A DNA stretch of 64,000 bases from positions 1 through 64,000 of the forward strand of contig NMRA01000739.1 in NCBI GenBank assembly GCA_002633005.1, given 5' to 3'. Of this stretch, positions 1-64,000 are shown piece by piece (positions within the stretch are counted from its first letter, which is position 1; each line of letters starts with the position of its first letter). The position numbers and the translations under genes are program-made. The notes below the pieces were generated by a model, which ran no database searches, was not told the DNA's origin, and was given only the letters and a program-made list of their open reading frames with translations. The stretch comes from Phoronis australis. Its lineage: Eukaryota > Animalia > Phoronida.

Positions 1-41
<41 letters not shown>
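1..41. repeat. (AT)n microsatellite
   Basis: Pure AT run at the window start. Confidence 0.95.
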
Positions 42-42
<1 letters not shown>

Positions 43-832
43 CAAATCACTACTTTGTTAATAGTAACTCCATAGGTAAGCTATTGCCAATGTGTTAAGA
101 TCTGGGATTTTCAATGCTGGTTTTACAATTTAGAACACGAGCAAGTTAAGGAGTTAAGGTGGGCCTGTGATGCCCGGGTTTTCGCCATTGTGGACACGCC
201 TTTCTTTCTGTGAAAACAATAGGGGTGGAAAGCCGACAAGCTATCGATCCCAGCAATCTTCGCAAAATTGTTAACTCGGAAGTCCATAGATCAATTTCTG
301 CCAACCGCCTACTGCAGTGAGATTTCTCCTCCAATGTGGTTTTAACGCAAACAGTCCTCGGGCCTTGGTCATTAAGTCCGCTTTGAGTCAGCATGACATA
401 CCGAAGGTCACAAACTCGGTTTCAGATAACTTTGGCTTGAATCCTTGGCGAAGAATCGACAAGTTTACCATAAATTTACAAAAACGCACCACAAATCCTG
501 TAGATTTTGTAATATTACGATTCAGGATAAAGCGAATGAACCTACATGTACCGCATAACAACCCCCCAAATGTTACAAACCTGAATACAGTCTATGGTTA
601 CGGTCCTAAGACACTCTTAGGTAACTCTTGAATTATTTGCTGGCTTAAGATTTGTCTCAGTGGGTCAAATTTCTCTTAACGCCGAAATTTGCTTTCTTTT
701 TTTTTTTTCTTAATGTTCGTAACGCCCTAGTAAAACAACGCTATTAGAAACGAAATGAACATGGCCAGGAGCAGCTTCATACCAATATACGTATATTGAA
801 GAACATCTTAATTACAGCGCGTTGTATTCCAG

Positions 833-1377
833 AGTCCATCGAGTGTTCAGCACTGTTGTCCGATCAGCAGGTGTCGCAAATCCGCCAGTACTTACCCAAC
901 AGGACGTTTAAATTGCTCTACCGAGCGACCCGTGACGGCATGGTGGGTACAGCTTTCCACCAACTGTGCGACAATAAGGGCCCGACTGTCACCATAGGTA
1001 AAGAAGCTACGAACGGCACGATATATGGGGGTTACGCATCTCGGTTCTGGGAATCAAGTGCATTTATGGACTACGGAAAAGACAGCGATGCGTTTTTGTT
1101 TCGTATTTGCGAATCGAATTGCGCCAGCAAACGATTTAACGTGAAGTCAACACTCAGCGATTTTGCTCTCTTTTTTCGAACCAGCAACGGGCCGTCGTTT
1201 GGCTTCAACCGAGACTTGAGTTTCTTCTCTGGATCCTACAGCTACAACGCAACCTCTAAGTACTTTGCCAGCGATGGTTACTGTTCCGAAATAAATCTCA
1301 CTTACTTCGGGTCACCTGTTGGTTGTGGACAAAATGTCAAATGGGCGGACGTCGAGGTTTATGCTGTTAACCCATAG
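833..1377 (+). CDS. Terminal exon of TLDc-domain gene, paralog 1 (upstream exons lie outside the window)
   Basis: Acceptor ttgtattccag|AG, phase 1. TLDc motifs LLYRATRDG, FHQLCDNKGPT, GGYAS, AFLFR, GPSFG, DVEVY. Stop TAG at 1375-1377. Closely similar to exon 38872-39428. Confidence 0.9.
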
Positions 1378-2895
1378 CCGATTAATTAGACCGACAATGA
1401 GTAATTCATAATGCAATGCTTAAAAGAATTATTCTTATTATTATGACCTAAGCAAAATACATTTTCGAGCCTGAAATGTGGTACCCATTTTTTAATATAC
1501 AATGTCAAGCTTTTCGGTAACATTAGGATGTTGCCCCCGCATAATAATTTAGGGACATTTTCTAAGGTAACCGAAATGCGGGACCCCCTTTTTCAGTACA
1601 AAAGTCCGCTCTCCGGTCAATGCCTGGCAGGATCATTTCTGATTATTATGAGTTCCCCGCTTTTTGTGACTTTATGATGAGATCCCTATCTTAATAAAGG
1701 TGGCTGAACCTGCTTAACTGGCGACATGAATCTTAAAAGTCCCCGCAGCCGCTATGAGAATTTTCTACACGTAAGGCGGCGTGGACCTAATGAGAGGTGT
1801 ATTTGCATTATGAATGGTACATTTAGTGGGAAATTAAATTATGGTAATAGTTTTCACGACTTTTTCATCTCTACACGAATAAAAAGTCTTGACAGGTGAG
1901 CTGCTCTCAGAAGATTATCTTTTGTGCTTATAATGTCACTAAAAACTTGTCTTCGTCCACACGTCTACACAAGCTTTTCCCGTAAAAATCTCTTTTTACC
2001 TCGTTACGTCAGGAAAATTCAAAATCAAAGGTTTCTTAAAACAATGCCTACTACTGTCGCTTAACGAGGCTATGAGACAGTGTTCTGTACAAGAAACAAG
2101 TTTTTGATTTCGAACACCTTCCAATATAAAATTGGCCCAAACCTTATTCCTTGGTCAAACGGAAACAACTTATGATACTGAAGGAAACTTGCATTGTCTT
2201 TTCATTCGAGACCATGCACAGACAATAAAGTAATGCACAGGTCCGTAGCCAGCATTGCACAGGGGGTGGTCTAATGTGTAGAACAATGGACCTTTGATAT
2301 TTTGCAAAGGTTGACACTGTAGAGTTTTAGGTAAGGCCCTTGACGCAACTTAATTTGGGGGAAGGAAATCTGAATACACAACTATGACTCTAAGCTGTGT
2401 GCTTGAGATGATACGGAAGCGACAATACCGTGACGTTTGCTAGTAAAGAATTTAACTCAAATTCGGATGTGTAATGTGGTTCAGAAAGAGAACGTTCTCG
2501 CATTATTTTCCTCCAAACTTTCAAATCAGGCGTACTTCAATGAGTAATTAGAACACGTTATATAATCAGACTGAATTTTTTAGTCTGAAAATGACTTGAC
2601 GATATTTTTCATCTTGTTGTATTTTTGGTTGTTACTTACATCGTTGGAAATTGGAACAGCCCACTACTCTCTAGGCTTACTATCCCAAAGGTCCACTACT
2701 CCCAAAACATCTAATATTTGGAACTCCCACATAATTTCTGTACTTTTGCATGAAAAAGTAAACAATACTTTGGTAATTAGATGCGCTGAGTGGTGTACCT
2801 ACAGTGTACAAAATGTACATGTTTCACGAAAACACCCTTCGAGTATTATAAGATTTCATGGTCAAAAATGAGACAGTGCGTTCTTGCATTTTTAA

Positions 2896-3541
2896 AGGAA
2901 TACCAAACCCAGATTAGACCTACATGTATTAACAGACAATAGAAATTACTTTCCCGTCCAGTTTTCTGCAACAAAATAACACTCCGTAAACCATGGCGAC
3001 CCTCAAAAGTTTTCGTAAAAAATTGAAAACTCCTTTCAAATTTAGCTAAACGAGCAAGTGTGGCCTATTGCTATTTGCGAATTGCACGGCAACTGTGGGA
3101 AAAGACCACCCACCAGGGACCATAATGCCCAAGCTGTGACGTGGGGTGTATGAATATGCAATTGATGACTTCCTTTAAAAACATTCTGAAACCATTTTTA
3201 ATGATTTCCACAAATCCTCGTTCTCTCAATTTCTGAAGCGTCATTGGCGCCAATCTTGAAAGACAAAAGCAGAAACCAACTAAAAATTCTAATACCCACT
3301 ATCTCACGAATTGGACATTATGGTCAAGGCGGTTGGTCTTTTCCCCAAAAATGCCGTGTAACTCTCTAACAAAGTAGGTCATGCTTTCACCTTTAGCAGT
3401 CTTCGACAGGAGTTTTCTAATTTTCCTCAAAACTTTTGAGAGTTGTCGAACCGTTACAGAGATTATTATTTATTTCAGAGTTCCGGATAAGAAAGTCCTT
3501 CTAGTATCTGTTAATGGGCCGAAACCGGGTTTGGTATTCTT
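2896..3541. mobile_element. Degenerate palindromic MITE, possibly Kolobok-type
   Basis: Left end ttaa-aggaataccaaaccc and right end gggtttggtattct-tataa, with ~250-bp diverged inverted arms. A related fragment lies at ~22150-22360. Confidence 0.6.
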
Positions 3542-4350
3542 ATAATTGGACGACTGACCCCGGTGATGCATTATCAGGTGGCAGACCAAGGATTGGTGTA
3601 AATCATCACAGAAATTACTATCATTTTAAAGGAATACGAAGAAGCAATGTTGATTAATTATCAGCCGCATTGCATTCATCAAATCCATCTCAAGGTCACG
3701 TCATTTGATAGCGCGACTGAACTAGTTTAGAGCCACTGCTCCTCAACCTCACACGACGGAACCGGTCGAATCTGAATGAAGTTAGAGAGGTACATGTACC
3801 CTGCCCCTGACAATCTTCACAAAGACACAGTGTCCCATTTAGTCTTCTTAAATTTAAAACCGCCGTTGGCCACCGCAACCCTGACCCGTGCCTCAGATGG
3901 TGTCCGTGCTTGAGACTGAGTCACGATTGGCAGTTTTTGGAACTGAGCTCATTTTTTAAACGAAGCAACCATTGCTTTACAGTGTACGACAATCCAACTC
4001 TTGCACAAACGTTTACTACCTGATGGACAAAATTAAAATACTTTATTCATGTCAGTTCAGACTCATTATCAAACAATCAGAGCAATGTATTATCGGAGTT
4101 CTGGTTTCTTCGAACAAGCGGAGCAGTGGACAATCGGAGTAGTGACGTTTAACTTTGTAAACCTCTTCCATCAAATGCGTTGTTCGTATGAAATCCGCAA
4201 GACTGTGTATCATTGGCACTAATTTACAAGAAATACTTTTTTCGTTGACCAATATTTCTTTACGTACAATATAGACCTACGTTTCGCTCATACTGTGAAT
4301 ATGCTCGTCAGTGTTTTCTCAGGGCAAGAACATACATGTACGGTAGATAA

Positions 4351-5023
4351 GGCCCAGTCATACAGCCGATTACGCATGAATCACTCATGAATCACGCACA
4401 GATTTTCGCTTATGCGTGAAGCTTGCGTCGTATGCGTAATTGGTCGGTGGAACCAACGTGGAGCATCAGTGAATGTAAGTGGATGTACATGTACGTCGAG
4501 TGGGGTGTGTGTGCGCGATTTTGAGTTTTGAACGGTTCAAAAATTTTCCAACGCACAACTCTGCGTCGGTGTGCGTAATTCGTGAGTTGACGTGCGTAGT
4601 TCATGCGTCGAGTATGCGTGATTATGCGCTGGACACGCGTTTGCCATCAGTGCTTATGTGTCAGAACTGGTTCGAAATCACGCACGTCCACGTCCGTCCA
4701 CTGACTGCCCCACCTTCATATCACGCATGAAATACGCATATATGATCCGTTAGTGATTCATGAGCGAGGAATGCGTCGAAGGTTCGTGGAATACCATATC
4801 ATTTTGGCTTGTATGCGTCGATATGCGCGATATGTCAGTGATTCATTAGTGATTGTAAGTGATATGTGCGTGGGCTATTGATGATTCGTCAGTTATTTTT
4901 CAGTGATTTCTAACCTCTACACCCGGAAAATTTGGTCAATTTCTCGACGATCAAAACACGCACGAATTGAATTTGTGCGTGTTGTATGAGTGATTCATGC
5001 GTGATCGGCTGTATGACTGGGCC
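4351..5023. mobile_element. Non-autonomous TIR element, PIF/Harbinger-like
   Basis: ~40-bp TIR ggcccagtcatacagccgat(t/c)acgcatgaatcactcat, with its reverse complement ending at 5023. Preceded by TAA; the right-hand TSD is imperfect. Confidence 0.75.
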
Positions 5024-6139
5024 TTTAAATGTGTGGTTTTTGTTTGCTCAACTACGGAGGACTGTCTTTAGTGAACTTACAGTCGACCTGTACCGGATTT
5101 AAAAGACTGGAAAAGCACACACACACGTGTTCACGAGTATTCATGTCAATCCATCAATCCAGAATCAAAGTGGACACTGGACGAACAACAATAATTTGAG
5201 GATCGCCTTCAATGGCGTAATTAGAAAATTCTTGCACTTTACTATACCGTAAAACAAGTATACCAAGATAACAGATAACAAACATATTTTCTGTTGTTTT
5301 GTTTCTCTGTCAATTTTAATTTTTGGGTGTTCTTTGGCTGCTCTATAGCTTAGCTATTTATAGACATTTACTTTTAGACTTTCTTGTTACCCTAAAGTGT
5401 ATCGTTCACCAAATAGGTGAATTTTACGTAGTTAAATTATGTGCGTAAGATACTAAATACACAAAACGTACCCAGATTGGCGTAGACGAAGTAATATCCG
5501 ATCCCAAATTAGGCTACGTTTTGTATTCATACCATACGCTTCGAATTCGTAAGTTCCTACCATTTCTTGGGCAGATTTTTCAAATACTTCACTCAGACTG
5601 TTCACGGTGGGATCACTTCCTATATGTACGTAGCTATGCGTTAGGTTACAAGTTTCCTCTAGTTAAAGAAACAATTTAAATGTAAAGATTTATTACCTTA
5701 GAAGAGATAACAAAGATGTTAACAACGATAACTGTGCGATGAAGTTGTAACATCTCCTGAAATTAGTTAAACAACGGCAATATTTGATATTTTACTTACT
5801 GAGGAATGGGCGCCTGAGTTGCAGACGATATAATACTTAGCAATTGAAAACTGAGACAAAAGTGTCATAGAATTAACAATCCTGTTCCAGACGTTACGTC
5901 TGAGACATGATTGCATGTCGAGTGTCATTTACACTACAAACTTGTAGTACTTCAAACTATGTTCAGAAAGCTTGGTGATCGAACCGGCTAACTACGTCGA
6001 GTCGGCATTGACCTACCTTTTGAACGTTCCATGTCAGAGGTCACTGTTGTAGTAGTGCGGGAGGTGATTACTGAAAACATTATTACATGGTTGTATTTCC
6101 CTCGACTGATTCAACGCGTATGGTATAATTCTTGTTAGA

Positions 6140-6385
6140 GGCGTAAAGTATTCAGTTTATTTGCGGCCTAAATTGCATGTAATTAGTTGAGGCGCAAATA
6201 AATTATTTGTGTCGTAAAGTAATTATTTGCAACGTAAAATAAAATAGTGCTACGCAGAGTAATTTTTTACAGCGTTAATCGATTGTTTGCGGAGTAAGGT
6301 AATTACATGTAATTGCTACGTGAAGAAATTATTTGCAGCGTAATGTGATTATTTGCCGCGTAAAGTAATTATTTGCGACGTAAAG
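6140..6385. repeat. Degenerate ~20-bp minisatellite (aagtaattatttgcggcgta-like)
   Basis: About ten decayed units can be seen. Confidence 0.7.
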
Positions 6386-7119
6386 AAACTTTTAGCGCCC
6401 CCCATAACTACTTAATTAATTAACGTAATAAATACATAACGCCATAAATAATTACTTCACTTTACGTTACAACTCTAAAAAGAATTAATTTACGCGACTA
6501 CTACCTGTCACACTGAACAACAAGAGAGCCCCGTACATGTAGGTAATTTGGCTATGTAGTATCGGTGGTATATTTTCCATTGGATAAGTAAGGGGCTGGT
6601 ATTGAAAAGCTAACGCGCTAAATAAACTTGTTTTATCAGAAAATAATATTGACCAATTATGTTTCATTTTGAGGTGCATTAACACTTTAGCATCAATGCG
6701 TATCCTATGACATATAATTATTAATGTTGTCCGGGTACTGTTCAGACTGGCATGTTGTATGATTGCCATGTTTTTAAACGATCATCACAGTGTACATCAC
6801 CGCTGCACCAGGAACGAACACGACTCAAGCAGCAGTGACAGTATTCCCAGAGTACTGGGCCATCTGCACAGGAATGGCTTTGGTGGCAAACAATATTCTA
6901 TCCCTTCACATGCAGGTACATGTATGCTTTGAAGTCAAGCCAAGAAATGCTTGATTCCCAATGGAATCCAACCGGTTTTAAAGGGTTCCTGCCGTGAATT
7001 TTCTTAGTTTTTTTAAGTTTCAGTTAACATGACATGAATACCATACAAATTTGATTAAGTAAACACTTTTGTGCCAAATAGTCACGATTTTTACTTTTTT
7101 AAGAAACAAGTTAGTTGTA

Positions 7120-10103
7120 TAGTAAGTCATTTAGGACGCCTAATTTTGCGGCTCCTCGATCGGTCGAAGATCATGAATACGAAAGGAAAGGTCAAAGGTC
7201 ATATGTAATGGATGCAATCGGAAGGTCATATCATCCGCCTACCACATGGAGGTGCCAATGACGTCACAACTCATTACGTAATAGGTTTAATTGGACCCAT
7301 TAGAGAGGCTCCTCGATCCAAGGCCATCGTCATGCGTGTAAGCAGGAAACGTCGGTAAACCGGAGGGAAGATGAAGTCGAATTGAATTCCACGTGGCAGC
7401 TGACGTGATTAGGCAGGTTAGGGCGTGTCACCATGCATCATCCGGATGTTATGAAACTAAAAAGACGTTAAGTACGTTGTGTTTGTTCAACTGATGGAGA
7501 GCCGAAAAAAAATAAGGATTATGTTGCTGAATATGAACAAAGAGTAAATTACCTTATTTCGCGTGAGCCAAGTGCTGTCGTTGTAGTATCTTCTTGGTTC
7601 TTTCACATCTCTCGACAACAAAAGTCGCACCATAGACATCACATAGTACGGGAACGCGCCATTCAGATACATGCAGTTCGCGTTGTCAATATGGCGTCGT
7701 ATTACAACTATTACATGTAATTGGAGAGTGTTACACAGGACAAAAATGGCTGAAAACACTGGGAGCCCTACGGCATCAGTCAGAAAATCGGCGGACTCGC
7801 AATATTATGCTCGCAGTCAGAGTTAAGCCTTTTGGCCCTCCCTTTCAGTTATTAAGTATCCGTCCACGGATCCACCGACCACAGTACAGCCAACAAGCGG
7901 CAAGGAAGGGGGTCAGTCATTCAGAACCATGTTCAGTCTAATAAATCATATTAGGGATGAGAGAAATTGGGTAAAGTATGACACCACAGAGTTAAGTGGT
8001 TTAGGAGATACAAGGGAAGACTTCTGGGGGGCAAAATGAGGCAATTTCTTGATTCGGATTGAGTCGTTTTTGATTTACATTTTCTAGTACAGTTTCTGCT
8101 TCAAACAGAATCTGTTCTGGATAATTTTGATATCACATGAAGGGTTCACGACCAATGTAAGCAAAAACGGCATCGACACTAAAAAATATAGGTTACCATG
8201 GTAACATTGGAATTGTTTCCGTGGAGGTGCTTGTTAAAAAGCTGCAGTAAGTTATATTCCCTTATAACGAAGATGCCCCCACGAGAAAACTGAAAATATT
8301 AACGTGGGTATGTAGAAGACTCCATGCCCTTGAAATTGTTACAAAAAAACTTTGTCAGCCCTTCATGCAGGCTTGGTAATAGGTATCTGAATTTCACTAT
8401 TTTCAGATCGCACATAATGTGTATTTGTCATGTTGAATCAGTCACTAGTTGTGCGCCATTTCTGCGCTCTAAAATGCCGTGGTATAATACAACAATTAAA
8501 AGAATTGGTTTGATTAAATCTTTTTAATTGATTATAAGGATAAAAGCAGTTCCCATTAAATTATGAAATTATACTAGATTTGTTCATCCAGCTCATTGAA
8601 TACCAAACTACAGCATACAGTATGCGTTAGTTGAATGATGGATGATCTGAAATGCTGGTTTGCGAATTTATCTATTTATCTGTCACTGCCAGTCGCATCA
8701 ATTGTGGTATTAATTTTCAGGGCATAGAGTCTCCTACATACCGATGTTAGTAATTTCAGTTTTCTCGTAGGGGCAACTTCGCTATCAGGGTATAACTTTC
8801 TGCTGGTTTTTAACAAGCACCTCCACGGAAACAGTTCCAGTGTTACCATGGTAACCGATATTTTATAGTGTCGACGCAGTTCTTGCATACATTGGTCATG
8901 AACCCATCCTGTGATGTCAAAATTATTCAGAACGGATTCTGTTTGAAACATAAACTGTACTAGAAAATGCAGTCAAAAATGACTTATTTCTCATCAACAA
9001 ATTGCCTCATTTTGCACCCCAGAAAACTTCCATTGTATCTCCTAGACCACCAAACTGTGGTGTTATACTTCAGCCAATTTTTCTCGGCCGTAATGTGATT
9101 TATTAGACTGAACATGGCTCTGAATGGCTGACCCCCCACCTTGCCGTTTGTTGGCTGTACTGTGGTCGGTGGATCCGTGGACGGATACTTAATAGCTCAA
9201 AGGCAGGCCCAAAAAGTTTAACTCTTTGGCTGCAAGCATAACACTGCGACCCCGCCTACATTCTTACTTATGCCGTAGGGCTCCCGGTGTTTTCCGACAA
9301 TTTCGTCTTGTGTAGCACTCTCCAATATGGCGTCATATTGACAACGCGAGCTGCATGTATCTGAGATGCGCGCGCCCGGTCTATGTGATGTCTATGGTGC
9401 GACTTCTGTTGTTGAGAGATGTTAGAGAATCAAGGGGATACTACAACGACGACACTTGGCGCACGCGAAATAAGGTAAACCACCCTTTGTTAATATTCAG
9501 CAATGAAATCCCTACTTTGTTTCGGTTCTCGATCAGTTGAACAAACACAACGTACATCTTTTTAGTTTCATAACATCCGGGTCATGAATGGTGCCACGCC
9601 CTAACCTGCCTGATCACGCCAACAGCCACGTGATTTCCAATTCGACTAGATTTTAGCTAGGTCCTAGCGTAGGTCCTAGCGTCACTGAACGCAGTCCCGG
9701 TTACACGCATGGCGTTGACCTTGCATCGAGGTTCCTCTCTGACGTGTCTAATAACATATTGCGTAATGAGGTGTGACGTCATTGACACTTCCGCCTGGTA
9801 GACAGATGATGTCCCTTCCGATTGCATCCATCACACGTGACATTTGAACTTTCCTTTCGGATTGATCACCTTTGATCGAGGAGCCGCAAAAACGGGCCAC
9901 AAAAGCATCGAGGTGCCTCTCTAACAGATCCAATTAAACCTATTACGTAATGAGGTGTGACGTCATTGACACTTCCGTGTGGTAGGCGGATGATGTCCCA
10001 TCCGATTGCATCAATCACATGTGACCTTTGACCTTTTCTTTCGGATTTATGACCTTCGACCGATCGAGGAGCCGCAAAAATAGGCGTCCTAAATGACTTA
10101 CTT
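7120..10103. mobile_element. ~3 kb foldback (long-TIR) non-autonomous element
   Basis: Arms ~7120-8345 and ~8710-10103 are diverged reverse complements. Termini are agtaagtcatttaggacgcc and ggcgtcctaaatgacttact. Confidence 0.85.
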
Positions 10104-11186
10104 TACTACTCAAGTTTCCACCAAATGATGTAATGGGTGTAAGACGTTTGGTCAGTTGCATCTGCGGAAAAAAGCAGATCAGAAGACGAGGTCGATCTGT
10201 TGCTTGAACTGGACAGTTATTATGCAGGCAGAGACGGGCGTGGAAACGGGCATCACACTCAAGTACTTGAAGATCCAGACAATGAATTAAATTTCCCACT
10301 CAGCTAACTTTCGTCGGCTTTAAGGCCGTATGAGCCGCTCGATCCACTTGCACGAGAAATGCTACACACATACATGTATGTGAGCCACAACCAACTGAAC
10401 CAAGGGGCGGTCAATATTCACAAAACAGACACTTAATTCTCACTGACAAGAGCCACTGTATACTTGGGTGACTCGTGTAATTCTCCATGGCTATGATGGT
10501 ATGAAACCAGGGTGAAAACACAAAGCATTAGCCTATGTGTCTTAGCACTCCATCAAGAGACTGCATTACTCTATCTCTAGGACCAATTACTCCCAGCTCT
10601 ATCTGGAATGAAGGCTATTTGTGTGTTTGTTATAAAATTTGAAAATACACTTACATCGCAAAACCAATTTTGTGTTTGCTCAAAACACTATTCATTGATA
10701 TGTGCGGCTCACAAACCGATACTATTTCCGTTCAACTTTCGAGTATTTAGGAAATTTGAGCACAGAGACCTTCTCAGTCAAGTTGCTCTTACTACAGAGT
10801 CCACAAACGCACCTTTTATTTCTGAAAAAGGCGGCTGAGATGGCATTTCAACTATTACGTACAACTTCAATAACATAGTTTGAAAAATGGCTTGTTTCTT
10901 AGCAACAAATATATTAAAAGAATGTTAAATCACTTAAGATGTAAAATAAACTTCTTTTTGAGACACAGGGTCATGGTCTGAAATCTTTGAGTGGTATCCA
11001 GCGCCATCTTTTGTTTCCTTTTATCGGTAATCACACCAGTTTCAAAGGTAACAAAACAGAGAACGTTCAATAGAATACGTTTCCTAGGTACATGTATCAC
11101 TAAAATATGCTGCAGCTAATGCTGACAATTATACTGATGTAAATGATCATTATATATGTCACCGGCTTTTTGAAAAACATCACTAA

Positions 11187-14100
11187 TGGTCCGGGAGCCA
11201 GGGGGTTGAACCTGGTTTTGCCGGAAAAAGTTTTTTTCTTTGCTGTTTCATGTAGCCTAGGGTTAAATAACTATGATTCAGGGGGGTGACTGTTCGCAAC
11301 CCTTGAGCATATTTTTAAATATGCAAATTAAGGTCGCCATTATGCAAAATTCTATTTTTGCTTATAATTTCCTTACCAAGCACTGCAGCCCGATATATTT
11401 GACGTTTTACCCATGTTTTCATTGTCAACAAATTTGATAATGCAAGTTTTTAGGTGAATACATTGTCAATTTGCATAATTTATTCAAATTAAGGCCGCCA
11501 TTTTGCAAAATTCTATTTTTGCTTAGAGTTTCCTTACCAAGCACCGCAGCCAGATATTTTTGACATTTTTACTCACTTTTCCATGGTGAAAGAATTTAAT
11601 AGTGCAAGTTTTTGGTGAATACATTGTCAATTTGCATAATTTCTGCAAATTAAAGCCGCCAAAATTCAAAATTCTTCTTGTACTTATAGCTACTGTACCA
11701 TGCACCACAGATGAACTATCATGATACTTGCACCTATATTCTTTTGGTCAGTTAGTTTAATGAAATCGCTTTGCATGTTGTCGCATGATGAATTTGCATA
11801 ATTAATGCAAATTTGCAGAACTAATGCAAATTAAGGGAGCCATTATTAAAAATTTTACTTGTGCATATAGCTACTTGTGCTTATAGCTGCGGTAGCAAGC
11901 ACCACAGGTAAACTCTCCTGATATTTGAACCTATGTTCCTATGGTCAATTAGGTTAATGAAATCAGTTTGCAAGTTGCATGATAAATAACCCTAATTTAT
12001 GCAAGTAAAGGCAACCATTATCAAAAATTCTGTTTCTGCTCGTAACTTTCTTTCGGGGGGGCACCATATGTAAATTATTTTGGTATTAATTTTTACTGAT
12101 GAATTTAATGTAAACTGTTATTACATCATAGATATAAATAACCTGTAATTTATTACACAACATTACAAATTCTAGTTTTGTCTGATACCCAAGGTAAATG
12201 CAGTAGTAGATGACCAATTTGTTTAATTACATAAACCCAGGACATAACCTATCTAATGGAGACTAGTCATAAGTCAACACTCGGAAAGTAAGCACAGTAC
12301 AGTATAACGCGTTCAAGAGAATGTGGGGGGTATATAATTGAAGCTGCAATTGTATCTAGTACTTATATTTCGTGAAATCTGACCTTTGCAGTCACACCTA
12401 ATCATCACTAGTATGCAATAAGAGCGAGTTGGACACCATGCGGAATTAGAAATGGTGAGAATGAATTGTTTATGGCATCTTTCTTCCATCCATAGTCTTC
12501 TGGATCTAGAGCTGGCGACATTCCACCACATGACTGACTGGTAATGGGCTCTGTTTACGTTTAAGTTCTCTGTGAATGCCTCTATTGTCGGTGACAGTTT
12601 GGGGGCGGACATATATTTCTTGCCATTTCTCTTCCCCATACCAGTAGTCTGGTTCATGACATCTTCCTGATTCTCTTCATTCCATAACAGGCACACGTAC
12701 ATTTAGTTTCATGACATCAGAAAATTGTGCATTACTATAGTGCGGATGGCAAACAGGTCATGTTCAGCCTTCAATGTTTTAACGATGGATCCCTTTCCAA
12801 CTCCACAGTAGCATGCCAACGTGTTAGACCCCTACAGTGCATGGGCAGGGAGGAGACCTTCACAATATCGCTACATGTTTTCACTGTTAACATTATGTCT
12901 ACGACTGTTCTACACTTACCAGGTGATTTCATGGTTGTGGTAATTGAAGCTGTTCCTTGATTAGTAATGCACACGAAGGACAAATACATTTTTGTCATCC
13001 GAAACAACCTAAAATTTGTTAAGTTCATATGCACATTTCACGTCCTGTTGGACAATAATGGAGCTAGCTTCTTCATGGGATGTCTCGATCTCCAATGTCC
13101 TTGTACTATATTAAGGGACAAGGATCTTCATCACTGATTGCCTACTTGTGTTCCTAACGTACTGGCAGCCTTTCTCGAATTCTGATAACATTACCTGCCT
13201 CGTGCTTATTGTTTCATGTACGTTAAGTGTTGAAGTGACAATCCTGTCATGCTAATGTTCACCACTGCGTCTTTTGGGATGGAAATTGGGATCCAATAGA
13301 TTGGTGCTGGTATCTACTTTTGACAGATACTTGCAATATCCTGGGCTTGTGCATCAAGACGTGCATTACTTTCTACCGTGTGATAAGTTTTAGTACAGGA
13401 TCTAACTTTACCGCTCTCCATCTCTCCAAGATCTGTTTCAATGTTGTAGAACAAATGGCAACTTGTGCCAAAAGCTTAACACTCTCTTCTTTGAGGGCAA
13501 TTCTCTACTATTCCCTCACTACTGTATTCGTACCTCATCAATGTGGTCCCTATAAATTGATCGCTCCAAGCCCCTTTCCAGCATTCACCCAAGTCATTAA
13601 ACTAATTTGCGCTTTTTCTATGGTATATGAGAGCGCAGGGCTACAGGCAATATCTTTTTGGAATTTAAGGTCTCAAACTACAAAACACACACTACACAAA
13701 ATATTTTCTTACTTCGTCAAAAAGGAGATTCTGCAAACAGATTTCATTAAATTCATTGACCACTGAAACATGGGTGCAAATATTTATAACTAACCTATGG
13801 TGTCTGATGCAGCAGTTAAAAACACAAGTAGAATTTTGAATATGGCAGCTGCAATATGCGTTAATTATCCAAAACATGAGATAAATTGGAAAATAATGTA
13901 GATGTAACCCCCGTAAGGAAATTAAGAGCAAAAAAAGTATTTGGAATAGTGGTATCCATTATTTGCATAAAATATGAAAATTCGTCATGCAACAACTTGC
14001 AAACTTATTTCACAGAAACATGGGTAAAGACGTTAAAATAGTTTACTTGGGGTGCCTGGTACTTCAGCTATAAGCAAAAGTAGAATATTTAATAATGGCG

Positions 14101-14909
14101 GCCTTAATTTGCTTAGATTGCATATATTAAACGAATTCACGATGTATCCATCAGCAAACGAGGTCCATTAAATTCACTGACCATGGAAGCATGGGTGAAA
14201 ACAATAACGTAACCTGTCTGCAGTGCTTGGTAAGGGAGCTTTAAGCAACAAATAATTTTGAATAATGGTGGCCTTAATTTGCAATAATTATGCAAATTTA
14301 TCATGCAACAACATGCAAACTGATTTCATTGAACTAATTGACCATAGAAACATAGGTGCAAATATGATAATTCACCTGCGATGATTGGTACCATAGCTAT
14401 TGGAACAAGTAAAATTTTGAATAATGGCGGCCTTAATTTGCATAAGTTATGCAAATTGACGATGTGTCCACCCAAAAACTTTCACTATTAAATTCATTGA
14501 CCATGAAAACATGGGTTACAGCATCAAAATAACCTGTCAGCAGTGCTTGGTAAGGAAATTATAAGCAAAAATAGAATTTTGCATAATGGGGGTCTTAATT
14601 TGCATAAATTATGCAAATTGACAATGTTTTTACCAACAAACTTGTTCCATTAAAGTCACTGACCATGTAAACGTAGGTAAAACGTCAAAATAATCTGCCT
14701 GCAGTGCTTGGTAAAGAAATTATAGGCAAACATAGAATTTTGCATAATGGCGACCTTAATTCGCATATTCAAAAAAATTCTCAAGATTTGGGAACGGTCA
14801 CCCGCCTGATTTCTGATAACCAAACCTTAGGCTACATGAAACATCAAAGAATAAACTTTATCTGTCAAAACCAGGATAAGTAAAAAAACAGCATTTGGCT
14901 CCCGGACTA
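11187..14909 (-). mobile_element. Decayed Academ-type (XPG/Cys8) DNA transposon
   Basis: TIR t(a/g)gtccgggagcca...tggctcccggacta with flanks ctaa/ctat, and long subterminal inverted repeats. Minus-strand relics HEEASSII (~13080), LLPAHAL*GSNTLACYCGVGK (~12790-12855), LSPTIEAFTEN..RAHYQSVMW and IRCDCK match XPG-like nuclease and Cys-rich motifs. Confidence 0.75.
12313..13100 (-). pseudogene. Transposase relic (XPG-like nuclease and Cys-rich region) with stops and frameshifts
   Basis: The motifs listed for the Academ element fall in different reading frames and include an in-frame stop. Confidence 0.7.
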
Positions 14910-16108
14910 CTATGCGTTATGATAAACGAGACACCAGTTGGCTATCAGGTGTTTCAAGATCATCTTTCTACTGTCCATTTAAGGCGTTTCCTTTTCATAC
15001 ACTCTCTGCCAAAGCGTAAGAATCGTGAAACACGTTGACTGGATCATGTACACGAGTGCTCTAATGGAAATTAGATCATAGTTTTAAGCACAATCAAAAT
15101 GGACAAGGGCGTTGCCTGCTTTAGATTGTGAACTCAAGCCCGCTTAGGAAGGGTGGCTAGTCTGCATACATGTATTTGTGACATTTTGACATTATGATTT
15201 ATGATTGAGATGGTAAGAAAATCGAGGATTTGTCCTTTTAAGGTGTCCGATTGTGCAAGTGTTAGAAGTGTCGCGCTACTGTGTCTGTTTTACAGTATAG
15301 TTTTTGATTTGTGTGTGATCGTGCGACGGAACGAATGCGTGTGATCGTGCGACTGGGCAAATGAATGAGTGGTGGATAAACGGAGAATGTATAGCAAAGG
15401 CCCGGGGTCGGAGGTCGTGACCTTTTAAAAAAAGCCGATCTATTTTTGTCAAACAACGCTGTTACTCAAAACCAATTGAAAATTTGAACAAAATATAAAT
15501 AACTTGAGTCTATAAATTAAGGTTTAGCAAATATTGTAGCTGCTACACACCTTATCATGCTAAGCTTCGACCGAGAAAATTTCGTCAACTGAAGTAGGTT
15601 ACCACTGGAAACTGAGTATAACGCTCAAGTGGAAGGATTCCAACGACACGATACCCGCATTCAAATTAGAAATCGTTGATTTACAAGTGAAAGAAAATGA
15701 GAGATAAATTTCACTGAATTAAAATATTGTTTTCACGTTCGATGACGTCAGCCGTTGAGTGGTGCGGCTGTTCATTTGAATTACCAACATCCTTACCTGG
15801 TTTCGTGCAAACAGTCGGCGCTGTTCTTGAATGGCAGACGGCCGGGAAGCTGACATCCCGGGGGCTGGTGTGGTTGACGAAGTCGACGGCTGGTTGGATG
15901 GATCTGTTGTGCTGGACTCGGATAAGTCGTTGATTAACGATTGTATTCGAGAGATGACATTTTCAGCCATTGTCTATAAAAAAACGTACATGTATCAACT
16001 TTTGAATTTTAAAACTTTTGCAGAACGGTTCAATAAAATAAAGGCTCGGATTGTAAACAATTACCATTTTCCCATTTAGTTGCAGCCATTTTCATTAGCA
16101 GATCAAAA

Positions 16109-16602
16109 NNNNNNNNNNNNNNNNNNNNNNNNNNNNNNNNNNNNNNNNNNNNNNNNNNNNNNNNNNNNNNNNNNNNNNNNNNNNNNNNNNNNNNNNNNNN
16201 NNNNNNNNNNNNNNNNNNNNNNNNNNNNNNNNNNNNNNNNNNNNNNNNNNNNNNNNNNNNNNNNNNNNNNNNNNNNNNNNNNNNNNNNNNNNNNNNNNNN
16301 NNNNNNNNNNNNNNNNNNNNNNNNNNNNNNNNNNNNNNNNNNNNNNNNNNNNNNNNNNNNNNNNNNNNNNNNNNNNNNNNNNNNNNNNNNNNNNNNNNNN
16401 NNNNNNNNNNNNNNNNNNNNNNNNNNNNNNNNNNNNNNNNNNNNNNNNNNNNNNNNNNNNNNNNNNNNNNNNNNNNNNNNNNNNNNNNNNNNNNNNNNNN
16501 NNNNNNNNNNNNNNNNNNNNNNNNNNNNNNNNNNNNNNNNNNNNNNNNNNNNNNNNNNNNNNNNNNNNNNNNNNNNNNNNNNNNNNNNNNNNNNNNNNNN
16601 NN
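16109..16602. other. Assembly gap
   Basis: N run. Confidence 1.
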
Positions 16603-16729
16603 GTCCTATGAACGAATTTCAGTCTTCACTGCAACAGATCACCAATAACAACTTTTTGGAATTTTTGTGCTCATTGCGGGGCTCATGACTTCGTGACGTC
16701 AACCGTATTTCTTGAGTTGGAACAGCGCC

Positions 16730-17093
16730 ATCTGTCCTGTCTGTTCGACTACTACGTCTGTTTGGCAAGACCAACATGTTCATTCGATGACTAACCTGTC
16801 TGTTTGGTAGAAGTGACCTGTTCGTTCGACAAGTAACCTGTTCGTTCGGCCCGAGTAACCTGTCTGTTCGGCGCAACTAACTTGTTCGTTCGCTAAATAA
16901 CCTGTCTGTTTGTCGAAATTTAACCAAATAACCTGTCTGTTTGTCGAAATTTAACCAAATAACCTGTCTGTTTGTCGAAATTTAACCAAATAACCTGTCT
17001 GTTTGCCAAAACTGAACCAAATAACCTGTCTGTTTGAAAACTAACTTGTTTATTTGGCAGTGTTGTCTATTTTGAACCTTTTCGCTGCCCATA
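16730..17093. repeat. Subterminal tandem repeats and a putative transposon end
   Basis: Degenerate ~19-bp units, then 4-5 copies of 31-bp aaataacctgtctgtttgtcgaaatttaacc from 16895. Ends ...ttttcgctgcccata. Confidence 0.7.
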
Positions 17094-18119
17094 CGAAACT
17101 CCTGCGGCTCAGGTTCGAAACTGGCCTTGGTTCCAGCCAAAATGTTATCTCACTAGTGAGATAACTAAATGGGTTATTACACTGTTGTATTGGCCTTTCG
17201 AAACTAATACAGTACTATGGTATAACTGTAGTTGTTTCGTCGTGCACAAATGTGCTGGTAATAATACCATACACGCAATGTGTCTTTATTGCCATACATC
17301 AAATCCACATGTACTATTCATGAATGTACGTACATGTATTGCTGTGTAGATGTTGTCAACAAAAGTTATCAATCAAATTACGTTGGCACTATTTCCATCA
17401 CAGTAGAGTGCGGAGTCAATTGCAATGGTAACAGATTGTGGCAAAGAGAGCGTTTTATCAGTGTTCAGTGTTTTATCCTGTAGCTTCAATAGGTTTGCCG
17501 AAACGCTCTCGTCAGGTTTGGGGCTGCAATATACGGGCTTTGTGGCTGTCTCTTATATACTGTAATTGTTATTTTTTGACTGTTGTGTTTGGCAGAACGT
17601 TGATTTTGTGGACAAGTGCATACCAAATTGTCGGTCGGGATGAATTCACACGTCCCTTTGATTTTGTGTGACATTTCTCTTCGTTCGTGTTATTGACACC
17701 TCTCACAGTAAGGTGCAAAATCTACATGTAAAACTGCTCGTGATTTTCTTGTGGGTTTCAGAATGGCTGCCCATGACATTTGAGTTCTTACTGTTTTATA
17801 TTGTCCGTTAATAAATCCCGTTGCGCACAGTCTGTCACCATACTTTAGTTGATAATAAGTTTCAATTTAAAATATTCCATGTGAAAACTGGTTTTCCAAT
17901 CCGTGGGAAAGATAACGTCAGTCAGACAACACTGAACACATGAGCTAATCAGTCATTACTGGGTGGCCTACAGTGGTAAGCACTTATAGCTTTATAACAA
18001 TTCTAAAACGTGTTACAACTAAGTTATCCATAGTGAGAGATCTTCAATATTTTATTTCTGTTTTCTCCAGCGTAGTTGAGTGTTGAAATCCTTATTTTTT
18101 CACCTTCTTTTGTCTTTTT

Positions 18120-21025
18120 GGTATACCATTGTTTGATATATTATTGTCTACTGACTGCATACAGCTCATTAACGAGCCAAGGCGCATCATCCACGTTCTC
18201 ATTCATGTAATGACCTCGGCTTGACCAACAATTTAATTATAATCGAATGTTCTGTACAACCTCCTGTTGGCAACCAATTTAATGCCTAAAAACCGGTTAA
18301 GGAACACCACACCACAAGAGCCATTTCGTAATATGATCAAGTCGACATCGACAAATTACGTCAGGATATCACCTCCATTGTCAGGGATTCCATATTGGAC
18401 ACTGGCGACATTAACGATAGTGTTTCACTCTTCACTAGTACGCTCTATGAATTTTTAAAAAACAACATTCCGTCAACTCAAAAGATAATTAAACCGTGGT
18501 TCAACAATAATATTAAACGGGCAATCCGCACAAGAAACAGCTCTTTCAGAAGATCTGACAACACTGTAATCTACAACAGATACAAGTAGCAGTGGTAGAT
18601 ACTTTAGTAAATCAAGCCAAAGCACATCACCTCCACAAGCTTTTTTCACAAACAACTCCAATGAATATTGGAATATCATCAGTTAAATACGCGGCAGCCA
18701 ACAACAATCTTCTTACCCAGTCATCAACCACGATGGTAACCTAGCATCAAGTAGCATTGACAAGTGTGACCTGTTTCTCAAAGTTTTCACGAACAAAAGC
18801 GACATTACACTCACTGAAGTAGGAAACATTCCCTTTCTTCGTGAACGTTGTCTCAATCCACTGCCTGATATCCCGGCTAATCAAACTGATGTCCGGAAAT
18901 AACTCAATGAAACTGACCCCAATAAGAATGATGACAGAGCTTTAATAACCATCAAGATGATCAAAATGATTGCCAACGAAATTACCATTCCCTTAACCAA
19001 CCTGTTTAACTACAGTAACTTCTTTGGCTAGGCATATATCCGTCTTCTTGGACTCATGGAATTATGGTCCCTATGCACAAAAAGACTCCACAACTGAAAT
19101 TTCACATTATAACCTAATAACTTTACTTAACAACCTATCCAAAATCTTCGAGAAGATGATTACTCAAAGTATTCTTACATTTCTCAAACAAAACAACTTG
19201 ATCTGTAATCGTCAATTTTTTTTGCGTGGGAACAGCACCGTGGCACACCTTGTTGAAGTAGTACATTGAATCATTTACATTATACGAAGGGCAAGAGTGT
19301 CAGGTCCATTTTTTTAGATATAGCTTCTGCTTTCGACTGCATCCCTCACGACCTTCTACTCCACAAAAGTCGATCCTATGGCATTATGGGAAACTTAATT
19401 TTAAACAGGATAACCTTATATCTCTCCGATCGTATATACGTACATACTGTGTTCGTGTCGACGGCGTCCTCCTGGATTTGTAAACGCAGGTGTACCGCAG
19501 GGTAGCATATTGGGCCATCTTTTCTTCTTGGTTTATATTAATGACCTTCCTGATAACCTGTCATGTAGCACATACCTTTACGCAGATGAGACGGAGGTTT
19601 TTTACCCCTTCGCAGATGGTAGCCCTGAAAGTCCATTGCAGTTTCAACACGACCTGAATAAACTCAGCTATTGGTAACAAGAATGAATAATGAAGCTTAA
19701 ACCAGAAAAAAAGCGTTGACCTCACCTGCTCCAAATCCATTAATGATCTCTTCCTTGTTGACCCTTCTTATGACATAAAACTTAATGATGAACTCATTCC
19801 TAGAAAACAGTCGCATAGACACCTTGCTATACTGTTTGATGAATAGCTCTCATTCACACCCCACGTTCGGGAGCTCGTACAAAATACTCAGAAACTAATT
19901 AACCTACTTAAGCTTGTCTCTCGTCCTCTGAATTCTACACACCTAAAAGTTCTGTTCAAATCCTTTATACTTCCATATGTCGATTATTGTGATATTATAT
20001 ATCAGTCTTCCAATACTGGTGCACTCCAATCTTTGGAGAAATTGCAGTATCGAGCCTTCTTACTCATACAGTGTAACTGGAGCTTACAGGGAATTCAATA
20101 ATTTTAAGGTTTTGGATAGTCTCAAGTGTCCCAAACTGTCTAATCGACGCAACCTTCGCACGTCCATATTTACGTGCAAAGTAATAAACAATGTCAACAA
20201 TGCCTCTGTCAAAAAATATTTGATCTATACACTAGACCAGGCCATCGTAGTGGGTTAAGATCCTCCACCCCTTATGCAATTCCTCCGTTGTTCAGTCAGG
20301 CTTTCAGAAGGTCTACAGTTATGATGTGCACCAACAACTGGAATTCTCTTCCAGTCTATGTTAAGAAATGCAACTCTGATATGAGTATAAAAATAAATTT
20401 AGAACTGTTTTTCATAACTTTGATAACTCAACAGACCTGACTCTATTCTCCCTTCCCCGCGAAAGCGAAATAACATTGTACACACCAAGATGCGGTCTTT
20501 TCCTCAACTCCGACAAGTTTAGGCACAATTTAAGTAACGTCTCTCCAAACTGTAAATGTGGTGACCATCAATCTAATCCTCATGTTTTATTCAAATGTCC
20601 CCTCATCGAATACCCAAGAGACTCACTCTTTCGTGCGCTCAATGAAAACCAATCAATTGTAAAATCTCTCAATTCTTGTAATAACATCCCTACTGAAGTT
20701 ACATTATTATTGAATGGTAATCCTAACACAGAACTTGTTCTCAATGAATTCCTTTTATGCAACGTCAGCAATTTTTAGGTGTCGCTTAAAAATAGTGTTG
20801 CTTCTGATTTCCATACATGTATTTGTAGGTGTTTTTTGTTTTTATATGTTCGTATTAGCATATCTAAATTTGGAATACTTATATTAGATACTGCTTACAT
20901 GAATATATACCTCTATGTATATTACTTTCATGTATGAATTGTCTACAACCCAGATATAATGCTTCGCGATTTCTGGCTTTGTCATTATTTCTTTGTATGT
21001 TCTATGTATTCTTCAATAAATATAT
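18120..21025 (+). mobile_element. Decayed non-LTR retrotransposon (CR1/L2 group) ORF2
   Basis: Fragments PWFNNNIKRAIR, LSKIFEK, FLDIASAFDCIPH, GVPQGSILGHLFFLVYINDLP (~19490-19550), YADET and the C-terminal SPNCKCG..HVLFKCP. AATAAA at ~21015. Many stops and frameshifts. Confidence 0.9.
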
Positions 21026-21059
21026 ACCACCTTAAAAATATACGGGTTTGTGTTTCTCC

Positions 21060-21330
21060 ATGACATGCGCAGCCATCACCTGATTGTAGACAAGTGTCAA
21101 CTCAATCCCAATGTCCCTGTGGATAGTAGGGTTAACACGCTTGATCGGGATCTCTGATTTTTAGGGTTAACCTCAATTGTCACTGTCAATAATATTCACA
21201 GACTACCAGTTAATCTCATGGTCAAAATAGTAAGCATGCTTCAACTTATAAGATTGGAGAGAGGCAATTCTTACAGCTTATTTGTGTTCGTTGATGCGAA
21301 TCCTCAGTTGTCGTCCAGACTCGCCAAGGT
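21060..21330 (-). mobile_element. Penelope-like GIY-YIG C-terminal relic
   Basis: Minus strand reads RINEHK..FDHEINW*SVNIID..IKRVNPTIHRDIGIEL. Confidence 0.6.
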
Positions 21331-21499
21331 AGGATGGTTCACAGAGACACAGCCAACCTGATACACTACGCCACACTTAAACTCCTTGGGTGTAGTATCC
21401 TTGAGCGCGACCCCGACTGCGGAGAGAGTTACCAGGCCGAAAGTCTACCTTAATATTTTGTTTTTTGTAAACTCTGCATAACGTCTCTGAAACACCCTG

Positions 21500-21770
21500 A
21501 CTGTAAGGTAACACAACGGTGCAACGCCATTCCTGCTTTTAATATGACCGGGGGTTCTACAAGCCGAGTGATGCTGAAGGTTCCAATCGGGATATCCACG
21601 GCGAATACAAAGAGATGTAAGAGCTGGCTCTCTACAGTTGGGCATTGGAGATTGCTCAAGGGTTTGACTATCATATTGACTAGGAGTTTGTGAATTTTAT
21701 TGATATTAACAATAGAGATATTCCCACAGAAATCAGGGAAGCTGTCCAAATCAAGCGTGGTAACCAGGGG
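21500..21770 (+). mobile_element. Penelope-like GIY-YIG C-terminal relic
   Basis: Reads DYHID*EFVNFID..IREAVQIKR, homologous to the inverted copy just upstream. Confidence 0.6.
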
Positions 21771-23397
21771 CAGTTCCAGGATTCTGAGTTGGGGGGTGGG
21801 TCTTTTGCCTGTCTGACATTCGCACCTCTGAACTGCCAATTGGAATGTGGGCGAAGGTCCTCCAGCCATAGTGCACGAAAGCTAATTGGGCCTGCCAAGA
21901 AATACTTCTGCTTGTGTCTAAGAACCTTTACTACAAAAGATAAGTTATGATTACAATTGCAAGCTACTCTTTACCTCGTAGGTAGAGTTCGAAATTATAT
22001 TTCCACGAGATTATGTAACGTTTGATTTTACCAGTCCGCCAGTGTTAAAAGGATATTAATCCTGTTTTGGTGATTTCAACTAATCCTTGTTCTGTCATTT
22101 ATAATGCATCATTGGTATCAATTTTGAAAGATAAAATCCGGAATTAACTCGTAAACCCAAATCTCACAAATTAGAAATTATGGTCCTTGGTGGGTGATGT
22201 TTTACAATAGTTACAGTATAATTTGGTAAAAGCGTATGTCACGCTTGCCCGTTTAGCAGACTTTGAAAGGAGTTATCAAATTTTCCTGGAAACGTTTGAG
22301 GGTTGTCGAGGTTTATAAAACATTTCATTATTTTGTGCAGTTAACTGGATAAGAAAGTCCAAAACTGTGTTTAGTATCCTTTTTATATCATCGAGAGAAA
22401 CTTGAAAAACTGAACAAAAAACAAGTTTATGCCATGTTTGGCCACTTTTGTCCGCTAAGTCATCAAATGGTAATTCCCAAATGTGAGGATACGCATAATC
22501 CGATTGGGTTGTTTAGTTAGACGACCAGTTTGCCGACCCAACTGCCAACCGCAGAATCGACTAAGCAGACCATGCCTGTATCCAGCATTGCTTGGGGGGA
22601 GGGTGGTTTGAATCTCTCGAACGGTTAATTTTAAGGCCTTTGAGGCAGCTTAATTAGAGAGAAGAAAAATCATTATACTCAACGATGATTCTATGTACGG
22701 TGTTTCTCAGAGGAGATGGGATTTGTAATATCAGAAATGAACATGCCGTGACGGTTGAGCGCAAAGAACGGGAATCAAAGTCGTATGTTAAGTGGTCCAG
22801 AAAGAGAACATTATAGCGTTACCTCCCGCCAAATTTTCAAATCAGACGTGCTTAAAATGAGTGCTTACACCTCATTAGGTACTCGGACGGAAATATTAGT
22901 AGGATTATGATTTGACGAAACTTTATCTAATTGTATTTTTACGTGTTACTTAAGTTTCTTACATCGCTGTAAATGGAAGCAGGATAATATTCTGAAGGAT
23001 CAATACTTTGAAGGTTTGCTAAACTAAAATGTCCAAAATTTTGGACTCGCTTGTGATTTTATACTTTTACTAGCAAAACTTAACAAATTACATCCGTTAT
23101 TATATGTACTGAGTGGTGTACATGTACCTATTCTGAAAACAACGCCTGGATACTAAAGCAATTTGTTTGGATTTCGTGCTCATTTGGAATTTACCGCATG
23201 TCTTACGAATACCGAAATGAGTACGTACTTGCATATTTTTAAAAATATGAAGTAGAAATATTCATGAATTATCAACCACGATACATTCATCACATTCATG
23301 ACAAGATCGCATCATTTCAAATCGGTGTACATGTACCTATATCGAAAACAACGCCGCCCAGGTACTAAAGCACTTTAATTGCTTTTGGATTACATGC

Positions 23398-23675
23398 CAT
23401 GCGCGTACCCAGGAGGTGGGGCTCGAGGTGCTCGAACGAGCCTCCCCCTCACCTCCCCCCATTTTGCGAATTGTGCAAAAGGTTCTGTCTAAGAGAAACA
23501 AATAGTCCGAAAAAGAAGAAAACGAGACAAAATTCCACTAAAAAGGCAGGAATTACCAAACTCGGCGAGTGCAAAAGTCATGGCTCTGAACGTACCCCGT
23601 TTTTTTTTCTACATGTAAATAGTCCACATTCTCAAGAATTTGAGCAGCCCATCTTTTAGACTGGGAGCGCGTACG
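23398..23675. mobile_element. Short MITE (hAT-like) inserted in the second copy of a ~200-bp tandem duplication
   Basis: Ends catgcgcgtacccag...ctgggagcgcgtacg. Its flanks rejoin to reproduce 23115-23270. Confidence 0.55.
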
Positions 23676-23989
23676 ATACCCATGCGGAATTGCCAGTATG
23701 TCTTACGAATACCCAAAATGAGTACGTACTTGCATTTAAAAGAATATGAAGTAGGAATATTATGCACCTATCACACAGTCTGTTCACAACAAGGCAAATT
23801 AATATTACTATACTCCGGCAGGTCTGCTCACTAAGCCTGACCGGAATCTGTGGTCTCAGTATTGTTATAAACCAGTTGCCGATTATGCTAACCCATCTGG
23901 CCGGTGCCGTACTTTATACGTTTGGTTGTTTGTATACCAATCTGGTACTTCACGTTATATTCGTCGTTTTGCTCGAGTCCGTCTGGAAG

Positions 23990-24153
23990 CCAATCGGAAA
24001 ATACTCTTCTGACACCCTGTAACCTTTTGATAATCACGTCAAGTCACGTATTCACTATTTCGCGGTGCCCTGCATCAATCTTGTACATACCACAACTTCT
24101 GTCAACGTAAAGGGTCGTGACCCATCAATTTCCACCACCCCTCCATAAATAAA
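23990..24153 (+). promoter_or_regulatory. Candidate core promoter of TLDc gene 2
   Basis: gccaatc at ~23990 and TATA-like cataaataaa at 24144-24153, about 100 bp upstream of the proposed ATG. Motifs only. Confidence 0.3.
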
Positions 24154-24256
24154 CCTTCACCAAGTCGTTCTCGTTTTATGTGATTTCTCCCATTGAGTAG
24201 AGAGGAACCACCAAGTTCTCGGTGACATTGGAAAGACAATTGGTGTGATCACCATC

Positions 24257-24320
24257 ATGACGGGTATTCCATACTGGTGCTTTATCATAAGTCTTCTTGC
24301 GAGGGTGACGATTGCTGATG
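24257..24320 (+). CDS. Putative exon 1 (signal peptide) of multi-TLDc gene 2
   Basis: accatcATG start, encodes MTGIPYWCFIISLLARVTIAD plus one G, then donor gtatgt. Phase 1 matches the next exon. Hydrophobic core with small residues at -3/-1 (T-I-A). Confidence 0.6.
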
Positions 24321-25232
24321 GTATGTCGTTGTTATTCGTTTAAAGGTTGAAATTTTAAAGCTTGGACATGCTCTGACCACACTAAGAAGGCGTCAAATAG
24401 AAAACAGTGTTGCATGTAAGTTCTGATGTGGCGCAGTGTTTGGCAATAAAATTCATTTAAAATGTGCAAATTTCAAAATACCGAACGATGGTATTGTCTG
24501 CTGTAAGATTTCGGCTAATGATTTTTTAATCGCTATTGTTCAGTCACGAAAAACCTGTGTTGAATGAGTAGCTCACAGGTGTGTACGGTACTCTGGCTCT
24601 GTTTCTTACCGTGTGTTGCAATCACACTCTCTTCTTGTATGCCTCTTTTCCTGCTGTCACGTGTATTTTACTGTCATTTCGTTAAGTATATGTTCATTCT
24701 GCCTATTGCCTGACGATGAGACATGGAGTCGAATTATAGCCTGTGTTTGAATTTGTTTGTTATGTCTCTCCGTGTTTTACTACATAGCTTCACACCTGAA
24801 GAAAGGATATTGTTCCGACACTTCGAGCGAACCAATATCAAGCTTGCAAACAAAAAGGCTAGTCGTGTTTCCGACTAAGTTTGTGTAAACGAAGGGCAGC
24901 TACCGAACTATATTGGAATACATAAACATACGTGTACACATATTTCATTGAAGACACGACTTTTGCTTCGTTCTTACGAGTTTAATTTATTTCTTCCAAA
25001 CTCTCTAAATAGAAATCTTAATACAGTGTATGTTTACATCAGAGCAGTGCAATGAAAATTCAATCGACATCAGTAGGTAACAAAATTTACAAAGCGATAT
25101 TTCCAGACACATATCTCATCTTCAGGCTACTATTTACATGTACTACTAGTTCACAGTGAAACGCACATCAGAAAATTAATTACAAATGCATAGTAACACG
25201 TGAAGTTGGCATGCGCACCTATGACGATATAA

Positions 25233-25268
25233 ACACACACACGCGCGCGCACATACACACAAGCATAC

Positions 25269-25308
<40 letters not shown>

Positions 25309-25345
25309 GTATATATATATATATGTGTGTGTGTGTGTATGTATA
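25233..25345. repeat. Compound (AC)n/(AT)n/(GT)n microsatellite
   Basis: Visible directly; explains the IYIYIY ORFs. Confidence 0.95.
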
Positions 25346-26751
25346 AATATATACACTCTGCTGGGCATCATATTGCACAGATCAACTAATGATGGGGTCC
25401 TTCGAGTTCCACTAGCTGCTCATTCAAATTAGGTTTTTTAAACATTATTAGAAGCGACTGTGTACATAATTTTCAATGTAGCGAATGTCTGTGTTGTCAA
25501 CAGTCTCTTGCAACCGTAAACTTTTTGAAAATGGTCTTCTATAGAGTCATTTTGCAAATGCATTGAAAGTCGTCGCAAACAGGAGGAGACTGTGTGCCCA
25601 ATGTAATTTTGCTTTTCGTGATGACGAAAACATTCGACCGCGTGGCAGGGCAAGTGAACTCATAAACAACATTACATAACCACTTGAAAATTGAAACAAT
25701 ATAGAAATACAGTGAGTCTATGAAATAAGTTTTAAGCAAGTAGTCTAGCTTACAACACGTTATCATGTAGTCAGTCAACTAGCTGTATGAAGACTCTCGT
25801 TAAAATACAACTAGTTACCACAGTGTATTTTTCTTCCATAGACCCCGAAATTGCACACAGCCAGGGTAGTTCTGCTCGTCAACTCTCCGTGAAACCTGTA
25901 TCAGCGTCTAGAGCTAAAGACCACAAGGAGTGCATGTAAAATCTGGGAATAAATCGACACTCACCTTACCCGTTACAGCCGTTTAAGTGGAAAACAATCT
26001 AATAAACGTCACTTTTTTGCGTAATCCTCCGCCTTTTCTAACAAAGAAAAGTTATATCGTCATATTTAAAACAGTACGCTCGTAACACGCGCACGCGCCA
26101 TTTTCTTAATTTTGCGACATCTCTCGGGAGATGATGATTGCTTGGCAGAGCAGCAAAATTTCTTCTGAAATTCGGTTTTTCGGCATCAAAATTCTAAAAA
26201 CTTATAACGGAGTGAAACCTGTTCCGATAGTTTGTTGTGACGTATACGCAACCTCGTGAAAGAGTAACAGTTGATTGAAGAATCAGAGAAAAAGAAACTG
26301 GCCAATAGGTGACGCAATATTTCATGGAACTGAAAGCCATCGCTTAAGATCACTCCACAAATTTAGCAGCAGAATAACGTTAGAACGCGATTTTTTTTCC
26401 AACACCGTTAAATAATGCAAGGTAAACTGTAGTTTATAATGACAATAATTTTGTGTCAGATCTTATATTTAGTATACTGTTTGTACCAAGGCTAGTTATC
26501 ACGGTAAACTTCGAGCGTGAAAATATTGTCAGATAAAGTGGGTTACCACTGGTTAAAGGATCCGAACCTCACGACAACAGCATTCAAACTGGAGATCGAT
26601 GAAAATAAAAGATAAATTTCAGTGAATTAAAATGTGTTTTTATTGAAATTTGTGCGTCTGATTTTTCACGGAGTCTGAATGTGGGTACAATAACGTATGC
26701 TGAACATGCGATTATTGCGTGTACTCATTCTATTTTCACGCTGGAGGACAT

Positions 26752-26960
26752 CAGCTGCTGAATGGTAAAGTCGATGATTCGAAACTCTTGCGGAGAGTGT
26801 TCGAAACCGGCCTTGGGTTCCCGTCAAAATGTTTTTCCACACGCGTTGAATAACTGCACTGGCCATACCAGGCAGATAATATGGTACAAATATATATATA
26901 TATATATACACGCGCGCACGTACGCAGGCACGCACACACACACACACACACACACATATA
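26752..26960 (+). mobile_element. Probable tRNA-derived SINE with microsatellite tail
   Basis: A-box-like tgctgaatgg, B-box gttcgaaac, then (TA)n(CA)n. A 5'-truncated relative lies at 17094-17190. Confidence 0.5.
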
Positions 26961-29900
26961 CAGTTGTTATTAAAGGGACGTTGTCTGTTTTACCGTCGAA
27001 AAACATTTGAGAACTATTTTTTGACGGGACAGACATATAAAAGTTCTTAGCTTTGACCCGGGATACGTTTTATTACTGTGACTGTATTACAAGTCCACAA
27101 GAAAATTGATGACATCAACATCGATGTCTTTGCCCTTAATGGTACTTTGCCATCTACCGTATTCTGGCTAATCTGTGATAAAAATCTTTTCGTCGTGAGA
27201 AAGTAGTTTTAATTTTTTGTTTAGTTTAAGGAAATTCTGCCGTTGAAGGACCATCATGTTAGAAATACATTTTGATACTTTTGCGATTAAAGAAAGATGT
27301 GAAGATCTACTTAAAATTGTTGGAACCTTGTTGTTTACGAATGTTGATTGGGTTTGTATTGCTCAAGTTGGAACTGGAAAATATTTTAACAGTTTTCAGA
27401 AAATATTTAAACAACTGCCTATTCGACAGAATAAATTTTAATAAGGAGGTGGTCTTACGACCATGAATTTTCTGGTACACCGATTCTTCAGCCATTACAT
27501 GTATTGTATAGTTAGATGTTGCAAACCTCTAAACACCTGGTAGAGTCTTTCTCAGTTTTTTATAGGATAAGGAGCAATCTACTCGAATTTGGCAGTGCCA
27601 TTGATGTCGATGGTTTTGTTTAATGTTCACTTAGCTAACTGGTACAAACACAGCCACACTTGTATCAAATCAAAAATCAATTCTAAGCACAGGAAAATAC
27701 TTATACTGTGTAATTTTACTAAGTTTAATACAACAGTCTCTTAGATATCTAGCTGGATGCGGACTTGTCGATAATGCCTCTTGCTGATAATGCCCAAACA
27801 TAGTATATAGTAACCTAAAAACAGTTAAAAATTTTGCACTCACCTAGCGATGGTTCAAAGAGCTTCCTGCGTGCAGAGACAAATGCACAATCAAAACTAA
27901 GTTTTGAAACAGATTTTGTGGTGTGCAAGTTTTGCCAGATGTGCTCCAGTTGCAAGTGATTAAATTGTATGTTATGGGAAAATGAAATTATATTCGAATC
28001 CTAATAACTGCCAATCGTGACAGAAAAATTGCCAGATAGAATTTCCCAAGCCAGATGGCGATTCTACCTGGGAAGCCACACACTGCTTGTTGCAAGAATT
28101 CACGTCGATTTCTATTGCACACACGGAGACGTCGAGAATTTCAGGGCAAAGGGGTGTACCAAGGTGCATTGGCAAGAATCTTGGCCGTTAAATTTTCTAT
28201 AAAAGGCAAATGAAACATCACCCATATAATAATGCACATACTAGTACTTTGAACGCAAATTTAACCTGCTATTTAAAGTTGACAGAACGTTTGTAGAATA
28301 GGACTTCCATCTTTTAATCAGGAAGACATTAAACCAAAAACGTGACTTGTGCCTTCAGTCGTCGCATATGTCTCAATCCCGCATTGAACCCTTCTCAGTG
28401 TTGTGATATTTTGTTTGTCCGTCATAATGAATACCATGTGTTACACGTAAGTGTAGTATATTTTGAGCAATGTCATGGAGAGATTATTCGTGAATCGGTG
28501 AGAATTTTTACGTGAAATTGTAATGTCTTACGAACATCTGACAAATGCTGAGGGGTCGGAATTTCAGAGACTGATCCCTGTCGACTGCGAAACGACATTA
28601 TATTTCTGATCCTTCTGTGTAACGAAACTGCAAATACTAATCTTCTTTGTACAGTACATCTGTTGAAACTCAGTTGCACTAAGTCGTCATCGATTATTCG
28701 CACATCTCGACTCACAAAAACTTGAATACTTCCGTTCATTTTATGACAGCTGTGACTGCTTGCACGTATTTTACACAGAAGTGTTCCCCAATTTTTAACT
28801 TGTCCATAAATTGTTTTTCTGCACTAGTGCGACGCCTTGGAACTCACGCAAGGTAATTGCAATGCTTTGGGGATGTTTCAAGAGCTGTTGAAGACCCCTC
28901 AGAACTATGGCCATGAAGAGTAGTCACTGAAATACATTGCATGAGGTTTTAAGTGCTAATTCAGTTTTCTTAATGAGGATTAGAACAGACTAAATGGCAA
29001 TAATGAAACTGGTTCTCTGTCACTGAAACAGAGAACGTCCTACTCACCGTGTATTTTTAGGGTTTCTTCGTAAATATTTTTAATTTTTGTTAATAGGAAA
29101 GAATTTTCTTTAAGTTTCAAATATTAAAAAAACGAACTGTGAACTGGTCGCCACTTCGTCGATTAATCTTCCACAATGCAAAGCACGTCTCCTTATTTGG
29201 TATGGCAAGACATACACGTACTGTAGGCGCAACACATTTTCCTCAAGCACCTTCAAGCCACTGACCGTAAACGCATGCGCGCACATATAATACGTAGGAG
29301 GGGGATTAGAAACTCAGCGGAAACCACAAAGTTTTTTCTTCTCCCGTATTTAAGAAATCCTGAATTTTGTGATTTTTTCAGGAAAATTTCTCACAGGGAA
29401 AGTGAATTACTCTGTACTAGACTTTGGGAGATGATACTTTCATTAGAGATTATTCAAAAATATTTTGACGAGCTTTTAGAATTCCGATATTATCCCTCAC
29501 TACGGTAATCTACATGCCAGGTTCATCCGGAACAACGTAGGCAATTGTACTCGAGCACTCTCTTGTTTCTGTGCTCCATTCAAGAAAGGTCTCGTTCAAA
29601 AGCGAAACCAGTGTTCCGTAAGATGCATACCTAAATAGGAAAATTCATGACGATAAAATTCATCGTTATTCATCCTTTGGTCCCTTCTGGCATGATATGG
29701 AGCTTTGCTTTCATAAAATGTACAATAGTGAGACCAGAGGAACCCGTCCGAGGCTACCGGTACATGTACTTCTTCAAAAAGATTCTTATTGAATAAGCGT
29801 TTCTAAAGTCTGTGTTTTTGTGATTAGGAAATCCCGGGGAATTGATATTTTCGGTAAGCAGCAAATCAGATTTTGGAAAGTTGCTTTTTAAACTTGGTTT

Positions 29901-30236
29901 TTCGATTAATGTTATTTTAGCGTTTGTCAGAAGTTGACTGTGGGTTTATTTAAAGGGTTGTAATACTTTGAGATTGTGCATGGATGGAGAGAGAATGATT
30001 AAATCTAGTATACGATAACCACTAATTATAGCAAGTGAAACCCGTTTTTAATTAGGTACACTAACAATGAAGTAAAGCAGATACGCTAGCGCCCTCTGTA
30101 GGTATAAATTCAATCAATTAACCAAAAACAATCAAACGTCTTATTTGCTATCCAATCTGTAGAACTTGATGGTTGGATGACAGACATGTTGGTGAATCTT
30201 CAAACTAACACACACTGTACTGCAACAGTGTACTTG

Positions 30237-30350
30237 CTAGTCACAGTCCTTCGTGACGCAACACTTGCAGGCAGTATCTTCTACCGGTGAGTCCTCTTGC
30301 TGGTCACTGTTCCTCGTGACACAGCACTTGCAGGCAATATCTTACTACCC
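30237..30350. repeat. Two-copy ~62-bp tandem duplication
   Basis: tgct(a/g)gtcac..cgtgac(g/a)ca(a/g)cacttgcaggca(g/a)tatctt occurs twice. Confidence 0.75.
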
Positions 30351-33300
30351 ATTATACAAATGACAAGTCATTAGTTAGCTTCCTGTTCATTAACCCTTGA
30401 CCTTGCCCAGGCCCTCTTTAGATTCTTCCACGGAGATGGCTCTGTTGTACAATTTCTTGTGTACACTGTAGCAAGTCATGTATCTTCAACTACTAAGTAC
30501 CATCTTAGTATTTCCCAAACTTCTGTCCAAACTATAATGATGTACTTACGTATCGATGGATTAATAGAAACTGCATGATCTTATCTAATCATATTATTGA
30601 CAGTTAGATCTGCTCACAGAAAGTTCTAGAATCATTAGAGTGCACTGCACATTGATCACAGAACCAAAGTTTTAAACATCATCTAACAATAAATTTTGAC
30701 GTCCAAAATACATGATCAAACAATTAGCCCCATGGTTTAAAAGTACAACTCCACATATTTTTGGAAACTAAATTGATCTCTACCGCTTACGTAACCAATA
30801 GCCATTCTAACAATGATATTTACATGAAAAATGTTTCAGTTTCCCACACTTTTTGGCCGACAAATGGAATCAGATACAGTAGCACACCCATCTGCTTGCA
30901 CACCTTTTCTATTTCGATCTGCGTGGGAAAATGTTCAGGCTGTAGCTCTACGGTTTCTGCATGATAGCAAGTAGTAGCATATGTTAATAAAAACAGCGCC
31001 GGATTATGTATCTCTATTTGATGTTGGGCCTAGCAAGGTGGCCATTGTTTTTTTTTTTCTTGTGATGATGGCCTTTCCATGAACGCCGAAGCACCTCAAG
31101 CCATTTTAAATTCGTCGTAGTTTTTAGTAACATAGCTCTCCAACTCAAAATATAGTAAGCAACATTGCTGCACCCTAATAAAATACATAGCTATGCGATG
31201 ATGTGAGTGGACAATGCTGCATTTTAAATTATCATTGTTTATTTCCGACCTAGACAGGTGTAAGTGACCGACAAAGTTAGGTTTTTGTTGGGATTTGAAT
31301 TGATTATCTTGATTAATGCAACAATAATAAAACAACGACAGAGGGCGTGAAGTGCATATGGACGACACCACACCAACATATATTTTGAAGACCAAGATGA
31401 GAGATTGAATATAGATGTTAGGCATGCACATGTATTAATGAAAATCAAACGCAGGTAGTTTGAATGGTCTCAGCGTCCACATCTTTGTGGACTTGGTTAA
31501 TTAATTGTTCGTAGGAAGAATAAAACGAATCTATCGTCACATGAACGTCTGCCCTTCCAGAACCGCTAGCTGGCCTCTCAAATGCATGTCGCAAACAACG
31601 GCCGGGAGATGTCGACTATTCTTCAAGGTGAACGGTAACTGAGACTCGTTTCTTAAAATATTCTTCCCCACCCAGTACAGTCTCTAATAAATATCAATCA
31701 ATATTTTTACATTATCAACACGTGTGGCAAAAGTAATTCCATTTTTTAAAATAGAAATTTGTTTTCTCGTTTTGATTACTTTTTAGTCTCTGAGAATCTC
31801 TTGAAACCATCGCATGAGAAATAAAAACAACTGTTAACATCCATTCCATGAGAAAATCAAAAGACATCAAAGATCACTCCATGGGTCATCTTTTAGATTC
31901 AGCTTAAACTTTGAGTATACAATCGTGATGTGGCTCGGATACAAGAATCACCAATTTTCCACTTATTGACCTCTTAGTTTTTACTTACATGTATAGAAGC
32001 CTACAAAAGTTTACGAAAAAAACGTCGTGATTTTGCATACCGAAAACAACAATTTTTCAATATACATGTAAAAGCAGACGGATTGCATCCAATGGGAGAA
32101 AACACATCATGGTATTAGGAAGTGAGACATAAGGACAACCAACTAAATATGATACTAATAACCTCTCTGCAATCATCACGTAACAGGGGAGATGAATGTG
32201 GAAGCACTTTTTGTGGTGTTGAAAGTGGGTGTCACTCAAGTGTTTCTACAAGCCAGTTTTCGGGGCTTTGGACATTGAAAGACATGTTAATGGATAGACC
32301 TTGGATGTATGAAAAATTAAGAAATCTCTCGAATGGGCTTTTGTCATATTATGTTCTAAAAATGTTTCAATATTGCGTATTCTATACTTTCGAAACTAAT
32401 GCTTTTTGGAATTTCGTTACATTTAAAATGGTTTCAAAAAGAAATAATTAAAAAGAATCAAAAGTTTAGAGACCATTAGGGTGTCTGACGTACCTACACA
32501 CCATTTCATCAATTGAAAGATCATAACTGACCTCTGGTTAGAGATTAGGGACTGGGAGTCAAGGGTCATTAAATATTTACCTGGAGCCAAATATCGAGAC
32601 GGTTGATGCCCTTACAGAAATTTTTAGGCTGACATGAATGAATCATGTCATTTTAATGAAATATTTCAATTTCTGTACCATTTAAAGACAATTTAGTTTT
32701 TACATGTATTTATAAACTGTTATTTTGCTTTAAGGATTCGAGAAAAGATGAAGTGATCGAACCGCAAACAAAATTTTGAATTCAAAAATTTTAGTCACAG
32801 GAAAAACTAAGATAAAAAAATACCAAAATGACAGGGTGCGTTCAAAAGTTATGGCTATTTACATATACATGTATGAATCACATTTTGACTTACCATGTTG
32901 ATTAGGTCGGCCATCTTGGATGTCAGCGGGAAAAGGTTACGAGTTTAAAAGTGCTTAAACATAATTTTTACAAGTGCCCCATCAGTACCTCAGTAATATT
33001 TAGGGAGACATACTCTTACCTACCATTCTGTGCAATCCAAGAGTTTACACCAGAATCAAATCACGCCTGTGTATTTTATGGAGTGATTAGCGTGCTCACA
33101 ATTCACGTTGGATAACATCGAAACTTTTCCGAATTGAAATACAACATTGTCATCAATGAAGACTTAACTATAATACATTTATAGACACACTGGTGCAGAA
33201 AAGCAGCTCTGTACAATTTAGCGGTGCTTGTGACATCACAATATTATAAACCTTCTATTCATTTCAGTGTGAAGTGTCCATTCACTTGACATCCACTATG

Positions 33301-35957
33301 GTAAACTGCACTTCTTCTTTTGAAATCATTTTTGTTTGAAAGTACACTTTTGTTCAAGGTATGACTATCTGTGACAACAGGACAAAGATTTTCTAAATGT
33401 TATGCATAAATTGTGATTTTGATTCAACTTACTTTCTACCTCAAGATGTACCAAAGCAACTAAGTGTAAAAGATCTATTACTTGATTTACAGAAAATGAT
33501 TACATTTAAATTATGAATTGCGAAGCTTGGTCGAACCCTTCTGCCTCATAGCTTCATAGGTTTTATTACCATGGTTGTCAAATTTTAGTTAAAGGGGATT
33601 CCTTTATCGTACTCAGTCGCCATGGTAACAATTATGCATGTCTACTTTTATACTTAACGTGAGGTTGGTTCAGCCTGCATTGTTGGAATTTTCACATTGC
33701 AAGTGCATTTTAAGTTACTTTTTGTGGCAAAAGATTGTTATGATCGTTTTAGTCTATATATTAATTTGTACTGAGATAACTTTGCCTGAGCTACAGTGAA
33801 AGCTTGAAACCCCTGCGTTCAATATTTTTAAGAAATGTGGTATTTATCTCTTATTGGAGTGTAGCAACAAGTTACAAAAGCATAATTGGGTGGACCCGAT
33901 TAAATATAAAAATGGCAAACTCAGATAAAAATGACTTCTTATATTCTATGTAAAGATTACCAGGTAATAAAATGGACGTTGCCAAGACACAGCATCAGTT
34001 TGCTTGTGGGGGAGGGACACGGGTTAGACGCAATAACACTCTCCAGGGTGCTAAAACTGCCTTGATGAGGCAGCGCAGGTTATACTCGTTCGAAAACATG
34101 CATGCAACTAATAATATTCTTTGGCCGAATTACATGTAGAAGTAACAAGAGGAAAACAGAACCGACGCTAAAGTGCACCATTCACACGGCGTTTAGGTAT
34201 TAAAAGCCATAATCAAGTACAATAGTAGACAGAAAACAATTATTGTAACAGAAATTAGATTAATATCGAAACCTCGTTCTCAAACATGAATGGGCCATTG
34301 TTTCCTCGATGGAAGCGTTTTGGCCAAATTTGATGAAATTTCACCAAAGATATCTGGTTAAAATGAGTGCTACCGGGGGGGCCTGCAGTAGTCGAAGTAT
34401 TTAAAATTTTAAGTAGGCTGATTTGATCACCATAGGTGCATAGTTACAAAATTAATGTATCACTTTCTGAGGTATACGACAGGCACTGTTAAGTACGCCA
34501 TGGTGTGAATTTTCAATCGGTTGTTGCTTGATAACAAACAAAAAGCCCATTTTCATTTCTATTATTTAATTTTCCCAGTCAGACAGCAATTCGACGAAAA
34601 TTAGAATAAGGAATCACCAGCACCCGGCAAAGGGACCCCCCAGAGACCCCCAAAACGGCTAAAATCAAATACAAAAATAGGGCAAAAATTACTGAACTTC
34701 GGCACTTCAGTGAAAGTTAACGGAAACCCCCCTCAAAATCCAAAGGCTGTCATCTGATAGAGAAGTTCATTCTCTACACAAACGTTATATTTTTTTTCTT
34801 CTAAGCAGTTTTAAAACCAATTGAATACTTTTGCACCAAAAATGGGTCTTTTTGGGCCAAAGGGATTCCTGACACTTTATCTTGAATAATAATTGCCCAA
34901 AAATTCAAAATAAATGTTTTAAATATATCTCCCCAGGATGCATGTACACACATTTTTAACATATGAGTCGGTGGCCCTAGTGTTGACCTGTTGATGCTCT
35001 CGTGAAATGAAAGTTAACAGGTTTATAGATTAGTGAGTATAGACCTGGTCACACCAAACTCCATCCGAAGCACTTCAGATATTTACACATCTTCAAAAGT
35101 TATTTTCAAATGTAATCGTTGCCTGTGCGTTTGGAAACTTGCCACTCTGTTCTTCTGGCAGCGTTCCGTAGATCAGATTTCTTTCGACACGAGCAAGATA
35201 GCGAGTATTTATAAGTTATTTTAAAGTCTCGAGAGTGAAGGACACGTTGTTTCAAAACCTTACCGGAGTAACTTAGGGAAATGGCGACCACTGAAGAGAT
35301 TGGTCGACAATGTATTGAAATACTTGGAATAACACGTTGGAGTTGAATTATCGTATAGAATTCAATGCTTCATAAGTTACGTGTTTTCGCTGCAAGTGTA
35401 AGCAACTGCCTTGGTTGAATGTAACCCGGCCGAGAAGTTGCCAAGGTGTTCGAATGACCAACCCTGATCTCAGGATGCCCGCTGTTGAGTTGTTGGGGAC
35501 CCTGTGCCGTGAACGACATACACAAAGGCCGGGTGCATTGTTTGTTTTGTTTTGGGACAACTTAAGGAGTGCAAAACACAAACAGATTATCTAATTGTTT
35601 CCTAGTCGCAGTAAAATTCAAACAAAACGTGTAAGACCAGTGCAACTATAAACTTTTGATGCACAACCAACACAACGAAAGCAAAAACTTTATGCACGCA
35701 GCTTAAAGCAGTTTACTTTGAGCTTTGGGCGCCCAAACTAAGACGTTGGCGCCCTTCCTTGGCAGGACTTCTCAGGGGAAGCATCCCAGTTACACCGTCA
35801 CTGTCTGTCGCCTATATTAAAACAGAACTCACGTGCACAGGACCACCTAATCAATGACGAAAAGAGATGGTTCATATCGAAGTTTTGTCATACCCATGTG
35901 ATCGATGAAAAGTTTCTTTATCATCTTCAACACTATCAGTTCTTCCATTGTTTCCAG

Positions 35958-36473
35958 AGTTCATCGAAGACTCACAGTTGTTGACAGCTCAACATTTATC
36001 CCAACTACGGCAGTACATGAGTGTTCCAGAGAAGACGTTTCGATTGCTGTATCGAGCTACGCGTGATGGCATGGTAGGCAAAATATTTCACAGGCTATGC
36101 GACAAACAGGGGCCTACCATCACCATAGGTCGCAAAGCTAATACTCAAACCGTTTACGGCGGATACACAGCTAGAGCTTGGTCAGGATCTCAAAGCGTAG
36201 CCGCCGATAAGAATGCCTTCATCTTCCGTCTGTGTGGCTCACAAGAATGCACAAGTGCAATGTATTCACAAACAGTACCTTCTAAAGCTATTGTGGATTT
36301 TTCGACCTGTGGGCCAGCATTTGGAGGCGGCGACTTGATTTTCTTTAACAGGTATCTCAGTTACAACAAAGAACTCACCTCCGATGGATTCTGCTCAAGA
36401 CACCACTACAACGGTTCACTCGATTGTGGGTACCGCGTCACATGGGAGGACATAGAGGTATACGGCCTCGCAG
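35958..36473 (+). CDS. Multi-TLDc gene 2, TLDc domain 1 exon
   Basis: tttccag|AG ... GCAG|gtaagt; 516 nt, phase 1-1; full TLDc motif set. Confidence 0.9.
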
Positions 36474-36796
36474 GTAAGTCAGTGGATCGAAGTCGAAATT
36501 TCTTTAGCCTATTACACAATGACTATAAGTGGTTGTAGCTGCCGTTGTTTTAGATTGTATCTTATTGGTGTTGTTATTGACTATCCTAAAAGTTTGCTAT
36601 GTCCCCTTTTAAAGGAAGGAACGTGATGTTGATCGACGATGCTTTTGAATGTCTTACAAGCATCATTTTGTCTTGTGGTCCATCGCTATCCATTCTCAGT
36701 GGTGTGAGTTTCTTGAGAGATGCTTTCCATAGTTTTAACAACGTCGTAGTTGTAAAACTTATGGCAAAGTTTGTGTGAATTATTATCATTTTTCAG

Positions 36797-37336
36797 AATT
36801 CATAGAAGACTCTAAACTCATGACAAGTATAGATCTTAGAAAGCTGCAATTGTACATGCGCGTACCAGCCAAAAGTGTTAAGTTGATGTACCGTGCCACG
36901 CGAGACGGTATGTCGGGACAAGCTTTTCACCACTTCGTCAACAAAATAGGTTCCACGATAACTATTGGCCGGGAGGCAACCACCGGCAACCTCTACGGTG
37001 CGTATACGTCCAGGTCTTGGAAAAGTACCAATGGTCACGGTCTTGACATCAGAGCTTTCCTGTTCCGCCTGTGTGGGCAAGGGTGTAGAAGCCGAAAATT
37101 CGAACTTAAATCATCACGACGTCCGTATGCTGTCTACGATCATTCAAACTATGGACCCACGTTTGGTTTCAACCATGACCTGACGTTTTTTGCGGGAGCA
37201 TACAGCTACAACACAACTTCCAAGTATTTTGCTACAAATGGGCAGTGCTCAGAGTCCGACAAAACGTATGATGGTGGACCAGTTGGCTGTGGATCCAACG
37301 TTAAATGGATTGACGTGGAGACGTACAGGGTTGAAG
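36797..37336 (+). CDS. Multi-TLDc gene 2, TLDc domain 2 exon
   Basis: ttttcag|AA ... GAAG|gtaaat; 540 nt, phase 1-1. Confidence 0.9.
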
Positions 37337-38024
37337 GTAAATTCACCAGAGGGAAAGAAGTTGCCAACTGGCCCTCTATTTTATAGACTGGCTAAATTAG
37401 ACAATGTTAAATCCATCATTGTGATCGGATATGTCTTTTTACAGCTTAAATCGTAAATGCCGTCATCGTCTTCTGACAAAAAGTACAAATTATGTCTTTT
37501 CAAAAACGTACTTAACATATGAAACTGACAGAAGAGGAATATGGTTGTCCTTTAGCAACAGCCAGTTCTCTTCCGTAACTACAAACAGATGTTGCGAAAT
37601 CAATGTTTAACTGTTTCATACTTTACTAGGCTTTCATCTGTGTCTTTAAATCCCGTTGCTTGAAAGTTTCACAGTATCACTAGATTTGCATGCTCTTTCC
37701 GGAGACATTTTTCATACTTTCTTGGAACAGTTGTCTCGCTGGGACTGGAAGTCACGTGTTTGCATTTAGGCTCGTACTTGCCAACATTATGTTGTGTAGT
37801 TTGAGATTCGAAATAACGAAACGAGTTGTTTATGTGTAGCCTAAACCTTTTTTTACTTTTGATCCAAGTTTGGTAACAAAGAAATCACAAGTTTAAGATG
37901 ACACCACGTTCACTTCTATTTCGTGACAGGGTGGAAATTACTTTAAGTTACGAATTCCCAGCCTCTGGGATTACGGTTGTAATGGTTATTATACTGTCTA
38001 TTTCACCAGAGTTGACAATTTCAG

Positions 38025-38558
38025 AGTACATAGAAGATTCCCACCTCTTATCAACCCATCAACTGACACAGTTAAGGCAATACATACCAGACAAGAAGAT
38101 GAAGTTGCTGTACCGCGCCACAGTCGACGGAATGTCAAACAACGTCTTTCATTCTCTATGCGGCTGGAAAGGTCCCACACTCAGCGTAGGACTCGAGGCT
38201 ACTAAAGGCACCGTCTACGCTGGATATACATCTAGATCATGGATACTATCCGGAGGGTATGCTTCTGACAACAATCCCTTCCTTCTACGCTTGTGTGGCC
38301 CAGAATGCACCAGTAGGCGATTCAACCAGATATCAGCTAAACGTCAGTATGCTGTTAACGATGATTCCAACAAGGGACCTACATTTGGTGATGGTCATGA
38401 CCTAACGTTCTTCGCTGGAAGTTATAGCTACAACGCAACATCAAAATACTTTGCTACCAATGGTTACTGCTCTGGGGGTGACAACACGTATGATGGAGGA
38501 TCAGTAGGTTGCGGGACAAGTGTCAAGTGGACGGATATTGAAGTTTACGGCGTCGAAG
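38025..38558 (+). CDS. Multi-TLDc gene 2, TLDc domain 3 exon
   Basis: tttcag|AG ... GAAG|gtaagg; 534 nt, phase 1-1. An in-frame alternative acceptor would start the exon at 38010. Confidence 0.9.
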
Positions 38559-38871
38559 GTAAGGCATAAGCGGAGGTAATGAAGGTTGAAAAAAGTGAAC
38601 TACGTTAAACGGACTACAATAATTAATCTCAGAAAGCGCTTTAACAGTTGCTGGGATCGTTTTCGCCAATTTTACGTTGTTTGCGTGAAAGTGTTTCACT
38701 TACAGCCGAAATTCATTTTTGCTTTCTTGTATTTTCATAATGTTTCTGACTCCCTAGTAAAACAACGCTTTTTGAAATGAACTGGACTATGCCAGGAGCA
38801 GTTTCATACCAATGTATGTATATTCAAGAACATCTTAATTACTGTACACGAACGTTTACATTGTATTCCAG

Positions 38872-39428
38872 AGTCCATCGAGAATTCACCACTGTTGTCC
38901 AGTCAGCAGGTGTCGCAAATCCGCCAATACTTACCCAACAAGGAGTTTAAATTGCTCTACCGTGCAACCGGTGACGGCATGTCGGGTACAACTTTCCATC
39001 AACTGTGCGACTTTAAGGGTCCGACTATCAGCATAGGTCGAGAAGCTACGACACACACTGTTTACGGGGGTTATGCATCTCGGTTTTGGGAATCAAGTGG
39101 AGGGGGGACATACAAAGAAGACAGAAATGCGTTTTTGTTTCGTGTTTGCGAATCGACTTGTACCAGTAAAAGGTTCAACTTGATGCCGATTCTCAGCGAT
39201 TTTGCTCTATATTTTCGAACGAACTACGGTCCGACGTTTGGTGGTAACCGAGGCTTGATGTTCTTCTATGGCTCCTACAGCTTCAACACAGCCTCTAAGT
39301 ACTTTGCCAGCAATGGTTACTGTTTCGATAAAGATCTCACGTACATCGGGGGACCACTTGGTTGTGGGTTTTATGTCAAATGGACGGACGTAGAGGTTTA
39401 CGCTGTTAACGAAAATCCGTATAATTAG
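38872..39428 (+). CDS. Multi-TLDc gene 2, terminal TLDc domain 4 exon
   Basis: ttgtattccag|AG, phase 1; stop TAG at 39426-39428. Confidence 0.9.
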
Positions 39429-40299
39429 CCCGATGATGAGTTTCTAATAGTCTATTGCCTTAAACGACTTACTCTTACTGTAATGACGTAAGCAAAATAT
39501 CACTTCGAGCCCCAAAAGTTGTCGTTCCAATAGTAATATGAAGTGTCCGTCTGTTCTGTCAGTTTGAGATGTCGACCCCCATAATAATATGGGGCCCTTT
39601 CTAACATTACCGAAATGCGGGACCCCCTTTTAAGACGGAGTTCCGATCTTTGCTCAGTGTGTGGCAGGGTTCTCATTATCATTATGACGTATCCGCTTTT
39701 TTGTGACCTTAGGATTGGACCCTTCTCTTAATGTGAGTGGCTGAAACTGGCTAACTGGCGACATGAATCTTTAAAGTCACTGCAGCCGTTATGAGAATTT
39801 TCTTCACGTTTGACAGCGTGGACCTAATGAGAGGTGCATGTGTATTATGAATGGTACATTTCTTGTCAAATAAAGGGTAATGGTTAACAAGACTTCTTCA
39901 TCTCCACGAAAATATGAACATCCTCCATGTGAGCTGCATTTGGGAGATTACCTTTCTCTTCGATAAAGTGACTAAAATTGTCTTCGTCCACACGACTAAA
40001 CAAACCTGTCCCCGGCGTAAAAATCTCTTTTACCTCCTCAGGAAAATTCAGAAGCCCCAATAGGGCATTATGGGATTGAATACTGCATGCCTACGATTAT
40101 CGCTTTAAAACTGCTATGAGCCAGCGTTCTGTACAAGTTTCGAATTCGAGCACTTCCCAATAGAAGTTCGGTCCCTTGTTGCTTGGCAAACTGAAAACAA
40201 ATTATGGTAATGAAGAAAACTGACATTTCCTGTTTATTCGAGACCATGCACAGATCATAAAGTGAAATATCATGACAAACCAATCCAGTTTGTTCACCT

Positions 40300-40447
40300 C
40301 AGGGCCAGATCCATGATTAAGAGCTACGGGGGGCCAGGGCAGAGGATTTTGACCGTCAGACATTCGCACCCCCGAACTGCCAAATGAAATCTGGGAGAAT
40401 TTTAGGGGGTTCATGGCCCCCTTGGCCCCCCTCTCAATCCGCCACTG
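40300..40447. mobile_element. Short hAT-like MITE; related copies at ~21766-21860 and 50198-50353 (inverted)
   Basis: Ends cagggccagatcc...aatccgccactg and a shared core gtc(a/t)gacattcgcacc..gaactgccaa. No TSD found. Confidence 0.6.
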
Positions 40448-41250
40448 CATCTTGTTGTCTTCCAATGACAATTTAGGGACAGTTGTGTCTAATACCCGAA
40501 ATTACATTCAATTTGACTAAGGCACACTTTGACGACACCGTAGTCTAATCACAGTTGTGAAGTATTTTGTTGATTCACCGACACTAAGTACTATTAATTG
40601 ACACGTGACTGTTTAAGCTGAGTTTAAGTAGCTGCTTTCATTCTCAACAAACACAGATAAATGAGCATTCCACGGGATACGAAAACAATTGAACTCTTAT
40701 TGAAATTAAGTGGTTAATGTCAATAGTACAAAATTGTTAATACTCAAATCAGTACCAATGTTTCATTCATGGAATGTCTTTGCTTTCAGATTCGTAACAG
40801 TTCTTTTAACAGAACCTTATATATTAATCTCAGATTAGCTCACAACTCACCACACAACAAGAGGTGAATGCTAGAGACTACACACCAACATAGTGCGTAC
40901 CAAACTGAAAAATAATGGGCTGTAAATATGAACGTCATGCTATTAGTAATTAGTTTGCGGTTGTTAATCAAAACTGAAATCCATATTCCCCATGCGCCAT
41001 GCTTAAGACACAGCCAGACAAACATCGGCTAAATCTGGGAATAGCAAAAAGTTTCAGCTATTGGGCAACAAATTCTGATGTAGCCACTTAACTAAACCTC
41101 AAGTTATCATGGCATGGGAGTTCCTGTCATTCGGGCATGTATTGTTAGACAGAGACTTACCAAAACATAAAACAAAATATCATTATGTTAAGCCAGTAAG
41201 TAAGACACATAATCATTCAGTAAGAGGGTCTCGACACAATACACTGGCTG

Positions 41251-42400
41251 GGAGGAGAGTGGGGTAAAACGGCCCACCGAGTAAGACGGCAAGAAATATT
41301 TGATGCCCCTTGAAGTTAGGTGAGTACCTCCCTTTCGTAACAAATTTAGAAAATGTAATGTACGAAATAAACTTGATTGTGTGATTAAGCTTAACAGTAA
41401 TGCCTTGTGAACGAGAAAATGACAACAAAATTTAAAATGACTTTAACTAGTTTTCTCGGTGCACGCTTGATTGTGGTGACATCATTAACGGGTAAGACGG
41501 ACCGCTGGGTATTGGGATAAGACGGACCGCTGGGTAGTGGGATAAGACGGACAGCTGGGTAGTGGGATAAGACGGACAGCTGGGTAGTGGGATAAGACGG
41601 ACAGCTGGGTAGTGGTATAAGACGGACAGCTGGGTAGTGGGATAAGACGGACAGGGTGACCGTTTTACCCCATACATATTTAATAGAGTGGCAGAAATAA
41701 TTTTCAATGTTTTGTTTTTAGATAATGCCGCGGAAATATATACATGTAAGAACGTCTTCAAGAAATGCATGGGAAAGGGAGGACATGGAGAAGGCAATAG
41801 CCGCGATGAGGAGGGGAGAGATGGGCTGTAAAACTGCTGCAAGGCAGTTTGGAGTACCGAGAACTACTCTGAAGCGTAAATTTAAAGACCAGAATGGGCC
41901 CATGACCAATGTGCCGGGGTAGATAGCGAAGACGAAGATTACGTCTGTGACCTCTGCCTCTAGCGACTGCTCGTGGTGGAAAATTTATTGTTAGTTGCTA
42001 CATTAAATGTGAACTGCCAGTTTCGTCATGTTAAGTTTTTAAAAGCTAAGAACGTATATTGTATAATGTATGATTTAAAAATAAAGAAAAAAGACTTTTG
42101 TTATAAAATTTCGTTGTATAAATCGATGATTACATTTAATCAGTGTAGGTAGTAGCAGGGCCGTTTTACTCAACTGCAGTGACCGTCTTAACCACAAGGT
42201 AGGGTAAAACAGCCCAGCACCCCACAAAAAGTCAAATCTGTCTTGGGCCAAGACGGTGCAATTTTAATTCTACTAATTATGTTTTTTATGAACTGCAAGG
42301 TAAGCTCTTCGAACATGATTAATTCCTTGTACATACATCGTATACTTTTTGGGTAATGGATCTTTAAAGTTAAGGGTGCCGGTTTACCCCACTCTCCCCC
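41251..42400 (+). mobile_element. Internally deleted pogo/Fot1-like element
   Basis: TIR ggagagtggggtaaa...tttaccccactctcc. HTH_psq N-terminus (WEREDMEKAIAAMRRG..AARQFGVPRTTLKR) is joined at ~41910 to a PHD-type tail CAGVDSEDEDYVCDLCL*. Confidence 0.85.
41489..41655. repeat. 25-bp tandem repeat (gggtagtgggataagacggacagct), ~6.5 copies
   Basis: Nearly identical units with no unique spacers. Confidence 0.95.
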
Positions 42401-43411
42401 TTTATAAATAACTTGAGCTCATCACTTTAACTCAGGTGGTGACAACAGTACCAAAATTCAATGTTGCGCTTAGAGTAAGGCCATTGAAATTAGTGTTTAG
42501 AAATACCAGCACTGTAAAGTGTCCACAATGTGAATGTGACATATTCAACAAGCAAATCTCACGTACCTTATGCAATCTGCTCCTCTATTAACTTGACCAA
42601 GAAGGTACATGTATCATCTACAGCCTCATCCATCTCTGGTTGGCCACTCGTCTCAGATGGTGCAAACGTGTCTTTATTGTCCTAGTCTTTCCTCGTCTTT
42701 CTCTAATCTTTGAGATAACGGGACCTGTTGGCTTGACTCACTAATGGATACAAGTTTCAGTTTCTGCAACAAAGGATTACTCTATGGAATAAGGGTGCAA
42801 CAATATGAGCATGAAGTAACAGCAATACTTAATCACTGTACCTACTACTAAATATTTAAAATATGGTGCTTGTTAACGTTTACGCAAAAATGGGAATTAT
42901 AATTAGCTCGTTTTAAATTTGACCAGAAATAGTAACCGCGAACACAAATTCTCTATTGTGTATACTGTAAGTACCAAACGTATGACAGAATTAATGAAAG
43001 TAGACTTTAGCAGGGCTTCCTTGTTATCGAAGTGGGCGTCTGTGGACTGTGAAATTTTCCCCTGGGCCTTCGAGAACTGGTGGGACTCCATGATCATCGT
43101 GGTCCAACCCATGTCATTCTCTAACAGACAAATGGAAGTTTTTCCGAACTGCAGCCCCCATAGGGAAAAAGAGAGAACACATTCTGGGTCAGACGGGTCA
43201 CCACCGCAATTTCTGACTCTCTTCCACGGCCGGTTCACTATAGGGGGCTGGAGGGACTATGTTCCCACTTTTTTCAGTGCTCTGCCGCCCGTGAACTTCG
43301 CATATTCTTCCACCTATTAAGAATGGAGTTACACACTAGAGGTAATTGGACATTATAGGCAACGTCGGTTCCTCACAACTAATGTTGTCAAGAACACAAA
43401 TAATATCAGTA

Positions 43412-44701
43412 GGAGAGAGTGGGGCAATATGAGCCAATTTTCTAATTATCGGTCTTAACATCTAAATAAAGAAACTAATTCCAGAAACTAAAACAGGATA
43501 ATAAACTTCATTGTGTCCTTATTGTATACAATAAAAATAATGACAATTGAAAAAGTGCAACATGTTTTTTTTGGTATTTTACGTTAGTCAGTCAGATGGC
43601 TCAAAGTACCCCAACTACGGGACACTTTGATCCATAGCAAAGTATAGTCAACAACACACATTCAATATCTTAAAAATATAGTTGGTTACTTAACGTATGT
43701 CTTTGACTTGATACTTGATACTGTTTGACGAAATAAGGAATAAACTAACTACCAGTTTAACCCAGGTTTTAATCTAAACACGAGTCACACTTAAAGTTTC
43801 CAACACCGATGTGCGATGTGCATGTTTCGTGGGCCTAGTCAAGGCAAGTTTTGCACTGTATCCAATCCATGTAATTGGTTCCAAATATTGTTCATTGCAT
43901 ATCAGGCAGTAATGATTTCTGACAAGGGACATGCCACATCCTTTCCGCAAACCTTTACTGGATCGCTTTGGCTGTGAGGTCATGGATAATGTGCCCAGTC
44001 GGGTTGATTTTTTTTAGTTCTTTGACATTCTTTTTCAATATAATCAGCTTTTTTTCAGAGCTGCTTATCAGCACCTTTGAATATCCACGTTGGCAATTTT
44101 TGATCTTGTGGCTGCAGCAGTGGAAAAATGCGGCACCAGACGGATGTCTAATAGGTCATCAAAAGAACAATCTTACTGTCATACATTCCTTTATTAGTCT
44201 TTCGTTGTTACTTTTTAACCATTTTCTGCACTAAAGTTGCACCAAAATACTTAAAACTTGTTAAAGTTGTTGCTTACATAACGATGGGGCATTATGAGCC
44301 ATGGCTCAACCCGCACACTATGGTTCATAGTGCCCCATCCTCAAATTCTGAAGCAAAACAAAAGTAACTCAAAATTAGGTCAGCTCTCAACATCGAAATG
44401 TATGGCTGCTTCAGCCCATTTCTAAACGTATTATTACAGCCCTTCAGTTCCCGTGTGTCTAGGTTATCGTTTATTACAGATGAAAAACTAACTTACCTTG
44501 AAATTTTACTCAAATCGGCAAATTATCAACAACAGGATACAAAATCCACATTTGCGCGAAACAGAAAATCATATAAAATGGTTTCACACCTTGCCAGCAG
44601 GAGCACATGCAAGTGACATCTGGTGCCAAAGTATTGGTTTACTTTAATTTGGCAAGTAAAGGAACATAGTGCCACATGGCTCAAGGTGCCCCACTTTCTG
44701 C
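43412..44701 (-). mobile_element. Internally deleted pogo/Fot1-like element with TA TSD
   Basis: ta|ggagagagtggggcaatatgagcca ... tggctcaaggtgccccactttctgc|ta. Minus-strand PHD relic CLICNEQY..WIQCKTC..AHETC..FKCDSC. Confidence 0.8.
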
Positions 44702-47700
44702 TAATGCTGGTAATTTAAGTTACTCAGAAAGTTAAGGAGATCGATTCCAGTAAAATATCATAACCCTTATTATTAATTGTAACCAGATATTAGCATGCGT
44801 TCATTAAATTACCCACCTGTTCTTTTGTTCATTGCTGGCTTTATTCTGTTTGTTTTATGTTGGCTCAGTGGCTGCTACAAGGTTTGATCTTTCTGTTCGG
44901 AAAAGAGACGGCCATTCAATACGTGTTACCGAAATTGTCCACAGATTCCAAATCTTCAGTTTGACCACCACTACAATTGAACTTTTGTATACATTTTATG
45001 ATTTGAGTTCCAATAAAGACTAAATTTGAACTACTGACATGTGTAGTGTTGTTTGCTGTGAAATATTTAGTGTAGGTGTGCAATCTGGAAAGTTCAGGGA
45101 TGGGTTCACACTTGACTAAACTAATTAAGTTTTGCTTACGATCAAAACCTACCATCTGTCACGAGAAAGTTTAAAGTATTGTGGGGCTGTAGTTAATTCC
45201 TATCTGGTACATACACAGCTGATTTATCGTCATAGTTTTCACACTGGCGTCCTCACCTTCTTATCGTCCATCAGAAGCTGATGACGCCTGTCAGTTTACA
45301 GTGCTAGGACGTGGATTGCCTGTGTAGTACGTTTTGACTAATTTGCCTTTTAGCAAATAAACTTATATTTAATACACTAGACACCAGTAGTTTCCAATGT
45401 CATTCAAGTTCGTTTTGGACTTTAGATAAAGTGATCGCCTTGGTTTGTTAACCCTCTTATAACAACGACACATTCACGGCCGGTTACAGGTCGAAGTCGA
45501 ATTCTATATACATGTAGTTAGTTTTCGACAAATCTTTGCAGAAAATAGTGTCTGATGACCTAAATATTGGCACACAAAAGATTCAAGGTATACTTACACT
45601 TATATCCTAAAATACGATCAGCACAAGTTACCCTGACTCGGCTATCAGCGACGAAAACGGGTCACAATGTTTTTTCAGAGACGCCGATCAGCTGTGTCCA
45701 AATAATTTTATTCAGACGACTCGAGCCTGTGAGTGGCTGTTGGCCGAAAGATTTAGAACGCAGGTCTATCGCAATTGGTAAGTAGTGTTCTAAATGTTTG
45801 CCATGGTGAATGTGAAAATCTGTGATTGGCTGCTGACCGTTCTATGGCGCAAGTATTCTTCGTTGCCAGAAGCGTGAGTGACGGCCATTCAATATGTTGT
45901 TTATTCGTGCTAACGCCAGCGTGCGAGGTCTGGTGTGGGGTCAGTCCTGGTGTGGAATATTACGGCCTTGGCCTTAAAGGAAAATGCAACCGGATTTAAC
46001 TTAGTCTTTTTTGCCGTCTTAATCGGTGTATATTCACATCGCCTCGCATGCGGTCGAAATTACCTTGCCAAGAGGTGTCGCATTAACCTGTGAGGAAGGT
46101 GAGAAACAACGCTAGCGACGTCAGTGGTTCATATACAGAGTGAATTCCGCTATGTTGCGGTGCATCGTTCCCGCTTGTCCGAACTAAGCAGCTGCGAAGA
46201 AAGCGGGTATATTGTTTTTTTTTTACTTCCTCGAGAGACGGAATGCTTAAGAAGTGACTCATGGTAGTGAAGAATGAAATGTACGGTGTAAATAGCAAGT
46301 ATGAGGCCGTGAAACATCTCCGTGTCTGTGGCATGCAGACGTCGACAGAGCCTCAGTGACGAATGCCGGCCGGCTTACCAAATAACTCCATACATTCCGT
46401 TGTCTGAGCTTGTTCACGGCCCCTCTCTAGTATTTCTTCATCACTGTATTCCTGTTCGAATTGATAGCCTGTAAAACTTAATGATCCATCTGCGAAGTCG
46501 GGACTGATGAGCTCTAGCTCGTCCTAAGTCGAGATTGCGAGTTGCCAAGTTGGCGTTTAGTACTGAGCGTTCTGTTTCAAAATGCCTTCTCACCCTAACC
46601 AACTGAAACAAAGTCTGTCTCATTAGATGCAATTTGTAATGCCTTCGGAGTATTTGTGAGTGCAAATAATTTGAGATTCCAGCAATGAATAAATCACTGC
46701 GTTACCGGCTTTAGGTGCAATAAAATTAATTCAGTTGACGGGACACCAAGGCCGTGTGAGATCATGCTAATTTAGTGTTTGCTGACAGAAGCTGTTGTGA
46801 AACTACTCGATTTCCATCCCACGGCTAGGTATTAGGGGAATCTTTAGTTACGTTTACATTACTCAAATAATGATTGTCAATGTACAACTTCTGCCCAGAC
46901 GGTGCTGTGCCCAAAGCGGAACCCGAGTGAATTCGCGGCCCCCGACGAGTAAGTAGATTTGCCGTTTCGTGGCTAATTCACCAACATAATTACGTGCACA
47001 TTACCTTAGCTCACTAGTATAGTATTTTCTTGACTCGAAGTTTAGTTTCCACTGAACTTTGGTTGGTTTATGTTCGTAATGCCAGATCAGTTTCCGAGAC
47101 ACTAGCCGGGATAACAATGAAGTCAATCCGGCCGGCCGCGACGGGCTTGATCGGGCTCCGAGCCACTAGCCAGGATTACAAGCGTTTTGTGTTTAGAACT
47201 AAAAAAATCATTAGTCTAAACAACACAGATCTAGGTTCTTCTGTCTGTATCTCACGGAAAATACTTCGAAGTTATCTCCGAACAGACCCCAAACTCTGGT
47301 TACGGACCTTATTGGCCTGCCGAACCTTGTAGGCTACGGTGTGTCCAAATACCAATAAATCCGTAAGAGCGAAATAAACAACACGTTTTATAAGAACTCG
47401 GTGTATTTTTAAGGGTTTTACATCGAAGTTTGATGATTTATTAGTGTTAAACGATGACTTCAGGCGATAAGCTGACAACAGTAACCCGTGTTGTGAACTG
47501 CTGAACAGACTGCGTGTGAAACCGATGACGTCATTTTATAATTTCAACACCTCCGTCTGCCGTCAGGTGTCAGGTAACGCAACCGTACGTGTCGTTATGG
47601 AGTAGAACTACTCGATCTAAATTGATACAAATTAGGTTGTTTTTTGGTGGCATGCTCCTTTAAATGTACTGTAGACGATCGTCACATTTTTTCATGTTGG

Positions 47701-48199
47701 GCTCAAATTTAAACGTAAACAATTGTTTGTGTTTTCCCGCATCAGTTCATGTGTTAGGCTGCGCCACCGTCTCGACTGGCCGCAGTAGAGACGGTGGCCA
47801 TCGCATAGGCCCTTCGGACGTCGAAAGTTTTTCGGCGAATTATGCCTCACACCGCATTAAACCATCAACACCGTGTTGCTATAAATACCTTAGTTTGCGC
47901 ATAGGGGGCACCTTAGACAGCTTTTTATGTCTTTAACTCTTCCCCGCCTGAACAAATACTCATGCACTTCGTTCATATACCCAAATCGGCAACTACCCAT
48001 TTTTACATTGCTCGCGTCAGTCCTTGCTGACGTCAAGTTGGCTACCAATTGCATTTGATCTTACGTTGTTTTTCTTTTCCAATTCACAGGTACCAGTTAC
48101 TACAAAAAAACTCAAGAGTAGAAATACCTTTTTGTAAATAATTGGTTGATATTCTTAATTACTGATTTAAAACGTGATCATCTTAATAGGAAAAAAGGA

Positions 48200-48410
48200 G
48201 CTGGGCTTGTGTATTCTACCAATCCGAAGGACATTAAACTCTTATGCTCAGAAATTTTTTCCTCAATGTACCCTGCCGACCATCATTTGAAGATCTTCCC
48301 ACTGTAGTGGGTCAGGTACTGGATACGTTTAAAGAAGCGTGTATTCGACTCCATCTGCTGGAAAACGATTCAGTGCGAGACATGCGTCTAACAGAAATGG
48401 CAGTGGAGCA
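48200..48410 (+). mobile_element. Helitron Rep-helicase fragment
   Basis: LRNFFLNVPCRPSFEDLPTVVGQVLDTFKEACIRLHLLEND matches the Helitron LRxLLxxVxGxxSFEDLxTVxGxxxxTFxEACxxxGLLxDD motif. Confidence 0.75.
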
Positions 48411-50295
48411 AATTCGCGTGTACAACGCCAAATTTGGTTGGGCTCAATCATTTGGGTTATCTAAAACATTGACGCAAGGCGTCGTTACTGAAAAGGCAGT
48501 TTCACTGCTCTAAAAACATTTGTCGATAAAAATTCCGACGCACGGTGATTAGGCGGCTATTTTTGGGCCTCGCTGAAGTTTCAGTCTGGTTCATTAGCCG
48601 AGCCAAATAGCGTCCCCAGCCAAAAAATCATCCAAAAATCTAATTCAAATCCAACGACAACGTTTCATTATGGCTGCATACAGTATATGTACACTGAGAG
48701 CTAAGGTCTTTACAGTAAATTGCTGTCCTAACATCGAGTATGCGTTTTTACTGACACTGTCTGCTCGTAGCGTTTAACTCTCCGTTGCTGCCGGTCGTAG
48801 CGTAAAATTTGCATTTTGCGATACAGTCCTTACCTCAAGTTCAGTGTCCACCGTTATTTTCCAGTGTTCTGATGAACACAGGGAAATGTTTCTATTGTTA
48901 TTTGCAGTCCAAAAGCTAAAACGCGAAGACAGACGAAGAAAACTAACAAATTTATCGAAGCTAAAACGACACAGTGCTGCAGCCAATGGGAATGTTTCGA
49001 TTTTTATTTTCCCGGATTGTTTCTAAGTTTCCGATAAACTTTTGATATTATCGCATGGTTCAGTGTTTTAACTTGTATATTTCACAAACTAAAAATACTG
49101 ATCAATTTATTATGAAACAAAAGTTTGCTAGTAATTCAACACTTTCACAGATTGTCTTGTCGCTAAACCGGCTTGGGTACCGTACTTGGCATATATAGGA
49201 CGTCATATAACAACAACCCGGATCACACCGCAATAAGGTATTGCCACGATGATGCAAATAAGTCCATTTTTATAGGATTTAATTCAAAAGAGGGCGCTGT
49301 AAGTGTATTCAGTTTTGGTGTCGCAACATGACAGCCTGACATGGCAAAACTGTTTTCTTCTTGCTAGTTACCTGTAACGTCCTTCGATGTTTGACTTTAT
49401 GAAATTGTTGGCGCTTCAGAGTACATTACGTGGAAGTAGTCTGAAATTTGGTAAATCAAAATCTCCAATATCCCATGTGAGCTCCAGGGTTGTTTAAGCG
49501 TGAGACATCTGGTCATTAATAGACCTAATTTACACAAGCATCAAATCTAAAATTTCTATCAAATAATTAAAAATTTTGCTATGCTTTCTGCGACGAAAAT
49601 TAATACTTTTGGGTCTTTGACTTCAAAATTTTTGTGAACTATTCACTGCAACCATAAACACTTTGAATAGTACTCGAAGGACTATGACCTCCTGGATTCT
49701 TATCAAAGACATGTTTCTGTTAAAACGCTCATGTATTCAACAGGTACAAGGCATAATTGTCCTATTATCTGTACCACTTGTAGAAAAGAGGTACAATTTT
49801 ACTAGTGAAACATGCAGGTTTAGAAATTTAAGGACGTTTTAAAATGTAAATATGGTCATAATTACGAATTCAAATAAAATGAAGTTTGCCAACAACAAAT
49901 TACTCTTAGTAAACCTGTCAGGAGGTGTTATCGCGGTCACATGTGTCGAAAAGATAACGCCTCACGATCACTTACGATAACTGAACACAGTCCCTTTTGA
50001 CACGTTCTATGTGTTAGTCGGAAAGATTCATCGATGCAACTCGCCGTATTTTCATCTCGGAGAACCTTGTGCCAACATGCAACTAGATGATTACTCTCCT
50101 ACAATGTTTGATTAGCTAGCGGCAAATAAGAGGTGAGCAGGTGTGGACTATTCCTAACAAGATTTTACGCAAGACAAGATCAGTAGTCGACAATGAACAT
50201 TGGCGAATTTAGAGGGGGCCAAGGGGGTCATGCCCCCCCCCCCCTAAAATTCTCCCAATTTTCATTTCGCAGTACGGGAGTGATGATGTCTGACA

Positions 50296-50311
50296 NNNNN
50301 NNNNNNNNNNN
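50296..50311. other. Assembly gap
   Basis: N run inside a poly-C-rich MITE. Confidence 1.
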
Positions 50312-50697
50312 GCCCCCCCCCCCCCCCAACTCAAAGTCCTGTATCTGCACCTGCTGAAGCTGGTGTTTGTCATTCATCAGGAAGATATTAAATTACGAAG
50401 GGATCCGTAAATTATCTACGAAAATTCTATTTCGAAAAAATGTTTGCAATTTTTATTAAAAAGTGGATATCTATTCATAGGTTAATGCGTTTATCAAAGC
50501 CGAAATTTCTGTGCATGACCAAGGTATGCATACGCTCATATATAATTGTGTTCTATCCACAATTCACAAACTCACACAGTTTAAGCTTGAACATGCCACT
50601 TTAACTCAATGGAGGACTCTGGTAGATGTCAAGTTACTACCTGTTCGATTATAAATTATAACTCGAAGAAAACGAAACCGAGGATAATGGTCAAAGG

Positions 50698-50872
50698 CGA
50701 ACAGTCACTTGTTAGTCGAACAGTTATTTGTTAGTAGAGAAGTCATGTGTTAATCGAGAAGTCGAATGTTAGTCGATCAGTCATTTATTAGTAGGGAAGC
50801 CATGTGTTAGTCAAGCAGTCAATTGTTAGTTGATCAGTCATTTGTTAGTAGAGACGTCATGTGTTTTGTCGT
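50698..50872. repeat. Degenerate ~19-bp minisatellite (tgttagtcgaacagtcatt-like)
   Basis: About nine decayed units. Confidence 0.75.
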
Positions 50873-51378
50873 ACTTATTTACGAGCCGGGCGACGTGATG
50901 CACACGTAACACGAGTCAAAACAAGACACGCAAAGTATGAGAGCCATTAATTCGATTCTGACACTTATTATTTCACAAAAAGCATCTTAATGATTGATGG
51001 ACATCAGGGTCTGATCGTGTTCATACTTTGATGAAGAGGATAACAAATAAGGTTTTAGTGACTCTGAAATCGCATCTTATTTGTAACGTTACCTTCTCCT
51101 TTGATTTTGCGAACTGATTGTCAGTAAGAATGTTAGCTTATACTCCCGGCTTGCTTGGGCATACAGTAAATGCTTTGAAATCAGCAGCGGCTAAGTACCA
51201 TCGGATCAGGGCGGTCTCCTTTACCAAATTTGCATTTCTATAGCCACGTGGTTATGTGGGGTTCTTCTACCTTGATTGTACAGAGAATTAACGATATCGT
51301 CATTCGTCACACCCGGCGAACAGGTCGTTGTGAGTGCGCCCTCAGTACTTTGCATTTTAAAGCGAACACAATAAAAGA

Positions 51379-51562
51379 ATGCTTGATTATGTCACTTCAG
51401 CTACACGCATGTGCAAGATGAAGACCACGGGGAGAAAAGCAATTCTCCGCTTCCTCAGCTTAATTTCCGGTTTACTGGGCATGACTGCTGCTGGCGTCGT
51501 AGGGGGATTCAACGTATATGCCAACGCAGTGAAGGAAACATTCAACTACACACAGACGGAAA
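51379..51562 (+). CDS. MFS transporter (Nodulin-like/NFD4/MCH1 type), coding exon 1
   Basis: TM1 followed by FNVYANAVKETFNYTQTE; donor A|gtaaga, phase 1. The true start may be the ATG at 51409 or 51418. Confidence 0.8.
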
Positions 51563-51701
51563 GTAAGAGTGCCTAAGAAATACCTGGTTAGTGTGACGTA
51601 TGCAATTCAGTAATGCTGGGATAACCAAATACGTGTTACTGAAACCAGACGACGGAAGGTGTGCATTAGTGATCGAGGGGCAAAACAAACGTGATAACAC
51701 C

Positions 51702-52096
51702 NNNNNNNNNNNNNNNNNNNNNNNNNNNNNNNNNNNNNNNNNNNNNNNNNNNNNNNNNNNNNNNNNNNNNNNNNNNNNNNNNNNNNNNNNNNNNNNNNNN
51801 NNNNNNNNNNNNNNNNNNNNNNNNNNNNNNNNNNNNNNNNNNNNNNNNNNNNNNNNNNNNNNNNNNNNNNNNNNNNNNNNNNNNNNNNNNNNNNNNNNNN
51901 NNNNNNNNNNNNNNNNNNNNNNNNNNNNNNNNNNNNNNNNNNNNNNNNNNNNNNNNNNNNNNNNNNNNNNNNNNNNNNNNNNNNNNNNNNNNNNNNNNNN
52001 NNNNNNNNNNNNNNNNNNNNNNNNNNNNNNNNNNNNNNNNNNNNNNNNNNNNNNNNNNNNNNNNNNNNNNNNNNNNNNNNNNNNNNNNNNNNNNNN
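51702..52096. other. Assembly gap (intronic)
   Basis: N run. Confidence 1.
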
Positions 52097-52659
52097 GTAA
52101 ATTACTGTCAAGAGCCTCTTCGCTGAATGTTGCTGTTTTTAGTTGATGTAAGCGCTCTCAAGATGTCGCGAGGGGCCTTATGAGCATGCGCATTAGACGA
52201 AACTTACATGAGGCCTTCTTGATTTTCGATTTGTCGTGAATGTTGAGGATTGAACTAGGAAGATCTGGAGGTATTTATGATATTTATTGGTTTCGATGTG
52301 AACAAATAGAAGCAATGAACGTGTTGCTGTCGCAGATAAAATGTTTGAGTGAAATTACTCTCAGATTTGACGTGCTTGGGTTACTCCGGAAGTGGCCGGC
52401 AGACGTCCATATTGAATGTCAGTTGTGTACCTTTCTCTTTATTATGTTATATTGTAGAGGGCTACTTAAAGGTGCCTGTGATCCGATGGCAAAATGAATT
52501 CAGCCACAAACCTGACTTCAATATGAGCTATACGCTCAAATATTGGCTTCTGGACGATCGTTAGCATCGGCCTCAACGGGGCAAACTTCAAACTTCAAGA
52601 GACGTGGAAATTTTTTCACCAATGACGCTGATATTTGGCAGTAACAAGTCTTATACATA

Positions 52660-54142
52660 CACGTTTCTTTTCCCCACTACACCACCGGAAGAGCTGGAGT
52701 CTGTGCGCGCGCAGGGAGGTCAACCTACCGGATATGTGACCTCTTTCTGGTTTTCGGCATTACTGAGACAGAAAATCAACTGCGATTTCAAGCCATTATT
52801 TAGCGAAAATCTACCTGCCTAACAACTTCTACTGCAAAATTACTCGATTGTGCTCATTATTCACGTGTTCAGGATTCCTGTTGTGTAGTTGTAATCACCT
52901 TGTTGTGCATCATCTTTCAGTCTGAACGTCATTTTAGGCTCGTTTGTTTTAAGAAAAGTGTTTAAAAGGCTAGGATAATTGTTTTGTTACCTTGGTAACT
53001 ACTTATAAGTTATTATTTCCATAATATTCGTGTGTATTAGTTGATTCTAATAGAAGTTTCAGACTTTCATACATCAGATCAGCTTTGAATAATCTGGTCA
53101 GAATGAGGGTGAGTTCTTGGAACATTATTTTCTCAAATAATATCCTTTTTACAACACTGATGCCCATTAGTCCAAGGGATATGGTAGAGTTCTATAACGT
53201 CGCTAGTACCTTCCTTGAAAAGCAAGATTTCCATCTGTGTTTCCAATGAGATCGCGTTAGTTTGGCTGCATTCCTAATCATTGATGTGCATAATGTCATT
53301 GGTCGTAGTGTTGAAAACAGTGGTCACCGGAGAAAAAGTCATCAGCCTCCTGATGGACCCTGTTTCTTATTTGAAAATCAAAATCTACACTGTGTCATGG
53401 GGAGTGTGTGACTCAGTTTTCCGACTTGACGGAAGCAATCCAAATTCGCCAGGTGGTGGGGGACCTCTGTGCAGTATAGAGGGCCCCTTGTCTTTTGCTA
53501 ATTTTGGTAATTGTCATTAATTTTCATTTAATACTTATTCTTAGGTTGAGGTGATCAATCATAGCAGTATGATGACATATATGATGTCATGTACTTTTAT
53601 TAACTACTTTTAATCATTTAAGAAGACGTTATTTATTCATGTTGTCTCATAATTTTAGTATCGTCTATTTATAGGTTGTTCATTATTCATTTTGTTTCAT
53701 CAGTCTTTCCATGTCAGTTTCATATTCACCATTGATCGTTCAAGTGTTGTCTTTCATTTTTCTACGTCTGCATGTCCATGGAAAGCAACTACTCATGACG
53801 GGCCAGACTACCCCATTGTACGTACATACAGGCCTAAACATATCGGTAAAAATAAATAAATAAAAGAATGAAAGTGTAATCAAAATATTAGGTCCAATGC
53901 ACATAATAAAATCTTGTGTGATGTTGACATTTTCAGAAAAATACATCAGATAACGCACCTGAGTTAGGTTGCAAAACGATCTAATAATATGAAACAAACA
54001 GCTCAACTTGCGGAAGTAAACAAAGATTACATGGTTAGAGGTCACCTACTCTGACTGACACGAGCAGAGGTCACCTACTTGACCTCCTTGCGCGCGCTTA
54101 TACCCCAGCTCTTCCGGTGGTGTAGTGGGGAAATGAAGCGTG
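52660..54142. mobile_element. Unclassified ~1.5 kb non-autonomous TIR element in an intron
   Basis: ~65-bp inverted ends cacg(t/c)ttc(t/a)tttccccactacaccaccggaagagctgg..gcgcgcgca.ggaggtcaa. No TSD found. Confidence 0.7.
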
Positions 54143-56302
54143 GCCTTTTCTCCACAGGCTATCGGCAAATTGTGTAGTTATCTCCCTCACTTGTAAATTG
54201 CAGCCTGTTCTTGTGTATTTCTTATGGAGGGCTCCTGGCAAGATTTAGCTCATGCGCAGAAGTACATGTTACAAATTTCTGGCGTTGGGTCAACTGCGGG
54301 TTTGCCTCTACCACAATCCACGTTCGCCCTATAGTCTATACAAAGTTTACCCCCTCCATCCATTGCAACCCTCGACCACACCATGTGTACCCCGACAACT
54401 AGTCCATCTCGCCCCCATCCCCACCCCTTTTGTTCGCTCTTAAACAGGCTAGAAGGAAAGTAAACATCATTGTTGAGGGGAAGGGAGCACAAATTAATTC
54501 AACATTGTCCAAGCTGCCTTATGCCTCTGTGGTCCCAATGTCAGATTGCGCGTGTTCCCACCACTTCCGCTACCCCAAGACCGTCGCCATTTTCGTATCC
54601 CTCCGTTATTTGGTTACGGTTTTTGATGTTTAGGGAGCGAGCATACTCCGTGGAGGTAGCGTCATCCAGAAACTCGGGTCGGTATCTGCGCTTCAACAAA
54701 ACTTCGCAAAAGTCACTAGGCACGTGGCGCGATAAGGGTGATGATTTCAATCTTTTATGAATTTCACTTTATTAAGGGTCGAAAGAGATGTTCTACCGAA
54801 GTCACTCTTTTGGGCATGCGAAAATAATATATTGTAAGAAATCTCACTGGGTGTACTAAAATCCTGAGGATTTTCGGGAAAAGCTCACTTTATGGGCCTG
54901 CATTGAGTTGGTACACTTTGAGAGTGTGGGGCTGCGGGGTCCTAATACGCAGCCTAGGGTATTGTTTCAAAATCCTTTGTTAAAAGTCAGCACCCGAGTA
55001 TCTAGCGGCTGACCTCCGGAGCGCGGGAACAAAAATGACTTTGAACTTCCCGTCGTGCTGCGTGAAATTTCACCGAAACTCTGATCTTTTTGAGGGTTGT
55101 TACAAATTGGCAAAATCACCTCGTGAACTTTAAGGAACCCAGACAGAGATGTTTTCAAATTCTAACCTGCATCAAAGTTCAATGAAGCATCACTTCGTGA
55201 ATCATCATCCGTTGGACATGTACACTGTACAAGGCCATCAAAAATCATTCTTATGGCAGCTTAGTCGACGCAGTGAGTTTCGTACCAGCATCTCCCTCTT
55301 CACCAATGCTTTCTTTCAGAAAAGCGATCACCGAGAATATTGAATTTGTGTAGCATGCTCGCAACCAGCCTTCAATATGGAGGGCTCGAATTCCTGACGT
55401 TGTGGACCTTTTGCTAGCAAAAGAGCGAGTGGACTGAAAAAAATGGGAGCACCACTGGGAATTGCGCGTGTGCGCTTGTTTGTGGACTTTTGTCCCATTT
55501 ACTCGGACTTTTTGTCTCTCAGGAGTGGACGTTTTTGCCCACTTCGCAAAATGTGGGGCTCAAACGCCTAGTGTCATCCTCGGACCACCCTACCCTAGCC
55601 ATAGAGAGGGTCCTGAAGAGACATAGTTTACCATTCACTAAAAATGTCTCCTCAATCAATTTGGTCCAGCTCCATGGAAACATTGTGCACAACATTCTCG
55701 AAGAACATGCATGTGTGAATAAGAGCATGAGACTACAATTTTTATAAAGACTAGAGGCACCCTTACTTAGACGGTCCCCCAACGGGTAAATTCTGCAATG
55801 CCACTGATATTTGACATATATTCTCTCTTCTACATGTTTCGCTGTGTCTTTCTTTTCTTGATTTTGCTGCCCCTCAAGCTCACCCTGCCACACGTAAGTC
55901 TTTTACGATCGCCACGACGATTTCACTCAAGCGCTTGCAAATTATTGAGAAGCATGCACCCACCTGCCCACCCCGCCCCCTTCCAATGTCTGATCTCTCT
56001 ATTTGAAGAGGCTGCTGCCCCTCTACTTCATCAATGAGCAGACTTGACCCCTTGTCCCTGTCTCCCGCTTTCTACTGGGCCTATGGCAGCTGTGCTTTTT
56101 TACATGTAGGTGCCTGCATTCTATAGAACAGCACCAAAGTGGATAATCAGGAGCTGCAGAACATTCTTGTACCAGTGTCAATAATTGTGCCCGCTCCAAC
56201 TGAAATGTCAGGGACAGGGAATATCTGTGTATAGTTTTTGTCTAAGCAATGGCGACAAGCTGAAATATTACTCATTAAAAGATTGATTTATTCGTATCAC
56301 AG

Positions 56303-56509
56303 TTGAAGTAATGGCGTCGGCCGGAAACATTGGTGAGTACTTGGGAATACCAGCCAGTCTACTCCTAAGTCACTGCACTCCACGGTGGACGATGGTGACC
56401 GCTATGACAATGTCAACGGTAGGCTTCGCCCTCTTTTGGATGGCTGCAAAGCTAAAGCACGTGTTCACTCACTACAGCGCCGCAGTGACAGCGTTTTACT
56501 TCATTGGAG
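56303..56509 (+). CDS. MFS transporter exon 2
   Basis: tatcacag|TT ... GGAG|gtacga; 207 nt, phase 1-1. Encodes IEVMASAGNIGEYLGIPAS and TM2-4. Confidence 0.85.
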
Positions 56510-57662
56510 GTACGAATAGACCTGCCATTTGGGCTCGCTGGTTCCCTACGTGCCTCTAGGTGGTCGGTAGCCAGCACGTGTTGGCTAGGCACGTAGGGAA
56601 TCACCCAGCCATTTGGGCAGTGACACCTCGCGTGCACTCTTGAATAATCTGAAACACCAGGTGTTTTGGTAGCCTCAGCAAAGCTTTTTTCACGTGAGAG
56701 AACTTCAATAATACGGCCGATCATTTTCCATTTTGAAAGTTACGGGCCGAAATCCGCACATGCACGGTTCCGGGCTTTGTAGGCGGGTATCACAGAAAAT
56801 GAAGAAATTAGAGCGGGTGAGGTTTAACGGCAATTTTTTGGTCTAAATGGGAAATGCTTGCAACGAATGTTGTACAGTGGTTTCTTAAATTAAAGTAATT
56901 GTTTTGAGTAAATAACATCCAGAAATTTAGTCTTTACTCTAGTCTACCCCGCCGGCTTCGAAGGTCACGACACTTGCTCATTTGCTCAATGGGGATTTTT
57001 TGGCACAAATATATTGGTAACCTTTAGACAAGTAGAAATTTCTTGCTAAAAATCTGATTAGTACTGACATGTTTTAACCTAAATTTCTGGAATCTGGAGT
57101 TCAAGAGCATGGCTTTCTTAGTTCCCCTTATCGGCACGTGTGCAGTCGGTCGTAAATTCTTAACGTTAGGAGCTTTGACACAGAGTGTAAACAAGGGCTT
57201 CTATTGGCCCAGACCAGTGATAACGTCAAATTTAGCAACTCAAACTGTGGTCTTTGTCCGAGGTTATTCGGATGGGAAAACCTCATCCATACCACATCGG
57301 ATATTTTCGTTGCATTAAGTTTCCTGTCGGAGGAAAACGCTGTATGCAAATGTGCCGATTTCAATCCTACGGCATGTCATTTCAGTAATGCGGCACGACA
57401 TGTGACTCAACATGGATAATTCTGACAAAATTACTACAGAGTTTAGTTGAGATTTTTCCAGAAACACGTTGAGAACATTATTTGATTGCCAACTTCCCAG
57501 AAAACACGATCGTGATATGTTCTGATGTATAATATATAAAAAATCCACATAATTTGAATTTTAACCATCTTACCCGCCAGATTCGAGTCAAGCTCTGATT
57601 AAACCTTACAAATTCACTTTGTGATGGATTTACCTACCTGGAATGACCTTAAGTGTCTTGCA

Positions 57663-57988
57663 GACGATAAATGTAAGGCGTATGGATTTCTACTTTGCAC
57701 TACTTTGTGATTCGCCCATGTAATATGTAGAGAATCCTGCACTCGTTTCAGGTTTATGACATGGGGAATACCTCTTGGAAATGTCGTCAAAATCACGAGA
57801 CTTTATTTTCTCGCGTGAACCGTAAATACGATCTTTTTTGCCGAAAAACTCGACGTGTATAAAACAATCAGCCACATGACGCATTGTTTGGTTGGCGCGG
57901 GTTTGGTTGTTCAGTGTTTTGATGACGATAAAATGTAAGGAGTGTGGATTTCTACTTTACACTAGTTTGTAAAATGCCCATGTAATAT
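57663..57988. repeat. Pair of ~65-bp direct repeats ~260 bp apart
   Basis: gacgataaa(a)tgtaagg.gt.tggatttctacttt.cacta.tttgt...gcccatgtaatat occurs twice. Confidence 0.7.
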
Positions 57989-58603
57989 CAAAACATTACG
58001 TACTCGGTGTTATTAACCAGTCGTGTCGTAATACATTCCAGGTGATGTGAAAATTGTAGTTATCAAATCAAGTCTAATTCCATTGCTTCATTTTCATCAT
58101 ATTTTGTAATTATTGTTCCTCAAGCGAGACTCTTGAGGTACGGTTCCATGTGCTCAGAGATTTCTCGGCAAAATTAGTCAACTACATGTACCACAATTAC
58201 TCTGATCATTTTTAATACGACCTGTGGCTTTGGGTGGACACCGGTAGTTTTTTTTTTTGGCCTCTCATCGGATATCTTTTAAGCCCCAGTCGTACAACCA
58301 CATTCGACAACCTGCAATACCCAATGTCATTAGTTTTTCAACAAGACATTTTTTGGGTGTTAAAATCATGTTACAGTATTTTACCGAAAGTTAGTTACAT
58401 TTTGCGTAAATGAAAATTTCGGGTAACCTCCTTGGCTGCGAGATCGAAACACATATTAAGTACGATCAAATTTGGCATTCCAGGACAATTGTGCTATGGC
58501 CAATCTCAGTATGACTGATGACTACCCACAATAATTTCTACTAGCCCACATAGGCGTGGATCATACGCTTCGAGTTTGAAATCTCTGAGTGGTTATTAAC
58601 AAG

Positions 58604-58817
58604 GTGTTCAATCGGAATTGGATCCCCGTTGTAAAATAGATATCCCGGCGGGGAGTCGAAAACACACTTGGCCCACCATCAAAACCGACCGGGGACGGAG
58701 TTCGTGTTTTAAAGGTAGGGGTGACCGTCGTGATTAGGTTAGCTGTTTTGAAGGAGCGGGTCTGTTTTCGACTTCGGGATCCTGTTTTACATCAGGACTA
58801 CAACTTCGATGGAACAC
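58604..58817. mobile_element. Degenerate palindromic MITE
   Basis: gtgttcaatcggaattg..gtaaaa..atcccg..agtcgaaaaca pairs with its diverged reverse complement ending ...cttcgatggaacac. Confidence 0.6.
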
Positions 58818-58937
58818 TCAGATTAACCACCATTAATTTCCCGTTAGCAGGCATCACTGTTTAATTTTGAAAATTCTAAAACTGTCAGTTAGTTTCATGT
58901 TCATGGTATTTGCCGCATGACGACGATATTTTTTCAG

Positions 58938-59893
58938 CTCATGGCACTGTATACACGACGATGGCTTGTCTCCTCGTCAACATGGACAATTTTTCAATCA
59001 AGCATATCGGGAAAATAGTCGTCCTCATGGACACTTTGTACTGCTTAGGCACGCCGCTTGTGGCGCTGTTATATTCGCTGCTATTTTCACATTCCGGAGT
59101 CTCCGGTAAAGACAATCTAGAAGACTTCCTCTTATTCGCCGCAGTGATGTATGTAAGTGTCAATGGACTCTGTGTCATATTCATAAACAGTTACAAAGAG
59201 AAAACGGAAGATACAGACTTGGAAACTTCCCCGTTGATCCAACAAGACGGTGCTACTTCCGGTACTCCCATTATGAGCATTCGCGCCATGGCCAAGGACT
59301 GGTCAATACATTTCTGCGTTTGGCAGCAGGTCATATGCGTTGCCTTGGGAACCATGTACACCAATAACATCACCACGGTACTCCACTCTCTCAACTTGGA
59401 CAAGTTGTCAACTTTATTCACATCTTACTTATCGCTGGCCTCTACAATTCTCACCCTCATCATTTGCAGCCTGACTGATTACACTGAGAAGTGGATTCGT
59501 CGCTCATACTTCATACTCGTAAGCGTTGCTGTTCAGTTATCGGCATTTGCAGTTCTAATTTTTCTTATAGACAACATGGCCCTGCTTATAGCCATTACGT
59601 TGTTGGAGTCTCTTGCATTTGGCTGCAACTGGTCGCTGACTTCCGCCGTTATGGGTAAGAGATTGGGAGTGCGTAACTTCGAGAAATTATGGGGCATCGT
59701 CCTCGTCTTTGACGCTGCCGCAATCTCGCTGATTCAAGGCGTGTTCGGCTGGATCTACGAAAGCTACATAACAGTGAAAGGAGGAAATGATTGCTTCGGG
59801 CCGGGCTGTTTCACGTGGATTATGGTGCTGTCGGCGGGGTTGAACTTTTGCGCATTAATACTCAGCATCGGGGTTGTAGGTCATGGTTGGTAG
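58938..59893 (+). CDS. MFS transporter exon 3 (terminal); spliced product up to 448 aa
   Basis: ttttcag|CT, phase 1. Multiple TM segments, GVRNFEKLWG, and IYE..CFGPGCF typical of the Nodulin-like/NFD4 C-terminus. Exon lengths 184+207+956=1347 nt, in frame. Confidence 0.9.
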
Positions 59894-60422
59894 ATTCCGT
59901 CGCGACCATACTTACATGTAGATACGACGTCATTTTTTGTTAATGACTGCACGCCGAGATTATTAATTGATCCATTTTACCATGCGATAGAAGCGTTTGA
60001 GTAAAATATGTAAAAAGTGAAACGAAACTTGTTGGTATCATGTTTTCAAAAATGACAAATCAATGAAAACTATTGAATTGTTCTGCAGTTAATTCCAGTC
60101 CAATTCTATGTACAAATCCTGATTCAAGATTATCAAACAACAATAGACTTGGTTGAAAACACGCCTGGACTTTTTGTTAAGACATCTCTCAGGTCTTCCG
60201 CGATATAGCTGCACCCCTGAAGAAAGGAGATTGTTTAGACAATACGACCGAGTCTGTATTACGCTGTGAAACAAAAAGTCTAGTCGAGTTTTCAACGAAG
60301 TTAGTGTAACTAACGAAGTACTGCTACAGAACTATACCAAAAATAAATAGAAAGAAAATGCACAATACACTGTTTAGTTGGCCATTTTTGCCTCCTTACC
60401 TTGACCTTGAAAGCGATGATAG

Positions 60423-60518
60423 ACATGTCCACAGGCGTCCTCAGCTTCTGATCGTCCCCAATACACTATATGTAGTGTATTGGGGGCGATCAGAAGCTGA
60501 GGACGCCTGTGGACATGT
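60423..60518. repeat. 96-bp near-perfect palindrome
   Basis: 46-bp arms, 4-nt loop (tatg) and a single T:G mismatch. Confidence 0.95.
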
Positions 60519-63168
60519 TAAGTTAACCAAACAAAAAACAATCCGTGAGTTCGGTCTCAGTCATCTTAAGTTACTTTCTCTTTATAAAAATCATAACACG
60601 GTCAGACCATTTTCTACATGTTACTTGTTTTTATATACATTTTATGCCAGGTAGACTTTCTTACATGAGCAAGTTTGGCCATTTGAAATGACAATTTTTT
60701 TGCCGGGACTAACGAGAACTCGCCAGTGACACTCGAAATACACACAGCGGCACAACTATCAGTGGTTGGGAATTTTCAAAGAAACCAAGGTACATGTAAT
60801 ATAAAAATACAGCTATATAGTATTTCAATATATTTTAAATTCTGAAATGGCAATTCCATAAATAAATACAAATATATTTACAATTACGTTCGACTCTGTG
60901 GCAAAATGATAGACAGCAATTGATTGATTAGCCTTTGCCAGAAAAAAGAACAATATAACTCCAACCCATTAAGTGCTCTCTATTGAAAAGCGAGGGGATT
61001 CATTGGGGGCAATTGAGACCAGAAAAAGATAAGCGCTCTGTTGTGGGTTAGGTACAGTACAGTACACAAGCCTAGTCAACCCATCACCCTCATCAAACCT
61101 GAAGAGAAAAGACTGCCGGGGCATCTCAACAAAGTAGCAGCAGTTACATGGGGTTGTAACATTCTGTTGTAGTTAACCAATTTTTGGCATTCGGGGGACT
61201 AAAAAGCCTAAAATATTAATGACCACTAAATTTTTCATAAGTCACGCCAAAAGCAGCCTGGACTGCACGCAACCTTTTTGTTTAACTAGGGGTGACATTA
61301 CTGCCATCGGTCTCTGTTCCCGGACTCTCCCAAACAAGAGAAGACAGTCACATAAGTTTAGGAAGTGTGGTAACTGACTATTCAAATCCCAGAGAATAAC
61401 ATTCAGTGTTCATAGCTGGTAAATGAGATGCATCCCTCGTGTGTTCAAGTGACTCACAGGCTTTGATAACATTTTCATTTGGCTTGACCATAATTTTCCA
61501 GATGAAAATCAACCTCGCCACCAACTTAGGCTAGTAAACCAGGACCATGAACTCCAGAGTAGGGGTCTAATTTTTGAGCTTCAACGCGAAATCATTTTTG
61601 AGTGCTGATCTGTTATTCTGTTCAGAGGTATACCGTTGGGGAAAGCAAGAATCAGAGATTGCAACATTTCTTCTGGCAAAGGCATCGTCAAAAATAGCTT
61701 TACGTCCGAGCACAATAGTCATACTAGCTGTGCGTCCCAACGCAACAGTCACGCCAGCTGCGACCACAGGATGGTCAAAACCTAAAAATTTAAAAATAAT
61801 GAGTTACTCAGATCTTGTATGATATCCACCAGCTAACATTCACGGAAGGAAATGGTAGAATAAACCTAATGAAAATATTGAATTTGTGTGTGGGAAAAAG
61901 TGGCACACTAACACTTACTGCTGTGCCCCATTTAACAATCTTGTAAGTTGGCATGCAAAAGAAAAATAGGCCTTAAAGGGGCGTCATCATTTTTGCGGCC
62001 AAAAATGCAGTTTTGGGATCATTGTTGAATGAGATGAATTTGTTGAAGCTATTGGCTTTGAGAGGAGCTATCAAAACTAATCCAGTCTGGTGTCCTCTTT
62101 CCCTAAAACTGCTACATAACAGGAAATCTGGCTCAAGAGCATTTCGCTGCACTTATACCTTATTTCTGTAAAATTTCTTTTTTCTCAGAGAATTTCACTT
62201 AAAACAACAACTGGTCTTAATTCCACCGGCCCTTTTCTTGAACAGTTTATTGTTTTTTTCTTTTGAACTTCGGCTAAACATCAGTGTATGGATGGCTAGG
62301 CTCGTTTCACGAAAACAGGCTAAAACTGAAACAGTTCTGAGGTGGGAATGGGTAACATTCAGTTCAGAGATAAATGAATTAGAGAACGTGCCAGTGTGGT
62401 ATCCCATGCACCAAAGACGCAAGCAAATCAAACCTACGGACGATCTCTGAAAGAGCCCCCTCCACAGAAAGAGTCGCCACAGGGTCCTCTTGGAAACAAA
62501 GTTCAAAAAAGATACCAAGGCAGATCTTTCAAGATCAATCTTCATGTCTGCCGCATGCGTAAAATGCAATTTTTGGCCCTAGAAATATTTCACAATCATC
62601 ACTTGCTAATTGATTAGTCATGCTGACTTATAATAGCAAAGCTGCCAACACAGTGAAAACTTTTTAAATAAAATACACGGCAATTCTCCAATTAATTTCC
62701 ACAACACTAATTGTCAAAACTGCCACTGGTTGCCTCAAATAATTGAAATTTTGCTCAATGTTGCTTTATAACATCTACACAGTACAAAGAATTTTTCCTC
62801 AAATTTTATGTTTGTGGAGAAATTTCACTTGTCACCATATTGTGTGCTAAATAAGTGAAAATTTACCCATACTTTCAAAGCACACGGGATTGGCTGAATT
62901 TTTTAAATAACACACTCGTAGGAGTCTGTAGCTCAGACCACTGAGCTTCAGTGTCTACTCTGTGGCTGTATGAGGGCGCTGCAGTCTGCAAAAATTCCTG
63001 GAAGCTGTACAATATCAGGTGTTCTAAGAAGTTGAAAAGATAACTCACTGGATTCACAATTCGTTAGTCTCTGAATTAAATTTGCTACAAATGCACTTCC
63101 ACACTGATAACCAGTATAAACAGTTTCAAAGTGCTTGACCAATGTCCAGTGCCGCAGATCATCCAAAC

Positions 63169-63287
63169 TCAGGCAGCTGTATTCTCCCTGTACACGTTTT
63201 GCAGCACCTTGTTCTGCTTCAGGTCTTTCTGTCTGGCCTCCAGTGCCCTGTACACCAGCTCAGGGCGGTCGGGGTGGGTGAAGTAGC
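63169..63287 (-). CDS. Probable terminal exon of an unidentified gene extending beyond the window
   Basis: Strong acceptor ttcttcttttcag and GC3-rich codons. Encodes YFTHPDRPELVYRALEARQKDLKQNKVLQNVYRENTAA*. Confidence 0.6.
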
Positions 63288-64000
63288 CTGAAAAGAAGAA
63301 CTGAAGAAGGTGAAATCCAGACAGACATTGGGACCAATCATTGCACCATTCGCTATTGACAATAGAAAAACAATAGTCAGGGAGGGATTCATTACTTGGC
63401 ATATAATCTCCAACAAAACAGTTTAAGGAAAAACATATTATGACGCCTGGGGCATGTGAAGTAGCAAAGCATTTAAAACGATACGCAATGTCACTTTGAA
63501 AGTTTCAATATGCAATGTTAGAATACCTGTGAAATACACCAACTACACGCACAGGGCTTAATATTTTTGTTCCAAACAGCCACTTGCGAGCAGAATCTGC
63601 ACAAAATTGCATACAAAAAGGCTCATTTTACAGTATTGATGCAATGCTGCAGGATCATTAAAAAAATTTTTACAAAATCATTGCGTAAAACTGAGCCTTT
63701 CACACTGGCAGGCTTCCCAATTGTCATTTACTTTCAAATGGGAGACAGACACTGGTCCATGTATCTTGTAGCACAATGCCCCATTGGTGACAAAGAAAGA
63801 ACCAAAACCATCAAATAGGGAATCATCCAAACGAATTTCAAGTTCAAACATGTGTCGTACAATCATACGTCCACATACCACTAGGTGTGTATGACCAGTT
63901 ATCAGTGTTTTGTGAAAGTATCCATTTCAGTAACGAACAAAAAACAAAGTTTTAATAGTCTTTATTGATGCATACTTTAAGAACTTTTTTGTTGTGAGTT

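Follow-up and report, generated by a model that had tools for sequence, protein, structure and literature searches.

A candidate secreted protein of four tandem TLDc domains encoded in Phoronis australis

RESULTS AND DISCUSSION

Gene structure and coding frame

The window, the whole 64,000-nucleotide stretch of DNA that was analyzed, carries on its forward strand a gene with five coding exons of 64, 516, 540, 534, and 557 nt. The coding part of exon 1 (24257..24320, +) encodes a 21-codon signal-peptide-like leader, whose ATG lies within a ACCATCATG context, and ends in a phase-1 donor. Intron 1 (24321..35957, +; 11,637 nt, GT-AG) is repeat-rich, and a scan across it found neither an N gap nor a TLDc exon or remnant. 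Beyond it, on the same strand, exon 2 (35958..36473) encodes TLDc domain 1 (D1; 171 aa, 6 Cys), exon 3 (36797..37336) encodes domain 2 (D2; 179 aa), exon 4 (38025..38558) encodes domain 3 (D3; 177 aa), and the coding part of exon 5 (38872..39428) encodes domain 4 (D4; 184 aa) and the stop. A probable 3' UTR region, with AATAAA at 39869, occupies 39429..40263 (+). An alternative in-frame acceptor of exon 4 at 38010 (AG before it) would add 5 residues; acceptor 38025 is the choice of a paralogous transcript contig.

All four introns are GT-AG and in phase 1, the eight splice sites are all canonical, and the spliced exons sum to 2211 nt, translated as 736 aa with a single stop at the end. This architecture is real. 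The initial annotation, which had described four TLDc exons with canonical splice sites joined by phase-1 introns, was correct in each respect, and its single 736-aa frame lacking a transmembrane (TM) segment or KDEL was borne out by translation and a hydropathy scan.

The last exon of an upstream tandem paralog lies at 833..1377 (+). It is an intact TLDc exon of the domain 4 type with the same acceptor, and the remaining exons of the paralog lie outside the window. The paralog and the gene are 83.6% identical in the exon, 85.8% in the intron, and 80.5% in the UTR. The dN/dS between the paralogs (0.60) indicates fast change, and between domains pN is 0.26 to 0.35 and pS 0.71 to 0.87, which indicates purifying selection. 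This dN/dS is below 1, and relaxed constraint and diversification fit it equally. The locus almost certainly belongs to a real gene family. Twenty-four other long open reading frames (ORFs) matched no Pfam family, an Rfam search gave no match, and a search with the MFS ORF returned no relatives.

TLDc identity and family cysteines

In the Pfam TLD (PF07534) scan that had been proposed as a check, all five TLDc exons of the window scored 62 to 71 bits, and the four exons of the gene (62 to 67 bits) were all above the curated gathering score of 24.5 bits. The predicted structure of domain 3 (pLDDT 96) is a plain TLDc fold. Six of 48,161 chains had a Z of at least 5 to this model, all of them TLDc proteins (top Z, 19.6), and only TLDc clusters were matched in the Atlas. 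Lectin folds showed only weak likeness to the model, with Z under 5. A fibrinogen-related likeness (E of about 0.1) obtained with an early, poor model was dropped when the good model gave a Z of 3.3.

Core TLDc residues are conserved in the window domains, which are basic and rich in aromatic residues (pI 7.0 to 9.5; 22 to 33 aromatic residues each). In domain 3 numbering, cysteines at positions 90, 148, and 162 are present in all five window domains (D1 to D4 and the paralog exon), and a cysteine at 94 is present in four of the five, being one column off in D1. Those four columns hold cysteine in 0/90, 0/21, 0/89, and 1/91 of the outside TLDc domains with a residue there, and the C-x3/4-C motif was found in none of 207 outside sequences. 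Domain 2 lacks the core FHxxC cysteine, which the other four domains have, but keeps the four family cysteines. In the domain 3 model, the elements flanked by these cysteine pairs are a beta hairpin and the loop preceding the last strand. The four family cysteines likely form two disulfides per domain. These cysteines, the paralog last exon at 833-1377, and the coincidence of the domain end with an inferred IFI44-like exon border are new.

Relatives of the window domains

The nearest sequences found (P0003 to P0017) are Met-initial TLDc ORFs with 33 to 45% identity to the window domains, which we take to be mollusc IFI44-like first exons. A quick tree grouped the window TLDc domains with this nearest clade, whose members are unnamed, at a support of 76. 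A Gly or Ser occupies the position of the window's phase-1 GT in 17/17 nearest-clade ORFs and in 3/86 others with the end motif. The ORFs taken as IFI44-like thus seem to share this phase-1 exon end with the window domains, as judged from read-through peptides rather than DNA. As in the window gene, TLDc stands at the front of IFI44/IFI44L (TLDC5) and of invertebrate IFI44-like proteins. In contrast to these proteins, the window protein has no C-terminal MMR_HSR1 GTPase-like domain; it has four TLDc copies that fill the product up to the stop, a signal-like leader, and four extra cysteines. The oyster protein CgIFI44L-1, which combines TLDc with MMR_HSR1, is described as haemocyte-rich and cytoplasmic (PMC11682996).

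The fold is also like that of the V-ATPase-binding proteins OXR1, NCOA7, TBC1D24, TLDC2, mEAK7, yeast Oxr1p, and Rtc5p (Z 14.5 to 19.6; rmsd 2.1 to 2.4 A), although the window domains are only 17 to 20% identical to them. Proteins of this group are described as intracellular, with one C-terminal TLDc (10.1101/2025.05.24.655954). They have neither a leader nor the disulfide pattern, whereas the window gene has four TLDc domains behind a signal-like leader. NCOA7 G815 is reported as required for V-ATPase binding (PMC8608904). Equivalents placed by motif and spacing are present in 5/5 window domains for G815 and in 4/5 for G845, both of which are also structural; the E938 equivalent is mostly kept, and the S817 equivalent is Val in 2/5.

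Predicted secretion

The leader is the top 19-residue hydropathy window of the 736-aa product (1.47). The best internal window reaches 1.09 and the C-terminus is NPYN, which together argue that the product has no TM segment, KDEL, or GPI-like tail. Three N-glycosylation sequons are present, so that the product combines the features expected of a secretory protein (no TM or retention signal, paired cysteines, and sequons). The leader has a modest hydrophobic core and no basic N-region, and by sequence alone exon 1 is not unique, ranking 10th in hydrophobicity among 150 ATG-to-phase-1-donor candidates. The frame upstream of the ATG is open for 20 codons; therefore, an N-terminal extension or a signal anchor is possible. 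The leader ends in SLLARVTIA in the window gene and in CLLARLSNA in seven translated RNA reads of run X3, and small residues at -3 and -1 are kept across three leader versions. A hydrophobic core likewise persists in the paralog leaders. Secretion of the 736-aa protein is predicted, and we consider it very probable.

Transcripts of close copies

Transcript contigs came from one source (X1) and raw RNA reads from three others (X2 to X4); among the RNA runs listed, the best word share was 0.05, so that none matched the stretch closely. A 173-nt X1 contig (depth 17.9) jumps from 24318 to 35956 and skips 11,637 bases, the predicted length of intron 1. Its exon 1 side differs at 10/110 letters and thus represents a 91%-identical copy, and the close copy is transcribed from at least 24209. 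A paralogous X1 contig of 1,323 nt (depth 190) contains the leader, a D1-type domain, a D2-type domain, and then 20 letters of a D3 start, which agree with the window at 18/20. Related leaders also precede 35956 in X1 contigs, and the seven raw X3 reads carry a related leader with an agreement of 1.0.

The window copy itself is represented by 98% pieces at depths of 2 and 8, compared with 73 to 266 for paralogs. Near-identical raw reads (23/36 in X2, 17/66 in X3, and 6/14 in X4) include intronic ones, and many come from the other strand, relative to the paralog reads. No spliced reads with at least 99% identity to the window copy and no D3-D4 joint were seen in the RNA records examined.

The proposal that a 64-nt signal-peptide-like exon with a phase-1 donor lies 11.6 kb upstream of the TLDc exons is thus upheld by a leader-D1 joint in a close-copy transcript. 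For the 24320/35958 junction, the exact jump was recovered from the 91%-identical copy and not from spliced reads of the window copy. Joining of the four exons in one transcript was seen from the leader to the start of D3 in the paralog contig, but not across the D3-D4 joint.

A proposed secreted multivalent binding protein and its alternatives

The signal-like exon, the spliced copies, and the extra cysteine pairs suggest that an intracellular-type module likely became a secreted multi-headed binder. We propose that the gene encodes a secreted multivalent four-TLDc binding protein (recognition or agglutinating) that arose by exon duplication and probably serves in defense, a reading to which we assign a probability of about 0.5. 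The initial annotation had suggested that the TLDc fold was repurposed as a multivalent extracellular module. This suggestion fits, and its extracellular part stays a prediction; the RNA joints in close copies and the family cysteine signature back the gene model, the assignment to TLDc, and a design for secretion. Among the components of the proposal, binding rather than catalysis is the probable role, and a defense function is somewhat favored if the gene family, secretion, and binding are granted.

In the proposed sequence of events, an IFI44-like one-exon TLDc that already ended in a phase-1 donor would have gained a phase-1 acceptor, making TLDc a freely duplicable 1-1 exon. This exon would then have landed behind a signal exon and been copied four times, after which the whole gene was duplicated. 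The leader would be cleaved after Ala20, and the protein would exit via the secretory route, in which C90-C94 and C148-C162 (domain 3 numbers) may pair and close two loops. Four heads, almost free of linkers, could then bind a repeated ligand with avidity, candidate ligands being a glycan or a surface protein of microbes, and variable loops near 71-80, 101-110, and 151-160 might set specificity.

The protein might instead be secreted to build or cross-link mucus, cuticle, shell, or adhesive, its disulfide-stabilized heads binding polymers of the host matrix or one another without any part in immunity. This reading would draw on the same secretory evidence, and the depth of paralog contigs in X1 (190 to 266) and the basic, aromatic-rich domains would suit it. 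However, a scan of the 736 aa found none of the low-complexity, coiled-coil, or collagen stretches of matrix proteins, and the fast paralog turnover and probable descent from an immune-type TLDc also make a matrix function unlikely.

We consider it quite unlikely that the family is real but the window copy is a fading duplicate, or that the leader is an uncleaved anchor retaining the protein in the secretory pathway or membrane. The low depth, the lack of near-identical spliced reads, a D1 exon that falls 8 codons short of its counterpart in the highly expressed paralog, and the open frame upstream of the ATG point in this direction. However, the 736-codon frame and all eight splice sites are intact, the 91%-identical copy is spliced, and the -3 and -1 residues are conserved in the leader versions.

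It is very improbable that the protein acts outside the cell as an antioxidant or buffers redox state there, with the old FHxxC cysteine serving four times per chain and the reported oxidative-stress role of TLDc proteins preserved. TLDc domains are described as guarding against oxidative stress (PMC5614904), and the core residues and, in 4/5 domains, the core cysteine are conserved. However, that review reports that no enzymatic activity was found and that cysteine oxidation was outside the catalytic range (PMC5614904); moreover, domain 2 lacks the core cysteine, and variable loops would be superfluous for an antioxidant. The G815 equivalent in 5/5 domains would agree with a secreted effector or toxin that still binds V-ATPase, or some other protein, in a microbe, in prey, or in a neighboring cell. 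This reading is very improbable, because the local bend of two helices also requires that glycine, which shows no variation among outside TLDc domains, V1 faces the cytosol, the 736 residues hold no entry or pore module, identity to V-ATPase binders is low, and the S817 equivalent is replaced by Val in two domains.

Returning to the secreted binding protein, a broader reading is offered tentatively: in an animal lineage, an immune-type (IFI44-like) TLDc exon became a disulfide-stabilized shuffled block and then expanded into a secreted family whose members recognize ligands through four heads and carry fast-changing loops. The same reading would make TLDc at its root a general ligand-binding head, with V-ATPase as one target, which is likewise speculative. 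To our knowledge, every characterized TLDc protein is intracellular. The field now defines TLDc as a V-ATPase-binding module (PMC8608904; PMC13570293). A secreted TLDc-only family could not meet cytosolic V1 as usual and would therefore provide a clean test of the idea of a general-recognition fold. Soluble multivalent TLDc proteins are suited to glycan arrays and pull-downs. The gene would also be a neat example of a cytosolic domain that was turned into a module, as a 1-1 exon, and relocated to the extracellular space. If the broader reading is true, the family would add a new class to the pattern-recognition or agglutinating proteins of invertebrates.

Comparison with other tandem-repeat proteins

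Secreted tandem-repeat recognition proteins of invertebrates include multi-CRD C-type lectins, tandem galectins, and FREPs. They share with the window gene a signal exon (predicted here), one domain per 1-1 exon, avidity through repetition (proposed here), and clustered paralogs, but their folds are unrelated to TLDc, whose ligand role here is predicted.

The supposition that no such family had been described agrees with a search of open literature, judged by title or start of abstract among the papers listed, which found no published secreted TLDc family. Nothing was found in that search on extracellular tandem TLDc, mollusc proteome TLD, or giant virus TLD, although genome or proteome tables could list such proteins. 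No window-family member was found among 429 matches from 1,319 near-length protein candidates (best, 45% identity) or among 79 TLDc loci of a metagenome scan. A search of longer proteins gave 2 matches among 578 candidates (TLD + FN3 and BTB + TLD), which argues only weakly that the family is absent there, and full-length animal relatives with this layout may exist. No TLDc loci were found in a search of prokaryote genomes.

Viral contigs yielded three TLDc loci. Tandem or outward-facing TLDc is not unique in the sequences surveyed, though undescribed in print as far as found. The uncharacterized ORFs of the giant-virus-like loci L002, L008, and L081 (the record of L081 names it as viral, and L002 and L008 are inferred to be so) place TLDc among lectin-type modules or, as in the window gene, in tandem, and they offer sequence-level parallels for the idea of a multivalent module. 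Unlike the window gene, the ORFs of these and of protist-type loci are intronless, mix TLDc with PA14, F5/8, link, LamG, or B-box, and lack the cysteine motif; their tandem TLDc is of separate origin. L008 has four tandem TLDc domains, and the protist-type ORFs of L040, L060, and L068 combine a B-box with TLDc x2. Hydrophobic N-termini occur in L002 and L081 ORFs, and L002 carries three related signal-bearing ORFs with the domain orders TLDc x2; F5/8 + TLDc + link + PA14; and PA14 + PAN + LamG.

Gene structure and domain architecture

The gene lies on the forward (+) strand. A leader exon (24257-24320), which encodes a signal-peptide-like sequence and ends at a phase-1 donor, precedes four large exons: D1 (35958-36473), D2 (36797-37336), D3 (38025-38558), and D4 (38872-39428). 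The five joined exons total 2,211 nt and encode 736 residues with a single stop at the end. All four introns are GT-AG and phase 1, and each large exon encodes a complete Pfam TLD domain that scores above the curated threshold. Thus, the tandem four-domain frame proposed in the initial annotation was borne out by both conceptual splicing and domain content, as was its claim that the protein has no transmembrane segment or KDEL: the leader was the most hydrophobic stretch of the product, and scanning all 736 residues revealed neither an internal transmembrane-like window nor a C-terminal retention signal. A fifth exon with a whole TLD domain above the cut-off, absent from that annotation, was found at 833-1377; a six-frame profile search of the window detected no TLDc pieces beyond these five exons. 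Read-through of the D3 donor (38559-38569) runs for three codons before a stop; a retained D3 intron would therefore yield a clean three-domain form. With about 39% GC and long, repeat-rich introns, the window resembles eukaryotic genomic DNA of the animal type.

Transcription of the family

Among 150 candidate ATG-to-donor micro-exons, the first exon ranked only 10th on sequence alone; the choice of so distant an exon is decided by RNA joints. Four runs (X1 to X4) of organism A, possibly Phoronis australis and possibly a close relative, were compared. The data type of X1 was guessed to be RNA, with which its spliced joints are consistent. One X1 contig joins 24318 to 35956, omitting 11,637 bases, the predicted length of intron 1. 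Because 10 of 110 letters on its exon 1 side differ from the window, this contig derives from a close paralog or allele; the five exon 1 differences listed correspond to T2K, G3T, I11V, and one silent change. The proposed 24320/35958 junction was thus seen in a close copy but not in this very copy. Seven raw X3 RNA reads, in full agreement, carry by translation a leader-end variant before 35956 with small residues at -3 and -1.

A 1,323-nt X1 contig (depth, 190) has 221 letters preceding D1, matches D1 and D2 piecewise, and terminates in 20 letters of which 18 are identical to the start of exon 4, which selects the acceptor at 38025. Joining of all exons in one transcript, as initially proposed, is therefore supported from the leader to the start of D3 in a paralog, but the D3-D4 joint was in no record of the four runs. 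Pieces 98% identical to this copy had depths of 2 and 8, versus 73 to 266 for paralogs. Near-identical raw reads were scarce (23/36, 17/66, and 6/14 of those aligned from X2 to X4), some were intronic, and they were often on the strand opposite to paralog reads. The gene family is transcribed with the leader-TLDc layout, on records of close paralogs rather than of this very copy.

In sparse near-identical reads over exon-intron borders and the 3' region (36385-36658, 38303-38987, and 39262-39800), the first mate maps to the + strand, the reverse of the orientation seen in spliced paralog reads; low antisense transcription is possible there.

Fold and family cysteines

The window domains are 50 to 58% identical to D3, retain core TLDc residues, and form a single clade (SH-aLRT, 100; quick tree of 125 rows). 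The D3 model (pLDDT, 96) was built on 96 rows, in which the 5 window domains were aligned with 91 outside proteins selected for coverage from 120 listed matches and 6 extra cluster members. It resembled TLDc structures alone (Z, 14.5 to 19.6; next best, 4.9).

Four cysteines (D3 positions 90, 94, 148, and 162) set the family apart. Cys90 and Cys162 occur in 5/5 window domains and in 0/90 and 0/89 outside domains, respectively; Cys94 in 4/5 (one column off in D1) and 1/91; and Cys148 in 5/5 and 0/21, with 70 rows gapped at that position. The first motif (C-x3/4-C) was found in 0 of 207 outside sequences, and a loose pattern of the second pair, matched regardless of position, in 7 of 207. In the model, a short hairpin turn separates the cysteines of the first pair, and those of the second flank the loop before the last strand, an arrangement that would fit two disulfides per domain. 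These cysteines are the best leader-independent evidence for life outside the cytosol.

Duplication history and origin

Synonymous sites between window domains are near saturation, with pN of 0.26 to 0.35, indicating that the duplications are old and under purifying selection; dN/dS could be computed for 4 of 9 pairs and was 0.10 to 0.16. The exon at 833-1377 is a D4 paralog sharing its acceptor and 3' region. It belongs to the end of an upstream tandem paralog (670-2231: intron end, D4-type exon, and 3' region) that resembles 38694-40263 at 76%, and the gene cluster extends past the window's left edge. Between D4 and this exon dN/dS was 0.60, and exon identity (83.6%) was on a par with that of the flanking intron (85.8%) and the UTR (80.5%). 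Across the five domains, variation peaks in blocks 71-80, 101-110, and 151-160. This pattern could reflect diversifying heads or, equally well, relaxed constraint.

The closest database matches (33 to 45% identity) are TLDc ORFs that begin with Met; we take them to represent the first exon of mollusc IFI44-like genes. At the position corresponding to read-through of the phase-1 GT donor in the window, Gly/Ser is present in 17 of 17 nearest-clade ORFs versus 3 of 86 other matches bearing the end motif (17 without it were left out of the count). If that label is right, it would, with the read-through peptides and a tree support of 76, link the window domains to IFI44-like TLDc, and gain of a phase-1 acceptor would have sufficed to turn the ancestor into a 1-1 module.

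Relation to other TLDc proteins and possible function

The gene family is real and arranges a known domain in a new architecture; it belongs to the TLDc domain family but to neither the OXR1/NCOA7 nor the IFI44 protein families. In the available text of six papers (PMC13570293, 10.1101/2025.05.24.655954, PMC5614904, PMC8608904, PMC8329711, PMC11682996), characterized TLDc proteins are intracellular with one TLDc each, V-ATPase binding is described (including PMC13570293 and PMC8608904), no enzymatic activity is demonstrated (including PMC5614904), and IFI44 is a distant member with an N-terminal TLDc. Oyster IFI44L-1, with TLDc plus MMR_HSR1, is described there as cytoplasmic (PMC11682996). 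The terms "secreted" and "extracellular" are absent from the available text of PMC13570293, as are "secret" and "extracellular" from that of PMC5614904.

The initial annotation knew of no described family of this kind. A search of open-access main articles likewise yielded no secreted or tandem TLDc family among the matches listed. Parallels among 79 metagenomic loci and in a giant-virus record temper the claim of uniqueness. Giant-virus-like ORFs carry up to four tandem TLDc domains amid PA14, F5/8, link, PAN, LamG, and glycine-rich modules: a 2,719-residue ORF with four in tandem (L008:6041-14200); three related ORFs with hydrophobic N termini (L002:5825-15631; TLDc x2, F5/8 + TLDc + PA14 + link domain, and PA14 + PAN + LamG); and, in a giant-virus record, an ORF with a hydrophobic N terminus and a C-terminal TLDc (L081:1250-3298). 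Three contigs encode a B-box zinc finger plus two tandem TLDc domains in a TRIM-like layout (L060:148-2334, L068:124-2298, and L040:11-1570). These ORFs are uncharacterized and, unlike the window family, lack the Cys motif; a search for papers on a giant-virus TLD domain found none. Judged by layout, TLDc occupies the sites of ligand-binding heads in these ORFs, which by analogy supports a binding role.

We consider a secreted multivalent binder, probably in defense, the likeliest reading, with about an even chance of being correct and with both secretion and binding predicted. The main rival, that the product is a matrix or mucus protein, seems unlikely.

Other features of the window

A 337-codon MFS transporter frame (58880-59893) scored 32.8 bits against Pfam MFS_1, slightly below the cut-off, and had no relatives among 1,939 candidates. 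Two large inverted-repeat structures, at 7113-10110 (arms of about 1.2 kb, 81%) and 11211-14875 (0.6 kb, 82%, with 161-bp tandem units), are probably nonautonomous transposons. A short interspersed repeat (40343-40447, 21803-21855, and 50198-50294) is highly abundant in the RNA runs, with hundreds of reads.
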